The position numbers and the translations under genes are program-made. The notes under the pieces are model-generated. The model saw only the letters and a program-made list of their open reading frames with translations. It was not told where the DNA came from and made no database searches. Below are positions 1-64,000 of a DNA stretch of 64,000 nt, piece after piece (the first letter of the stretch is position 1; each line of letters begins with the position of its first letter). This DNA is from an uncultured Chloroflexia bacterium (lineage in GTDB: Bacteria > Chloroflexota > Limnocylindria > QHBO01): assembly GCA_963704115.1 (NCBI GenBank), contig CAVPGY010000001.1, positions 459,062-523,061 on the forward strand, in the 5' to 3' direction.

Positions 1-79
1 ATCGGCCGATCTGGCCGAGGCGGGACAGGCTCAGGATGCGGGGCGGGCGCCCGCGCGCTGGATCGCGACTCATCGGTGG

Positions 80-1576
80 CTACCGAGCGATCTCGGCGAG
101 ATCCTCGAGCTGGCGGCGCAGCCACCAGGTGATGTCCTCGCGCTCGACGCCCCGGCGGAGACGGGCGATCCTCCGTCGCCGTTCGTCCGGCTCCATGCGC
201 AGGGCCGCGGCCAGGGCATCGGCTGTGCCGGCCACGTCGGCCGGGGCGACCGCGAGCGCGCCATCGGCCATCTGGTCGAACGCCCCCGCCGTCTCGGACA
301 GGACGAGTGCCGCGTCGCGCTCGCTGACCACCACTGCCTCCTTGGCGACGAGGTTCATGCCGTCGACCAGCGGGTTGACGAGGACGACGTCCGCGATCGA
401 GAGGCCGGCGAGCGCCTGGGCGTAGTCGTTCTCGTAGAACAGCTGCACCGGCCGCCAGTCGGCCGTCCCGTAGCGCGCGTTGATGCGGTCGACGGCGTTC
501 TGCACCTGGCGGCCGTAGTCGCCGTACTCGCGCAGCCCGGTTCGCGAGGGCACCAGGAAGGCGAGGAACGAGATCCGTCCGCGCAGACGGGGGTTGCGCT
601 GGAGGAGCGCCTCGTAGGCGAGGAAGCCCCGCAGGATGTTCTTCGACGGCTCGAGCCGGTCGACCCGGACCAGGACGCGCTCGCGGGTCGCGCCCATGAG
701 CTGGTCGGCGCGGCGCCGCGCGGCCCGCGACGTCGCGACCCGACGCGTGGCCTCGACATCGATGCTGATCGGGTAGGTGCGCACGTGAATCGTACGCCGG
801 CCGTAGCGGACGGTCCCGGTGTCGTAGTCGACGGTCGCCTTCGGCACGAACGACTCGACCATGCGCAGGAAGTTGTGCGAGTAGCGAGGCGTCTGGAATC
901 CGACCACGTCGTTGGCGAGCATGGCGGTGGCGATCGCCTCCCGGATGCTCGGGGCGATCGTGAGCCAGATCGACGATGGCGGCCAGGGGATGTGGGTGAA
1001 GTGGCTGAGGATCGCCTTCGGGCGCGCGCGCCGGATCGGCTCCGCGGCGAGGTAGAGGTGGTAGTCGTGGAGCATGATCCGTGGCGCCGCATCCCCGCGG
1101 GCCTGGCCCAGGATCGCCTTCGCGAACGCGTCGTTCATGGCCACGTAGCCACGCTCCCAGGCCCGCATCACGCCAGCGTCGATGACCGGCTTCTCCGGCA
1201 GGTTCCACATCTGGTGCTGCAGGAACCAGAGGAGCGGGTTGGCGATCACGTTGTAGGCCTGCTCGTAGACCGACCGCTCCACGGTCGCGAAGCGGAGCCG
1301 GACGTCGTCTCCTCCGGCCTGGCGGAGCAGCTTCGGGTCCGCGGCCGCGCGCCGATCGCCGTCGCTCATCGCCGCGGCGATCCAGGTCAGCGGCACGTGC
1401 TGGCCGACCTGGCCGAGGGCCGTCACCAGCCCGCCCGATCCGCGGCGCGGACGGAGCGAGCCATCGGCAGCGGTGGTGAATGTGACCGGCCCGCGGTTGG
1501 TGGCGATCAGCAGCCGACGGTCACCGAGCAGCGCCGATGCGGCATCGCCGAGGCGGTCGTCAGCGGTCTGGCCCAT
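80..1576 (-). CDS. otsA: trehalose-6-phosphate synthase (GT20)
   Basis: C-terminal 498 codons of the 80..3289 ORF, starting MGQTADDRLGD. GT20 hallmarks are present: LLIATNRGPV, LLWFLQHQMW, MLHDYHLYL, VRVDRLEPSKNI, LVNPLVDGMNLVAKE. The ATG at 1576 lies 5 nt after the nuoN stop (TAG 1582-1584). No frame break. Confidence 0.9.
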   Translation of the reverse strand: MGQTADDRLGDAASALLGDRRLLIATNRGPVTFTTAADGSLRPRRGSGGLVTALGQVGQHVPLTWIAAAMSDGDRRAAADPKLLRQAGGDDVRLRFATVERSVYEQAYNVIANPLLWFLQHQMWNLPEKPVIDAGVMRAWERGYVAMNDAFAKAILGQARGDAAPRIMLHDYHLYLAAEPIRRARPKAILSHFTHIPWPPSSIWLTIAPSIREAIATAMLANDVVGFQTPRYSHNFLRMVESFVPKATVDYDTGTVRYGRRTIHVRTYPISIDVEATRRVATSRAARRRADQLMGATRERVLVRVDRLEPSKNILRGFLAYEALLQRNPRLRGRISFLAFLVPSRTGLREYGDYGRQVQNAVDRINARYGTADWRPVQLFYENDYAQALAGLSIADVVLVNPLVDGMNLVAKEAVVVSERDAALVLSETAGAFDQMADGALAVAPADVAGTADALAAALRMEPDERRRRIARLRRGVEREDITWWLRRQLEDLAEIAR

Positions 1577-1581
1577 GAACG

Positions 1582-3043
1582 CTAGAACAGGCTCGCCGCG
1601 GCCACCTCGAGGAGGTCGAGCGCGGCCCCCGGGAAGAGGCCGAGGAGGACGACAGCGGCCACCGAGACGGCCAGCGCAATCGATCCGAACGGCGAGCGGT
1701 CGAGTGGCGCCGGCTCGGCCTCCGGATCTCGCATGTACATGTAGACCACCACGCGCAGGTAGTAGAACGCGGCGAGCGCGGCATTGAGGACGATGATCAC
1801 CGCCAGCCATTCGAGGCCGGCATCGACCGAGGCGAGCAGCACGTAGAGCTTGGCGAAGAAGCCGACGGTCGGCGGGATGCCCGTCAGGCTCAGCATGAGG
1901 ATCGCCATCGCCGCCGCGAGGATCGGTGCCCGCGACGCGAGACCGGCGAACGAGCTCAGCCCGCCATAGCGCTTCGTGTCGCGCTGGAGCATGCCCACCA
2001 CGGCGAAGGCGGCGATGTTCATCACCGCGTACCCGAGCAGGTAGAAGAGCACCGACTCGATGCCCTGGGCGGCCACTGCGGCATCGTCGGTCGCGGCAAA
2101 GGCGGCCAGCCCGGCCATGATGTAGCCGGTGTGGGCGATGCTCGAGTAAGCGAGCATCCGTTTCACGTTCACCTGGGTGAGGGCCACGACGTTGCCCACC
2201 GTCATCGTCAGCACGGTGAGGACCAGGAAGATCGTCAGCCAGTCGGCGCGCACCGGAGCCAGCGCCTCGGCGAAGATCCGGATGAGGAGGGCGAAGGCGC
2301 CGAGCTTCGGACCGACCGACAGGAAGCCGGTGATGGGGGTCGGAGCTCCCTGGTATGCGTCCGGCGTCCAGTAGTGGAACGGGACGGCGGCGACCTTGAA
2401 CGTCCCGCCGACGAGCAGGAAGCCGATGGCGACCAGCATCGCCGGCGACAGGTCGCCGCCCATCGACGCCGCGACCTCCGCGATGTTCGTGGTGCCCGTC
2501 AGGCCGTACACCCAGGCGATGCCGAACAGCAGGATCGCCGACGCGAAGCTCCCCAGCAGGAAGTACTTCAGCCCGCCCTCGTTGCTGTAGCGGTCCGTCT
2601 TGTGGAGCCCGGTGAGCAGGTACGACGGCATCGTCATCAGCTCGAGGCCCAGGAACAGGGTGATCAGGTCGCTGCTCGAGGCCAGCACGAACATGCCGAG
2701 CAGCGCGCTGAGCAGGATGGTGTTGAACTCGCCGAGCGGGATCCGCCGGACCGCCAGGTAGCGCGGGAGCGAAGAGCGCGCTCAGGATGCCGATGACCAC
2801 GGACGCGCCCTTCAGGAAGACGCTCAGGTCGTCGACCACGTAGAACCCGGCGTACACCGTCTCGTTGATGTCCCACACCACGACGCACGCGGCACCGACC
2901 AGGATGAGCCCGGCCACGGTGAGCGGCGTGAGGATCCACTTGCCGGCGCGCGGCAGGAACAGGTCGGTGGTGATCACCACCAGCACCAGCGCGGCGAGGA
3001 TCAGCTCCGGGAGGAGCGTGACGAGGTCGTCGACGTAGTCCAT
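1582..3043 (-). CDS. nuoN: NADH-quinone oxidoreductase subunit N (one frame break)
   Basis: The N-terminus MDYVDDLVTLLPELILAALVLVV lies in the frame of ORF 80..3289. The rest is ORF 1582..2694 (LITLFLGLELMTMPSYLLTG, FHYWTPDAYQGAPTP). Removing one G from GGG 2765-2767 joins them as ...ILSALFAPRYLAVRRIPLGEFNTILLSALLGMFVL. Confidence 0.9.
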
Positions 3044-3054
3044 CAGGCCCTCAC

Positions 3055-4574
3055 TCACCACAGCGGCCCGAAGCCGGTCATGCCGGCGCCGTTGACCGCC
3101 TCGACGATCCGATCGATCGGCGCGGCGAAGAGCTCGAGCACCGGACCGGGGTAGACCCCGAGCGCGACGACCAGCACGATGAGCGGCGCCAGGGCGATCC
3201 ACTCGTTGCGGCTGAGGTCCTTCAGGTTCGGCCACCATCGGCGCATCCAGTCCGACGGAACGGTGAAGAAGACGCGCTGGAACATCCACAGCATGTAGAC
3301 CGCGCTGGCGATCACCACCAGCATCGTCGCCGCGGCCACGAAGCCGTTGAAGCGGAACGCGCCGAGGATGACGAGGAACTCGCCGACGAAGCCGGAGAGC
3401 CCCGGCAGCCCGATGCTGGCGAAGGTGAACAGGCCGAACATCGCGGCAAGTGCGGGAGCCGGGCGTTCAGGCCGCCCATGTGCGCGATCTGGCGGTCGTG
3501 GGTCTGCTCGTAGATGACGCCGACGAGGAGGAAGAGCGCACCGGTGGTGATGCCGTGGCTGATCATCGTGAAGGCGGCGCCCTGCAGCCCCTGCTCGTTG
3601 AAGACGAACGCGCCGAGCATCACGAAGCCCATGTGGCTGACGCTCGAGTAGGCGACCAGCTTCTTCATGTCCGGCTGGACCATGGCGACCAGCGCGCCGT
3701 AGAGGATGGCGATGACCGCCAGGCCGATGATGATCGGCGCGAAGCTCACCGCCGCGTCGGGCAGGAGCGGGATGCTGAAGCGCAGGAACCCGTAGCCGCC
3801 GAGCTTCAGCAGCACGCCGGCCAGCAGGATCGAGCCGGCGGTCGGGGCCTCGACGTGCGCGTCGGGAAGCCAGGTGTGGAGCGGCCACATCGGCACCTTG
3901 ATGGCGAAGGCCAGGAAGAAGGCGACGAAGGCGAGCGCCTGGAGGCTGTCGGTGTAGGCGAAGCCGCGCAGCGCCTCGTAGCTGAACGTGAGGGTGCCGG
4001 TCTCGTTGCCGTGCGCGATCACCACGGCCAGGATCGCGACCAGCATGAGGAGCGAGCCGACCAGGGTGTAGATGACGAACTTGACGGTGGCGTAGATGCG
4101 CCGCGGGCCGCCCCAGATGCCGATGACCAGGTACATCGGGATGAGGCTGATCTCCCAGAAGACGTAGAACAGGAACAGGTCGAGGCTGACGAAGACGCCG
4201 AGCATGCCCACCATGAGGAGCAGCAGCGCGATGTAGTACTCCCTCACCCGCGTCTGGATCGGCTCCCACGAGTAGAAGATCGCCACCGCGGACAGGAGGG
4301 TGGTGAGCAGCACCAGGACGAGCGACAGTCCGTCGACGCCCAGCGTGTAGCGCATCCCGAAGGCCTCGATCCACGGCAGGTCCTCGCGGAACTGGAACTC
4401 GGCGCCGGCCGGGTCGTAGCCCATCAGCATCAGGCTGAATCCGAAGCTCGCGAGCGACGCGAGCAGGGCGATCCAGCGGATGACCCGGTGGTTGTCGCCC
4501 GGGACCAGCAGCAGCGCCAGGACACCGATCACGGGCGTGAAGACGACCAGGGTGAGGATCGGCAGGTCGTTCAT
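3055..4574 (-). CDS. nuoM: NADH-quinone oxidoreductase subunit M (one frame break)
   Basis: ORF 3312..4574 carries WLPDAHVEAPTAGS and LVAYSSVSHMG. It continues in the frame of ORF 3055..4629 (APALAAMFGLFTFASIGLPGLSGFVGEF...). One base appears to be missing near 3459-3463. Confidence 0.9.
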
Positions 4575-4632
4575 GGTCGCCGCTCGATCGTATATACCGA
4601 TATACGCCGGGCCGCAGCCCGCAGGACACTCA

Positions 4633-6850
4633 TCAGCGCACCACCGTCGCGAAGACGAGGACCACGATCGCCAGGCCGGCGGCGATGCCGAGCCCGTAGT
4701 TCTCGACGCGGCCGGTCTGAACCTTGCGAAGCCCGCCGCCGATCGTCGAAGCCAGCCACCCGGCGCCGTTCACCGCGCCGTCGATGACCTTGGCATCGAA
4801 CCACCACAGGGCGTTGCTGACGAGCACGCCGCCCCGTGCCCAGACGAGCTGGTACAGGTCGTCGACGTAGTACTTGTTCACGCTGGCGCGATACATCCCC
4901 GGGCCGAGGCCGAGCGGGATGCGCTCGACGAACCGCGCCGGCGCATCGGTCCGGCGGACGTACCAGCGGTGGGCCAGCCATACGCCGGCGATCGCCACGC
5001 TGGCGCCCACCAGCAGCAGCAGGCCGCCGAGGCCGAACAGCTCGAAGTGGTGCGCCTCGCCCTTCTGGATGTACCCGTCGAGGTACGAACCGGGCAGGAC
5101 GCCGGCGTGCGCCTCCTCGGCGCCGAGGAAGACCTCCTCGAGCCAGTCGTGGATGATCCCTTCCTCGGGCGGGATGCCGAGGAAGAGGCCGATCAGGGTC
5201 GTCGGCACGGCGAGGATCATCAGCGGCGCGACCATCGTCATGGCGCTCTCGTGGACGTGGTCCCAGACCGCCTTCGGCCCGCGCCACTCGCCCCAGAAGG
5301 TCATGAAGATCATGCGGAACGTGTAGAAGGCGGTCATGAACGCGACCACGATCCCGACGCCGTAGAAGACGAGGTAGCCGCGGTTGAACGCCTCGGCCAG
5401 GATCTCGTCCTTGCTGAAGAAGCCGGCGAAGATCGGGATGCCGGCCAGCGCCAGCGAGCCGATGACCATGGTGATGTAGGTCCACCGCATCTTCGCGCGC
5501 AGGTTGCCCATGAAGCGCATGTCCTGCTCGCCGCCGGCCCCGTGGATCACGGAGCCGGAGCCCATGAACAGCAGCCCCTTGAAGAAGCCGTGGCTGACGA
5601 GGTGGAAGATCGCCGCCGTCCAGGCACCGATCCCGAGCGCCATGAACATGTACGCCAGCTGGCTCACCGTCGAGTAGGCCAGCACCTTCTTGATGTCGTT
5701 CTGGGTCAGCGCGATCGCCGCGGCGAAGATGGCGGTGAAGGTGCCGATGATGGCCACCACCCACATCGCGGTGGGCGCCTCGGCGAAGATCGGGTTGGCG
5801 CGCGCGACCATGTAGACGCCGGCGTTGACCATGGTCGCGGCGTGGATGAGCGCGCTGACCGGGGTCGGGACCCTCCATCGCGTCCGGCAGCCAGACGTGG
5901 AGCGGGAACTGCGCGCTCTTGCCGACGGCGCCGGCGAACAGGAGCAGGGCGATGAGGGTGATGGTGCCCTCGTCGAGCGTCCCGATCTGGTCGAAGACCT
6001 CGCGGAAGCTCAGCGTCCCGAGGTTGACCCAGATCAGCATGATCCCGAGCCCGAACCCGAAGTCGCCGACGCGGTTGACGACGAACGCCTTCTTCGCCGC
6101 GCCGGCCGCCGAGGGCTTCTTGTACCAGAAGCCGATGAGCGCGTAGCTGCACAGGCCGACCGCCTCCCAGCCGACGTACAGCATCAGGAAGTTGTCGCCC
6201 AGGATCAGCAGCAGCATGCTGAACATGAACAGGTTCAGGTAGGCGAAGAAGCGCCAGAAGCCCCGGTCGCCATCCATGTAGCCGATGCTGTAGATGTGCA
6301 CCAGGAAGCCGACGGTGCTCACCACCAGCAGGAGCATCGCGGTCAGCGCGTCGACCAGGAAGCTGATCTCGATGACGAAGTCGCCGGCCGCGATCCACTC
6401 GTAGATCGTGACCTCGCCCTCCTGGCCGCCGAAGATCACCTGGGCGAAGACGATCATGCTCAGGACCCACGACAGGCCGACGAAGGCGGTCGGGATCATC
6501 CACGACCGATAGCGCGGCCGCGCGCGCGCCCGGGGCTCACGTGCCCGGCCTGCCCGATCCCGTCGTTGAACTCGGCCGGGATGACGCCGGCGGCGCCCTC
6601 GGCGTTGGCGAGGTCGTCGGCGTGGCCGGCGTGCGGGCTGGTGGCCTGCTGCTCCTCCTCGGTCGGGACGCCGCGGAACGCGGAGTCGTCGACGTCGTGA
6701 TGGTCGTCGTGCGCGTCACCATGGTCGTCGTGCGCGTCGCTCGTGGCCGTGGCCGTGGACCGGCACGTGGTCGAGGCGCGGCCCGACGATGACGGCGAAC
6801 AGGAAGCCCGCCAGGGGCAGCGCGGGAATGAGGGCGATCAGCAGCTCCAT
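4633..6850 (-). CDS. nuoL: NADH-quinone oxidoreductase subunit L (at least three frame breaks, His/Asp-rich insertion after TM1)
   Basis: The ATG at 6850 has a GGGAAGG RBS and follows the nuoK stop. It opens MELLIALIPALPLAGFLFAVIVGPRL (NuoL TM1). The core is ORF 4571..6499 (MIPTAFVGLSWVL..., LHVWLPDAMEGP) joined to ORF 4633..5832 (TPVSALIHAATMVNAGVY after removing one G at 5867-5869). Further frame switches lie near 6742 and 6515-6540. Confidence 0.85.
6700..6759. repeat. tandem repeats inside the nuoL insertion: 2 x 21 bp followed by 3 x 6 bp
   Basis: atggtcgtcgtgcgcgtcacc (6700-6720) is followed by atggtcgtcgtgcgcgtcgct (6721-6741). Then come cgtggc, cgtggc, cgtgga (6742-6759). On the coding strand these encode HGHGH and DAHDDHG/DAHDDHH. 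Confidence 0.8.
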
Positions 6851-6860
6851 CGGCCTTCCC

Positions 6861-7166
6861 CTACTCCTTCAGGTCGGAGTACTGGTCGACCTCGGGGGTC
6901 TGCCGGGTCCGGATGATGGCGATGACGAGGGCGAGGCCCACGGTCACCTCGGCGGCCGCAACGGCCATGATCATCAGCGCGAAGACGGCGCCGGTGTTCG
7001 CGTCGGGCGGCAGGAACGCGTTGAACGCGACGAGGCTGAGGTTCACCGCGTTGAACATCAGCTCGATGCTGATCAGCATCAGGATCGCGTTCCGCCGGGC
7101 CATGAAGCCGAACACGCCGAGCCCGAAGAGCAGGGTCGAGACGATCAGGTAGCCCTCGATGCCCAT
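6861..7166 (-). CDS. nuoK: NADH-quinone oxidoreductase subunit K
   Basis: Intact 101-aa ORF MGIEGYLIVSTLLFGLGVFGFMARRNAILMLISIELMFNAVNL, typical of NuoK. Confidence 0.9.
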   Translation of the reverse strand: MGIEGYLIVSTLLFGLGVFGFMARRNAILMLISIELMFNAVNLSLVAFNAFLPPDANTGAVFALMIMAVAAAEVTVGLALVIAIIRTRQTPEVDQYSDLKE

Positions 7167-7169
7167 CGG

Positions 7170-7679
7170 TCAGTTCGCCCGCTCGTCTTCTTCCGGCCGC
7201 CGCGCGAGGTAGATGGCACCGATGATGGCAACGAGGATCAGCATGCTGATGATCTCGAAGGGAAGCGCGAAGTCGGTGAACAGCGCGGTCGCGATGTCGT
7301 CGACCGCGGCGCTCGCGGCCTCGGCAGCGAGGCCCCAGTCGGTCTGCACCACCGCCCAGCCGACCATCCCGACGATCGCCAGCGCCACCACGGCCGCGAT
7401 CGGCAGCTGCCGATGGAAGGGCGCCGGCAGGTTCGCGTCACCCGCCTGGGTGAGCATGATGGCGAACAGGATGAGCACACTGATGGCGCCCAGGTAGATG
7501 AGGACCTGGGCGGCAGCCACGATCGGCGCGCCGAGCAGCGCGTACATCCCGGCCAGTGATCCGAAGCAGATCATCATGGCCACGGCCGAATGGATGATGT
7601 TGCGCAGCGTGACGACGGCCAATCCGCCCCCCACCACGCCGATGGCGAGCAGGAAGAAGAGGACGCTGGAGATGTCCAG
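7170..7679 (-). CDS. nuoJ: NADH-quinone oxidoreductase subunit J (start uncertain)
   Basis: ORF 7170..7637 has LRNIIHSAVAMMICFGSLAGMYALLGAPIVAAAQVLIYLGAISVLILFAIML. The frame stays open upstream to an in-frame CTG at 7679, which lies 8 nt after a GGAG. That extension adds LDISSVLFFLLAIGV. The listed GTG at 7637 is the alternative start. Confidence 0.8.
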   Translation of the reverse strand: MDISSVLFFLLAIGVVGGGLAVVTLRNIIHSAVAMMICFGSLAGMYALLGAPIVAAAQVLIYLGAISVLILFAIMLTQAGDANLPAPFHRQLPIAAVVALAIVGMVGWAVVQTDWGLAAEAASAAVDDIATALFTDFALPFEIISMLILVAIIGAIYLARRPEEDERAN

Positions 7680-7879
7680 GGTCGGTGCTCCGATGCGAAG
7701 TGTCGAGCGCTCAACGGCCCCGCTCGGGGGCCGTGCTCGATTCTAGCGCAGCCTCCCGTGCCGCTGCGCGCTGCTGGGATTCCGCTGCCGGCGTAGAGCT
7801 CGGGCGAAGATGGAACCGCGTCACGCGTCTTCGCCGCCATAGTGTCGACAGCGTCCCAACTTCACGGTAGGGAGGCCCG

Positions 7880-8531
7880 ATGGATCAGGTCCTCGTCGAG
7901 CGCGCAATGCACGGCGACGACGACGCGTTCGCGGATCTCGTGAGCGCGTCGTTCGACCGCATGTATACCGTCGCCGGCCTGATCGTCGTCGACCGTGCGC
8001 TCGCGGACGATGCCGTCGAGGCGGCACTCACTGCCGTCCGCGTGGCAGCGGGGGACGTTCGCCGCCTGCCCGGCTACACCTCGCGGAGACGCTGTCCCGG
8101 CAGGCTCGGCGGCATCGTCGGCTCGCGGAGCGCCTTCGCGACTGGCGACGACAGCTGGGCGCCGACCGGCGGCGCGCCGACGACGACTGACCACAGATCG
8201 ATCGTGACCCTCCAGGACACACGCGGCGCACGTCGTGTCGGCGACCGCGACGTTCACCTGGGAATCGAGAACTCCTGACGCGCCGGACGGCGTCGTCGAG
8301 ATCACGGCGCCGTCATCGCCCCAAGGCGGTGACTGGGACATGAATACCATTGCTCCGACCTGGCGGTTGCCGCGGGCATGTGGTCGTCGACGCGCGGCAC
8401 CCTTCCCGGCGGCCACCTCGTATGCCGCGATGTGGCTGGCACAGGCGGCCGCGCGATCGCGTGCTCGGCGCCATGCAGCCGATGCTCGTCGGCCGCGGGT
8501 CGATGGCGTCGGAGAAGGACCACCCGCATGA
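7880..8531 (+). CDS. ECF-type sigma-70 family factor, frame-broken (tentative)
   Basis: The N-terminus MDQVLVERAMHGDDDAFADLVSASFDRMYTVAGLI..DRALADDAVEAAL resembles sigma-70 region 2. A weak region-4-like stretch (SYAAMWLAQAAARSRARRH) lies in another frame near 8420-8480. That frame ends in a TGA overlapping the next ATG (ATGA at 8528-8531). Confidence 0.4.
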
Positions 8532-9404
8532 ATGATCGCCGGCTCACCGACGTCGAGCTCCGGAGCTACCTCCGCCGACGCGCCATGGACCCGGATGCCC
8601 ACCTGCTCGACCGCATCCTCGGGAGACCGAGACGATGCCACGGACCGACACCTGCGTTTCGCCCGCGTCTCGGCTCCGCTGGTGGCGCGACGCGGCGCCT
8701 GCCGGCGCCGTGAGTCGGCCGCGCGACGGGGTCGGGGGGCGTGGCAGAAGAGGCCGCGAAAGCGATGCCACAGACGCACCCTGCGTTTCGCCGCCGTCAC
8801 GGCCCCGCTCCTGGCGCTGGCGGCAGCAGCCCTGCTCGGGGCCATCCTCGTCTTCGGGCCGCCGTCGGTCCCGGGTCCCGGCCGACCACCGACCCCCACC
8901 GAGCATGCCTGCGCCGGCCGGCCCGCGCAGTTCGAAGGCGAGACGGTGCGCGCGGTCGTGCTGACCGATTCCTCCGGCGTCGTGCAGTCCTGCCGGCTCA
9001 TCACGTTCGAGGAGACGCAGTTCACCGGATCACTGACGGGAGCCGAAGCCGTGAACACCGACGGCATCCAGACCCGTCTGCAGGTGTTCTGGCCCATCGC
9101 GAACTGCGACCGAGACGCGGCGATTGACGTGGAGGGCAGCGTCACCGGGCTCGCGATCGTGGTGCTCCAGCACCGGGAGGGGGAATGCGCGGGGGGCAGC
9201 GGTCTGCAAGCCGTCGAACTCCAGCTGTCGACACCCATCCCTGCAGCGACGGCCGATGTGACGCTGACCTACCGCTGTCAGGCGGGCGGCGAGTCCCGGA
9301 CCCTGACGACACGGGTCGGCCGGGCCGTTCGGTTCGGAACGACGTGCCGGTGCGGCAGGGTCGCTCACCGAGCTGTCGTAGACGGCTCGCCAGTCGGCGC
9401 GTGA
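8528..9404 (+). CDS. membrane-anchored anti-sigma-like protein with extracytoplasmic Cys-containing domain (copy 1), frame-broken
   Basis: Starts MNDRRLTDVELRSYLRRRAMDPDAHLLDRILG in the frame of ORF 8378..8713. Continues in ORF 8532..9404 with a TM segment RFAAVTAPLLALAAAALLGAILVFG. A roughly 110-aa domain follows (VVLTDSSGVVQSCRL...TRLQVFWPIANCD...ECAGGSGLQAVELQL). Confidence 0.4.
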
Positions 9405-9419
9405 CCTCAGTCAGGGTGA

Positions 9420-9760
9420 ATGACCGGGGCCCAGGGCACCATCGTCGACACGACGGGCCTCGTGCTCGGCTGTCGCGACATCGGTTCCCTGGTCATCAGC
9501 CCTCCGGCGGTGAACCCCGACGGCGTGCTGACTCGCCTTGAGGTTCGCTGGCCCCTGGCCGGCTGCGATACCGGGCCGGCGACGGTCGAGATCACGTTGG
9601 CTGGTGGGCGCTACCTTGTCCGCGTGTTCCAGCAGCGTGAATCCGGTCCGCCCGCCTGCGCGGGCTCGGGGGGAGGGCGATCGAGCTCACGCTCGCTGGT
9701 CCGATCCGCGCGTCGGCGACGGAGGTGATCCTCGACCCGGTGCCCATCGAGCGAGACTGA
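9420..9760 (+). CDS. second copy of the ~100-aa Cys-containing domain (separate ORF or continuation of the previous gene)
   Basis: ORF 9420..9728 (GTIVDTTGLVLGCRD...TRLEVRWPLAGCD...PACAGSGGG) parallels the domain at about 8935-9290. After a one-base correction in the G run near 9670 it continues RAIELTLAGPIRASATEVILDPVPIERD to a TGA at 9758-9760. Confidence 0.35.
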
Positions 9761-9795
9761 CGCCGCGGCATCGAGCCCGCCGCACCGACGTCAGC

Positions 9796-12223
9796 TCAGC
9801 GGGTCGGGCGCTCCCGGTCGCTCATCTCGAGGATGTCGAGCATCGGCAGGTCGCGCTGGTACTCGCTGAACTCGAACTCGGGTCCGCAGCGCAGCGCGTC
9901 GTACGGGCAGGCATCGGCGCAGATGCCGCAGAAGATGCAGCGGGACACGTCGAGCTGGTACGTCTCCAGGATGCGCGGCCGCGGCATGAGCGCGCCGACC
10001 GGGCAGGTCTCGGCGCATCGGCCGCAGGAGACGCACGGCGTCTCGTTGAGGGACACGAAGTCGGCGGTGGTGACGAGCGAGTCGAAGCCCTTGCCGATGA
10101 AGTCGTAGCAGCCGGCGCCGACGATCTCCTTGCACACCTGGGCGCACCGGCCGCAGTCGATGCAGCGGGAGTAGTCGCGCAGGATGAAGGAGTGCGTCTC
10201 GTCGCGGCCGTAGCCGTGGTTGACGCCGACGTACGGGTTGTCCTGGATCGAGCGCTCGTCGATCGCCATGTTCAGCGTCGTCTCGTACTCGATCGCCGCC
10301 TCGCGCAGGTCGCAGTGGCCGATCGCCTCGCAGGTGCACTGCAGGCAGCGCGACGCCTCGGCCATGGCCTGGTCGCCGGTGTAGCCGAACTCGTACTCGT
10401 TGAAGTTGTCCGACCGCCCCTCCGGGCCGAGCTTGCCCATGATCGCGCGCGGCTCCTTCACGTCGTCGGTGAAGGGCACGATGGTCAGGAAGTTCGGCTG
10501 CGGCTCGGTGACGATGCGGCGCACCTGCGGGTCGTCGAGGTCGTGCCCGCGCAGCCAGTAGTCGATGGCGTAGCTGGCGCGCCGGCCCTCGCCGATGGCC
10601 TCGACCACTGTCGCGGCGCCGGTCCGGACGTCGCCCGAGGCGAACACCTTCGGGACGTCGGTGCGGAAGATGTGCTCCTCGGCCACCAGGGTGCCGCGCC
10701 GGCTGATCTCGAGCTTCGAGCGGATCTCCTCCGGCTCGGCCTCGACCCAGGAGAGGTCCGGCCCCTGGCCGATGGCGCCCAGGACGGTGTCGCACTCGAC
10801 GATGAACTCGGTCCCGGGCATCGGCTCCGGGCGGCGGCGACCCTGCGCATCGGGCTCGCCGAGCTTCATGCGCTGGAACTCGACGCCGGTGACCTTGTTG
10901 TTGTCGTCGGTGACGATGCGGGTCGGTGCGGCCTGGAAGATGACGCGCGCGCCCTCCTCGATCGCCTCGTGGACCTCGTCGGCGGCCGGCATGTCCTTCA
11001 GGTCGCGGCGGTAGACCAGGGTGACCTCGGCCGAGCCCTGGCGGACGGAGGTGCGGGTGCAGTCGATGGCGGTGAAGCCGCCGCCGATGACGACCACCTT
11101 CGCGCCCTTCAGGCGCGGGATCGGGATGCCGCGCGTCGAGTTGTAGAGGTTCTCGAGCGCGTTCACCACGCCGTCGGCATCCTCGCCCGGGATGCCGAGC
11201 TCGTTCGGCTTGTAGCAGCCGATGCCGACGTAGACGGCGTCGTAGCCGTCGTCCAGGAGATCGGCGATGTGGAAGTCGCGCCCCAGCCGCATGTTCGGCT
11301 TGAGGGTCGCCCCGAGCTCCCAGACGTGGTTGAGCTCGCGGTCCATCCACGACTTCGGGCAGGCGGTACTGCGGGATGCCGTAGCGGAGCATGCCGCCCT
11401 GCTCCGGCTCCGCCTCGAACACGTCGCACTGGTGGCCGCGCAGCTGAAGGTAGTACGCGGCGGCCATGCCGGCCGGGCCGGCGCCGATGACCGCGACCCG
11501 TCGCCCGGTGGCGGGCTCCTTCGGCCACGGGATCGGGGCGGGGGCATCGACCTCGAGCACGCGGTCCGCGCAGTAGCGGTGCGAGTCGCGGATCGCGATG
11601 GCGGTGTCCACCTCCTCGCGCCGGCAGTGCGTCTCGCACGGAGCGGGACAGACGCGGCCGAGGATGGCGGGGAACGGGAGCGAGCGCTTGAGGATGCGCG
11701 TCGCCTCCTCCCAGTTGCCCAGCGTGTTCTGCTTCAGGTAGCCCGGGATGTCGACGCGGGTCGGGCATTTGAACTGGCACGGGGGCAGGCAGTAGGCGTC
11801 GTGGTCGCTGAAGATGAGCTCGAGCACCATGCGCCGGTTCTCGATGACGCGATCGGAGTGGGTGGTGATGACCATCCCCTCCTCGATCGCGGTGCCGCAC
11901 GAGATCGGGGTGTCGTCGCGCCCCTCGACCTCGACCGCGCAGATGCGGCAGGCGCCGTACGGGGCCAGCTTCGGTTCGTAGCAGAGCGTCGGGACGTCGA
12001 TGCCCAGCACCCGGCAGGCCTGGAGGATGGTCTGGCCCTCCTCGGCCTCGACCTGCGTCCCGTTGATGGTGACGCTGATCGTGCGGGTGCCCGGCACCAT
12101 CGGCCACAGCGGCGTGTAGTCGGCGACGTGGTCGTTCTTGCCGTACGTCCCGTTCCCGGCGTTGCTCGCGCCGTTGCCGTTGCCGTTGCCGGCCGCGTGG
12201 CCGTTCGTCGTTCCGAAGCCCAT
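9796..12223 (-). CDS. nuoG: NuoG-like Fe-S subunit chimera: [2Fe-2S] domain, GltD-type FAD/NAD(P)H oxidoreductase domain, further Fe-S motifs, C-terminal half of NuoI (one frame break)
   Basis: ATG at 12223 with an AGGA RBS. N-terminal [2Fe-2S] region: TLCYEPKLAPYGACRICAVEVEG..ISCG. Then LELIFSDHDAYCLPPCQFKCPTRVDIPGYL...GRVCPAPCETHC and VAVIGAGPAGMAAAYYL...GGMLRYGIPQYRLP, both GltD-like. Removing one G at 11357-11359 continues into ORF 9796..11547 (KVVVIGGGFTAIDC, FASGDVRTGAATVVEAIGEGR). Downstream motifs are RCLQCTCEAIGHCDL, RCIDCGRCAQVC and PCVSCGRCAETCPVGAL. The tail is NuoI-like: YQLDVSRCIFCGICADACPYDALRCGPEFEFSEYQRDL. No molybdopterin-like domain. Confidence 0.8.
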
Positions 12224-12229
12224 CGGTTC

Positions 12230-13607
12230 CTACTCTAACGGGGTCGTCGCCGGCTGCCGGATCGAGCCCGGCCAGCGGCTGGAGGAGGGGGGCGACCTCG
12301 CTCACCCGGCACGCGCCGGCCAGGCAGACGCCCCGTTCGGCGTGCGCGCGGTACTCGTCGCCGAAGCGGTCGAGCGTGGTGAGGATCGGTCCGGGAGCCA
12401 GCCGCTCCAGCTTGCAGAGCGCCGTGTCGCTCATCTTGGCGGACAGCTCGCGGAGCAGTGTCGGGTCGTTGGGGCGCGGGGTGGCGGCCAGGATGCGGTC
12501 CATCGTCTCGACCAGCCGCTTCGTGCCGATGCGGCACGGCACCGCCTTGCCGCACGCCTCGCGGGCGCTGAAGTCGATGAAGAAGCGGGCCGTGTCGACC
12601 ATGCAGGTCTGGCTGTCGGTCACCAGCACCGATCCGGAGCCGACGATCGCGCCCTCGGCCTCGAGCGTCTCGTAGTCGTACGGAATCGTCAGCGAGCCGG
12701 CGTCGATCGCGCCGCCGCCCGGGCCGCCGATGAAGAGCGCCTTGGTGGCGCCGGTCCCACCGCCCGCCATGGTCAGCAGTTCGATGAGCGGCGTGCCGAA
12801 CGGCACCTCCACCAGCCCGGGTTCGGCGACCCGACCCATCACGGTGACGAGCTTCGTGCCACGCGCCGACTCGCTGCCGACCGAGGCGAAGGCGTCGGCG
12901 GAGTGGGCGATGATCCAGGCCGCGTGCGCCAGGGTCTCGGCGTTCTGCACCACGGTCGGCGCGCCGTCGAGGCCGTGCGTGGCAGGGAACGGCGGACGGA
13001 TGGCCGGCATGCCGCGGTCGCCGGCAAGCGCGTTGATGAGCGCTGTCTCCTCGCCGGCCACGTACGCGCCGGAGCCTTCCCACACCGACAGCTGGATGCT
13101 CACGTCGGTCCCGAGCACGAGGTAGCCGGCCAGGTGCGCCTCGGTCGCCTCGCGCGCCGCGGCGCGGAGACGCTCGATCGCGACCGTCCAGTCGCGGCGG
13201 ACCGCGACGATCGCCTCGGATGCGCCCGTGGCGTACGCCGCGATGAGCAGCCCCTCGACGACGAGGTGCGGGTTGCCCTCGGCCAGGGCGCGGTCACCGA
13301 GCGCGCTGGGGTCCGCGGCCATCAGGTTGGCCACCACGATCCTGCGGTCGGCCTCGGTGTCGCGCGCGGCGCGCCACTTGGCGGCGGTCGGATATCCGGA
13401 ACCGCCGCGACCCCGCAGCCCCGCGGCCTCGATCTCGAGGATCACCTCCTCCGGGGCGAGCTTCGTCACCGCCCGCTCGAGCGCGGCGTAGCCGGAATGG
13501 TCGCGGTAGCTGGCCAGGCTGGTCGGGTCGACGCGGCCGATGTCGGTCAGCAGCCGCGGCTCGCCGGAGGGCAGGATTCGGATCTGCGGGGAGATGGTGC
13601 TCGTCAT
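12230..13607 (-). CDS. nuoF: NuoF-like subunit (divergent cofactor motifs; 3' end uncertain)
   Basis: The ATG at 13607 overlaps a TGA (ATGA). Motifs present: MTSTISPQ..., GLRGRGGSGYPTAAKW, GSGAYVAGEETALINAL, RPPFPATHGLDGAPTVVQNAETLA, ACGKAVPCRIG, ALCKLERLA. As given the frame has no stop. Removing one C from the C6 run near 12285 ends it at TAG 12230-12232, 6 nt before the next ATG. Confidence 0.8.
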
Positions 13608-14466
13608 CGGCCGGCGGTCCCCGACGCCCCGGCGCTTGCGACGCCTTGCTCGTGCGGCTCGCGCGACGGCGCTCCTCGACGACGTGGAGCGCCTTGTCGG
13701 CGTCGACCGGCCCGTAGACCAGCGTGTCGATGCGAATGGCCGGGCTGATCGCGCCGGCCCCGACATCGGGCCGCGTCTCGAGGCTGAAGGTGCCATCGGG
13801 CGTGGTCTCGCCCGCCCGGATGCCGAGCTCCGACTCGATGGCGCGAAGCACGGCGTCCCCGCCGCTGAAGCGGCACGAGGCACAGTCGCACACGGTGATG
13901 AGGTGCCCGGTCGCCGGGAGCAGGCGGAAGCCGCCGAGGCCCGCCGCGCCGAACACCTGGGCCCAGTGGATCGTCATCCGGTCGCTGATGCGTCGCAGCG
14001 CGCGCTCGGGCAGGTAGCCGTACCGCTCCTGGACGGCGCCGAAGATGGCGACGAGTGCCTCGGCACGTCCGCCGAAGCCGTCGACGATCTCGTCCACGGC
14101 CGGGGTGTCGATCTCCTCGTCCCAGCGCGCGGGGTTGCGCATCGGACGGGCGGCCAGCCCGGCGCGACGGTAGGCGTTGGGGTCACGCCGCTCGTCGTAG
14201 ATCTCCGGCATGCCGTAGCGGATCCGGTTGCCCTCCGAGTCGAAGCCGCTCATGTCGATCGCCTCCACCGGGCAGACCTGGGCGCACTGGAAGCAGACCT
14301 CGCACTTGTGCTCGCCGAACGGGTCGTAGATCAGGTCGAGCCGACCGCGCCAGCGGTCGGGGATCGGCGGCCGCTCCTCGGGGTACTGGCGCGTCACCTT
14401 CGGCGCGAAGAAGTTCTTGAAGGTCGTCGCCATGCCCTTGGCGATGCCGAGCCCGGGGAAGGTCAT
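13604..14466 (-). CDS. nuoE: fusion of the N-terminal half of NuoI (one 4Fe-4S motif) with a NuoE-like thioredoxin-fold domain
   Basis: ATG at 14466 with a GAGGA RBS after the nuoH stop. NuoI-like start: GIAKGMATTFKNFFAPKVTRQYPEERPPIPDRWRGR...KCEVCFQCAQVCPVEAI...RIRYGMPEIY. The same frame then runs into NuoE-like sequence: ALVAIFGAVQERYGYLPERALRRIS...HLITVCDCASCRFSGG...TTPDGTFSLE...SPAIRID. As given there is no stop before 13294. Removing one G from the G4 run near 13630 ends it at TGA 13604-13606, overlapping the nuoF ATG. Confidence 0.8.
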
Positions 14467-14482
14467 CGGTGCATCCTCACGA

Positions 14483-15495
14483 TCACAGGTCGAACACCAC
14501 GACCGCGATGGCGGTGACGAACAGGTTGACGAGGGCGAGCGGCAGCAGGACCTTCCAGGCCATGTTCATGAGCTGGTCGACGCGGACGCGCGGGAGCGTG
14601 CCGCGCAGCCAGACGGCGACCGCCACGAAGATGTAGGTCTTGAGGAAGAACCAGAACGTGCCGTACAGGGTCCCGGCGAAGCCCTCGAGCTGCGCGGGGA
14701 ACGGCCACGGCGCCAGGAAGCCGCCGAAGAAGAGCGTGATGAGGATGCCGCTCATGATGAAGAGCGCGACGTACTCGGCGAAGAAGAAGAAGCCGAAGCG
14801 CATGCCCGAGTACTCGGTGAACGGACCGGCCACGAGCTCGCGAGTCGGCCTCGACCATGTCGAACGGCGTGCGGTTGATCTCCGCCAGGCTGGCGATGTA
14901 GAAGATGCCGAGCGCCGATCGGCTGCCAGACGAACAGCCAGCCGTTCTCGCGCTGCCAGGCGATCAGGTCGCTGAAGCTCAGCGTGCCGGCCAGCACCAC
15001 CGCGCCCACGATCGAGAGCGTGAGCGGGATCTCGTAGCTGACCATCTGGGCCGCGGCGCGAAGGCCGCCGAGCAGCGAGTACTTGTTGTAGCTCGCCCAG
15101 CCGGCCACCAGCAGCCCGACCACCGACAGGCCCAGGACGGCGAAGAAGTAGACGATGCCGATGTTGAAGTCGGCGGCGATGGCGCCGGGCGCGAAGGGGA
15201 TGACGAGCATGCTCATCGCCGCCGCCATGTAGACCATCCACGGGGCGAGGGTGAACGTCGCGGTCGGCCTGGTCGGGGATGGTGTCCTCCTTGGCGAGGA
15301 CCTTGAAGCCGTGGATCGTCGCTCTGGAACATGCCGCTTGGGCCCGACGCGGTTCGGACCCGAAGCGCAGGTGATCCGCGCGATCAGCTTCATCTCCATC
15401 TGGATGATGATGAACGCGGTCGGCACCGTCAGCAGCAGCAGCAGCGTGGTCGCCAGGACGAATCGGCCGATGCCGAGGAGCAGCTCGAAGTCCAT
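14483..15495 (-). CDS. nuoH: NADH-quinone oxidoreductase subunit H (at least five frame breaks)
   Basis: Pieces lie in three frames. They are MDFELLLGIGRFVLA...SGPNRVGP, GMFQS, IHGFKVLAKEDTIPDQADR, TFTLAPWMVYM...SYNKYSLLGGLRAAAQMVSYEIPL, INRTPFDMVEA and ELVAGPFTEYSGMRFGFFFFAEYV...LPRVRVDQLMNMAWKVLLP. Together they make a complete NuoH. Confidence 0.85.
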
Positions 15496-15498
15496 CGG

Positions 15499-16787
15499 CT
15501 ACTTGTCCACGCCGCCCATGACCGGGTCGAAGCTCGCCATGACCGCCATCGTATCGGCGACCAGGCGGCCCGGCATGAGCTTCGGGATCGCCTGCAGGCT
15601 GATGAAGCTGGGGTCGCGCATCCGGAACCGATACGGGTTCGGGCCGCCGTCGCTGATGGCGTAGACGCTGTAGAGGCCGCGCGGCGACTCGACCGCGCCG
15701 TAGGCGCGTCCGGGCTTCGGCCGGATGATGCCCGGCACCTGGGCCTGGACCGGGCCGTGGGGCATCTTGTCGATGATCTGGTCGATCAGGTGGATGCTCT
15801 GCTTGATCTCGGCGATGCGCTGCAGGTAGCGGGAGTACGAGTCGCCGCCGGGCTGGGTGATCACGTCGAACTCGAGCTCGTCGTAGATCGAGTACGGATG
15901 GGCCTTGCGCACGTCGAACGGCACGCCGGACGCCCGCAGGTTCGGACCGGACACGCCGAGCCGATGGCGCCTGCGCCCGGTGAGCACGCCCATGCCCAGG
16001 GTGCGGCCGCGGAAGATCTCGTTCTCGGTGATCATCGCCTCGTTCATCTCGATGTTGTCGAGCACGTGCGCGCGCCACGTCCCGAGGCGGCTGAGGAACT
16101 CGTCGTTCGTGTCGAAGTTCACGCCACCGACGCGGAAGAAGTTGAAGAGCATGCGCTGGCCGCTGATCGCCGAGAGCATGTCGACGACCTCGTCGCGATT
16201 GATGAAGGCGTAGAGGATCGGGGTCAGGCCGCCGATGTCGAGCGCCAGGAAGCCCATCATCAGGCCGTGGCTGAAGATCCGGTTCAGCTCCACCACCAGC
16301 GCGCGGATGTACTCGGCCCGCGGCGGCGCCTTGATGCCGTACAGCTTCTCGAACGCGATCGCCGGCGCGTGCTCGTTGTGCATCGTCGACAGGTAGTCCA
16401 TCGGGTCGACGTAGGTGAGCACCGTGGTGTACGTCGCGTTCTCGCACAGCTTCTCGATGCCGCGGTGCAGGTAGCCGAGCACCGGGTCGACGTCGACCAC
16501 GATCTCGCCGCGCACCTTGACCACGATCCGCATCACGCCGTGGGTCGACGGGTGCTGCGGCCCCATGTTGACGAGCATCTCGCCCTCTTCGAGGGCTGTA
16601 GACCTCGCGCTCGCGCTCCGTCTGCGGCGGACGATCGGGGATGCCGACGGTGTCGAAGCCGGCGTACTCGCACCGCCGGCTCGGCGAGCCGGGACCCACG
16701 CCGGCGGCCGCACGCAGACGCTCCTCCTCGGCGCCGATCGAGCTCGATCGGGTCGGGGATGCGGGTCTCGGGATCGATCTTCGTCAT
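15499..16787 (-). CDS. nuoD: NADH-quinone oxidoreductase subunit D (N-terminal frame breaks)
   Basis: ORF 15499..16713 has MLVNMGPQHPSTHGVMR...GYLHRGIEKL...ESPRGLYSVY...DPVMGGVDK. The N-terminal part sits in other frames (EREREVYSP; [16 protein letters not shown]). The ATG at 16787 overlaps the nuoC stop (ATGA). Confidence 0.85.
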
Positions 16788-17428
16788 CGCGGTCGGCTCG
16801 TGGAGGCCGGCGTCGTCTCGCCGCTCTCGGTGGTGTCGAGGCGGGCTCGGGGGTAGGCCGACGCGGAGGAGCGCGCAGCTCGTCCTTGAAGCGGGCGAGG
16901 TCCCAGGTCTCGGGACGCTCGAGCGGGTTGACGCCCGCGGCCGCGGTAGTCGGCCGCGTCGTCCGGCAGGACGAAGTCCCTGCGCTGCGGGAAGGAGCGA
17001 TAGTCGGGCGACATGTAGATGCGGCGCAGGTCGCGGTTGCCCTCGAAGACGATGCCCATCATGTCGTACATCTCGCGCTCGTGGAACATCGCGCCCTCCC
17101 ACAGGCGCGGTGATCGGTCGGGATGCGCGGGTCACGGCTCGATCGACGCGGGCGCGAACGCGGACCCAGGCGGGATGCTTCCAGCTGAACAGGTGGTAGA
17201 CGACCTCGAAGTGGGCATCGGACCCGTAGTCGACGGCGGCCGCATCGGCCAGGAAGAAGAAGTCGAGGTCAGGGTCGTCGCGCAGCGTGGCGCAGCACGT
17301 CGACGTTCCGCGCAGCGTCGACCTGGAACTCGACGGTGTCCTCGTCGGTCCACAGGCTCGCGCACGGCGTCGCCGAGCCGCTCGTGCAGGAGGCGGACGA
17401 GCGCGCCGGCGGTGGCGGGCGCGCTCAG
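16784..17428 (-). CDS. nuoC: NADH-quinone oxidoreductase subunit C (several frame breaks, start uncertain)
   Basis: Fragments are [72 protein letters not shown] and [24 protein letters not shown]. The only nearby start-like codon is a CTG at 17428. It overlaps the nuoB stop (CTGA) and follows AGGAGA. Confidence 0.7.
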
Positions 17429-18127
17429 CGGACGTCTCCTTCCCAGCTCGTGCGCTGCGGGCCTCGATCGACGTAGGTCCGCCACTGGCCGCGGCGCTGC
17501 TTGACGAGCTCGTGGAGCTTCATCATCCCGTAGATCAGGCCCTCCGGGCGCGGGCGGGCAGCCCGGGACGTAGACGTCGACCGGCATGACGCGATCGACG
17601 CCCTGCACGACGGAGTACGAGCGCTTGAAGCGGCCGCCGGAGGTCGTGCAGGTGCCCATCGCCACGCACCACTTCGGCTCGGGCATCTGCTCCCAGAGGC
17701 GGACGAGCGGCCCGGCCATCTTCGTCGTCAGCGTGCCCGGCCACGATCAGCACGTCCGCCTGGCGCGGGCGAGGCGCGGAAGGGGAACATGCCGAAACGG
17801 TCGATGTCGTTGACGCTCGTCGCGGTGCTCATCATCTCGATGGCGCAGCAGCTGAGGCCCGAGAGCAGGGGCCACAGCGAGTTGGCGCGGATGAGGTCGA
17901 GGATGTAGTCGGCCTTGGTCGGGATGACCTCGAGCAGGCCGTGGAAGCCACCCTGGGGGTGCTCCTCCATCTGGAAACGGCGGAGCAGCTCGTCGCCACC
18001 GGCCGCGTCCGGGATGATGATCGGTCCGCCTGCTCGGGGCGCGAGGGCGCGGCTTCGTCGAAGCCGCCGCAGCCGTCTTCGCCGCGGGCTTAGCGCGGGT
18101 CGCCGTTCGCTTCTTCGACTTGTCCAC
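17425..18127 (-). CDS. nuoB: NADH-quinone oxidoreductase subunit B (frame breaks; Lys/Ala/Pro-rich N-terminal extension)
   Basis: GTG at 18127 ([28 protein letters not shown]...). Core: [40 protein letters not shown], then LIVAG...[24 protein letters not shown]...[10 protein letters not shown]. Removing one G at 17552-17554 gives [16 protein letters not shown]... and the TGA at 17425-17427. Confidence 0.8.
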
Positions 18128-18481
18128 TGCCGCAGGTCACCCTTCTTCCACGCGTAGAACTCACCGAACATCAGGATCGCAAGGAAGATGCCGATGAGCA
18201 CGATCCCCTGGAACTCGATGCGCGCGCACCGTGATGGCCCACAGGTAGACGAAGATGATCTCGACGTCGAAGGCCACGAAGAGCAGGGCGTAGAGGTAGA
18301 AGGCCAGGCCGAAGCGGCTCCACGTGTCGCCGATGGTGTCGATCCCGCACTCGTAGGGCAGGCCCTTCTGCGGGCGCCGTCGCCGATGCGTGATGAGCCA
18401 GCTGAACAGGATCGTGCCGAAGACGAAGAGCGTCGCGGCGAAGGCGAATCCGATGACGTAGAGCAGGCCGGTCTGATCCAT
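18090..18481 (-). CDS. nuoA: NADH-quinone oxidoreductase subunit A (one frame break; 3' end uncertain)
   Basis: ATG at 18481, 8 nt after GGAG. Sequence: [30 protein letters not shown]...[10 protein letters not shown]...[20 protein letters not shown]. After a frame switch near 18225 it continues [29 protein letters not shown]. No in-frame stop as given. The TAA at 18090-18092 is reached only after a further one-base correction. Confidence 0.75.
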
Positions 18482-18649
18482 CTGGAACTCCGGTTGCACG
18501 CGCGGTGTGCGTGGTGTCGGGCCGAGGCCCAACGCGTTCGTGTCGTGTCAGTGCTTCGAGGCGTGTCCCGTGTCGACTGCCTCGATCACAGTCTAGCAGG
18601 GGCATCCGGAGCGTTGCGGAGGGTGCGCCGTCGGTGTGGCCCGGCGCCG

Positions 18650-19781
18650 TCACCGCCCCTGCCAGGCGGCCGCGACGATGATCCGCAGCCCGTCGCTCAC
18701 CAGCGCGTGGCCGCCACACAGCACCGGCACGGATGCCTGCGCCGCTGCCTCGGTCAGCTCGCGAAGCCACGGCGTGACGACGCGCGCGGCGTCGCCGAAG
18801 TCCGACGCGAGCCTCTCCTCCTCGGCGGGCCAGACGGAAGCGTCCGCTGAGCCAGCCTGCGCGGCCATCAGGACCCGCGTGTCGAGCACGACCGCGTCGC
18901 CGAGTCCGCACAGCTCCGCGATCAGATCCGCAGGAGACGTCCGCGCCATGAAGGCGGCGAGCAGCGACCGAGGCGCCGTGCCGCTGCGAGCCGATCGCAT
19001 CCCGCGCTCCTCGACGAAGGCGCGCACGCGGCACGCGGTCTCGGTCTCGAGCTCGGCCGTCGTGGCGCCCGGGATGCGCCCGGCGACCACGAGCTCCGCA
19101 TCCCTGTCGCGGATGACCTCGCCCAGGCGCTCGAGGTGCGGCACCTCCAGCGCTCGACCGCCCGGCAGCCGCGCCATCTCCAGGAAGCCTCGCACCGGGT
19201 CCGGGAGGGGGCGGATCCCCTCGAGGCGGCCGGCGAGCCGGAGCAGGGCGAGGTCGAGCGTCGTGTCGACGTCGAACCGCGCCCACCGCGCCGCCCCGAG
19301 GTCGCGCCAGGCGAATCTCGCCTCGGCCAGCCGCCGCGGTGCGGCATTGTCGGACTCGCACGACGAGAGCGCCTCGATCGCGGCCGGGAGGTCGCCGGCC
19401 ACCACGAAGGCATCCGCGCTGAAGCGGTTGTTGGCAACCACCTCGCCGGCAATCGGCGAGAGGAGGCCGTCGAGCGCGGCGTCGTCGACCAGGGAGAGCG
19501 CCCCGCCACCCACGTAGCCGATGGCGTCGACCGTGCCGTCCGCTGTCGCGGCGCGTTCAAGTGCCGCTCGCGCGCCGGCGGAGAACCAGCGGCCCCAGTG
19601 GAAAGCCGTCCGGCTCCGCGGCGGCGAGGGGTGCCACGGCCGCTCCGAGCCGCCCGAGCCGGCGCGACAGGTCGGCGGCGAGCAATCGCTTTCCATCGGC
19701 CGCGACGGCGGCATGGCTGCCGAATGGCTGGCCCTCCTCCGGCGTGGTGACGAGGACGAGCGGGGCGGGCCGCTCAGGCAT
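18650..19781 (-). CDS. hypothetical protein (one frame break)
   Basis: ATG at 19781 (MPERPAPLVLVTTPEEGQPFGSHAAVAADGKRLLAADL...) in the frame of ORF 19557..19979. It joins ORF 18650..19897 near 19590 (WFSAGARAALERAATADGTVDAIGYVGGGALSLVDD...). I recognise no family. Confidence 0.45.
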
Positions 19782-20424
19782 CGGTGCCGGGAGCGATCTC
19801 GGCGTCCGCGGGCTCGACCGCGGCCGCATCGGTGTCGCGCAGGCGGTGGAGCTGCTCGAGGTGCATGAGGTCGTGGATGCCGAGGAAGAGGAGCCACTCA
19901 CCACAGCGCAGATGGCCGACCAGCGGATGCTCCATCCGGCAGCGCCGCGTCTCGTGTCCCTCGATGCGCGCCGCCGCATCCCGGATCGCGCGGCGCGACT
20001 TGTCGAGGAGGGTCAGCAGGCGCTCGCGCGAGGCGTCCGGAGCTCCGGGGATCGACGGGACCACGGTGGGTGGACGGTGCTCGGGCCAGCTCCCGTCGAC
20101 GTCGAGCGCCGCCCACGTACCGAGGAATCGGCGCGCGGCGGTGGTGTGGGCGAAGGCCTGCGCGACGTTCCAGTCCTCCTCGCCGCCGGGCGCGAGCAGG
20201 AGCCGATCGGGCAGCGAGCGCAGCACCGCCTCCAGCGCGTCGCCGATCGCCTCCTGCTGGGCCAGGATGCGGGGCGCGTCGCCCGGCTCGACCCGCGGGC
20301 GGATCTCGCGGCGCAGCGCCGTCAGCCCGGACACGCTCCAGTCGAAGACGCGCCAGCATGCGACGACGTCCGGCGCCTCCGCCTCGAGGCTGGCAACCCA
20401 GGCGGGCGTGGCGAAGGGGGTCAT
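19774..20424 (-). CDS. DinB-superfamily (DinB_2-like) metal-dependent protein
   Basis: MTPFATPAWVASLEAE...DWNVAQAFAHTTAARRFL...HPLVGHLRCGEWLLFLGIHDLMHLEQLHRL, a four-helix DinB-type His pattern. ATG at 20424 within ORF 19774..20535. Confidence 0.65.
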   Translation of the reverse strand: MTPFATPAWVASLEAEAPDVVACWRVFDWSVSGLTALRREIRPRVEPGDAPRILAQQEAIGDALEAVLRSLPDRLLLAPGGEEDWNVAQAFAHTTAARRFLGTWAALDVDGSWPEHRPPTVVPSIPGAPDASRERLLTLLDKSRRAIRDAAARIEGHETRRCRMEHPLVGHLRCGEWLLFLGIHDLMHLEQLHRLRDTDAAAVEPADAEIAPGTDA

Positions 20425-20452
20425 GTGCGCCAGCGTACCGCCTGCCCCAAGC

Positions 20453-20670
20453 GTGCCGATCGATCGGGCAGGATCTCGCACGAGACGATCGCCGCGGGGC
20501 GCTCTGCCCGACCGATCGGGCACGCAGGCGCACATCGGCGCTGGATGCAGCGTTCCGGCGCCGCTGTGCCCGATTGATCGGCATGCACGCGCGCGGCGAC
20601 GCTCTCGTGCGCCGCCAGGCCCGATCTATCGGCCGCCACGGTGCGGGAGGCGTCTCGATCGGGTCGGGTC
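20453..20670. repeat. cluster A of 18-20 bp imperfect palindromic repeats (consensus about TGCCCGATNGATCGGGCA)
   Basis: Copies sit at about 20455-20470 (tgccgatcgatcgggca), 20505-20522 (tgcccgaccgatcgggca), 20567-20583 (tgcccgattgatcggca) and 20619-20634 (gcccgatctatcggcc). A degenerate copy lies near 20657. Spacing is about 50, 62 and 52 bp. The region is intergenic, between the DinB-like start and the darA stop. Confidence 0.7.
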
Positions 20671-20675
20671 GGGTC

Positions 20676-21006
20676 TCAGAGGCGCTCGAATCGCTCCACG
20701 GGGAGGACGAAGACCGTCGCCCCACCGACCTCCACCTCGACCGGGTAGGGCATGTAGAACTCGCCCGGCTCCATGATCGGCGGCATCGGGTTCACGAACT
20801 GCTTCCGAGAGTGGCAGTTGGCGCTGATGAGCTCGAGGACGGCGTCGACCTGGTCGTCCTCGACCCCCACCAGGATGGTGGCGTTGCCCTGCTTGAGAAA
20901 GCCGCCCGGAGGAGTTGAACCGCGTGGCGCGGTACTCCTTCTCGAGGAGAGCGTCGACGAGTGTCGCGGCATCCTCGTTGTGGACGATGGCGGTGACGAG
21001 CTTCAT
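20676..21006 (-). CDS. darA: cyclic-di-AMP receptor, PII-like (DarA/YaaQ family), one frame break
   Basis: ATG at 21006 with a GGAG RBS (MKLVTAIVHNEDAATLVDALLEKEYRATRFNSSG). Joins ORF 20676..20972 (GFLKQGNATILVGVEDDQVDAVLELI...YMPYPVEVEVGGATVFVLPVERFERL). There is an extra base in CCCGG near 20905-20909. Confidence 0.8.
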
Positions 21007-21175
21007 CCGGGTGGGCTCCTTCGATCGACGACGGGCAAGGCGAGACACCGGGCAACAGTATGGCGCAGGGGAGCACCCGAGGGCCACCCGTCTCGTGCCC
21101 CGCGCCGAGAACGCCGTCCCGTTCATCAAGCGCGTCCCCCGCCGGGATTGCGGCGGCGAGACCGACCGGCGTTGC

Positions 21176-21812
21176 TCAGGGGTGCAGCTCGGCGTCCACG
21201 GTCGCGCGGATCGCGGCGTCAGCCTCGTCGACCGAGCCGGAGCCGTCGACGACGCGGAACCGGTTCGGCTCGTCGCCGGCGAGGCGCAGGTAGGCGGACC
21301 GCACCTGCTCGAAGAACGTCAGCTCCTCGGTGTCCTCGAAGCGGTTCCACTCCGCGCGCCGACGGGTGCGCTCGAGGCCGATCTCGACGGGCACGTCGAG
21401 CAGCAGGGTGAGGTCGGGGAGCAGGCCGTCGGTGGCGAACTCCTGGAGGCGGCGCAGCTCCGTCGTGTCGTTGCCGTAGCCCGGCGCCCTGGTAGGCGAG
21501 CGACGAGTCGAGATAGCGGGCGCAGACGACCCAGTCGCCGCGCTCGAGGGCGGGCCGGATGACGCCGTCCGACGTGCTGGGCGCGACCGGCGGCATACAG
21601 CAGCGCGTCGGCGCGCGGGTCGAGGTCGTCGCTCATGCCCCGCATGTGCAGCACGATCCGTCGGATCTCGTCGCCGAGCGGCGTGCCTCGCCGGCTCCTG
21701 GGTCAGCACCACGGTCGGCCGCGCTCGCGCAGCCAGGTCGCGAGTGCCGCGCGGCGGTCGTCTTGCCGCTGCCCTCCGGTCCCTCGAGGGTGATGAACCG
21801 GCCGCGCGTCAC
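21176..21812 (-). CDS. tmk: thymidylate kinase (several frame breaks)
   Basis: GTG at 21812 ([20 protein letters not shown]-loop). Further pieces: DPRADALLYAA, VCARYLDSSLAYQGAG, LPDLTLLLDVPVEIGLER...RFEDTEELTFFEQVRSAYLRLA. Confidence 0.8.
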
Positions 21813-23699
21813 GCCGGCGGCAGGACGCTGGTCACGACCATCGCCCGACCAGCACGGCCCGAGCACCACGAGCACCGCGATGCGGCGCCTCGGCTCATCG
21901 CCACGCCACTTCCCGTCTTCGGGCAGCAGCTCGACCCGTCGGTTCGGCTCGGAGCCACGTGAGCGCGACATCAGCGCGTTGCGCTCGGCCATCTGGTGCT
22001 GGAGCCGGCGGACGTAGGCGTTCTGTGGCGCGAGCTCGAGCGGACGGCCGGAGGCCTGCACCAGGCCGATCGCCTCGGCGGTTTCGCGCAGCGCCGCCTC
22101 CTGCGGATCGGCCTCGAGGTCGAACAGGCTGGCCAGCATGTTCTCCATCTGGACCATGGTGTTCGACTTGAGCACGTAGATCGGCACGCCGTTCGACTCG
22201 GCGTCGCGCAGGGCGGCGGGCTTGCGCTTGTAGTAGTTGCGCAGGGTGACGACGGCATCGGCATCGTCGAGGTCTCGCGGGCCACGTTGACCGGCACGCC
22301 CAGCTCGCGCACCGACTGCTCGAGGCGCTTGCGGCTGACGCCGAACGCGAAGACGCTCATCGGCCGATGCGTTCTGCGCTCGAGGCCGGCGCCGGTCGCT
22401 GGGCGCCGATCGGCCGGTCGACGTCGCGAGCGTCGTCCATCTCGGCCAGGGCATGCTCGAGCTCCCGCCGCGGGTCGCGCTCGTCGGGGCTCGCGCTTGC
22501 CCGACGATCCGCTCTCCGGGCAAGGGCACGCGTCTCGACGTGGACCGTCGCCAGCCGCCGGGCAGCGGGCGCAGGCCCCGCTCGTACCGTCCGCCGCGCG
22601 GCCCGCCACGGCCGAAGGCACCGAAGCCGCCCGTCGGCTCCAGCGGCGCGAAGGTCGTTCGCGGACGCGGATCTCGCTGATGCGGTAGTCGTACTTGGTC
22701 TGCCGCCTTCACCTCGCCGGCCTTCGTTCCGGAACCGCGCCTCGGGCGGGACCATGTGGCCGCGCAGGATCGCGTCGACCGTCTCGGCGACGTTGCGGTG
22801 GACGATGACGCTGTCGCGCTCGACGATCTCGACCAGGACGTCGAACGTCGGCGGCGCCTTGCGCTCGAGGACGGTCTTCTGCGTGCCGCGGCGCCGCGCC
22901 TCCTCGTCGCCGAGGGTCACCGACTGGATGCCGCCGACGAGGTCGGACAGCGTCGGGTTGAGCATCAGGTTGTCGAGCGTGTTGCCGTGCGCGGTGCCGA
23001 CGAGCTGGACGCCGCGCTCGGCGATCGTCCGTGCGGCCAGCGCCTCGAGCTCGGTGCCGATCTCGTCGATGACGATCACCTCGGGCATGTGGTTCTCGAC
23101 CGCCTCGATCATCACGCGCGTGCTGCTCGGTCGGCGTGCGGACCTGCATGCGGCGCGCGTCGCCGATGCCGGGGTGCGGGATGTCGCCGTCGCCGGCGAT
23201 CTCGTTCGAGGTGTCGACCACGATCACCCGCTTGTCGAGGTCGTCGGCCAGGACGCGGGCCACCTCGCGCAGCATCGTCGTCTTGCCGACGCCGGGACGG
23301 CCGAGGAGCAGGACGCGACTGCCCGCCCTCGACCATGTCGTGGATGATGTCGATGGTGCCGAAGACCGCGCGGCCGATGCGGCAGGTGAGCCCCACGACC
23401 TTGCCGGAGCGGTTGCGGATGGCACTGATGCGGTGCAGCGTGCGCTCGATCCCGGCGCGGTTGTCGTCGCCGAACACGCCGATGTGGTCGATGACGTAGG
23501 CGATGTCCGCCTCGGTCACCTCGCGGTCGAGGAGGTCCTGCTCACCCGTCGTGAAGCGTGCCTCGGGCCGGCGCCCGAGGTCCATCACCACCTCGAGCAG
23601 GTCGGTGCGGTTGGCGACCGTGCTCAGCCGCTCCACGATCTCCGGCGGCAGCGCCTCCATGAGCGCGTCGAGGTCATCGGTCGTCTCGCGTCGCACCAT
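21809..23699 (-). CDS. AAA ATPase with C-terminal R3H nucleic-acid-binding domain (Ycf45/SpoIIIAA-like), several frame breaks
   Basis: [25 protein letters not shown]...[24 protein letters not shown], then [21 protein letters not shown]...[20 protein letters not shown], then [25 protein letters not shown]...[25 protein letters not shown]. The R3H part is [17 protein letters not shown]...[27 protein letters not shown] at 21809-21811 overlapping the tmk GTG is reached after a correction at GGG 21921-21923. Confidence 0.7.
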
Positions 23700-23723
23700 G
23701 TTCGTGCTCCGCCTCCCCTGCGC

Positions 23724-24715
23724 TCACCGGGACGTGACCGGCACCATCGCCGGCTGCGCGGACCTGTGCCCGCACCTCGCGCATGAGGAGCGTGACCCGC
23801 CCGACCGGCTCGAAGCCGACGGCGGCGGCGGCACGCATGCCCGCGACTCGTATGTTCGCACCGGAGACAGGATGCCTGCACCGATCGCCTCGGCGCCCAT
23901 CCTCGCGAGTGCGGCGCGCAGGAAGCGCGGCGCCGTCGATCGCCGTCGCGCACGAGGAAGCGCAGGTAGTGCGGACCGCCGCGGCAGGTGCCGTGCTGCG
24001 CGAAGCCGCCGGCCCGCTGCTCCGACGGCTGGAACCAGGCGTTCACCTCGCCGAAGTGCAGGATCGGGTTGAGCGCCGAGCGCGGCACGATCGCCTCGTT
24101 GCCGACCGAGTCCCAGTCCGATGCGTTGTAGGCCTCGATCCGCGCGATCGCCGGCGGCGTCGCGTGCGACCAGAGGTCGAAGAGGTGCCACGCGTCCGGC
24201 GCGCCGGCCGGTTGAAGCTCCGGGAGGCTCGTGCGGCGACCTCGTCGCGCCGCGCCGCCGCCCGTCGCGCGAGACGATCGATCGGAGCCAGGAGCGCGGG
24301 CCCGCGCACCGTCTCCGGCGGACGCCACCAGATCTCCTCCTGCGCGTACGCGGTGAACCCGGCCTGCCCGAAGAGCTCGAGGTTCTCGCGCACGTCGGCG
24401 CAGGCGGCGTGGAAGCGGCCGACGTCGTGCCGCGCGCCCTCCTCGATCAGGGCGCCGAGCAGGGACCAGCGGATCTCGGCGGCCATCGGTCGTCGGCCGC
24501 GTCGAGCTCGGTGATGGCCCAGTCGTCGCGGTGCGGCTCCTCGATGGCGCGGCAGCTGCCGACGATCTCGCCGTCCGACTCGGCGACGAGGTGGACGGAC
24601 GGCGCCCGCAGCGGCAGCCACGACGGCATGAGCGTCGAGAGGCTGATCGCGGCGTCTCGGTCGAGGGGGCCGGCACGCCGAGGCTGCGGCGGTGCGCGTC
24701 AGCGGCGGCGTGCAC
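23724..24715 (-). CDS. two-domain GNAT-family acetyltransferase-like protein (frame-broken, boundaries uncertain)
   Basis: Fragments are [113 protein letters not shown] and [20 protein letters not shown]...[18 protein letters not shown]. Confidence 0.45.
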
Positions 24716-24750
24716 GCGACGGGAGAGATCGGCCAGGGCCTGCCGATCGG

Positions 24751-25404
24751 TCAGTCGCGCGCCGGCGGATCGTTCGCTCGGTCTCGATCACGCGGTCGAC
24801 CCGTACCCTCCGCCACCAGCTCGAGCAGGAGCCGATGCATTCGCCGGTCGGCGTCAGCTCCGGATGGAAGGTCGTGGCCAGCACGTTGCCCTGCCGGATC
24901 GCCGACCGGCCTGCCGTCGGGGTCGCGGGCCAGCACCTCGGCGCGCGGGCCCAACGTCCGTCGACGATCGGGGCGCGGATGAAGACGCCGTGGAGCGACG
25001 CCCTCGCCGAGGGCCGGGACGTCGAGCTCGGTCTCGAAACGAATCGAGCTGGCGGCCGTAGCCGTTGCGCTGGACCTCGATGTCGAGCATCCCGCAGCAC
25101 CGGCGTCGTCGCCGTCGCTCGCTGCGCTCGGCCAGCAGGATCATGCCGGCGCAGGTGCCGAGCATCGGCGCCCCGCCGCGGGCCATCGCGGCGATCGGCT
25201 CGCGCAGCCCGTAGCGTCGATGAGGCTGCGCATGGCGGTCGATTCGCCGCCGGGCAGGATGAGCGCGTCGAGGTCGACGAGGTCGCGCGGCAGGCGCACC
25301 TCGACCGGCTCGGCGCCGATCTCGCGAATGGCGTCGATGTGGGCGCGGACGGCGCCCTGCACCGCGAGGACGCCGATCCGTGGACGGCGAGGAGCCTGCT
25401 CCAT
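24751..25404 (-). CDS. pdxT: pyridoxal 5'-phosphate synthase glutaminase subunit (several frame breaks)
   Basis: ATG at 25404 ([58 protein letters not shown]). Further pieces: [57 protein letters not shown]. Confidence 0.8.
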
Positions 25405-25408
25405 CGGT

Positions 25409-26304
25409 CTACCAGCCGCGAACGGCGAGGCGCTCCTCGGGCGGGATCTCTGCCGAGCTGATGCCCAGCATCGGGGCGGCCGAGGCCGGTGCTGACCTCG
25501 GCCAGGATCTCCGGGTTGTCGTAGTGCGTCGCGGCCTTGACGATCGCCTTGGCGTAGCGCTCGGGGTCCTCGCTCTTGAAGATGCCCGAGCCGACGAAGA
25601 CCGCTTCCGCGCCGAGCTGGCGCATGAGGGACGCGTCGGCCGGGGTGGCGACGCCGCCGGCGCTGAAGTTCGGCACGGGCAGCGCACCGAGCTCGGCGGT
25701 CTGCTTCACCACGTCGTAGCGGCGCACGCAGCTCCTTGGCCGCGGCGAACAGCTCGTCCTCGCGCATCGCACTGCAGCTGGCGGATGCCCTTCTGCGACG
25801 GCGCGCATGTGCCGCACCGCCTCGACGATGTCGCCGGTGCCGGCCTCGCCCTTGGTGCGGATCATGGCCGCGCCCTCGCCGATGCGTCGCAGCGCCTCGC
25901 CCAGGTCGCGGCAGCCGCACACGAACGGCACCTTGAAGCGGTGCTTGTCGATGTGGTGCTCCTCGTCGGCCGGGGTGAGCACCTCGGACTCGTCGATGAA
26001 GTCGACCTCGAGCGACTCGAGGATCTGCGCCTCGGCGAAGTGACCGATGCGGCACTTGGCCATGACCGGGATGGTGACCGCCGCCTTGATCTCCTTGATC
26101 AGCTTCGGGTCGCTCATGCGCGCCACGCCGCCGAACTTGCGGATGTCGGACGGGACACGCTCCAGCGCCATGACCGCCACGGCGCCGGCCTCCTCGGCGA
26201 TCTTCGCCTGGTCGGCGGTGACGACGTCCATGATCACGCCGCCCGAGAGCATGCGGGCGAGGCCGACCTTGGTAGCCCAGGTTGCATCGTTCGATGGTGG
26301 TCAT
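25409..26304 (-). CDS. pdxS: pyridoxal 5'-phosphate synthase lyase subunit (several frame breaks)
   Basis: ATG at 26304. [40 protein letters not shown]...[44 protein letters not shown]...[16 protein letters not shown]...[32 protein letters not shown]. The C-terminus ...[18 protein letters not shown] ends at TAG 25409-25411. Confidence 0.9.
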
Positions 26305-26531
26305 TCGGGGCTCTTTCATGCATGCCGATGTCGGCGCTTCGCGCCGTCCTGCCTCGGCATCGCAATTCTACTCGGGAGCGCGTCGAGTGCCCAACAGCGC
26401 CCACGGTCGCGCCGTTCGCCCGCAGACGGGCCGAACGGCCCATGCGCCCCCGTCCGAACTCCGCATCATTGGAGCCATGTCACCCTGCGCGCATCGACGA
26501 GAATCCGATGCGCGCCCTTGCGCCGGATCGG

Positions 26532-26537
26532 TAGCAT
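26532..26537 (+). promoter_or_regulatory. candidate -10 element TAGCAT, 6 nt upstream of the EIIA ATG (possible leaderless transcript)
   Basis: An AT-rich hexamer in a roughly 70% GC context. No Shine-Dalgarno sequence lies between it and the ATG at 26544. Confidence 0.3.
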
Positions 26538-26543
26538 CGCGTC

Positions 26544-27011
26544 ATGGGTGACCAGCCCGCCTCCCTCCGCGAATCGCTGAGCGAGCGCTCAATCGCGCTC
26601 GCGGAGCGTCACGAGGATCGCGAGAGCACCGTGCGCCGCACGGGCGAGCTCCTCGCCGCCGGCGGATCGGTCGATCCGGCCTATGGCGATGAGATGCTCG
26701 CGGCCCTCAAGGAGTATGGACCGTACATCGTCATCGCTCCCGGGGTGGCGCTCGCCCATGCCCGGCCGAGCCCCGCGGTCCGGGGCATCGCCTTCAGCCT
26801 CCTCACCCTGGCGCCGTCGGTGCCCTTCGGTCACCCGGAGAACGACCCGGTCCGCCTGGTGGTTGGGCTCGCCGCACCGGACGACGAGTCGCACATCGAG
26901 GCGCTGCGGCAGATGGCCGAGCTGCTCGGCGACGACACCCGGAGGGAGGCGCTCATCGGCGCACGGACGGTGGACCAGGTGCTCAAAGTGGTGGAAGGAG
27001 CGACCGGATGA
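26544..27011 (+). CDS. ulaC: PTS EIIA component, ascorbate/mannitol-fructose type (PTS_EIIA_2, UlaC-like)
   Basis: Intact 155-aa ORF: YIVIAPGVALAHARPSPAV...PVRLVVGLAAPDDESHIEALRQMAELL, closely parallel to the UlaC pattern. Confidence 0.8.
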   Translation: MGDQPASLRESLSERSIALAERHEDRESTVRRTGELLAAGGSVDPAYGDEMLAALKEYGPYIVIAPGVALAHARPSPAVRGIAFSLLTLAPSVPFGHPENDPVRLVVGLAAPDDESHIEALRQMAELLGDDTRREALIGARTVDQVLKVVEGATG

Positions 27012-27286
27012 AGATCCTGACCGTGTGCGGCATGGGGCTCGGGACGGGCCTTCTGCTGCGGATGAACACGGAGGCGGCGCTGAAGGCGATCGGTGTCGAG
27101 GACGCTTTGGTCGAGGTGGCCGACATCAGCTCGGCGAGGGGCATGGGGGCGTCGGCAGACATCGTCCTGACGAGCTCCGAGCTGGCTGAGCAGCTCGGTC
27201 CGGTGAAGGGGACCCTGGTCACCATCACCAACTTCTTCGACAAGGGGGAGATCGAACGCAAGCTGCGCGAGGCGCTTGGTCGATGA
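27008..27286 (+). CDS. ulaB: PTS EIIB component (UlaB/SgaB-like)
   Basis: Intact 92-aa ORF MKILTVCGMGLGTGLLLRMN... with the active-site Cys motif. Its ATG overlaps the EIIA stop (ATGA). Confidence 0.8.
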   Translation: MKILTVCGMGLGTGLLLRMNTEAALKAIGVEDALVEVADISSARGMGASADIVLTSSELAEQLGPVKGTLVTITNFFDKGEIERKLREALGR

Positions 27287-27366
27287 CGGAACGCCCCCGC
27301 ACCGGGGCGCACGGCAGCTGAGGGAGTGGGCCGCGGACACGCGGAAGAAACGGAGGAGACCCAATC

Positions 27367-28806
27367 GTGGACGTTATCGGCGGCATTGTCCGCTTCATCG
27401 TCGAGGAGATCCTGAGCCAGCCGGCGCTGCTCCTCGGCCTCATCGTGCTTGTCGGGCTCGTCGCCCTGCGCAAGCCGGCCGGCGACGTCATCGGCGGGAC
27501 GCTCAAGGCGGTCCTCGGGTTCGTCATCCTCGGCGTCGGCGCCGGGGCGGTGGTCGGGGCCCTCACGCCCCTCGGCACGATGATCCTCGAGGTCTTCGGC
27601 GCCCAGGGTGTCGTTCCGACCAACGAGGCGATCACCGCCATCGCGGCCGGCGAGTTCGGCGTGACCGTCGCCTGGGTCATGCTCGTCGGATTCCTGGTCA
27701 ACCTGCTGCTCGCCCGGATCACCCCGCTCAAGTACATCTTCCTGACCGGGCACCACATCCTGTTCATGGCCACGATGCTCGCGGTCGTCCTGTCGGCAGC
27801 CGACATCGTCGACGCGCCGAACGTCATCCTCGGCGGCATCCTGCTCGGCACGGTGATGGTCGTCATGCCGGCCCTCGGGCAGCCGTTCATGCGCAGGATC
27901 ACCAACGATCAGCCGGTCGCCATCGGCCACTTCGGCACGATGGGGTACATCCTGGCCGGCCTGGCCGGCAAGGCCTTCGGTGGGCAGTCGCGCTCGACCG
28001 AGGAGATGAACTTCCCGAAGACGATCAACTTCCTGCGCGATGCGATGGTCGCCACCGCCGTGGCGATGATCCTCATCTACCTGATCTTCAGCATCTGGTA
28101 CGCGCAGGTGGCGAGCGCCGAGCAGATCGCCGCGATCACCGGTGGTGACCTCGTCGTCTTCGGCTTCACCCAGGCGCTGACGTTCGCCGCCGGCGTGGCG
28201 GTGATCCTGCTCGGCGTGCGCACGATCCTCGGCGAGATCGTCCCGGCGTTCGCGGGCATCGGCTCGCGCATCGTCCCGGACGCACTGCCGGCGCTCGACT
28301 GCCCGATCACGTTCCCGTTCGCACCGAACGCGGTGCTCATCGGCTTCGTGGCGAGCTTCGCGGGCGGTCTCGTGAGCCTCGGCATCCTCGGCCTCACCGA
28401 CGGGCTCGGCCTGTCGCTGGCGCTCATCCTGCCGGGCATGGTCCCGCACTTCTTCACCGGTGGCACCGCCGGCGTGTTCGGCAATGCGACCGGCGGACGG
28501 GTGGGGGCGATCATCGGTGGGTTCGTGAACGGCGTGTTCATCACCTTCGGAGCGGCATTCCTGCTCCCGGTGATGGGCGAGCTCGGCTTCGCGAACACGA
28601 CCTTCGGCGATGCCGACTTCCAGTGGTACGGCATCCTCGTCGGCAACGTCGCCAATCTCGGCGGCGTGGTGGTCTGGATCGGCCTCGGCGTGATCGTGGC
28701 CGCGCTCCTGGCGCTCGGCATCTGGGTGCAGAACCGATTCGTTCCGCCGCCGCACTACGACGCGCCGGCGACCGAGGCGGCGGCCCCGACGACGCCACCG
28801 GCCTGA
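27367..28806 (+). CDS. ulaA: PTS ascorbate-family EIIC permease (UlaA/SgaT-like)
   Basis: Intact 479-aa polytopic ORF. GTG start after GGAGGAG. QPALLLGLIVLVGLVALRK...LKAVLGFVILGVGAG...FLTGHHILF...DCPITFPFAPNAVLIGF...PGMVPHFFTGGTAGVFGN. Confidence 0.85.
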   Translation: MDVIGGIVRFIVEEILSQPALLLGLIVLVGLVALRKPAGDVIGGTLKAVLGFVILGVGAGAVVGALTPLGTMILEVFGAQGVVPTNEAITAIAAGEFGVTVAWVMLVGFLVNLLLARITPLKYIFLTGHHILFMATMLAVVLSAADIVDAPNVILGGILLGTVMVVMPALGQPFMRRITNDQPVAIGHFGTMGYILAGLAGKAFGGQSRSTEEMNFPKTINFLRDAMVATAVAMILIYLIFSIWYAQVASAEQIAAITGGDLVVFGFTQALTFAAGVAVILLGVRTILGEIVPAFAGIGSRIVPDALPALDCPITFPFAPNAVLIGFVASFAGGLVSLGILGLTDGLGLSLALILPGMVPHFFTGGTAGVFGNATGGRVGAIIGGFVNGVFITFGAAFLLPVMGELGFANTTFGDADFQWYGILVGNVANLGGVVVWIGLGVIVAALLALGIWVQNRFVPPPHYDAPATEAAAPTTPPA

Positions 28807-28826
28807 GAACCTCGCACTCGCAGCGA

Positions 28827-28856
28827 ACGGCCGGCCTCCTCCGGGAGGCCGGCCGT
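28827..28856 (+). terminator. stem-loop after ulaA (13-bp perfect GC-rich stem, 4-nt loop)
   Basis: acggccggcctcc / tccg / ggaggccggccgt, 21 nt after the ulaA stop. No strong T-tract follows (ctcattgtc). Confidence 0.55.
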
Positions 28857-29010
28857 CTCATTGTCCCGGGTCGCGGTCGCTCGGGATCGGCATCGGCGCC
28901 AGGGTCCGCACCGCGATTCCCGACTAGAGCCCGAGGACTGCGTGGCGCTCCAGCTTCGGCATGCCCGGCCCGCACCAACCGTCCCGCTCTATCGAGTCGG
29001 CCGAGTTGGT

Positions 29011-29019
29011 TGCTATGAT
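29011..29019 (+). promoter_or_regulatory. candidate extended -10 promoter TGCTATGAT upstream of the HNH gene
   Basis: TGnTATGAT, 18 nt upstream of the ATG at 29038. Confidence 0.35.
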
Positions 29020-29037
29020 CGCGCCAAGGTTCCACCC

Positions 29038-29577
29038 ATGATCAATGCGCCGGTGCTGGTCCTGAACCAGAACTACGAACCGCTCAACGTCTGCGACATC
29101 AGGCGCGCCTTCAGGCTGCTCGGCGCGGAGAAGGCCGAGCTGCTGGCGCGAAATCACCAGGTGATCCGCACTCCCTCGATCGAGATCCCGGCACCCTCGG
29201 TGATCCGCCTCCAGTACCACATCAAGCGGCCGCAGCCGCGCGTCAGGCTCAGCCGGCGCGAGGTCTTCGTCCGCGACCGGCACACCTGCCAGTACTGCGG
29301 CACCACGAGCCGCGACCTGACGATCGATCACGTGATGCCGAAACACCGCGGCGGGCGCCACGAGTGGGAGAACCTCGTCGCCGCCTGCCGAGGCTGCAAC
29401 CACCGCAAGGGTGGCAAGACGCTGGTCGAAGCGCGCATGCGCCTCATGCGCGAGCCGCGCGCTCCCAGGGCCGATCTGCGATATCTCTTCGGGACGTACC
29501 TGGCCGACGAACGCAACGACGCCTGGCGGACCTACCTCTTCCTGGAGCCCATCCGCCGACCTCAGCCGACGAGCTGA
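29038..29577 (+). CDS. HNH endonuclease-family protein
   Basis: MINAPVLVLNQNYEPLNV...RDRHTCQYCGTTSRDLTIDHVMPKHRGGRHEWENLVAACRGCNHRKG, an HNH/CxxC motif set. Intact. Confidence 0.8.
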   Translation: MINAPVLVLNQNYEPLNVCDIRRAFRLLGAEKAELLARNHQVIRTPSIEIPAPSVIRLQYHIKRPQPRVRLSRREVFVRDRHTCQYCGTTSRDLTIDHVMPKHRGGRHEWENLVAACRGCNHRKGGKTLVEARMRLMREPRAPRADLRYLFGTYLADERNDAWRTYLFLEPIRRPQPTS

Positions 29578-29588
29578 CCGGCGCTCGC

Positions 29589-30974
29589 GTGGCAGCGCCC
29601 GACGTCGAGCTCGCCTATCCGGATCTGCCGGACAGCGTACGCGGCGTGCTCGCTTCATTGGTCGCCGCCGGGCACGAGGTGGTGCTTGTCGGCGGCTGCG
29701 TTCGCGATCGGCTGACCGGCGCGCCGCACGACTCGTGGGACTGGGATGCCGCGACCTCGGCTCCGCCGGAGGCCGTGGAGGCGCTCTTCCCGCACACGAC
29801 GTGGGAGAACCGCTTCGGGACGGTGACGGTCAGAGGTACCCCGCCCGTCGAGGTCACCTCATTCCGGACCGAGGGCGCCTACCGTGATGCACGCCGACCC
29901 GAGGCGGTGCGCTTCGGTGCCTCGCTGCGGGACGATCTGGCGCGCCGGGACTTCACGATCAACGCCATCGCCTGGGTGCCCGTCGACCTCGTCGCTGCGG
30001 AGGCGCGGGGTACCGTGGTCGATCCCTTCGGGGGTGTCGCCGACCTCGCGCGTCGGCAGCTCCGAACCGTCGGCGATCCGCGTCAGCGGTTCGCGGAGGA
30101 CGCCCTTCGCCTGATCCGCGCCGCGCGGTTCGCCGGACGCTTCGACCTTGCGCTCGACCCGGAGACCGAGCAGGCGATCGTCGAGCTGGCGCCGACCGTG
30201 GCCGTGATCTCGGCCGAGCGGGTGCGCGACGAGCTCGTCCGGATCCTGGCGCTCGATCCCACGCCATCGCGGGCGCTGCGGCTGCTCGAGCGCCTCGGCC
30301 TGCTCCGGGTCGTGCTTCCCGAGGTGGCGGCCCTGCGCGGCATCCCGCAGGACAAGCCAGTGGCTGGCGACGCGCTCGACCACACCCTGGCCGCCGTGGA
30401 CGCGGCGCCGCCCGTCGCCCCGCTCGACGCACGGCTGACGGCCCTGCTCCACGACATCGGCAAGGCGACCACCATGGCGGACGGGCACTTCATCGGCCAC
30501 GAGGAGGTCGGTGCTGAGCTGGCAGCGGGGCTGCTGGCGCGTCTGCGCGTCCCGCGCTGGCGGGCGGATCGCATCGCCGCAGCCATCCGCCATCACATGT
30601 ACCAATACGACCGATCATGGACCGATGCCGCCGTGCGGCGCTTCATCCGTCGCACCGACGGGGTCGACCGCGACCTCCTGTTCACCCTGCGACGCGCGGA
30701 CAGCACGGCCTCCGGCGTCGCAGCGCCCGGGGAGCGGAACCAGGACGAGCTCGAACGCCGGATCGCCGACGAGATCGAGCGGCAGCCCGGCCTGCTCGTC
30801 CACCGGCGGCTGGTGATCGATGGCCACGACCTCCAGCATGAGATCGGCCTGGCGCGGGGCCCGAGCATCGGACGCGTGCTCGCGGGACTGATGGAGGCGG
30901 TCCTCGAGGATCCCTCGCGCAACGAGCGCGAAACGCTCCTCTCCCTGGCCCGACAGCTCGCCGACGAGCGGTGA
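29589..30974 (+). CDS. cca: CCA-adding enzyme / tRNA nucleotidyltransferase with HD domain
   Basis: VLVGGCVRDRL...WDWDAAT...RDFTINAIAW (polymerase head domain), followed by HD-domain LLHDIGK and HFIGHEEVG. The GTG at 29589 is a guess within ORF 29364..30974. Confidence 0.8.
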   Translation: MAAPDVELAYPDLPDSVRGVLASLVAAGHEVVLVGGCVRDRLTGAPHDSWDWDAATSAPPEAVEALFPHTTWENRFGTVTVRGTPPVEVTSFRTEGAYRDARRPEAVRFGASLRDDLARRDFTINAIAWVPVDLVAAEARGTVVDPFGGVADLARRQLRTVGDPRQRFAEDALRLIRAARFAGRFDLALDPETEQAIVELAPTVAVISAERVRDELVRILALDPTPSRALRLLERLGLLRVVLPEVAALRGIPQDKPVAGDALDHTLAAVDAAPPVAPLDARLTALLHDIGKATTMADGHFIGHEEVGAELAAGLLARLRVPRWRADRIAAAIRHHMYQYDRSWTDAAVRRFIRRTDGVDRDLLFTLRRADSTASGVAAPGERNQDELERRIADEIERQPGLLVHRRLVIDGHDLQHEIGLARGPSIGRVLAGLMEAVLEDPSRNERETLLSLARQLADER

Positions 30975-31033
30975 CAGGGCGCACCGGCAGCGGGCCTCCA
31001 CCGACCGGCCGTGGCTGCCACGCGGAGGGACGC

Positions 31034-31042
31034 TGCTACAAT
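31034..31042 (+). promoter_or_regulatory. candidate extended -10 promoter TGCTACAAT
   Basis: TGnTACAAT, about 70 nt upstream of the DeoC-like ATG at 31111. Confidence 0.35.
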
Positions 31043-31110
31043 CGACCGTCCGGACCCATGTCTGGATGCATTCATCGATTGCTGCAACCGAGCGGAGGGA
31101 CCGCGCACCG

Positions 31111-31809
31111 ATGACCGCCAGCGTGCGCCGGGCCCTGCGGCTCGAGCACCGACTCACTCAGCCGAACGCGTCGCTTCGCGACCTCGAGGCCGCCGTCGCG
31201 CTGGCGACCGAGCACGAAGTCGCGGCGTTGACGGTTAGCCCGTGGCTGGTCAAGGCCGCCAAGCGCCAGCTCGGACGTTCTCGGGTGACGCTCGGCACGG
31301 TCGTCGGTTTCCCGTCCGGCGGCCAGATCCTCAGCGTAAAGGCGTTCGAGGCGTCGAAGGCGCTCGAGCAGGGAGCGACCCAGATCGACTTCGTGCTGAA
31401 CGGGGGCGCGTTGGCATCCGGGGACGAGGAGACGGTCTTCAACGACATGCTGGCCGTGGTCGACATGGCGCACTCCGCCCTGGCCGCCGCCGGCGTCATT
31501 CTGGAGGCCGCGCCGCAGTCCGACGAGCTCATTCGGCGCGCGTGCCGCCTGGCCGAACGGGCCGGCGCCGACTACGTCGTGACGAGCACCGGCAGCGCCA
31601 CCGTGCGGGGCACGATCGCCCGCACGCGCCTTGTGCGGGACAGCGTCGGCCCGCGGATCGGCGTCAAGGCCTCGGCACGCTTCCGAACGCTCGAGCAGCT
31701 CGCCGAGGCCACCACTGCCGGAGCCTCCCGCGTCTCCGCGCTGCTGACGGCCACCCTCGCGCGGTTGGCGGCCGATGCCACCCCGGTCCCGGCGGCGGCC
31801 CGCTCGTGA
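31111..31809 (+). CDS. DeoC/LacD-type class I aldolase-like protein lacking the Schiff-base lysine
   Basis: EHRLTQPNASLRDLEAAVALA...ALTVSPWLV...LGTVVGFPSGG...GATQIDFVLN...GADYVVTSTG...IGVKAS. Collinear with deoxyribose-phosphate aldolase, but the KTSTG lysine is Val. ATG at 31111 within ORF 31066..31809. Confidence 0.65.
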   Translation: MTASVRRALRLEHRLTQPNASLRDLEAAVALATEHEVAALTVSPWLVKAAKRQLGRSRVTLGTVVGFPSGGQILSVKAFEASKALEQGATQIDFVLNGGALASGDEETVFNDMLAVVDMAHSALAAAGVILEAAPQSDELIRRACRLAERAGADYVVTSTGSATVRGTIARTRLVRDSVGPRIGVKASARFRTLEQLAEATTAGASRVSALLTATLARLAADATPVPAAARS

Positions 31810-31825
31810 TGGGGAGGGGCGTGGA

Positions 31826-32866
31826 TTGAAGCTGCTCGTCGTCGGGGGAGCCGGATTCGTGGGTTCGACGAGTGTCGAGCATCTCGTCGAGGCTGGCCAT
31901 GAAGTGGTCGTCTACGACAACCTGTCGAGCGGGCATCGTGCGGCGGTGCCCGAGCGGGCGCGCCTGGTCATCGGCGACATCGACGATCGCGCGCGGCTCG
32001 GCGAGATCCTTGCCGACGGCGTCGACGCGGTCCTCCACTGCGCCGCTCGCTCGCTGGTCGGGGAGTCGATGGCTGACCCGGGACTCTACTACCGCGTGAA
32101 CGTGGCCGGAGGTGTCGAGCTGCTGGAGGCGATGAAGGAGACCGGCGTCACCCGCCTCGTCTACAGCTCATCGGCGGCGGTGTATGGCGAGCCGCGCCGC
32201 GTCCCGATCGCGGAGGCCGATCGCACCGAGCCGATCAACCCGTACGGGGCGACGAAGCTGGCCTTCGAGGGCGCCATGCGCTGGTTCTGCGCCGCGCACG
32301 ACTTCCGCGCCATCAGCCTCCGCTACTTCAACGTCGCCGGGGCCACGCAGCGCAACGGCGAGGATCACGACCCCGAGACGCACCTGATGCCACTCGTCCT
32401 GCGCGTCGCCGCCGGCGAGGCGACTCACGTCCAGATTCATGGGCAGGACTACCCGACGCCCGACGGCACCTGCATCCGTGACTTCCTTCACGTCCGCGAC
32501 ATCGCGGAGGCACACCTGCTCGCACTCGAGGCCACCGGTGAGGGCGACGCCTCGCTCGAGGTCTACAACCTCGGATCGGCAGCCGGCTTCAGCGTCAGGG
32601 AGGTGGTCGAGGCAGCCCGACGCGTCACCGGCCGCGCCATCCCCGCCCGCCCGGTCAAGCGCCGGATCGGCGACCCACCGGTCCTGGTCGCATCGTCACG
32701 CCGTGCCCGCCGCGAGCTCGGTTGGCAGCCGAAGCACTCGTCGCTGGAGCAGATGCTCGCCGACGCGTGGGCATGGCGCGAGTCGCATCCGAACGGGTAT
32801 GCGGACGCGGCGAGCGACTCCGCGGACCCCATGCCCCCGCAGCGAGTCGCGGCGACCGCCGGCTGA
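31826..32866 (+). CDS. galE: UDP-glucose 4-epimerase
   Basis: TTG at 31826 after GGGGAGGGG. KLLVVGGAGFVGS...YDNLSSGH...SSSAAVYG...PINPYGATKLAFE...LRYFNVAGA. Intact. Confidence 0.85.
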   Translation: MKLLVVGGAGFVGSTSVEHLVEAGHEVVVYDNLSSGHRAAVPERARLVIGDIDDRARLGEILADGVDAVLHCAARSLVGESMADPGLYYRVNVAGGVELLEAMKETGVTRLVYSSSAAVYGEPRRVPIAEADRTEPINPYGATKLAFEGAMRWFCAAHDFRAISLRYFNVAGATQRNGEDHDPETHLMPLVLRVAAGEATHVQIHGQDYPTPDGTCIRDFLHVRDIAEAHLLALEATGEGDASLEVYNLGSAAGFSVREVVEAARRVTGRAIPARPVKRRIGDPPVLVASSRRARRELGWQPKHSSLEQMLADAWAWRESHPNGYADAASDSADPMPPQRVAATAG

Positions 32867-32893
32867 GCATCGGGCGGCCGAGCGCGGGGAGCC

Positions 32894-33343
32894 TCAGCCG
32901 CGACCCTCGGCCGCACGACAGGTCGCGCACAGGCCATAGAAGTCGAGCCGGGCGTCGTCGATGGTGAAGCCGAGGTCCGCGGCCACTCGCTCAGCGACCG
33001 GCGTGATGTAGGTCTCCTCGATCTCCTCGACCCGCCCGCAGCGGTCGCACGCCAGGTGGTGATGATGCTCCGGGCGGCAGGCGACGTAGCCATAGACGTG
33101 GCCGTCCTGCTCCAATCGCCGGGCCACGCCGGCCGCCACCAGCGCCTCGAGGGTACGGAACACGGTGGCGCGCCCGATCCTCGGCGCGCGGCGGCGAAGC
33201 CGATCGTAGAGGTCCTGCGCGGTGATCTGGCGACCGTGGGCCGCCAGCGCATCGGCGACGAGCAGCCGCTGGCGCGTGACACGCTCGCCGGCAGCCGCGA
33301 GCCGATCGGCGGTGGAGGTCGGATCGAGCACGGGAGCACCCAT
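32894..33343 (-). CDS. Fur-family metalloregulator (Zur/Mur-like)
   Basis: Intact 149-aa ORF: RVTRQRLLVADAL...ITAQDLYDRL...IGRATVFRTLEALV...HHHHLACDRCGRVEEI...FYGLCATC. Divergent from the metal ABC genes. Confidence 0.8.
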   Translation of the reverse strand: MGAPVLDPTSTADRLAAAGERVTRQRLLVADALAAHGRQITAQDLYDRLRRRAPRIGRATVFRTLEALVAAGVARRLEQDGHVYGYVACRPEHHHHLACDRCGRVEEIEETYITPVAERVAADLGFTIDDARLDFYGLCATCRAAEGRG

Positions 33344-33401
33344 GGCCGGAGCCTAGCACGCATTGACCGCCGCGACCGGTGAGCCGATACTGCGTCTCAC
33401 C

Positions 33402-34196
33402 ATGACCATAGCTGCACCGCCGACCCTCGAGCTCCGCGGGCTGTATGCCGGCTACGACGCCGGGTGGGCGCTGTCGAACGTCGACCTTGAGCTGCCACCG
33501 GGACGGCTGATCGGCGTCATCGGGCCGAACGGGAGCGGCAAGAGCACCCTGCTTCGCGCGATCCTGGGACTCGTCCCGCGCCGGCGCGGGACGGTGACGC
33601 TAGCTGGCCGGCCGATCGATCGGCAGCGCATCGCCTATGTCCCGCAGCGCGAGGTGGTCGACTGGAGCTTCCCGATCAGCGCCGAACAGGTGGTGCTGAT
33701 GGGGCGCTACCCGCGCATCGGTCCGGTGCTCCCGGCCGGTCCGGACGACCGGTCCGCGGTGGCAGCCGCCCTGGAGCGGGTCGGCATGCATGACCTGGCG
33801 CATCGACAGATCGGCGCGCTGTCGGGGGGACAGCAGCAGCGCGTCTTCCTCGCCCGGGCGCTGGTCCAGCATGCGGATGTCCTGCTGCTCGACGAGCCGA
33901 TGACCGGCGTGGATCTCGCGACCGAGGAGGCGATCGGGAGGCTGATGCGCGAGCTGCGCGACGCGGGCACCACGGTCGTCTACGCGACGCATGACCTCGA
34001 GACAGCGGCCGACATCAGCGACCTCCTGTGCTTCGTCAACGGGCGGATCGTCGCCTTCGGACCGCCGGCCGAGACGTTCACACCGCACACCCTGCACGAG
34101 ACGTTCGGCGGCGAGCTGATGATCGTCGACGCCGGCGATCATGCCCATGTCCACGGCGGCGGCCATCACGGGCACGTCGACGTGCCGAAGCGGTGA
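33402..34196 (+). CDS. metal (Zn/Mn-type) ABC transporter ATP-binding protein
   Basis: GVIGPNGSGKSTLLRAILG (Walker A), LSGGQQQRVFLARAL (signature), LLLDEPMTGVD (Walker B). The ATG at 33402 is preferred over the TTG at 33363. Confidence 0.8.
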   Translation: MTIAAPPTLELRGLYAGYDAGWALSNVDLELPPGRLIGVIGPNGSGKSTLLRAILGLVPRRRGTVTLAGRPIDRQRIAYVPQREVVDWSFPISAEQVVLMGRYPRIGPVLPAGPDDRSAVAAALERVGMHDLAHRQIGALSGGQQQRVFLARALVQHADVLLLDEPMTGVDLATEEAIGRLMRELRDAGTTVVYATHDLETAADISDLLCFVNGRIVAFGPPAETFTPHTLHETFGGELMIVDAGDHAHVHGGGHHGHVDVPKR

Positions 34197-34203
34197 GCGA
34201 CCC

Positions 34204-35154
34204 GTGGACTGGCTGACCGACCCGCTGTCACTCGAGCTCTTCCGCCGCGCGCTCATCGAGGCCGTCGTCATGGGGGCCACCTGCGGCGCGATCGGCGCCT
34301 ACGTGGTCCTCCGCCGCCTCGCCTTCATTGGTGACGCGCTGGCTCACGCGGTCTTCCCGGGGGTCGTGCTGGCCTACGTGGCGGGCTGGCCGATCTTCGC
34401 CGGGGCGATGATCGCCGGCACGGTCACCTCGCTGGCGATCGCGGTCGTCAGCCGCGCACAGCGGATCCGCGAGGACACCGCCATCGGCATCTTCTTCGCG
34501 GGCGCCTTCGCCCTCGGCATCGTGCTGATCAGCACCCAGTCCGGCTATCAGCGGGACCTTTCGGCGTTCCTCGTCGGTGACCTGCTGGCGGTCGGCTGGG
34601 ATGACATCGCCGTGAGCGCGTTCGCCGGGGCCATCGTCATCGGCATCCTCGTCGCGCTCCGCAAGGAGCTGCTGCTCGTCAGCTTCGACCGGACCTTCGC
34701 CCAGGCGCTCGGCTACCCCGTCTTCGCGCTGGAGCTGCTGCTGCTCCTCCTGCTCACCGCCACGATCGTCGTCAGCCTGAGTGCGGTCGGCATCATCCTC
34801 GTGCTGGCCATGCTGGTGACGCCGGCCGCCACCGCCCGCCTCCTGGTCGATCGCTTCACGCCGATGATGATCCTCGGCGGGGTGCTCGGCGCGCTCTATG
34901 GCGTGGTCGGCTGGTACGTCAGCTATCACCTCGGCTGGAGCCCGGGCGGCTCGATCGTGCTGACCGCGACGCTGCTCTTCGTGGTCGCCTTCGTGTTCAG
35001 TCCCACCCACGGCCTGCTCGCCCACCGGCTTCGACGCCATCCGCAGCACGACGCGGTGCGCCCGGCGATCGATCAGCCACCCGGCCACCGCCATGCTGGA
35101 CCGGAGGACCCCGTGGTAGCATCGCTCGAGCGGCGGCACCCCCCGGGTCGCTAG
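34204..35154 (+). CDS. metal ABC transporter permease (ABC-3 family)
   Basis: LELFRRALIEAVVMGATCGAIGAYVVLRRLAFIGDALAHAVFPGVVLAY.... The start is either the GTG at 34204 or the ATG at 34141. The C-terminal tail is His-rich. Confidence 0.75.
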   Translation: MDWLTDPLSLELFRRALIEAVVMGATCGAIGAYVVLRRLAFIGDALAHAVFPGVVLAYVAGWPIFAGAMIAGTVTSLAIAVVSRAQRIREDTAIGIFFAGAFALGIVLISTQSGYQRDLSAFLVGDLLAVGWDDIAVSAFAGAIVIGILVALRKELLLVSFDRTFAQALGYPVFALELLLLLLLTATIVVSLSAVGIILVLAMLVTPAATARLLVDRFTPMMILGGVLGALYGVVGWYVSYHLGWSPGGSIVLTATLLFVVAFVFSPTHGLLAHRLRRHPQHDAVRPAIDQPPGHRHAGPEDPVVASLERRHPPGR

Positions 35155-35190
35155 CGCCGCGTCCGTTACGCCGCGGTCCGGCGACGGAGC

Positions 35191-36528
35191 GTGCCGGCGC
35201 CCGCCGTCGCGTTGACCCACCATCCCCGAGCGGAGCCCCGCTTGCCCGATACCGACAGTCCAGCAGCGCGACCTCGGCGCCGACGCTCCTCGCCCCCGGC
35301 GAACGAGCCGGCGTCGACCGGCGCCTCGCCGCCGACCGACGACGCACCGATCTCCGAGTTCGAGGCGGCCATTCGTGCCGCGGCGGCCGGCTACCGCTTC
35401 GGTGAGGTCGAGGTGCCGGCGACGATTGCTCGCGCGCTCGAGAAGATGGGCTTCGTCACCCCGACCGAGGTGCAGGCGCGTGCCATCCCGCCATTGCGCG
35501 AGGGCAAGGACCTGATCGGGCAGGCGCAGACCGGGACCGGCAAGACGGCGGCCTTCGGCATCCCGATCATCGAGAAGATCGAGCCGTCCAGCCACCACGT
35601 CCAGGCACTCATCCTCACGCCGACCCGCGAGCTGTGCGTGCAGGTCACCGAGGAGATCGCCCGTATCGGCCAGTTCCGGGGCGTCCGGGCCGTGGCGATC
35701 TACGGCGGCTCGTCGATGGATCGCCAGATCGAGGCGCTCACGCGTGGCGTACCGGTCGTGGTCGGGACCCCCGGGCGGGTGCTCGACCTCATCCGGCGCG
35801 GCGAGCTGAAGCTGGACCGGGTCACCACCGTCATCCTCGACGAGGCCGATCGGATGCTCGACATGGGCTTCATCGTCGACGTGGAGACGATCCTGTCCCG
35901 CTGTCCACGCGACCGCCAGACGGCGCTGTTCAGTGCCACCATGCCGTACGCCATCCTGCGCATCTGCGACCGCTTCATGAAGCGCAACCCGGCGCACATC
36001 ACCGTCCGGCCCGACCTGCGGACCGTCGAGACCGTGCGGCAGCTCGTCTACTTCGTCGCCGAGCAGGACAAGGTCGCCGCGCTGGTCGAGCTCAACGAGC
36101 ACTACGGCTTCGACCGGCTGCTCGTCTTCCGCCACACCCAGATCGGGGTGGACCGATTGGCCGCCACCCTGAAGCGACGCGGCAAGAACGTGGCGGCGCT
36201 CCACGGCGGGCTGTCGCAGCGTGAGCGGGATCGGACGCTGGCGGCATTCCGGGCCGGTCAGATCCAGTTCCTCATCGCCACGAACGTGGCGAGCCGCGGC
36301 CTCGACATCACCGACCTGCCCTACGTCCTCTCCTTCGACATCCCCGAGGATGCCGACACCTACGTGCATCGCATCGGTCGGACCGGTCGCGCGGGCCGAG
36401 AGGGGACCGCGATCACCTTCGTCGGTGAGTGGGACCTCGACGCGTGGGAGGCGATCCGCTCCGAGGTCGGGGCCCAGGTCGAGGAAGGTCGGCTCGAGCT
36501 GTACGACCGGGGGCCGACGGAGGCATAG
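35191..36528 (+). CDS. DEAD-box ATP-dependent RNA helicase
   Basis: FVTPTEVQARAIP, AQTGTGKTAAF, TPTRELC, VILDEADRMLDMGF, SAT, HGGLSQRERD, ATNVASRGLDI, YVHRIGRTGRAG. Intact. Confidence 0.85.
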   Translation: MPAPAVALTHHPRAEPRLPDTDSPAARPRRRRSSPPANEPASTGASPPTDDAPISEFEAAIRAAAAGYRFGEVEVPATIARALEKMGFVTPTEVQARAIPPLREGKDLIGQAQTGTGKTAAFGIPIIEKIEPSSHHVQALILTPTRELCVQVTEEIARIGQFRGVRAVAIYGGSSMDRQIEALTRGVPVVVGTPGRVLDLIRRGELKLDRVTTVILDEADRMLDMGFIVDVETILSRCPRDRQTALFSATMPYAILRICDRFMKRNPAHITVRPDLRTVETVRQLVYFVAEQDKVAALVELNEHYGFDRLLVFRHTQIGVDRLAATLKRRGKNVAALHGGLSQRERDRTLAAFRAGQIQFLIATNVASRGLDITDLPYVLSFDIPEDADTYVHRIGRTGRAGREGTAITFVGEWDLDAWEAIRSEVGAQVEEGRLELYDRGPTEA

Positions 36529-36558
36529 CCCACGGTTCGAGCGGCCGACGTGCCGCCG

Positions 36559-36801
36559 TGATCGTGCCCGGGCGTCGCGCGGGGGCCGCCGATGGACTTC
36601 GTGGAGCCAGGCATCACCGTGCCGATCTATCGGGCACGGTGAGACGCCGGAGATGATTCGTGCGCATTGAGGCCGATGGTTCGGGCACGACGCTGCACGA
36701 GCGGCCTCGGCGCGACGTTCGTGCGCGCCACCGCCCGATAGATCGGGCACGGCAGGGCCGAGACGGACGTGATGCACCGCTCTGCCCGACACGTCGGGCA
36801 C
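36559..36801. repeat. cluster B of the same 18-20 bp palindromic repeat family
   Basis: Copies sit at 36619-36637 (gtgccgatctatcgggcac), 36672-36688 (gccgatggttcgggcac), 36733-36750 (gcccgatagatcgggcac) and 36783-36801 (tgcccgacacgtcgggcac). Spacing is 53, 61 and 50 bp, mirroring cluster A. Several copies have a flanking tcgtgcgc motif. Confidence 0.7.
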
Positions 36802-36904
36802 GCGCGGCCAGCGCACCGAAGCGGCCGGGCGAAGCGCGGGGCGCGCGGGGATCCGGCGCCGGTGCCGCCTCGACCGGGCCGTACCCACGGTCTACGCTGA
36901 TCGA

Positions 36905-37513
36905 GTGATCGAACCGCCGCGTCCCCAGCAGCCGACGCCGGCGCGGGCCGAGATCGCCAGCATCGAGTGGCTTGTCGAGCCGTTCTGGCCAGGCGATCGA
37001 CTCATCGTCCGCATCGCCGATGGCGCGGCCAGCGTCACCGACCACCGGGGCGCGGCCGCCGGCGCCGCGCTCGGTGACGTCGGCGAGCTGGTCCGGGCGG
37101 CCGCCCGGACCGAGCGCGCGGTGGTCGACGGCGTGTGGACCGCGCAGCCCTTCCTGTCGGAGGACCCCGCAAGTGAGCGCCGCGCCTTCGTGGCCGTCGA
37201 CCTGCTCGAGCTCGACGGCGAGTCGCTGCTCGACGTCCCCCTGCAGGAGCGACGACGGCTGCTCGAGTCGGTGGTCGACGAGCGGGTGCAGGTGCGCGTG
37301 AGCCCGGCGGTGAAGCAGCCGATCGGCGGCTGGCTGCCCGGCTGGCGCACGGCCGGCTTCACGCACTACGTCGCCAAGCATCAGAACAGCCGGTACGCGC
37401 CGGGCGAGCGCGCCGACGACTGGCTGAAGATCGACCTGCGCGTCCCGACGTCGAGCGGGTTCGTCGCGCGCCTGGTGGGCACGCGCGAGCGGGTCCGCCG
37501 CATCCGCGACTGA
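36905..37513 (+). CDS. ATP-dependent DNA ligase-like adenylation-domain protein lacking the motif I lysine
   Basis: Intact 202-aa ORF. EWLVEPFWPGDRLIV sits where ligases have E-x-K-x-DG-x-R. Motif III-like AFVAVDLLELDGESLLDVPLQERRRLL, motif IV-like GFTHYVAKHQNSRY, motif V-like WLKIDL. Confidence 0.6.
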   Translation: MIEPPRPQQPTPARAEIASIEWLVEPFWPGDRLIVRIADGAASVTDHRGAAAGAALGDVGELVRAAARTERAVVDGVWTAQPFLSEDPASERRAFVAVDLLELDGESLLDVPLQERRRLLESVVDERVQVRVSPAVKQPIGGWLPGWRTAGFTHYVAKHQNSRYAPGERADDWLKIDLRVPTSSGFVARLVGTRERVRRIRD

Positions 37514-37553
37514 GCCGTGTGAGAGCCGAGAGGGCCGGGCCGGGGCGGCTCGC

Positions 37554-38939
37554 GTGCTACCCTTGGATGCCCCGAGCGATCACCCCGCACGATCGAGGAG
37601 GCCACCCCTGACGTCCCAGCCAGCCGCCGCGCCCGCATCGGCACTCGACCAGGAGGGGCTCGCCGAGGTCCGGCGCATCGGGACCGCCGATCTCATGGTC
37701 GGGATCCCCTCGTTCGGAAACGCTGAGACCATCGGCTACGTCGTCCGCGCCTCGACGGCCGGCATGGTCCAGTACTTCCCCGACCTCAAGCCGATCCTGG
37801 TCAACTCGGACGGCAACTCGGCGGACAACACGCCGCACGTGGCCGTCAGCACCGAGAGCCCTGACTACCTGGAGAAGGTGATCCTCGTCAGCCCGAAGCA
37901 CAAGCTGCAGCGGATCAGCTTCACCTACCAGGGCACCAGCGGAAAGGGCACCGCCGTCCGCGCCCTGTTCGAGGTGGCGCGGGAGCTGAAGGTCAAGGCC
38001 ATGGTGATGGTCGACTCTGACCTGCGTTCGATCGTCCCCGAGTGGGTCGAGCTCCTGGCCGGGCCGATCCTGAAGGGCGGCTACGACTTCGTGGCGCCGA
38101 TGTACGCGCGCTACAAGTACGACGGCACGATCACCAACAACATCAGCTATCCGCTCACGCGCGCTCTCTACGGTGCGCGAATCCGTCAGCCGATCGGCGG
38201 CGACTTCGCGGTCTCGGGTGACCTCGTCGCGCGGTACCTCGAGCTCGACACGTTCGACGAGCTGACGGCCCGCTTCGGGATCGACATCTGGATGACGCAC
38301 AGCGCCATCAACGAGGGCTTCGCCGTCTGCCAGGCTCGGCTCGGCGCGAAGATCCACGACGCCAAGGACCCGGCCAGCGACCTCGGACCGATGTTCCGCC
38401 AGGTGGTCGGCACGCTGTTCCGGCTGGCCGGTCACTACGAGGACCGATGGCTCCGCGTCAAGGGCTCGCATCCGATCCCGGAGTACGGCTTCGAGCGGGT
38501 CATCGCGCCCGAGGAGATCAGCGTCAACCACGCGAAGCTGATCGACAACTTCGAGCAGGCGCGGCTCACCCAGCCCGATACGTGGGCCGAGATGCTCAGC
38601 GCCCGAGCAGCTCGAACGGATCATGGCGCTCGAGCTGCCCGAGGCGCCGGCCGACTTCCACTTCAGCGCCGAGCTCTGGATCCGCTGCCTCTACGACACC
38701 CTGGTCGCCTTCCACCGCCCGGGCGCCGACCGCGAGCGGCTGCTGGCCGCGTTGACCCCGCTCTATTTCGGGCGCACCGCCGGCTTCATCAGCGACACGC
38801 TCGAGATGACGACCGACCAGGCGGAGCGCGTGATCGACGACCAGGCCCGCCAGTTCGAGGAGCTCAAGCCGTACCTCGTCGGACGCGCTGGCGCGAGATG
38901 CGCGCCGGCGACGGGCGCGCCGACGCTGATGCAGCCTGA
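37554..38939 (+). CDS. GT-A-fold glycosyltransferase (family not resolved), two frame breaks
   Basis: DLMVGIPSFGNAETIGYVVRA...VNSDGNSADNT...GKGTAVRALF...AMVMVDSDLRSI (DxD)...PIGGDFAVSG. It passes into the frame of ORF 38623.. near 38600 (ELWIRCLYDTLVAFH...YFGRTAGF...). It then returns to end ...LVGRWREMRAGDGRADADAA at TGA 38937-38939. Confidence 0.65.
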   Translation: MLPLDAPSDHPARSRRPPLTSQPAAAPASALDQEGLAEVRRIGTADLMVGIPSFGNAETIGYVVRASTAGMVQYFPDLKPILVNSDGNSADNTPHVAVSTESPDYLEKVILVSPKHKLQRISFTYQGTSGKGTAVRALFEVARELKVKAMVMVDSDLRSIVPEWVELLAGPILKGGYDFVAPMYARYKYDGTITNNISYPLTRALYGARIRQPIGGDFAVSGDLVARYLELDTFDELTARFGIDIWMTHSAINEGFAVCQARLGAKIHDAKDPASDLGPMFRQVVGTLFRLAGHYEDRWLRVKGSHPIPEYGFERVIAPEEISVNHAKLIDNFEQARLTQPDTWAEMLSARAARTDHGARAARGAGRLPLQRRALDPLPLRHPGRLPPPGRRPRAAAGRVDPALFRAHRRLHQRHARDDDRPGGARDRRPGPPVRGAQAVPRRTRWREMRAGDGRADADAA

Positions 38940-40915
38940 CCGCAGCCGCACGACCCCGTACCGCATCCTCCTCCCGCTCGCCAACCCGCGAACGGCGCGC
39001 GACCTCGTCCGCATCGGTGCCGGCATCGCCAACGGCCGGCCGACCGAGATCACGGCGCTCGGCATCGTCGAGGTGCCCGAGGGCGTCAGCCTGTCCGAGG
39101 GCGCCACGCAGGCCCGGACGTCGCGGCGGCTGCTGCAGCGCGTGCTCGACTTCGGCGACGAGGAGGGCGTCGAGCTCCGGACCCTGGTTCGCATCGGCCG
39201 CCATGCCGCCGACGGCGTGATCGAGGCGGTCGGGGAGGAGGGCTCGGACCTCGTCATCTTCGGCTGGGGCGGACCGCCGACGCCGGCGCAGACGGCGCGC
39301 GCCGAGGCCGAGGCCGCTGAGATGGCATCTCGTCCGGCACCGCCGGCGCGGCGCGCCCCGTCTTCTCGCCGACCATCGACGCGGTCGTGCGCGAGTCGCC
39401 CTGCGACATCGCCGTCGTCAAGCAGCGCGGCCTCGAGCAGGTGCGAGTCGATCCTGGTCCCGGTCCGCGGCGGCCCGCATGCCGAGCTGGCGATGCGGAT
39501 CAGCCGCGACCTCGCGAAACGCTTCGGCGCGAAGATCGTCGTGCTCCACGTGGTGCCGAAGGGCATCGGCGAGCGGGCCGTCGACCGTGAGCAGGCGGCG
39601 GTCGACGCCTTCGTCCGCGAGCATGCCGGAATCCGCCGCGCGAGCGGCATGATCCGCGAGGCGACGAGCGTTCGCCAGGCGATCATCAGGAGGCCGCGAA
39701 TCACGACCTGGTGGTGATGGGCGCATCGGCACAGCCGACGAACGCCAGCGCCGGATGGACGCTACCTGTTCGGCACGCTGGCCGAGGCGGTGACCAGCAA
39801 GGCCAAGCCGACGGTGATCGTGGTGAAGACGAAGCAGTCGCTCGGCCTCGCCACCTTCGAGGAGCTGCGCGCCAGCGAGGGCACGCTGGCGCATGCCGAC
39901 GCGTTCGTCGAGCGCAGCCGGTCACTGCCGGTGATCGTCGACAAGTGGTTCGCCGAGAACACGTTCCACGCCCACGAGTTCGCCGACATCGCGCAAGCTG
40001 CTGGCACTCAAGGAGCGGCACGGCGTCACGATCAGCGTCGGTCTGCCGACGCTGAACGAGGAGAAGACGATCGGCACCGTCATCAAGCGCGTGAAGACGC
40101 GCGCTGATGGACCGGGTTCCGCTCATCGACCAGCTGGTGGTGATCGACTCGGAGAGCACGGATCGCACCGTCGAGATCGCCACGGAGCTCGGGGTCCCGG
40201 TGTTCCGCCACCCGGAGATCCTGCCCGAGACCGGCACCCACGCCGGCAAGGGCGAGGCGCTGTGGAAGAGCCTCCATGTCCTCGACGGCGACATCGTGGC
40301 CTGGATCGACACGGACATCAGCAACATCCAGCCGCGGTTCGTCTACGGCCTGCTCGGACCGCTGCTGGCGCGAGCCGAAGATCCAGTACGTCAAGGGCTT
40401 CTACCAGCGGCCGATCAGCCAGGGCGACACGCTCCAGGCCGAGGGTGGCGGCCGCGTGACCGAGCTCATGGCCCGGCCGCTCATCAACCTGTTCTTCCCC
40501 GAGCTGTCCGGCATGATCCAGCCGCTCTCCGGCGAGTACGCCGGCCGCCGCGAGCTGCTCGAGCGCCTGCCCTTCTTCACCGGATACGCGGTCGAGATCG
40601 GCCTGCTCATCGACATCCTCGAGCAGGCGGGCCTGTCGGCCATCGGCCAGGTCGACCTCGAGCGGCGCATCCACCGCAACCAGCCGCTGCGGCAACCTGT
40701 CGCAGATGGCGTACGTCATCCTGCAGGGCGCGATCCGCAAGCTCGAGGAGCGACACCGGATCGAGCTGCTCACCGAGGTCGGTCGGGGCATGAAGCTGAT
40801 CAACACCGGGAAGGACCACTTCAACCTCGAGGTGCGCGAGATCGGCGACGAGATCCGGCCGCCGATCTCCAGCGTCCCGGCCTACGTCGAGCGTCGGAAG
40901 ACGTTGAAGGGCTGA
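38929..40915 (+). CDS. gpgS: two universal-stress-protein (USP) domains apparently fused to glucosyl/mannosyl-3-phosphoglycerate synthase (GT81), several frame breaks
   Basis: ATG at 38929 (MQPDRSRTTPYRILLPLANPRTARDLVRIG...DLVIFGWGG...SPCDIAVVK), then USP2 (ILVPVRGGPHAELAMRIS...IVVLHVVP...HDLVVMGAS...YLFGTLAEAVTSKAKPTVIVVK). No stop separates USP2 from VDKWFAENTFHAHEFADI...HGVTISVGLPTLNEEKTIG...VIDSESTDRT...HAGKGEALWKSLHVLDGDIVAWIDTD...GGGRVTELMARPLINLFFPELSGMIQPLSGEYAGRRELLERLPFFTGYAVEIGLLID...HRNQPL. Ends at 40915. Confidence 0.7.
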
Positions 40916-40929
40916 TCGCCACCCAGCCG

Positions 40930-42108
40930 ATGCCAGACCACCCGCTCACCATCGTGATCGCCCCCGACTCGTTCGGCGGCGCCCTCGACTCCGTCGACGT
41001 GGCGGCCGCGATCGCGGAGGGATGGTCGGGGGTACGCCCCGGCGACACGATCGAGCGTCGACCGATGGCCGACGGTGGCGAGGGGACCCTGGCCGCGGTG
41101 GCCGCTGCGCTGGGGGAGCGGGCAGAGCGGCGATCCCTCGAGACCACCGACGCGCTGGGCCGGCCGGTCAGCGCCGACTGGCTGCTCCTCGACGATGGGC
41201 ACGGCGCGTTCGTCGAGATGGCCGCGGCGTCCGGGCTCGCCCGGCTCGACCCCGCGGAGCGGACGCCCGAGAGCGCCCGCCGCGCCTCGAGCCACGGCAC
41301 CGGCGACCTGATCCGCGCGGCCCTCGACGCCGGCGTCCAGCGCATCACCATCGGCCTCGGCGGCTCCGCGACCACCGACGGCGGGAGCGGGCTGCTCCGC
41401 GCGCTCGGTATCCGATTCCTCGCCCGCGACGGCGAGCTGGCGGAGGGCGGCGGAGCCCTCGCGGACCTCGCCCGCATCGACGCCACAGGCCTCGACCCGC
41501 GCCTGGCCGACGTGAAGCTGGTCGTCGCCTCTGACGTCACCAACCCGCTCTGCGGCGCGCGGGGCGCCGCCGCGACCTACGGGCCGCAGAAGGGCGCGGA
41601 CCCGGCGGCGGTTGCCGAGCTCGACGCGGCGCTGGCCCGATACGGGCGTGCGATCGAGGAGGCGACCGGCCGTCTCGTCGCTGACCTGCCGGGCGCCGGG
41701 GCGGCGGGGGGCACCACCGCGGGCCTGCTCGGCTTCACCCGCGCCACGGTCCGCCCCGGCGTCGAGGTGGTCGCCGAGCTGGTCGGCCTGGCCGATGCCC
41801 TCGAGCGAGCGGACCTCGTGATCACCGGAGAGGGTCGCGCCGACGAGCAGACACTCCAGGGCAAGACGGCGATCGGCGTCGCCACGCTCGCACGTCCGCG
41901 CAACACGCCGGTCGCGCTGCTCTGCGGTGGCCTCGGTCCCGGAGCGGAGGCGCTCGACGCCGCGATGGCCCTGACCGTGGTGCAGCCGATCGTCGATCGG
42001 CCGATGGACCTGGCGGACGCGATGGCCGATACCGACCGTCTGCTCCAGGCAGCGGCCGGACGGCTGGCTCGCAGCATCGGCATCGGCCTGGGGCTCTCGC
42101 GCGCCTAG
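40930..42108 (+). CDS. glxK: glycerate kinase
   Basis: Intact: MPDHPLTIVIAPDSFGGAL...MADGGEGT...GLGGSATTDGGSGLLRALG...ASDVTNPLCGARGAAATYGPQKGA...GAGAAGGTTAGL...DLVITGEGRADEQTLQGK. Confidence 0.85.
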   Translation: MPDHPLTIVIAPDSFGGALDSVDVAAAIAEGWSGVRPGDTIERRPMADGGEGTLAAVAAALGERAERRSLETTDALGRPVSADWLLLDDGHGAFVEMAAASGLARLDPAERTPESARRASSHGTGDLIRAALDAGVQRITIGLGGSATTDGGSGLLRALGIRFLARDGELAEGGGALADLARIDATGLDPRLADVKLVVASDVTNPLCGARGAAATYGPQKGADPAAVAELDAALARYGRAIEEATGRLVADLPGAGAAGGTTAGLLGFTRATVRPGVEVVAELVGLADALERADLVITGEGRADEQTLQGKTAIGVATLARPRNTPVALLCGGLGPGAEALDAAMALTVVQPIVDRPMDLADAMADTDRLLQAAAGRLARSIGIGLGLSRA

Positions 42109-42122
42109 GCGCGCATCGGCAC

Positions 42123-42941
42123 ATGGCGAGGGGCCCGAGCCCGCAGAAGCGGGCGGCCGACCGGCGGAAGCGGCGCCGAATCGCACAGGTCGTCCTCGAG
42201 CGGCTGGGGGAGCGATACGACCATCCGGCCTGGGCCGGCCCCCGCGTCAGCCCGGTCGACGAGCTGATCCTCACCATCCTGTCGCAGAACACCGCCGACA
42301 CGAACTCGTTCCGTGCCTTCACCGCCCTGCGGGCCGCCTACCCGACCTGGGATGCGGTGCTCGCCGCCCCCACCGACGAGCTGGAGGACGTGATCCGGCC
42401 CGGCGGCCTGGCGCCGACCAAGTCGAAGCGAATCCAGCACGTGCTCGCCGAGGTGCATGCCGCGACCGACGGCACCTGGAACCTGGGCTTTCTGGGTGAG
42501 TGGCCGCTGGAGCGGGCACGCGAATGGCTCACCTCGCTCCCCGGCATCGGCCGCAAGACCGCCTCGATCGTGCTCCTGTTCAACTTCGGGCGCCCCGCGA
42601 TGCCGGTCGACACGCACGTCCATCGCGTGGCATGGCGGCTCGGGATGTTCCCGCGCTCCACGCCGCTCACGCGCGCTCACGACCTGCTGGAGGAGGTGCT
42701 CGCGCCCGAGGAGATGTACCCGTTCCACGTCGAGGCGATCCGTCACGGTCGCGACACCTGCCGCGCCCCGCGCCCGATCTGCGGCCTCTGCCCGCTCACC
42801 GACGTGTGCGCCTATCACGTCGACGCCGTCCGCGGGCGGGCGCCGATGGCGCCGGTGCCGAAGACGGCCTCCGGGGGCGGGCCGCCGCGCTTCCACGACG
42901 AGCTCATCCACGGCTGGCTTCCCCCCGAGGCCCGGGACTAG
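42123..42941 (+). CDS. nth: endonuclease III (HhH-GPD with 4Fe-4S cluster loop)
   Basis: DELILTILSQNTADTN...LPGIGRKTASIVLLF...PVDTHVHRV...CRAPRPICGLCPLTDVC. Intact. Confidence 0.85.
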   Translation: MARGPSPQKRAADRRKRRRIAQVVLERLGERYDHPAWAGPRVSPVDELILTILSQNTADTNSFRAFTALRAAYPTWDAVLAAPTDELEDVIRPGGLAPTKSKRIQHVLAEVHAATDGTWNLGFLGEWPLERAREWLTSLPGIGRKTASIVLLFNFGRPAMPVDTHVHRVAWRLGMFPRSTPLTRAHDLLEEVLAPEEMYPFHVEAIRHGRDTCRAPRPICGLCPLTDVCAYHVDAVRGRAPMAPVPKTASGGGPPRFHDELIHGWLPPEARD

Positions 42942-44612
42942 CCGCGCAGGTCCCTCCGCGCGAACCCCCACGCGCCCAGCCCGAGGCCGATGGTCGCGAT
43001 GCCCAGCGCGGCCACGATGCCGACCGGGTCCCAGCTCCCGACCATCGGCTCGCCGTAGTGTGAGGCGAGGACGAGGTCACCGACCCAGTCGGGCAGCTCG
43101 AGCAGCGGTGCGATGATCTCGATCAGCAGCCAGCCCACGACGACGACGATGATCGCCGGCGCGGCGAGCGACGGGCGGATGAGGCCGCCGACGGCGATCC
43201 CGATGCCGGCCACCGCCACGCCGTGGAGGGCGAGAACGAACGATCCTGCGAACGGCGTCAGGACGTCCTGGCCCACGATCGCCACGCCGAGCGCGGCGGC
43301 CAGGGCGACCACGAGCGCCACACCCCCGATGGCGAGGTAGGTGCCGAGCCCGGTGAGGATGGCCCACCGCACCCTCGGCACGGGCGTGGTGAGCAGCAGC
43401 TCCAGGCGCCCCTCCGACTCGTCCGATGCCCATCCACCGACGAGGGCGGCCGCCGCGAAGCCGATGATCAGCGTGCCGATCTGCACGAAGAGGAGCTGCA
43501 GCCCGAACCCCGGGTCCGACAGGTCCACGTTCGGGAAGGCGGCGCGCATGATCTCCGCCAGCGACGGCGACTCCTCGATCACCTGCTGCAGATCTCGGCT
43601 CGAGGTTGCGATGACGAGCGCGTAGAGACCGATGCCGGCGCCCCACGCCACGATCGCGCCGATCCGCTCGCCGAGGACACGCCGCGTGGGCCCGCTGACG
43701 CCGAGCATCCAGCCGGGCAGGCTCGGAAGGCGCAGCGCGCCGACCTCGCCGAGGTCGCGGCGGACGAACGCGAGGACGCCGAGACCGATCCCCCCGGCGG
43801 CGATCAGCGCCGGCCAGGCCAGGGCGACCGGGTCGTGGATGCCGGCGATCGGCCGGTGGTCGGCGGTCCAGGTGAAGAAGCTGATCGGCGAGAGCGTGTC
43901 GAAGACCGGGACCGACTCCCGGTACCCGTTCACGATCCAGCTGCCGACCAGGACGAGGGCCGCAAGGCCGGCGGCCGCACCGCGTCCGACGAATTGCGCG
44001 AGCGCGAAGGCGATCCCCCCGGCGGCGAGCGCCACCAGGCCCATGAGCAACGCGTAGCTGAGCGCGTCGAGCAGCGGGATGGCGTCGCCGGGGAGCGTCC
44101 CGAAGGCGAGCCCGGTCGCCCACAGCACCACGGCGACGGCGAGCATCGCGATGGTCATGGCGGCCACGTGGGCGCCGACCTTCTCGACGGCGATCCTGGC
44201 GCGCGTGATCGGCGAGGCGGCGACGAGGTCCATGCTGCCGCGTCGCATCTCTGCCACCAGCGTGCCGGAGAGAGCCATGAGCGACCAGATGCCCGGCATG
44301 AGGAAGAAGATCAGGCCGTAGCGCCAGTTCGTGAAGCCGCCGATCGTGTCGGCGCTGATCGCCGATCCGCCGTACAGCCCGGTGAAGATTGCCGGCAGGG
44401 CTGTCGTCAGCGCGACGCCCTCGGCGCGCAGCTGCTCGGTCGGCCACTGTGAGGCGATGAAGGCGCCCGAGATGAGCACCATCAGCGCACAGAAGCCGCC
44501 GACGATGAGGACCGCCCGCCGCGAATCACGGAGCGACTTGCCGAAGAGGCTGCCGAAGCCGTAGATGCGGCGGCGCAGGGGCAGGGCGGTGGACGCGCGG
44601 ATCGTGCCGACG

Positions 44613-44623
<11 letters not shown>
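42938..44623 (-). CDS. ABC-2-type transporter permease
   Basis: Long polytopic ORF within 42938..44731. A GTG at 44623 overlaps the upstream ATPase stop by 11 nt. No frame break. Confidence 0.7.
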
Positions 44624-45545
<922 letters not shown>

Positions 45546-45569
45546 CAGGCTCGGGTCCTTTCGCGGAGC

Positions 45570-46049
45570 CTATGCGGCGGCATCGGGCTCCGATGTGCTG
45601 TCGGCGCGGTGGAGACGCTCCAGGAGCGCCGGCCATTCGCCTTCGAAGAATGCGTACATGTCGCGCAGGTCCCGGAGTCGGGCCTGCGCGTCGGACGGCC
45701 GGCCGGCGATCAGGGTGAGACCCTCCTCCACGATCTCGCGAGAGGCGCGCATCTGCTCCGCTCCGCGCTCCATCAGGCGGCGAGCCGCGCGGGGCGGGAT
45801 GCTGAAGTACTCGCGCCGATCACCCGGCTTCGTACCGCGACGGACGAGGCCGATGTGCTCGAGGAGCCGCGCCATGCCGCTGATCGAGCCGCGGCTCGCG
45901 TGGAGCCGCTCGGCGATCTCCGCAGCCGTGCGTTCCGGAGGCTCGCAGATGGCAAGGTAGGCCCACATCCGTCCGGCCATCGGTGGCATGCCGGCGCCCA
46001 GGACGCGGGCCATCGCCTCGATGAAGGTGTCCTCGTCGGTGATCCGCAC
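45570..46049 (-). CDS. GbsR/MarR-family winged-helix transcriptional regulator
   Basis: MAGRMWAYLAICEPPERTAAEIAERLHASRGSISGMARLLEHIGLVRR. First gene of the ABC exporter operon. Confidence 0.7.
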   Translation of the reverse strand: MRITDEDTFIEAMARVLGAGMPPMAGRMWAYLAICEPPERTAAEIAERLHASRGSISGMARLLEHIGLVRRGTKPGDRREYFSIPPRAARRLMERGAEQMRASREIVEEGLTLIAGRPSDAQARLRDLRDMYAFFEGEWPALLERLHRADSTSEPDAAA

Positions 46050-46156
46050 AACGCCGCGAATCCTGCCACGAGTCGCAGATTTCAGTCAATACTGAACATG
46101 ACGTACTTCGGCGCAGAGCATCTCGCAGCGCCCCAGGTGGCGGGTCCCGTGAGCCG

Positions 46157-46165
46157 CTGGTATCA
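46157..46165 (+). promoter_or_regulatory. candidate extended -10 promoter TGGTATCAT for tRNA-Thr
   Basis: Lies 14 nt upstream of the mature tRNA 5' end. The same 11-mer TGGTATCATCC recurs at 48267. Confidence 0.4.
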
Positions 46166-46179
46166 TCCGGCCTCGCGCG

Positions 46180-46254
46180 CGCCGAAGTAGCTCAGGGGTA
46201 GAGCATCGGTTTCGTAAACCGACGGTCGTGGGTTCGAATCCCACCTTCGGCTCC
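46180..46254 (+). tRNA. tRNA-Thr (anticodon CGT), CCA encoded
   Basis: Manual cloverleaf fold. Acceptor GCCGAAG/CTTCGGC, D arm GCTC/GAGC, anticodon arm TCGGT-TTCGTAA-ACCGA, T arm GTGGG-TTCGAAT-CCCAC, discriminator T, then CCA. Confidence 0.9.
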
Positions 46255-46309
46255 AGCATTACGCCATGGTTGCTGCAGCAACTGGCGGCTCGCACGCGTC
46301 AGGACCCGC

Positions 46310-46750
46310 ATGAAGGCATCCGTGCGGCGCCATCTGGCCACCACTGGCCTGCTCACGCTGGGCATGGGGACGGCCGTGACCATCTCGTGGCTTGCCTTTG
46401 CCGCCCGCATCCAGGTCTATGACTTCGCCCCGACGACCATCTTCACGGTGTCGCGGCTGGCGGTGTATGGCACCCAGTTCCTGCTCGTGGCCGCGCTCGT
46501 CTTCGTCGTCGCGCGTCGTCGGCTGCCCGGCGCGTCGTTCGGTTTCCTGATCGGGATCGTCACCGCAGCCTGGGTTGGCGAAGGGCTCGTGCTGACGATC
46601 ATCGCCGATCCACTCGTCGCCAACGAGCTGGATCCATCCGTCGCCTGGTGGTACTGGCTCGTGGCGACAGCCGGCCCGCTGCAGCCGGTGGCCGGCATCA
46701 TCGGCGGCTGGATGGGCTTCCGCCAGGGGGCACGAGGGTCCGGCGGCTGA
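46310..46750 (+). CDS. hypothetical integral membrane protein
   Basis: Intact 146-aa ORF with four hydrophobic segments. No recognisable family. Confidence 0.5.
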   Translation: MKASVRRHLATTGLLTLGMGTAVTISWLAFAARIQVYDFAPTTIFTVSRLAVYGTQFLLVAALVFVVARRRLPGASFGFLIGIVTAAWVGEGLVLTIIADPLVANELDPSVAWWYWLVATAGPLQPVAGIIGGWMGFRQGARGSGG

Positions 46751-46768
46751 ACGCGTGACGCTGGCGCG

Positions 46769-47163
46769 TCACCCTGAGCGATGCGGACGGAAGGCGATGA
46801 TCGCTCCGAGACCGACTGCCACACCACCCACAATGAGTGCCCAGGGAACCGCTCCAGCAAGACAAGATCTCGGATTTCCATCACGCCGGGGGCGGTCCCG
46901 CGAAGCACGTGGTCGACCCGCAGCGTGAACTCGGAGCGACCCCACGCCGGATCGTCGATGCCGACGGCGGTGACCTCGCCGACGACGATCGTCGGGGCAG
47001 TCTCGATGCCACGGCGGAATGAGGGCGTGGGTCCGTCGCACGCCGCGAGCATGGATGCAGGCAGCGCCATCAGCCACGCAACCGGCACGAGCACGAGCGC
47101 TGCGGCGGCAGCAGCCGCCAGCGATTGTCGCCGGCCAACGGCCGCGGCCAGCCGCGTCGATGG
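46769..47163 (-). CDS. small putative lipoprotein with C-terminal TM anchor (one frame break)
   Basis: A GTG at 47163 directly follows the upstream stop. Sequence: VPSTRLAAAVGRRQSLAAAAAAALVLVPVAWLMALPASMLAACDGP (lipobox-like LAAC). The C-terminus AVPWALIVGGVAVGLGAIIAF is in the frame of ORF 46769..47077. Confidence 0.35.
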
Positions 47164-47167
47164 CACC

Positions 47168-48229
47168 TCAGCGTGCCACCAGGTCGGGGGTGATCTCCTC
47201 GATGGAGCGGCATCCGGCGAGCGCCATGGCCAGCGAGAGCTCGTCGCGCACGATCTCGAGGACGTGCTGGACCCCATCAGCCCCGCCGACGGCGAGTCCC
47301 CAGAGCACCGGCCGGCCCACAGCGACCAGGTCCGCGCCCAGCGCCAGCCCCTTGAGAATGTCGATGCCGCGCCGCACGCCGCCGTCCACCACCAGCAGCG
47401 CGCGGCCGCCCACGGCCGCCGCGATCTCCGGCAGCGCGTCGATCCCCGCCACCGAGGTGTCGAGCTGCCGGCCACCGTGATCACTGACCCAGATGCCGTC
47501 GCACCCGAGGTCCACGGCCCGGATTGCGTCGTCGGCGCGCAGGACGCCCTTCGCGACAAGCGGGATGGGGCAGACCGAGCGCAGCCAAACCAGATCGTCC
47601 CAGGTAAGGGTTGGCAGCTCGATGATGCCGCCCTCGTCGGTCGGCTGGTCCGGGGACAGGTGCGCGCCGAGATCCAGCACGAAAGCGTTTCGCCGGTCCC
47701 GCTCCCGGTTGCCGGGCAGGGGCAGATCGACGGTGACGGCCACCGCCTCGTAGCCGGCGGCCGCGGCGCGCTCGACGAGCGACTGGCAGGCTGGCCGATC
47801 CGCGGGCGCGTAGAGCTGGAACCAGCGCGGGGCATCGGGCGCCGATGCGGCGACCTCCTCCATGGGCACCGATGAGATCGTCGACAACGTGAAGAGTGCG
47901 TCTGCGCGGGCAGCGCCGAGCGCGGTCGCGCGCTCCGCATCGGGATGGGCGAGGGCGTGGGCCGCCATCGGCGCCACGATCACCGGGTGGGTGAGCTCAC
48001 GGCCGAACGCGGTCGTCGAGAGGTCGCGCGACGCGACATCGACGAGGACCCGCGGTCGCAGCCGCAGTCGATCCCAGGCGGCGTGCGCATCGGCCAGCGA
48101 GATCTCGTCGCCGGCACCTCCGGCGTAGTAGTCCCACGCGCCGCGGTCCATGGCATCGCGGGCGATCGGCTCGTACTCGGCCACGGTGATGGGGCGATCG
48201 GCATCGGTCATGCACGCTGATGATGCCAT
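47168..48229 (-). CDS. FMN-dependent alpha-hydroxy-acid oxidase/dehydrogenase (L-lactate/glycolate oxidase family)
   Basis: Intact: AWDYYAGGAGDE...LRPRVLVDV...PVIVAPMA...LVAKGVL...GCDGIWVSDHGGRQLD...VDGGVRRGIDILKGLALGADLVAVGRP. Confidence 0.85.
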   Translation of the reverse strand: MASSACMTDADRPITVAEYEPIARDAMDRGAWDYYAGGAGDEISLADAHAAWDRLRLRPRVLVDVASRDLSTTAFGRELTHPVIVAPMAAHALAHPDAERATALGAARADALFTLSTISSVPMEEVAASAPDAPRWFQLYAPADRPACQSLVERAAAAGYEAVAVTVDLPLPGNRERDRRNAFVLDLGAHLSPDQPTDEGGIIELPTLTWDDLVWLRSVCPIPLVAKGVLRADDAIRAVDLGCDGIWVSDHGGRQLDTSVAGIDALPEIAAAVGGRALLVVDGGVRRGIDILKGLALGADLVAVGRPVLWGLAVGGADGVQHVLEIVRDELSLAMALAGCRSIEEITPDLVAR

Positions 48230-48266
48230 TCGAGCCTGGCGCTCACGGGCGATGTCGACCCAACGT

Positions 48267-48275
48267 TGGTATCAT
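48267..48275 (+). promoter_or_regulatory. candidate extended -10 promoter TGGTATCAT with a ~125-nt leader
   Basis: Identical 11-mer TGGTATCATCC to the tRNA-Thr promoter candidate. The downstream ATG at 48404 is preceded by GGAGG. Confidence 0.35.
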
Positions 48276-48403
48276 CCAGCGTCCGCGGTGCTGCCCGCCT
48301 CCGTGCCCCGGAAGAACGGCATCGGACTTGCTCGAAGGGATGGAGCCCTCGATCTGAGCTCCGCGGCTGTTGCCCACCGCCTGCTCATCCGGATCCATGG
48401 AGG

Positions 48404-50308
48404 ATGAACCGTTCGGTGACGACCCCCCGGTTGAATGTCGTGACCTCCCCGACCATGAGCCTTCCGGCCGAAGCCGTGGCTCATGGGCTTGGCCGCGCCC
48501 TAAAGGCGGTCGGCGTCGACGTGATGACCGTGGACGACGGCATACCCCCCGTCGAAGCCGGAACCGTCAACCTGCTGGTGGCTCCGCACGAGGTCCTGCC
48601 ATCCACGGAGCTCGAGTCCCGTGAGCTGGCGGCTCGGCTGGCGCGGACGGTCATCGTGTCCACGGCCCGACCGTCGAGCGCCGGATGGCGCCATGCCCTG
48701 CGGTACGCCCATGCATCCGCGGCCGTCCTGGACATCTCGGACGCGGGCGTCGCGGCGTATGCATCCGTCGGCCTCGCGGCGCGACGCCTCAGGCTGGGAT
48801 ACGACTCGTCCCAGGATCGGTCGTCGGGCGGGATCGACACGAGGCCGCTGGACGTCGTCTTCCTCGGGCGCTCGACGCCGCGGCGCCTGGCAATCCTGGC
48901 GTCGGCTGCACGTCACCTCTCCCGCCGGCACGTCGACCTGCGGTTCACCGACGGCGTGGCCAACCGGACGGACGCGGTGACCGATTTCGTGTCGGGGCCG
49001 AGCAAGGACCGATTGCTCGCATCCGCCAAGATCGTCCTCAACATCCATCCCGACGACGACCCCCTGTTCGAGTGGATGCGAGCACAGAGTGCGCTGAGCA
49101 ACGGCTGCCTGTACGTCTCCGAGCTCTCATCCGGCGCGACGCCGCTCGACCCGGGACGGCATTTCGTGAGCGTCAATCACACGCATCTCGGCGCAACGCT
49201 GGACCGCCTGCTCGAAGAGCCCGAGCGCCTCGAGCAGGTTCGCGCTGCCGGAGCCGAGTTCTTCCGTACCCAGATGCGACTCGAGGATGAGGTTGCGGAG
49301 ATCGCCGAGCTCGCGGCGGCGACAGCAAGCCGGGGCCCGCTCGTGCCGGACGCGCCAGGTCTGCCGCCCGCGCCGGACGACGAGGCCGGCGACTCGGAAC
49401 GTGAGTCGGTCGCCCCCGAGGACGCGCTGCTCGCGACGATCCAGCGACAGAACGGCGTGCTGAAACGGCTGTTCGTCGAGATCCGCAGCCTGCGTCGCGA
49501 GGTTGCTCATGTGCGGCACGCGGTCGAGGATCCGGGCGAGCCGCTGGTCCACGTGGAGAGCACCGCCGCATGGGAGTCCGGCGCTCTGCACGATGTGACC
49601 GTGATCATCTCGCTGTACAACTACGGCCGGTTCGTCCGGGAAGCCATCGAGAGCGCCCTGGCTTCCCAGGGGGTGAGCGTGGAGGTCGTCGTGATCGACG
49701 ACCACAGCTCGGACGACGGCCCGGCCATCGTCCGGCAGCTCATGGCCGAGCGGCCGGATGCAGCGGTCCGCCTCCTGGAGCAGCGGGTGAACACCGGAGC
49801 CCAGCGCGCCAGGAATCTCGCCTTCACCCACGCCCGGAGCCCGCTTGCCTTCGTCCTGGATGCGGACAACGCGGTCTATCCGAGCGGTATCGCGAAGTTG
49901 CGCGAGGGCCTGGCACGTGACGAGGGTGCGGCCTTCGCCTACGGGATCATCGAGCGATTCGGGGCGGAAGGCGGCATCGACCTGATGGGCCTCGAGGGTT
50001 GGGATGAGCGGCGCCTGGCCCAGTCGCACTACATCGACGCGATGGCCCTCATCCGCGTCGACGCCTGGAACGAGGTGGGAGGCTACGTCACCGATCCGGC
50101 GCTCGAGCTCGGGTGGGAGGATTACGACCTGTGGTTGAACTTCGCCTCGCACGGGTATCGCGGCCTGCACGTCCGAGAGATCATCGGTCGGTACCGCGTC
50201 CACGGCATCTCATCGCTCGCGATCACGTCGCTCGACACCACCGAGCTCCGCCAGAGGTTGGAGGAGCGGCACGCTCAGTTCTTCCGGAACGTCAACCGCG
50301 AGGCCTGA
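48404..50308 (+). CDS. two-domain glycosyltransferase (N-terminal GT1/CgeB-like, C-terminal GT2)
   Basis: N-terminal domain: DVVFLGRSTPRR...IVLNIH...EWMRAQSALSNGCLYVSE. A coiled linker follows. C-terminal domain: VTVIISLYNYGRFVREAIESAL...VVVIDDHSSDDG...FVLDADN. Intact within ORF 48266..50308. Confidence 0.75.
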   Translation: MNRSVTTPRLNVVTSPTMSLPAEAVAHGLGRALKAVGVDVMTVDDGIPPVEAGTVNLLVAPHEVLPSTELESRELAARLARTVIVSTARPSSAGWRHALRYAHASAAVLDISDAGVAAYASVGLAARRLRLGYDSSQDRSSGGIDTRPLDVVFLGRSTPRRLAILASAARHLSRRHVDLRFTDGVANRTDAVTDFVSGPSKDRLLASAKIVLNIHPDDDPLFEWMRAQSALSNGCLYVSELSSGATPLDPGRHFVSVNHTHLGATLDRLLEEPERLEQVRAAGAEFFRTQMRLEDEVAEIAELAAATASRGPLVPDAPGLPPAPDDEAGDSERESVAPEDALLATIQRQNGVLKRLFVEIRSLRREVAHVRHAVEDPGEPLVHVESTAAWESGALHDVTVIISLYNYGRFVREAIESALASQGVSVEVVVIDDHSSDDGPAIVRQLMAERPDAAVRLLEQRVNTGAQRARNLAFTHARSPLAFVLDADNAVYPSGIAKLREGLARDEGAAFAYGIIERFGAEGGIDLMGLEGWDERRLAQSHYIDAMALIRVDAWNEVGGYVTDPALELGWEDYDLWLNFASHGYRGLHVREIIGRYRVHGISSLAITSLDTTELRQRLEERHAQFFRNVNREA

Positions 50309-51503
50309 CGGCGTTTCTCAGACCGTTGAGGCCCCTGCCCACGGCGGCGCCCGCGGCAACGGCCATCGGCACGGGGTCGCGGATCGACACGATGTCATAG
50401 GCATCCCACGGTCGCGAGGAGAGGATCTGGCGCCGAGAACCACGCTCCGATGAGTGGGAGGCCAGCCATTTGAGCTCGAGCATCGGCCGATGCCAGCGCC
50501 GTCCGACGGGATACGGCAGCGGTTCCTGCGGCGGCAGACGCAGGGCATCTCGCACGGCACGCTCCGCCGGCTGAAGGCCGAGCTTCGCCGGGAAGCCAAG
50601 AGATCCCCAGGCTCGGGCATTGACCTCGATCAGGCAGAGGCTGCCGTCGCCCTGACCGTAGAACTCGACATTCGCCAGGCCGGCATAGCCCGCGGCGTCG
50701 CAGACCCGCTCAGCGGCTTGGATGGCCATGGCCCCGACGCCACGATCGGCTGCGATGGTCTCGACTGCCGTCGCAATGCCGCCCTCGACGGGGTACTCGC
50801 GCAGGACGCGATACGCAAACCGAAAGCTCGTGAACTCGGCGCGGCGAACGATCGACACGTTGACCTTGAAACGGCGCTCGACGCGCCTCTGAATGATCGG
50901 GTCCAACCCCCAGCCGCGGATCGTTGCCACGGCATTCAGCGCCTCGTTCGGCGACCGAGCCACGACGGCGCCGGTGTGGCTCGCCACGCCCTGGGCGGTC
51001 CCCACCGCCGACTGGCGAGGCTTCACGATCACCGGCTCATCGAGCGGGACGCCGGGGTCGTCGGCACGCCAGGTGGCCGGATACGAGACCCCGGCCGCAT
51101 CGCACGCCGTGACGAGGGCGTACTTGTCGATGACGCAATCGAGCGCGCGATTCATCTGCGGCACCGTCGGGAGCCCCAGCTCCAGGTTCCGAAGCCGCGC
51201 GATCGTTGCATCCGTCCCGATGACCGCGGCCGTCAGCTTGTGCGTCCGCGAGAGCTCGAGCACTGCCTGTCGGACCGGCTCGGCCGGCCCGTCCATGGAC
51301 GGGAGGTGAAGGTATCCGGTCGCGAACCGGGATGCGGCGGCGTACGCGCGGTGGCGGGGCTCATGACCCCCCACCCAGACGGACCGGCCGGCACGTCCGA
51401 GGTCCCGAACCACGGCCAGCGCATGCCAGCTCCGTGGGTCCAGGACGAGGATGGGAGCCTGATCAGACGGGCCAGGACGCGAGGCGCCGACGGATCGATC
51501 CAC
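50292..51503 (-). CDS. ATP-grasp domain ligase, paralog 1
   Basis: Intact 403-aa ORF: VIVKPRQS...IIQRRV...ANVEFYGQGDGSLCLIEVNARAWGS. Collinear with the ORFs at 51529 and 54719. Confidence 0.7.
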   Translation of the reverse strand: MDRSVGASRPGPSDQAPILVLDPRSWHALAVVRDLGRAGRSVWVGGHEPRHRAYAAASRFATGYLHLPSMDGPAEPVRQAVLELSRTHKLTAAVIGTDATIARLRNLELGLPTVPQMNRALDCVIDKYALVTACDAAGVSYPATWRADDPGVPLDEPVIVKPRQSAVGTAQGVASHTGAVVARSPNEALNAVATIRGWGLDPIIQRRVERRFKVNVSIVRRAEFTSFRFAYRVLREYPVEGGIATAVETIAADRGVGAMAIQAAERVCDAAGYAGLANVEFYGQGDGSLCLIEVNARAWGSLGFPAKLGLQPAERAVRDALRLPPQEPLPYPVGRRWHRPMLELKWLASHSSERGSRRQILSSRPWDAYDIVSIRDPVPMAVAAGAAVGRGLNGLRNAVRPRG

Positions 51504-51528
51504 TGTGCTGTTCCGCTCCGGTTGCTTC

Positions 51529-52749
51529 CTAGACGGATCGCTTGTTGGCCGCCTGCAGGACCCGGGTGGCCAGCGGCTTCATGTCTCGCGGGTCGATCTC
51601 CACCACGTCCCACGGGCGCGTCGTGCGAACCAGCTCCAGCAAGCCGCGTGCCGTGCCCTCCTGGTCCGCCAGCCAACGGAGGACCCCTCCCGCGTGGAAG
51701 CGCCGCCCGACCCGGTACGGGTGCTGGTCGATGGGCGCAAGGCCCAGCGCGAACCGGACGCCTCGCTCCGTGAGCCGCTGGCCGAGGCGTTCGGCGAACC
51801 ACGTGGATCCCCAGAGACGAGGGTTGACATCCAGGAGGTAGAGCCGACCGTCCTGGCCGGATCGATAGAACTCGGCCTGCGCCAGTCCCCGATAGCCGGC
51901 GGCATCGCAGATCCGCTCCAGCTGTTCGACGGCCTCCGCCCCCGCGCCGCTGTCGGGAGAGATCGTGACCAGGCTGACGCCCATGCCGCCGGCCGCGGGC
52001 GCTTCTCGCAGGACGCGATGGGCATACCGGAACTCGCTCCGCCCCTCGTTGCGGATGACTGCTGCGTTCAGCTTGTCGACGAACGGGACTCGTTCCTGAA
52101 GGATGGGGACCAGCCCGGCGGCGCGTAGCTCGGCCACGGCCGCCAGGACGTCGGCAATCGTTCGACAGACCTGCGCACCCTTTGCTGCAGCCGCGCCACC
52201 CTCGTCGGCGGATGCGGAACGCGCGGACTTGATGATGAGCGGCAGCGGATTGGCAGCGGCGATGGACTCGACGTCGTCCTCCGGACCGATCATTCGGGTG
52301 GTCGGATACGCGACACCGGCGGAGCGGCTCAGGCCCTCGAGCGCGACCTTGTCGACGAGACGGCAGAATGCGGGACCGGTATCAGGGAAGCTCGGGAGCG
52401 GTAGCTCCAGGGTCGACAGTCGCGCCAGGGTCAGGTCGCTCGTTGCGACGAGGACGTCATACCCCTCGCGGGCGACGAGACCTCGCAGCGCATCGTCGAA
52501 GGCCGCCCGGGGACCGGCCGGGTCTGGGATCCGGTGGAAGCGGCGTACGAACCGCGACACCGCAGCCGGCCCTGCGAGCCGCCGCCGGTCGTACCCGGCG
52601 ACGTCGAGAACGTACCCATCGGCTCGTCCCAGCGCGCGGCAAGCCGCCAGCGATGGTCGCTCCCAGGGGTCGAGGATGAGCGCCTTGATCAACGTTGGTC
52701 CCGTCTTGCGTGGTCTATGATCGATCCCGGTTGCGGGCCGGGGGCTCAC
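51529..52749 (-). CDS. ATP-grasp domain ligase, paralog 2
   Basis: Intact 406-aa ORF: LIIKSARS...ILQERV...AQAEFYRSGQDGRLYLLDVNPRLWGS. Confidence 0.7.
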   Translation of the reverse strand: MSPRPATGIDHRPRKTGPTLIKALILDPWERPSLAACRALGRADGYVLDVAGYDRRRLAGPAAVSRFVRRFHRIPDPAGPRAAFDDALRGLVAREGYDVLVATSDLTLARLSTLELPLPSFPDTGPAFCRLVDKVALEGLSRSAGVAYPTTRMIGPEDDVESIAAANPLPLIIKSARSASADEGGAAAAKGAQVCRTIADVLAAVAELRAAGLVPILQERVPFVDKLNAAVIRNEGRSEFRYAHRVLREAPAAGGMGVSLVTISPDSGAGAEAVEQLERICDAAGYRGLAQAEFYRSGQDGRLYLLDVNPRLWGSTWFAERLGQRLTERGVRFALGLAPIDQHPYRVGRRFHAGGVLRWLADQEGTARGLLELVRTTRPWDVVEIDPRDMKPLATRVLQAANKRSV

Positions 52750-52841
52750 CCATCCTGGCGACTCAGCGCGGCACTCCGCGGGATCGGGGTGGGTGGTGCG
52801 CGTAGCCTACAGCCATTCTTGGCCCTGGTCTGGAGAGGCAA

Positions 52842-53624
52842 TTGTCAGACTCTCGGCGCGTCCTGATCACCGGAGCCGATGGCACGATCGGACGCATCCT
52901 GCGCGAGCGACTGGCCGGTACCTACCGTCTGTCGTTCCTCACGAGGCGACCGGCCGCGTTTGCCAGCCACGTGGGCTCGATCGAGCGACTGGATGAGATC
53001 GAGGGCGCCTTCAAGGGGGTGGATACGGTGGTCCACCTGGCGGGAGAGTCGTCCGTTGACGCGCCGTGGGAGCGCGTCCTTCCCGCCAACATCGTGGGCG
53101 CTTACAACGTGTTCGAGGCGGCGCGGCGAGCGGGCGTTCGCCGGGTGGTGTTCGCGTCGTCGAACCACGCCATCGGGATGTATGAGGCGGAGGGGGCCCC
53201 GGCGATCTACGAGCTCGATGATCGTCGCACCTACGCTGCCGACGTACCGGCGCGGCCGGACTCGCTTTATGGCGCGTCCAAGGTGTTCGGGGAAGCGCTC
53301 GGGCGCATGTACGCGGACCGCCACGCGATGGAGGTCATCTGCCTCCGGATCGGCGCCGTCCGCGCCGACGACGATCCGACGAACGCGCACGCAGGCCGTC
53401 CGTTTGAACCGCTGCCACCGCTCTCGCTCGAGGATGCCCGGAGGCGGCTCCGCGCCGTGTGGCTGAGCCACCGAGACTGCGTCGCACTCGTGCAGGCCGC
53501 CGTGGAGGCGGACGTGTCGTGGGCCGTTGTGTACGGCACGTCCGACAACCCGCGCCAGATGTGGGACCTCGGCGGAGCGCGGGAGCTCCTCGGCTACCGC
53601 CCGAGCGACTCGGCACCAGCCTGA
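52842..53624 (+). CDS. NAD-dependent epimerase/dehydratase-family SDR (uronate dehydrogenase-like)
   Basis: VLITGADGTIGRIL...VVHLAG...FASSNHAIG...PDSLYGASKVFGE. Intact. TTG start after GGAGAGG. Confidence 0.7.
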   Translation: MSDSRRVLITGADGTIGRILRERLAGTYRLSFLTRRPAAFASHVGSIERLDEIEGAFKGVDTVVHLAGESSVDAPWERVLPANIVGAYNVFEAARRAGVRRVVFASSNHAIGMYEAEGAPAIYELDDRRTYAADVPARPDSLYGASKVFGEALGRMYADRHAMEVICLRIGAVRADDDPTNAHAGRPFEPLPPLSLEDARRRLRAVWLSHRDCVALVQAAVEADVSWAVVYGTSDNPRQMWDLGGARELLGYRPSDSAPA

Positions 53625-53686
53625 GCCGTCGAATCCGGCGCGTGGCCGAGGCGGCGGATCAGCTGGTCGTGGTGCCGCGTCGCCAC

Positions 53687-54412
53687 TCAGTCGGTGGAGT
53701 CGTCCCTGCCCTCGGCATCGGCGGCGCCCTCCGGCTGCGAGGACTCCCCGTCGGGCCGCTCCTCGCCGCTCTCCGCAGCGCCCTCGCCTTCGCCCTCGGC
53801 GCCCGCCTCGCCCTCTTCGCCCTCCGCGACGACCGGCTCCTCCTCGACCTCGACCCGCGGTGGGACGACGGTCGCGACGAGCGTCTCGCCGTCGGTCAGG
53901 ACGTGGACGAGATCGCGGTTGAGGTTGAGGTCGGCGACGTGGATCGCCACGTCGAGGCTGATCAGGGTCGACACGTCGACGCTGATCTCGTGCGGGATGT
54001 CATTCGGCAGCGCCTTGACGCGCACGCTTGACAGGTTGTGGAGCAGCGTCCCGCCGGTCTCCTCGACCGCGGGGGCCTCGCCGGTGAAGATGAGGGGCAC
54101 CTCGACCTCCATCTCGACCTTCAGGTTGACGAGGTAGTAGTCCACGTGGAGCGCCTGTCGCGTGAGCGGGTGGCGCTGAACGCTCTTGATGAATCCGCTG
54201 GAGGCGCGACCGGCACCGGGAAGCCGGAACTTGATCACCGATGTTCGGCCGGCTGCGCGGTAGAGCGTCTCGAAGGTCTTCGCGTCGACCTGGACGTTCG
54301 TCGATCCCTCGCCCTTGCCGTAGACGACGCCGGGCACGATGCCCTCTCGGCGCAGCCGCTTGTTCGCCTTGCCCTGCGCCTCACGCGCGTCGAGGGTGAG
54401 CTCCAGGTCCAT
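53687..54412 (-). CDS. rplY: 50S ribosomal protein L25 / general stress protein Ctc (acidic C-terminal tail)
   Basis: LTLDAREAQGKANKRLRREGIVPGVVYGKG...VQRHPLTRQALHVDYYLV...EVPLIFTGEAPAV. Intact. Confidence 0.85.
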   Translation of the reverse strand: MDLELTLDAREAQGKANKRLRREGIVPGVVYGKGEGSTNVQVDAKTFETLYRAAGRTSVIKFRLPGAGRASSGFIKSVQRHPLTRQALHVDYYLVNLKVEMEVEVPLIFTGEAPAVEETGGTLLHNLSSVRVKALPNDIPHEISVDVSTLISLDVAIHVADLNLNRDLVHVLTDGETLVATVVPPRVEVEEEPVVAEGEEGEAGAEGEGEGAAESGEERPDGESSQPEGAADAEGRDDSTD

Positions 54413-54635
54413 CGGTCGTGGTGATCCTCTCTGGTGGTCGGGCGCCTCGGACGCTCATGGCGAGCGGCGGGCAGCACCGAACTGATCGAATGCGCAATCG
54501 GGGTGCGATGTGGAATGGTACCCCGCAACCCCGGGCCGGGCAAGCGCCGTGCCTCGCCCCGGTCATCGCGGACCGAGTGGTGCGGGATCGGCAGCCGTAG
54601 CGACCGGCACCTCGAGGGGCCGACCCGATGGTTCC

Positions 54636-54641
54636 TATACT
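54636..54641 (+). promoter_or_regulatory. candidate -10 element TATACT within a shared 14-mer GTTCCTATACTGCC
   Basis: About 78 nt upstream of the ATP-grasp paralog 3 start. The identical 14-mer occurs at 57347-57360. Confidence 0.35.
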
Positions 54642-54718
54642 GCCCCCGATGGATTCAACCCCCCGGCACGCCATCGATCGTCGATGCAGCGCGACTCGCC
54701 CCGCGACCACGGGTCTGC

Positions 54719-55903
54719 GTGATCGCTGACCCGTTGGCGATCCTCGTGCTCGGGGAACGCGCCGCCGTGGCGGTGCCCGCGTGCCGGGCACTCGCGCGAG
54801 CGGGCTTCACCGTGGGCGTGGCCGGGCGCCGCCAACGCGAGGAGGCAGCCTGGTCGCGCTCCGTCGATCGCTATCACCGCCTGCCTCGAGGGGCTGAAGG
54901 TGATGCGGCGTGGCGTCGGGCCATCGAGAAGCTCGTCGTGGCGGAGCGCTATGCCGTCGTCGTGGCCACGACCGATCGGATGGTGGCCCGCCTCATGCGC
55001 ACCCCGCTCACCGTCCCGACCGTCCCGACCATTGGCGAGCCGCACCGGGCCCTCGTCGACAAGCAGGCTTTGGGACGCCTTGCCGAGACGGCGGGGGTGC
55101 CATACCCGCGGACGCTGCCCTTCGTCGAGGGGGCGTCCGACAGCCTGGCAGCCGCCCTTGGGCTGCCGCTGATCGTGAAGGCAGCCGTGCCCGCCTCGGT
55201 CGGGGAGGATGGAGCCGTTCGGAAGCTCGGCGGCGCCACCTTGGTGCGGGATGCCGACGATCTCGCGGCCGCGGCGTTGCGCATTCACGAGCACGGCCTG
55301 CGGCCGATCGCGCAGGAGCTCGTGGACGGTGCGAAGTACCAGGTGACCACGATTCGCCGGGCGGGACGGACCTCGTTCGCGTTCGCGATGCGGGTGGCCC
55401 GCGAGTACCCACGGCGTCGCGGCAGTGAGTCGATGCTCGAGGCGATATCCACCGACCGGGGCGTCGGCGGGGCCATGGTCGCTGCGTTGGGGCGCACCGT
55501 CGACGCCGCCGGGTACGAGGGAGTCGTCGGCGCCGAGTTCCTGGTGTCGGCGAGTGGCGACCCGGTCCTCGTGGACATCAATCCGCGGCTGACGGGCTCG
55601 CTCGCATTCGCCGAGGCTCTTGGGCTGCGCCTGACGGAGGCGGCGGTCAGCGACGTGCTTGGTCTCTCGCCGCCGCCCGCCGGCGAGGATCCATCGGGCC
55701 GGCGCTACCACCACCTGACACGAGAGCTCCGCTGGTACCTCGCCGAGCGCCCACCGCTCCGACGTCACCTGCGGACGTTCGGGCGCTCGGACATCTGGGA
55801 TCTCCCGGCCATCGGCGATCCGCTTCCCGGCCTCGCGAGGGTCGCCCGCCGGCTCCGGGCGATCTCGGCCGGCACACCACACCGCCGCCGTCGGGTCGGG
55901 TGA
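54719..55903 (+). CDS. ATP-grasp domain ligase, paralog 3
   Basis: LIVKAAVP...IAQELV...VGAEFLVSASGDPVLVDINPRLTGS. GTG at 54719 chosen within ORF 54434..55903. Confidence 0.65.
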   Translation: MIADPLAILVLGERAAVAVPACRALARAGFTVGVAGRRQREEAAWSRSVDRYHRLPRGAEGDAAWRRAIEKLVVAERYAVVVATTDRMVARLMRTPLTVPTVPTIGEPHRALVDKQALGRLAETAGVPYPRTLPFVEGASDSLAAALGLPLIVKAAVPASVGEDGAVRKLGGATLVRDADDLAAAALRIHEHGLRPIAQELVDGAKYQVTTIRRAGRTSFAFAMRVAREYPRRRGSESMLEAISTDRGVGGAMVAALGRTVDAAGYEGVVGAEFLVSASGDPVLVDINPRLTGSLAFAEALGLRLTEAAVSDVLGLSPPPAGEDPSGRRYHHLTRELRWYLAERPPLRRHLRTFGRSDIWDLPAIGDPLPGLARVARRLRAISAGTPHRRRRVG

Positions 55904-55974
55904 GCGGGACGGTCCACGCAGCGCGATCGGATCGCCGGTCGAACGAATTCGGGTGCCCACCCGTATCACCTTCG

Positions 55975-57299
55975 ATGAAGGCCGATGGTTTCCGCGCGGC
56001 GCTCGTCGGGCTCGCCGTGCTGGTCGTGGCATGCGGCGGCCCGATGACATCGTCGCCGGATGCCGTGGCCAGGACGCCCACCCCGCCCCAAGCGCCAGCG
56101 GAGTCGAAGGCGCCGGCAGCATCGGCGAGCGCGGGCCCTGCCGCGTCGGATGACCTGGCCACGCTGCTCGAGACGCTGGAGCGCAGCCATCCGGATCCGT
56201 TCCACGGCGTCAGTCGCGATGAATTCGTGGCCGCCCTCGCCGCGTACGAGGAATCGCTTCCCACCCTGACGCCCGAGGAGGCGGTCGTTGGGCTGATGCG
56301 CGTGTGGGCCATGCTGAGCCGCGAAGGGCGCGACGGCCACCAGTTCGCCGTTCCGGCGGAGGCGCAGCGCCGGCCCGGTGCTCCCGATCCGGGTCTACGA
56401 GTTCGTCGAGGGGCTCTTCATCACCGCTGCCCGTCCGCCGCACGAGGCGCTCGCCGGCGCGCGCATCACGGCCATCGCGGGCACGCCGATCGCCCAGGTG
56501 CTGGCCGCGGTGGAGCCGCTCGTGCCGCGCGACGGCCCGGCGACGGTGCCCGCGTTCCGTCCCGATCCTGCTGCTCCGCGCCCAGGTCCTGCGCGGTCTG
56601 GGGATCGTCGGCGAGGGGTCCGTGACCATCGCCGTGGAGCTTCCCGACGGGAGCGCCGCGACCGCCGAGCTCGAGCCGATCGCGGCGGAGGAGCACGCCG
56701 AATGGGCCGGTGGCTATGGCCTGCACCAGCTGCCGCTCGACCAGCGGGTCCGCTACCTGGCCGATGACGAGCCGTTCCGCGCCACGCTGCTCGACGATGG
56801 CACCCTCTACCTCCGCTACCGATCGATCCGGCCGATCGCCACGACCGAGGTGCGCGACCTCCTCGAGGGCGGCGGGGTGGAACGCGTCATCGTCGACCTG
56901 CGGCAGAACCCCGGCGGCGACAACTCGACCTACCTCATCCTGCGCGATCTGCTCGAGGGCTTTGCCGATGCAAACCCGGGGGCGACCACCGTCCTCACCG
57001 ACCGCGTCACGTTCTCGGCCGCCTCGAACTTCGCGACCGAGATCGAGCGCTTCACCGACGCCCGATTCGTGGGCGAGGCGATGGGAGGCGGGCTCAACTT
57101 CTGGGACGACGTGCGGTGGCTGGACCTGCCGAATCTGCCGGTGCCGATGCGCGCCGCGATCAGCGTCCGCCACTGGGTCTTCGCCGACCCCGACGACCCG
57201 CGGCTGACCATCGAGCCCGATATCCCGGTCGAGGTGACGGCCGGCGACTACTTCGCCGGACGCGACCCGGCGCTCGAGGCCGCGCTCGCCGGCGGGTGA
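55975..57299 (+). CDS. S41-family peptidase-like lipoprotein (two frame breaks)
   Basis: MKADGFRAALVGLAVLVVACGG (lipobox)...HPDPFHGVSRDEF. Then LPIRVYEFVEGLFITAA...ITAIAGTPI. Then VIVDLRQNPGGDNSTY...TDRVTFSAASNFATEIE. Frame switches near 56365 and 56560. Confidence 0.65.
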
Positions 57300-57350
57300 T
57301 TGGTATCGGTTTCTTCAGCCGACGGAAACCGACGCGAACCCGATCGTTCC

Positions 57351-57356
57351 TATACT
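57351..57356 (+). promoter_or_regulatory. candidate -10 element TATACT, 8 nt upstream of the response-regulator ATG (possible leaderless transcript)
   Basis: Same 14-mer GTTCCTATACTGCC as at 54631-54644. No Shine-Dalgarno sequence before the ATG at 57365. Confidence 0.35.
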
Positions 57357-57364
57357 GCCGCCGC

Positions 57365-58062
57365 ATGCCCGGCACGATCATGATCGTCGAGGACGAGCCC
57401 GCCGTTGCCCGGGGCGTCCAGGTCGCCCTCGAGCGCGAGGGCTACGCGGTCACCGTTCAGCCCACCGGCGAGGACGCGGTGGCCAACTTCGCCGACGCCG
57501 CGCCCGACCTGGTGGTGCTCGACGTGCGCCTGCCCGGGATCGACGGCTTCGAGGTGCTCCGCCGCTGCGCCGCGAGACGCGCGCGCCGGTCATCTTCCTC
57601 ACCGCCCGCTCCGACGAGGTCGACAAGGTGGTCGGTCTCGAGATGGGCGCCGACGACTACCTCGTCAAGCCGTTCAGCGTCCGCGAGCTGGTGAGCCGCA
57701 TCAAGGCGCTGCTGCGTCGCGCCTACGGCGAGCTGGCCGACACCGAGACCGGGCGGACGCTGCGGCGCGGGGACCTGGTGATCGACCTCGAGCGCCGGCG
57801 GGTGACGCGCGGCGGCGAGCGCATCGGACTCACCACCACCGAGTTCGACATGCTCCGCCATCTCGCCGCGCGGCCCGGGCGCGTCTACACCCGCGTCCAG
57901 CTCCTCGAGCTGGTCCGCGACTACGACGACGCGCTGGAGCAGGACGAGCGGACGATCAACGTCCACATCAGCCACATCCGCGACAAGGTCGAGCCCGATC
58001 CGTCCCATCCGCGCTACATCCGGACGGTGAGGGGCGTGGGCTATGCCTTCGCCGAGGACTGA
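57365..58062 (+). CDS. OmpR/PhoB-family response regulator (one frame break)
   Basis: IMIVEDEPAVARGV...DLVVLDVRLPGIDGFEVLRR. A base is missing near 57566. Then PVIFLTARSDEVDKVVGLEMGADDYLVKPFSVRELV...TTTEFDMLRHLA...RTVRGVGYAF. Confidence 0.8.
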
Positions 58063-59680
58063 GGCCCGAGCGGTCGGTCGCCGGCGGGCTGGGCGCGCTT
58101 CGACCCGCGCAGCCCGGGCGCATCTTCCAGCGGCTGAACATCCGGCTCGTCATGGCGCTCGCGGTCGTCGCGCTCGTCGGCCTGTCGGTGTCGGGCGTGG
58201 CGATCAGCCAGATCCTGCCCGGCTACTTCCGCGAGCAGACGCTGGAGCGGATGGCCAGACCGCCACCGCCTCGACCGCGCATCCTCCTCCAGCAGTACGT
58301 CGCCAATGCCCCGGAGAACTGGGCGGTTGCGCCCGAGATCCGCGACACGCAGATCGTCCCGCGCGTGGCGCGGACGCGTCCGCGACTTCTTCAACGCGAC
58401 GGTCACGATCGTCAATCCGTCGGGCCGCGAGGTCGCCCGGCGAGACCCCGCCCGATGCCGAGGAGCTCGAGGCACAGGGACTGCGTCGCGATACCGAGGT
58501 GGAGGCGTTCGGGCTGCGCGGTCCTCATCGACCTCGGATGCCGGACTCGGTGGCCCGATACGAGGTGATCCTCAGCGATCCGTACACGACGCGAGCGGAG
58601 ACGCTGACCCAGATCCAGTCCGCGCTCATCGGGGCCGGGCTGCTGGCGCTCGGGCGTGTCCCTCGTTCACCGGGATCATCGCCGCCCGACGCATCACCCG
58701 TGCCGATCGCCCGCCTGCGTCGCGTCGCCGGCCGCGTCGCGCAGGGCCAGCTCGACGAGCGTGCCGTTCCGTCCGGCGTGCTCGAGATCGACGAGCTCGG
58801 CCAGCAGTTCAACGTGATGGCCGACCGGCTGTCGGGCACCCTCCGCATGCTGGAGGCCGATCGCGACCGGCTGCGCGAGTTCGTCGCCGACGTCAGCCAC
58901 GAGCTGCGGACGCCGATCGCCGCGCTGCGGATGTACACCGAGCTCCAGTCCGCGAGGAGGACGTCGACGAGGCGACGCGCGCCGAGTTCCTCGAGCGTTC
59001 GACCCAGCAGATCGGTCGGCTCGAGTGGCTGAGCACGAACCTGCTCGACCTGTCGCGCATCGACGCCGGCATCTTCCCGCTCGACATGCGCGAGCGGCGA
59101 CCTCCGCGACCCGGTCCAGGCCACGGTCCAGGCGCTCTCGGAGGTGGCGGTGACGCGCGGCGTCTCGCTCGACAGCGAGGTGCCCGGCGAGCCGGTCGAG
59201 CTGCGCTTCGACCGCGAGCGCATCGTCCAGCTGCTGACGAACCTGGTCGGGAACGCCCTGAAGTTCACGCCGCGCGGCGGCGGCGGTGTCGGTCAGCGTC
59301 AGCGAGGCCCGCCGAGCAGGTGACGATCGAGGTGAGCGACACCGGCCCGGGCATCCCGGCCGACGAGCTGCCGCACGTCTTCGAGCGCTTCTATCGTGGA
59401 ACGAACACCGGCGAGGCACGGGCGTCGGGGAGCGGGCTCGGGCTGGCCATCGTGCGCTCGATCGTCGAGATGCACGGCGGCGAGATCGAGGTCGCCAGCG
59501 TGATCGGCGAGGGGACCGAGTTCCGTATCACCCTTCCCCGGCTCCACGAGGCGCGAGGATGCGGGTCGGGCCAAGGTCAACGAAACTTCACCTGCCGCTC
59601 ACCCGCTGCACCAACCCGCTTCCGTAGGCTCTGCCTGCCCGCCCGGCGAGGCACCCGCAGCAAAGGCACCACACCGATGA
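58043..59680 (+). CDS. sensor histidine kinase (HAMP + HisKA + HATPase_c), many frame breaks, ends uncertain
   Basis: TM segment NIRLVMALAVVALVGLSVSGVAI. HAMP-like IARLRRVAGRVAQGQLDERA. H-box EFVADVSHELRTPIAAL. N/G boxes LLTNLVGNALKFTP, VSDTGPGIP, GSGLGLAIVRSIVEMHGG. Removing one C from the C4 run near 59540 ends it at a TGA overlapping the htrA ATG (ATGA at 59677-59680). Confidence 0.7.
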
Positions 59681-60985
59681 CCACCGATCCGAATCGACCC
59701 AGCGACCGAGACGCGACCGAGCCGGTCGAGGTCCAGCACTACGGCCCGGCCTCCCAGGGTCCCGCCACCGGACGCGACCACCAGCGCGACGCGTGGGGCC
59801 AGGCGGCCCCGGCCTGGTCGAGCCGTCCCCCGTCGCCCCAGCCGGTCGCGCAGCGCCGACGGCTCCGGCGGCACCGGCGATCGTCGCCATCGCCGTCGTC
59901 GCCGGCATCGTCTCCGGGACCCTCTCCGCGGTCGGCGGTCACGAACCTCGTGGACGAGCCACCGTCGTCCACCGGCGTCGTCACCGAGTCACCGGCGAGG
60001 CCGAGCCGGTCAGCGAGGTGCGCATCAACGAGTCGAGCGCCGTCATCGAGGCGGTCGCCGGGTGGCACCGGCGGTCGTGCTCATCAACACCCGACAGGCG
60101 AGCGTCTGCTCGGCGGGGCCGAGGGAACCGGTTCCGGCGTCATCTTCGATCCCGCAGGCTGGATCCTCACCAACCGGCACGTGGTCGAGGACGCGGACAC
60201 GCTGACCGTCGCGCTGAGCGATGGCCGCACGTTCAACGGCGAGGTCTATGGCATCGACACCTTCACTGACCTCGCGATCATCAAGATCGACGGCACCGAT
60301 CTGCCGAGCGCCCCGATCGGCAGCTCGCGCGACCTGGAGCCGGGCCAGCTCGCGATCGCCATCGGCAACCCGCTCGGCTACGAGAACACCGTCACGACCG
60401 GGATCGTGTCCGGGCTGGGGCGGATGATCAACGCCAGCGACGCGAACCAGTCGAGCGCCCCCGAGACCCTGCGCAACCTCATCCAGACCGATGCCGCCAT
60501 CAACCCGGGCAACTCGGGCGGGCCGCTCGTCAACAGCGCAGGGCAGGTCATCGGGATCAACACCGCGGTCAGCACCACCGCCCAGGGGCTCGGCTTCGCC
60601 ATCCCGATCGACATCGCGAAGCCGATCATGGGCCAGGCGTTGGCCGGTGAGCCGATCGCCCGCCCGATGATCGGCATTCGCTACCTCCCGATCACCCCGG
60701 CGCTCGCCGACGAGCAGGATCTGCCGGTCGATTTCGGGGCGCTCGTCGGCTCGACGGGCGACCAGCCGTCGATCATCCCGGGGAGCCCGGCCGCTGCGGC
60801 CGGCCTCCAGGACGGCGACATCATCGTCGTCGGTCGACGGGCAGCAGATCACGGCGGAGCAGGACCTCTCCACGCTCATCGTGAACTACGCTCCCGGCGA
60901 CACGGTCACGCTGCGGGTCCTGCGCGACAACACGGCCCGCGAGGTCGAGATCACGCTCGCCGAGCTGCCGCGGACCTCGAACTAG
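59677..60985 (+). CDS. htrA: HtrA/DegP-family serine protease with PDZ domain (several frame breaks)
   Basis: MTTDPNRPSDRD..., TM segment AIVAIAVVAGIVSG, GSGVIFDPAGWILTNRHVV (His), DLAIIKI (Asp), TDAAINPGNSGGPLV (Ser), PDZ GSPAAAAGLQDGDII. C-terminus ...TVTLRVLRDNTAREVEITLAELP ends at TAG 60983-60985. Confidence 0.75.
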
Positions 60986-61371
60986 CCCGCGTCGGGGCCC
61001 CGCCGACGGAGGATGGACGCCTCGACGGTGTCGAACGACCCGTCGATCGGCGCCTCCGGCTTGCGGACGCGCACCTCGACCGCGTCGACGACCTCCGACG
61101 GCGTGGCGGCCAGGACGGCGCGCGCGATCGAGCCGGCCAGCCCCTCGATGAGGTCGTGCGACGTGCCCTCGACGATCGCGCGCACGAGGTCGAAGAGCGC
61201 CGCGTAGTCGACCGTGGCCGCGAGGTCGTCGCGCTCGGCGGCCTCGGTCAGGTCGGCATGGAGGACCAGGTCGACCTCGAACGGCTGCGCGTCCACCTTC
61301 TCGGTGGGCAGGACGCCGTGGCGGCCGAGGAACCGCATGCCGAGCAGGCTCAGGCGATCGGGCGCCGTCAT
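60982..61371 (-). CDS. folB: dihydroneopterin aldolase
   Basis: MTAPDRLSLLGMRFLGRHGVLPTEKVDAQPFEVDLVLHADL...TVDYAALFDLV. The ATG at 61371 overlaps the folP stop (ATGA). Confidence 0.8.
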   Translation of the reverse strand: MTAPDRLSLLGMRFLGRHGVLPTEKVDAQPFEVDLVLHADLTEAAERDDLAATVDYAALFDLVRAIVEGTSHDLIEGLAGSIARAVLAATPSEVVDAVEVRVRKPEAPIDGSFDTVEASILRRRGPDAG

Positions 61372-62221
61372 CGTCGCATCATCGCATCGGCGACGGTACG
61401 GACGCGGGCCATCGTGCGCGACGTCGTGCACCCGCACGATGTCCGCGCCGGCCGCGATCGCGAGGGCCACGGTCGCGGCGGTGCCCTCGACCCGGTCGTC
61501 GGGCGGCGTCCCGCCCAACAGCTCGCCGAGGAAGCGCTTCCGGCTCGTCCCGACGAGCATCGGCAGCCCGCCAACGGCCGCCTTGAGCTCCGCGAGCCGA
61601 TGGAGAAGCTCGAGGTTCTCGGCCGACCCCTTCCCGAAGCCGATCCCCGGATCGACGACGAGGCGATCACGGGGCACCCCACGCTGCTCGGCGGCCGCGA
61701 TCGCCTCCCGGAGCCAGGCCGCCACGCCGGCGAACACGCCGTCGGGGTAGTCGATGCCGCTCCTGGTTGTGCATGAGGACGAGGTGCGCGCCGGCGGCGG
61801 CCGCCGCCTCGGCGGTGGCCGGGTCGCGGCGGGCGGCCCACACGTCGTTCACCATCGTCGCGCCGGCCGCGAGCGCGGCGCGTGCCACCGCTCCTTTGCT
61901 CGTGTCGATGCTCACGATCACCCGATCGCCGAGCTCCGCGGCCAGCGCCCGCACGACCGGCACGGCGAGGGCGGACTCGGTGTCGGCGTCCACGTCGGGA
62001 TGATCCCCGTAGGCGTTGCGCGGGCGGCTCGACTCCGCCCCCACGTCGAGCAGCTCGGCCCCGGCGTCGACGAAGGCACGCCCCTGCGCGAGTGCCGCTG
62101 CCACGACGGCCGCGTCGTCGCGGTCCGGCGTGACGAGGCCGTCGCCGGAGAACGAGTCCGGCGTGACGTTGATGATGCCCATCACGTACGTGCGCGCGCC
62201 CCATCGCAGCTCGACCGGCAT
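61368..62221 (-). CDS. folP: dihydropteroate synthase (frame breaks)
   Basis: MPVELRWGARTYVMGIINVTPDSFSGDG...DVGAESSRP...VIVSIDT...MVNDV. Then VVDPGIGFGKG...LVGTSRKRFLG...ADIVRVHDV. Frame switches near 61750 and 61400. The ATG at 62221 overlaps the folC stop. Confidence 0.8.
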
Positions 62222-63541
62222 CAGGCCTCCTCGTCCATGCCGTTGATCATGCCCCGAACCGCGCCGACGAGATAGAGCGAGCCGGCAACCACCACCGGAT
62301 CGCCGTCGGCGACGGTGAGCGCCGCTCCCAGGTCCGGGGCCGTCGCCGCGCGACCTCCGATGGATGCCCATGTCGCGATGAGCTCGTCGGGTCGGCAGGG
62401 CACCCGGGTCGTCGACCCGGGTGAAGACGAAGCGCGGCTCGAGTGGGGCGAGTGCCGTCAGCACGCCGCGCACGTCCTTGCCGCGCATGGCGCCGAACAC
62501 GATCGTCGGACGGTGCAGCCCGAGGTCGACCAGGGCACGCGCCAGCGCCGCGGCGCCGGCGGGGTTGTGGGCTCCGTCCAGCAGCACCCGCCCGAGGCCG
62601 AGCGCCGACCCGTCAAGGAGCTCCAGCCGGCCCGGCCAGCGGACCTCGGCAAGTCCACGCCGCAGGGTTGCCTCCGGGATCGTGAGCCCGAACCGCTCGT
62701 CGAGGGCCTCGAGCAGTGCGATCGCGACGGCGGCATTATCGGCCTGGTGCGCTCCCAGCAGCCCGATGCGCAGACCCGTGAGCCGCCGTCCCGGGGTCCA
62801 GGCGTCGACGACGATGCCGTCCCAGCCGCCCTCGACCAGCCGGGCGCGGTACGGCTGCGCGCGACCGGCGCGGCGCAGCGGGACCCCGACTTCCTTGCAC
62901 CGGTCGAGGATCGGACGGATGCCGCGTCCGTACGCGCCGGTGACCGCAAGGTTGCCCGGCTTGATGATCGCCGCCTTCTCGCGGCCGATCGCCGTCAGCG
63001 TGCTCCCGAGGTGCGCCTGGTGATCGAGCTGGACGTTTGTGATGGCCGCAACGCCGAGGTCGAGCACGTTCGTCGCATCCAGCCGGCCGCCCATGCCGAC
63101 CTCGACGATCGCCAGGTCGATGCCCCGTCGGGCAAGCTCGCCGATGGCGGCGGCGGTGAGCGCCTCGAACTCGGTCGGCGGTCCGACCTCCGCCGCGACG
63201 CGGTCGATCGCCGGCAGCACGCGCTCGACGGCCGCCGCGAAATCGGCTGCGGGGATCGGCGCACCGTCCACCGCGATCCGCTCCCGGTAGCCGACCAGGT
63301 GAGGCTTCGGCATCGTGCCGATCCGATGGCCGGCCGCGGTGAGGACGGACTGGACCATGGCGACCACCGACCCCTTGCCGTTCGTGCCGCCGACCAGCGC
63401 GCCCCGCAGGCCGGCTTCCGGGTGGCCCGCCTCGACCATGAGCCGCTCGACGCGCTGAAGGCCCATCGAGATGCCGAAGCGCCCGCGCTCCGTCAGCGCG
63501 GCGACGGCCCGCGGGTAGGTGAGCCGATCGGGATCGGTCAC
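62221..63541 (-). CDS. folC: bifunctional folylpolyglutamate synthase / dihydrofolate synthase (one frame break)
   Basis: VGGTNGKGSVVAM...EVGMGGRLDATNV...TNVQLDHQAHLG...LDGAHNPAGA. The C-terminus is in ORF 62221..62403 (...VVVAGSLYLVGAVRG). Confidence 0.85.
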
Positions 63542-63545
63542 GAGG

Positions 63546-64000
63546 TCAGTCCGCGCCGTCCTCGTAGAACACGCAGTCGGTGAACTGGCCGGTCAGGCAC
63601 AGGTCGTTGGTGTAGCCGGAGTCGAGGTGGACGCCGCCGCGCAGCTCGCATCGGGCCACCGTGCCCTCCTGCTTGGTCAGTGTCCGCATGAGCTGCGGCG
63701 CCTGGATCGGGATGCGGCCCTTCGAGCCGTGGGTCAGGTAGAAGTGCGGACAGTGGTGGCGGCGCGGCTTCGTGTAGCCGAGCGGCATGCCGCGGCGACC
63801 GACATGGACAGTCAGCGGTTCGGCGGTGCCGGCGAAGCGCTTCTCGGCGATGACGCAGCGCCCGGGCTCGCACTCCTTGTCGTTGTGACAGCAGGCGCGC
63901 GCGGGGCCGATCCCGTCGACGGCCCACAGCTCCCAGCAGGGCCGGCGGAGGATGAAGGCCGGGCAGCGATAGCGGATGGTCAGGTCGCAGTTCTCGACCT
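63546..64000 (-). CDS. Cys-rich hypothetical protein, 5' end beyond the window
   Basis: The frame of ORF 63546..63788 stays open to the window edge. Sequence: ...NCDLTIRYRCPAFILRRPCWELW...ACCHNDKECEPGRC...HHCPHFYLTHG...ARCELRGG...DLCLTGQFTDCVFYEDGAD. At least 12 Cys; family not recognised. Confidence 0.45.
   Translation of the reverse strand, partial: VENCDLTIRYRCPAFILRRPCWELWAVDGIGPARACCHNDKECEPGRCVIAEKRFAGTAEPLTVHVGRRGMPLGYTKPRRHHCPHFYLTHGSKGRIPIQAPQLMRTLTKQEGTVARCELRGGVHLDSGYTNDLCLTGQFTDCVFYEDGAD

Follow-up and report, generated by a model that had tools for sequence, protein, structure and literature searches.

An apparently undescribed form of complex I in uncultured Limnocylindria, with a predicted Nfn/Stn-type module inside a split nuoI

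The window, which is the whole stretch of 64,000 nucleotides that was analysed, carries on its minus strand a nuo operon with the gene order nuoA-B-C-D-H-[I_N::E]-F-[G'::GltD::I_C]-J-K-L-M-N. The upstream genes (14486–18481, all but short stretches interrupted by frame changes) are nuoA (18130–18481), nuoB (17431–18033), nuoC (16882–17297), nuoD (15502–16787), and nuoH (14486–15495). The downstream genes (1585–7742) are nuoJ (7173–7610), nuoK (6864–7166), nuoL (4636–6850), nuoM (3058–4574), and nuoN (1585–3043). Between nuoJ and the fusion gene lies a variable spacer without recognised domain (7743–9795); a plus-strand open reading frame in this spacer (7880–8278), considered as a candidate ECF sigma factor, had no Pfam match. 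The 11 core subunits A, B, C, D, H, I, and J to N were found clustered by tblastn and Pfam, NuoI being present only as two halves. The nuo genes surrounding the fusion gene confirm its location within a membrane complex I operon, as proposed by an earlier sequence-only reading. The NCBIfam models for NuoG, NuoF, NuoE, and NuoI all scored under their cut-offs at this locus. In one relative (L002), the N2 motif of NuoB (ACCAMEMM...GDCTCSGG...GCPP) and the GPQHPSTHG motif of NuoD are intact; the NuoD of the window has QHPSTHG. About 16 frame changes were counted over the nuo genes of the window. A flanking non-nuo gene is also frame-changed.

The fusion gene (9796–12223, minus strand) starts at 12223 and stops at 9796–9798. 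In the window, its product is encoded in two frames: the translation from 12223 is sensible until ...GIPQYRLP, and the remainder is in the +1 frame (open reading frame 9796–11547). Deletion of one C from the CCC run at 11357–11359, which has a one-base surplus, restored RLPKSWMDRELN and a protein of 808 residues. Exactly this stretch is shorter by one base in a relative with 91% identity (L001), and the fusion frame is unbroken in ten database proteins of 794 to 811 residues (85–91% identity). Since relatives with 85–93% identity are uninterrupted, the frame break is, judging from these alignments, a sequence error or a private mutation. The uninterrupted fusion carried by relatives also bears out the view that this is a single gene rather than two. 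The motifs on which the sequence-only reading was based were all recovered in the translation (CYEPKLAPYGACRICAVEV..ISCG, LELIFSDHDAYC, CLPPCQFKCPTRVDIPGYL..GRVCPAPCETHC, VAVIGAGPAGMAAA, KVVVIGGGFTAIDC, FASGDV..VVEAIGEGR, CLQCTCEAIGHCDL, CIDCGRCAQVC, and CVSCGRCAETCPVGAL).

The fusion protein opens with a Gly/Asn-rich leader (residues 1–46; 12086–12223), which is variable and unconserved among relatives and is modelled by AF2 with a pLDDT below 35. It is followed by a [2Fe-2S] domain of the NuoG/HydA type (residues 47–123; 11855–12085; Fer2_4, E = 3e-20) with invariant cysteines at positions 81, 92, 95, and 109. The first part of a His-ligated [4Fe-4S] motif (H141-x3-C145; 11786–11836; PF10588) precedes the inserted GltD/NfnB-like module (10345–11785), which was identified by Pfam, PDB matches, Foldseek, and an AF2 model with pLDDT values of 80–95. 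Pfam assigned residues 146–224 to Fer4_20 (E = 2e-19) and residues 242–546 to Pyr_redox_2 (E = 2e-27), so that these two families and Fer2_4, all anticipated by the sequence-only reading, were matched. After the module, 9988–10344 encodes what remains of the His-cluster motif (CLQCTCEAIGHC), followed by a ferredoxin-like 2x[4Fe-4S] domain (CIDCGRCAQVC and CVSCGRCAETCP); the cysteines here are invariant. Pfam matched Fer4 / Fer4_7 at residues 680–778. The C-terminal NuoI half (ILETYQLDVSRCIFCGICADACPYDALRCGPEFEFSEY...; 9799–9987) was recognised by the TIGR01971 model and by alignment of the spliced halves.

The start of a NuoG His-Cys motif had been noticed after the [2Fe-2S] domain. This holds for positions 1–17 of the 40 of the NADH-G_4Fe-4S_3 model (PF10588), at a score below the cut-off, the motif being interrupted in the intact protein. 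In silico excision of residues 146–626 extended the match to positions 1–35 of 40, above the cut-off, and the shortened protein matched the N-terminal domains of HydA1, FDH-alpha, and NuoG in a single stretch. Because excision restores a contiguous NuoG/HydA-type Fe-S domain, the GltD-like FAD/NADPH domain is taken to be an insertion within that domain. It had been thought to stand in place of the molybdopterin-like domain; it sits instead inside the His-ligated cluster motif, and it is the C-terminal NuoI half that replaces the molybdopterin-like domain. No Fdh/molybdopterin-like C-terminal domain is present in the fusion protein, which ends at residue 808 and of which the last 63 residues are NuoI-like; representatives with the Fdh-like domain have 1000 to 1400 residues. 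The NuoG model TIGR01973 matched only over positions 1–95, with 103.6 bits for a cut-off of 470. Residues 47–772 are colinear, in one stretch, with residues 2–700 of 9bov_A and 8oh5_C, and the PDB matches were NfnA of Caldicellulosiruptor saccharolyticus (9bov_A, 1e-165), StnC (8oh5_C, 1e-152), and NfnA of Thermococcus sibiricus (6e-143). The same three chains were the top three Foldseek matches. On these homologies, the fusion protein is a StnC/NfnA-type (BfuA) subunit. Database names now given to such proteins are 'formate dehydrogenase major subunit', 'FAD-dependent oxidoreductase', and 'subunit E'.

The GltD/NfnB-like character of the central region, already recognised from its motifs, was established by Pfam, PDB matches, and Foldseek, with TM-scores of 0.76–0.79 against NfnB and GltD chains (normalised to the length of those chains). 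Searched alone, the GltD part matched NfnA (356 and 347 bits), StnC (318), NfnB (284), and GltD (241), and all of its nine best PDB matches were NADPH enzymes. The module contains two [4Fe-4S] sites, an FAD Rossmann fold (GAGPAG), and an NADPH-type Rossmann fold (GGGFTAID...YRR). His215 and R287 occupy the positions of StnC Lys170 and R239, respectively, the former being that of a cluster ligand and invariably His. In an alignment of Limnocylindria relatives with 60–93% identity, the cluster cysteines, the FAD motif, and GGGFT..YRR are all invariant, including G247/G249/G252, G380-G382, Y404-R405-R406, and R287. When Thermoleophilia members were added, the Cys ligands were still invariant and YRR was not. 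The idea of a 'reciprocal decay' affecting both nucleotide sites, prompted by a protein lacking YRR (P0134), was contradicted by the canonical GGGFTAMDAC..YRR found in 99 of 120 Thermoleophilia-type proteins. The AF2 model of a relative (P0003), built from a 39-sequence alignment, was confident for the GltD part (pLDDT 80–95) and below 35 for residues 619–798. The FAD is predicted from the motifs, and it is motif conservation with NADPH-dependent homologues that suggests specificity for NADPH.

The C-terminal motif of the fusion protein (RCIFCGICADACPYDAL..EFEFSEY), overlooked in the earlier reading, corresponds to the second half of NuoI. The first half (14224–14466, minus strand), with one CxxCxxCxxxCP motif, opens the I_N::E protein, which is encoded two genes upstream of the fusion gene and of which residues 8–80 match NuoI/TYKY. 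The NCBIfam model TIGR01971 aligned over positions 1–76 with I_N::E and over positions 71–112 of 121 with the fusion C-terminus, in both cases below the cut-off. Spliced in silico, the two halves aligned with TYKY/NuoI in one stretch (E = 5e-25), with the first and second CxxCxxCxxxCP motifs on separate proteins encoded about 3.7 kb apart. Both junctions are in-frame fusions. No single NuoI polypeptide with two such motifs was found at this locus, nor any second nuoI or other nuoG in the operon. Thus, nuoI is a split gene, its N-terminal half fused to a NuoE-like protein and its C-terminal half ending the StnC-type A subunit. The AF2 model of the spliced NuoI, obtained from a single sequence, had a pLDDT of 42. 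As neither this protein nor the C-terminal 180 residues yielded a confident model, the pairing of the halves is proposed from sequence reasoning.

The remainder of I_N::E (13620–14223, minus strand, end approximate) consists of a linker and a NuoE/StnA-like thioredoxin-like domain (2Fe-2S_thioredx, E = 7e-25) in frame with the NuoI half; its best matches are NfnABC/StnABC chains (2e-21). Full-length I_N::E proteins form more than 100 clusters. The NuoF/StnB-like FMN subunit (12238–13607, minus strand; Pfam and PDB matches) is present as the core only, without its in-frame stop in the window. This protein of about 455 residues contains Complex1_51K, SLBB, and NADH_4Fe-4S as its only Pfam domains, and it is closer to NfnB (9bov_B) and StnB (1e-123 and 1e-120) than to NuoF of complex I (1e-78). 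Its alignment to StnB begins at about residue 100 and stops short of the StnB C-terminal domain; neither the thioredoxin-like N-terminal domain nor the C-terminal 2x[4Fe-4S] ferredoxin domain was found by Pfam or in this alignment. With three Pfam domains only, the protein therefore lacks the B3, B4, and B5 sites. In Limnocylindria, the surroundings of the B-subunit flavin are remodelled and two bifurcation domains are lost, as read from the alignments. Since ferredoxin-linked bifurcation requires both lost domains and the flavin site is remodelled, the Limnocylindria enzyme is predicted to be non-bifurcating.

The gene order was identical at all 83 loci examined (Candidatus Limnocylindria), and a relative of the fusion protein is encoded in at least 581 species genomes. 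All known members are MAG or metagenome sequences, among which the arrangement is kept across hundreds of uncultured soil bacteria. A sister form in Thermoleophilia has a full BfuB, with the thioredoxin-like N-terminal domain, two C-terminal [4Fe-4S] motifs, and canonical sites. The two forms resemble consecutive stages, with the full bifurcation-type core of Thermoleophilia coming first and the trimmed core of Limnocylindria after it.

The resemblance of the NuoE-like, NuoF-like, and [Fe-S + GltD] set to systems of the Stn/Bfu kind, proposed in the sequence-only reading, is upheld by the best NfnABC/StnABC matches (1e-165, 1e-123, and 2e-21 for the fusion, NuoF-like, and I_N::E proteins, respectively). 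The solved references are those of Sporomusa ovata (8OH5), C. saccharolyticus (9BOV), and T. sibiricus (9N5U). They share with the window the gene order E-like, F-like, G-like, and an A subunit in which a [2Fe-2S] domain is followed by a GltD-like FAD/NADPH domain inside the His-cluster motif and then by a 2x[4Fe-4S] domain; they are also the best matches in sequence and in fold, the fold search being that of the A subunit. However, StnC keeps an Fdh-like domain with two branch clusters that the A subunit of the window lacks; in Stn, the Fdh/molybdopterin-like domain is required for tetramer assembly (PMC10482914). In addition, the A subunit of the window ends, and its C subunit begins, with a NuoI half; its B subunit lacks the thioredoxin-like domain, the ferredoxin domain, one B1 Cys, and NADE; and the module is encoded within a membrane complex I operon, whereas StnABC and NfnABC are soluble enzymes. 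NfnB, GltD, and the N-terminal domain of DPD likewise combine Fer4_20 and Pyr_redox_2 with FAD and NADPH motifs, but here the module is internal to a NuoG-type protein and has an invariant His at the StnC Lys170 position.

Canonical complex I has homologous E and F cores, the N-terminal Fe-S domain of NuoG, the NuoI motifs, subunits A–D, H, and J–N, and the NuoB N2 and NuoD HPSTHG motifs. Its E-F-G genes lie between nuoD and nuoH, whereas here they follow nuoH and are within nuoI; NuoI is in two polypeptides, and NuoG has a flavoprotein insertion and no molybdopterin-like domain. Nuo-Bfu and Mbh-Bfu complexes predicted in Deferribacteres, Proteobacteria, Planctomycetes, and Nitrospirae have Bfu-type ABC genes in the middle of complex I- or Mbh-like clusters, replacing NuoEFG; their subunits number 14, all separate, and their BfuB is of the bifurcation type (Schut et al., 2022, PMC9304861). 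The passages of that paper describing them make no mention of a GltD-type A subunit or of a split NuoI. Compared with the definition given there (14 separate subunits and bifurcation-type BfuABC), the window has a B subunit of non-bifurcation type, a split NuoI, and an A subunit with GltD; its B subunit would have escaped the BfuB search of that study because it lacks the ferredoxin domain. In Mbx-like operons of Thermotoga, the NuoI position is likewise associated with a GltD-type NAD(P)H flavoprotein, but there the flavoprotein substitutes for NuoI in an Mrp-Mbx-type complex (Degli Esposti, 2015, PMC4758237), whereas here NuoI is retained as halves and a whole E-F-G' module lies in a genuine nuo operon whose NuoD is of the quinone type. 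Within the library searched in full text, neither a split NuoI nor a GltD/Stn-type module has been described for complex I of Chloroflexota or Thermoleophilia, which is not proof of absence; this form of complex I is apparently undescribed.

Together, these observations make it probable that the locus encodes a non-canonical, NADPH-fed, and non-bifurcating complex I, in which an Nfn/Stn-type three-gene module lies inside the nuoI of an 11-subunit-type operon. Its likely activity is NAD(P)H:quinone oxidoreduction with entry of NADPH at the GltD flavin. The two NuoI halves would pair, rebuilding clusters N6a and N6b and tying the input module to NuoB/D. The FAD of the GltD-like domain would be reduced by NAD(P)H, NADPH being the most probable donor, and electrons would pass from it through the two [4Fe-4S] clusters of that domain to the NuoG-type clusters, a route based on the path described for StnC (PMC10482914). 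From there, they would reach quinone through the rebuilt NuoI and N2, driving the NuoH/J–N proton pump.

If the NuoF-like FMN site still handles NADH, the complex would be a dual-input enzyme or a built-in transhydrogenase. With the FMN (NADH) and GltD FAD (NADPH) sites both active, either nucleotide would feed quinone, and NADH and NADPH could equilibrate through the shared Fe-S chain. We regard this alternative as possible, if rather doubtful. Across 71 sequences, the FMN (phosphate) loop GLRGRGGxG[YF]PT, the GEET motif, three N3 cysteines, and three NuoE cysteines are invariant, which argues for retained cofactors; because the loop, GEET, and three cysteines are kept, the NuoF-like subunit may be fully active, with NADH possibly the main donor. 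Stn itself has NADPH:NAD+ oxidoreductase activity (PMC10482914), and both kinds of site are fully canonical in the Thermoleophilia form. Against this, NADE is absent from all 71 NuoF-like relatives, which have N[LG][MF][GEA]A instead (NLMA in the window), and the second of the four N3/B1 cysteines is lost in every one (CGK[AT][VI]PC; CGKAVPC in the window). The Tyr preceding GEET is Leu in 25 of the 71. None of the aligned sequences has the canonical four-Cys B1 (N3) and four-Cys C1 (N1a) clusters flanking the FMN. In the NuoE-like protein, the second C1 (N1a) motif is lost, an unusual C-x-C-x2-C is invariant, and D, C, or E occupies the third canonical Cys position; re-ligation of the cluster is thus as probable as its loss, which had been the initial reading. 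F and I_N::E also evolve fastest (45% and 38% identity versus 57–68% for B, D, G, and H). For this lineage, the presence of two nucleotide sites, as first proposed, is uncertain.

Reverse operation, in which the GltD flavin would serve to reduce NADP+ (and/or NAD+) at the expense of proton-motive force and quinol, is unlikely. Complex I and Stn/Nfn are in principle reversible, the GltD-type site is of the NADP(H) type by motif, and such operation would supply biosynthetic NADPH to organisms living on high-potential donors, but the sequence gives no sign of direction and no linked carbon-fixation or lithotrophy gene lies within the window. The frame changes in nuoA–N, one of them in the fusion gene, and the missing nuoF stop might suggest that the operon is decaying and the window copy a pseudogene, or that the fusion arose by misassembly or is really two neighbouring genes. 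These readings are very unlikely: the break lies in the middle of the GltD fold rather than at a domain boundary, each frame half keeps about 93% identity with an intact relative and gives one long tblastn match, the frame change in the flanking gene suggests generally indel-rich sequence, and the intact fusion occurs in more than 80 independent loci and thousands of database proteins. Also very unlikely is an electron-confurcating or bifurcating complex ('Nuo-Nfn-Bfu') in which quinone reduction would be coupled to NAD(H), ferredoxin, and NADPH, with the Nuo-Bfu of Geobacter as a proposed counterpart for coupling by a flavin-plus-two-cluster core: the module descends from bifurcating Nfn/Stn enzymes, Thermoleophilia relatives retain a complete BfuB, and membrane-bound Bfu complexes have been predicted by Schut et al. 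(PMC9304861). By the criteria of PMC11829005, however, homologues that lack B3, B4, and B5, as the NuoF-like protein of the window does, are non-bifurcating, and deletion of B3/B4 abolishes bifurcation; in the lineage of the window, the ligands of B1 and C1 have also changed. Bifurcation in the lineage of the window is already contradicted by the predicted domain content.

We tentatively suggest that complex I may have independently gained a module for NAD(P)H oxidation for a second time, by insertion of a whole Nfn/Stn-type transhydrogenase operon into nuoI in an ancestor with 11 subunits. In the accepted view, complex I draws electrons from NADH via NuoEFG, and its 11-subunit relatives from ferredoxin or F420; we know of no complex I shown to link an NADPH-type flavoprotein input directly to the respiratory chain and pumping. 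Such an input would join the anabolic nucleotide pool directly to both. In automated surveys, these genomes are probably counted among those without NuoG and NuoI. NuoI, split by the inserted operon with both junctions in frame, would be a clear record of a soluble redox module joining a membrane pump. If the proposal is true, the first NADPH:quinone oxidoreductase (or dual NADH/NADPH enzyme) of complex I type to pump protons would be that of Limnocylindria and Thermoleophilia, two of the most abundant soil classes. In the Thermoleophilia form, which retains an intact core of the bifurcation type, quinone reduction could then be coupled to NADH, NADPH, and ferredoxin in aerobes.

The fusion gene G'::GltD::I_C (window 9796-12223, minus strand) is covered by two overlapping open reading frames, 9791..12223 and 9796..11547. 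The first is sensible from the ATG at 12223 to ...GGMLRYGIPQYRLP and then turns into Arg/Pro-rich nonsense; the second is sensible from ...KSWMDRELNHVWELG to the stop at 9796. The frame switch was located at cgcctgCCCgaag (CCC at 11357-11359), and deletion of one C at this position restored RLPKSWMDREL and an 808-aa protein. All the motifs pointed out by the sequence-only reading were present in the translation. One base fewer was found in the same stretch of L001, a 91%-identical related locus, and uninterrupted database proteins of 794-811 aa showed 85-91% identity to the fusion protein. Judged from these sequences, the frame break is not a feature of the family.

The G+C content of the window is ~70%. 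Comparison with the Nuo proteins of L001 by tblastn revealed ~16 frame changes in 17 kb of nuo genes (A, B, C, D, H, G', L, M, and N), with amino-acid identities within segments of 75-97%. Among the three comparable flanking non-nuo genes, one (a hypothetical gene, 19609-19781) had a frame change, and two, DinB_2-like and glycosyltransferase 20, were intact. The nuoF-like ORF lacks an in-frame stop and extends to 11163; the alignment with L001 places the cause, a one-base gap, just ahead of the expected stop (window 12236-12260), and a TAG is present five codons beyond in the shifted frame. We read these frame changes as pointing to an indel-rich sequence of long-read type rather than to decay. 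At 60982-63592, folate genes appear as fused ORFs (Mur_ligase_M/C + Pterin_bind and Pterin_bind + FolB), which may again result from indels and not be genuine fusions.

Pfam detected Fer2_4, Fer4_20, Pyr_redox_2, and Fer4 domains in the frame-corrected protein, and only the first 17 of the 40 positions of NADH-G_4Fe-4S_3. In a PDB search, residues 47-772 gave a single colinear alignment with the first ~700 residues of three solved chains, namely NfnA from NfnABC of C. saccharolyticus (9bov_A, 1e-165), StnC from the Stn transhydrogenase of S. ovata (8oh5_C, 1e-152), and NfnA of T. sibiricus (9n5u_A, 6e-143). These chains were the best matches, in agreement with the Stn/Bfu resemblance proposed earlier. 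The GltD part by itself scored 356 and 347 bits against NfnA, 318 against StnC, 284 against NfnB, and 241 against GltD. This part was confidently predicted (pLDDT 80-95) in the AF2 model of P0003, a close relative of the fusion protein, for which Foldseek returned the same three chains at the top, followed by NfnB, GltD, and DPD. The central region is thus GltD-like according to Pfam (Fer4_20 and Pyr_redox_2), PDB, and Foldseek matches. His215 of the fusion protein (window ~11579-11581), which is invariant in the Limnocylindria and Thermoleophilia forms, aligns with Lys170 of StnC, a residue essential near cluster C7 in Stn (PMC10482914).

The GltD module had been proposed to stand in place of the molybdopterin-like domain of NuoG, a topology that did not hold. 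StnC is a NuoG-like protein that harbours an internal GltD-like NADPH/FAD domain (residues 102-565) and still has an inactive FdhF-like domain (residues 683-1172) (PMC10482914). Since both domains coexist in StnC, the GltD module is not a replacement of the molybdopterin-like domain. The topology was tested by excising residues 146-626 of the fusion protein in silico. Before excision, PF10588 matched through positions 1-17 at 24.4 bits; afterwards, the match extended over positions 1-35 and reached 33.2 bits, exceeding the cut-off of 27. What was left of the protein aligned as one continuous stretch to the N-terminal Fe-S domains found in HydA1 (2e-41), FDH-alpha, and NuoG. The module is therefore inserted within the His-ligated (N5/FS4C-type) cluster motif.

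The likeness to StnC does not extend to the 63 C-terminal residues of the fusion protein (ILETYQLDVSRCIFCGICADACPYDALRCGPEFEFSEY...). The gene located two positions upstream, I_N::E, starts with MTFPGLGIAKG...YPEE...CEVCFQCAQVCPVEAIDM, which is followed in frame by a thioredoxin-like domain of NuoE type. In the PDB search, its residues 8-80 matched NuoI/TYKY and its residues 116-270 matched HydC/StnA/NuoE. The NCBIfam NuoI model (121 positions) aligned through positions 1-76 with I_N::E and through positions 71-112 with the C-terminus of the fusion protein. For none of the three module proteins did an NCBIfam model score above threshold. Splicing the two pieces generated a single colinear match to TYKY/NuoI over both ferredoxin motifs (E 5e-25), with the junction in the loop between them. 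These alignments show the N-terminus of I_N::E and the C-terminus of the fusion protein to be the two halves of NuoI.

ORFs for NuoA, B, C, D, and H are located upstream, and ORFs for NuoJ, K, L, M, and N downstream, confirming the complex I operon context. The resulting order, A-B-C-D-H-[I_N::E]-F-[G'::GltD::I_C]-J-K-L-M-N, is that of an 11-subunit operon in which nuoI accommodates an E-F-G' module, in contrast to the A-D, E-F-G, H-N order of canonical complex I. The Q-module is intact in a relative. The sequence-only reading was therefore correct for the GltD module, the Stn/Bfu likeness, and the operon context, but it was wrong on topology and incomplete, as it had overlooked both the splitting of NuoI and the remodelling of the FMN subunit. 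The spacer of ~2 kb between the fusion gene and nuoJ (7743-9795) contains weak ORFs only; it gave no Pfam match and resembled none of 87 related loci at the nucleotide level. Among 65 loci, the spacer found here measures between 27 bp and 7.6 kb, so many members probably have the cluster divided into two transcription units. NuoH comprises 463 aa in one Limnocylindria subclade (6387-7778 in loci L002/L003), in which NuoB and NuoC have long low-complexity extensions, and 336 aa in the subclade of the window (6760-7770 in L001).

The NuoF-like protein was much closer to NfnB (9bov_B), StnB, and HydB (1e-123 to 1e-103) than to NuoF of complex I (1e-78). It spans only the core of the former proteins, as neither the N-terminal thioredoxin-like domain nor the C-terminal 2x[4Fe-4S] domain was detected by Pfam and PDB alignment. 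Homologues devoid of the B2-B5 sites are non-bifurcating, and deletion of B3/B4 abolishes bifurcation (Li et al. 2025, PMC11829005). All 71 NuoF-like sequences compared have Ala or Thr instead of the second Cys of N3/B1; they retain the FMN loop and GEET, with N[LG][MF][GEA]A in the place of NADE. In the NuoE-like part (window ~13870-13900 and 13750-13790), C-x-C-x2-C is invariant. The canonical C-x3-C is absent, and its first position, that of the third canonical Cys, is occupied by D, C, or E. This would be an unusual ligand set for an N1a/C1-type [2Fe-2S] cluster. Conservation between the two Limnocylindria subclades was lowest for F (45% identity) and I_N::E (38%), compared to 57-68% for B, D, G, and H.

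A scan of species-representative genomes identified a relative of the fusion protein in at least 581 genomes, the best 80 of which were almost all Candidatus Limnocylindria/Chloroflexota MAGs. The gene order was common to all 83 loci examined. Full-length I_N::E proteins (273-289 aa) form more than 100 clusters annotated solely as 'subunit E'. In the fusion protein, no variation was seen across Limnocylindria relatives (60-93% identical) at any cluster Cys, H141, H215, the FAD motif, GGGFT..D, YRR, or the NuoI motif. Once Thermoleophilia members are included, the Cys and His ligands remain invariant, unlike YRR and the complete second Rossmann motif. Six contigs with the Limnocylindria-type operon (L013, L029, L044, L048, L066, and L078) occur in MAGs labelled Steroidobacteraceae, Zixiibacteriota, Dormiibacterota, Binatia, or Anaerolineaceae, and are probably mis-binned contigs or belong to mislabelled bins.

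A profile search of 1.84 billion representatives mostly returned StnC/NfnA-like proteins of 1000-1400 aa matching only as far as the ferredoxin domain, and one divergent 816-aa protein with a NuoI tail. The contigs of the latter protein and its relatives carry the same operon (loci L084, L086, and L087, from Actinomycetota MAGs; genes ~6084-7994 in L086). At E <= 1e-100 there were 982 matches, the named ones being Thermoleophilia or Actinobacteria MAGs. In this sister form, the B (NuoF-like) subunit, of 636-641 aa, has a thioredoxin-like N-domain and two C-terminal [4Fe-4S] motifs, and the form displays canonical NGDEGDPGAF, CGKCVPC, and CHGTAC..CVGAC motifs (FMN, N3, and N1a). Most members retain GGGFTAMDAC..YRR. 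In a small sub-lineage (fusion proteins P0134, P0273, and P0276, from L084/L087-type loci), GDGFAA.EAC replaces GGGFTAMDAC and YRR is absent, which suggests that NADPH binding is changed or lost. The sister form may represent the ancestral state and is possibly a ferredoxin-linked complex I. Since its B subunit is complete and its motifs are canonical, the form present in the window seems to derive, by trimming, from a complete Nfn-Bfu module that was spliced into NuoI.

In this ferredoxin fold, the fourth Cys of each cluster is supplied by the other motif, so that a lone CxxCxxCxxxCP is unable to complete the clusters; the two NuoI halves would pair. The FAD of the GltD module would be reduced by NADPH, and electrons would flow along the StnC-type chain to the NuoG-type clusters and exit via NuoI to N2 and quinone. 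In Stn, the branch clusters on that exit side are non-functional in electron transfer according to the authors (PMC10482914). 'Nuo-Bfu' and 'Mbh-Bfu' complexes predicted in other phyla differ in having separate subunits and a bifurcation-type BfuB, as reported in the available sections of Schut et al. 2022 (PMC9304861), and Mbx-like operons encode a GltD-like flavoprotein in the place of NuoI (Degli Esposti 2015, PMC4758237). A split NuoI or an Nfn-type A (G'-like) subunit in a nuo operon is described neither in those sections of the former study, nor in the latter, nor in a 2025 survey of complex I variants and a Chloroflexi survey. We rate the system as a complex I whose input module is an alternative one derived from Stn/Nfn.
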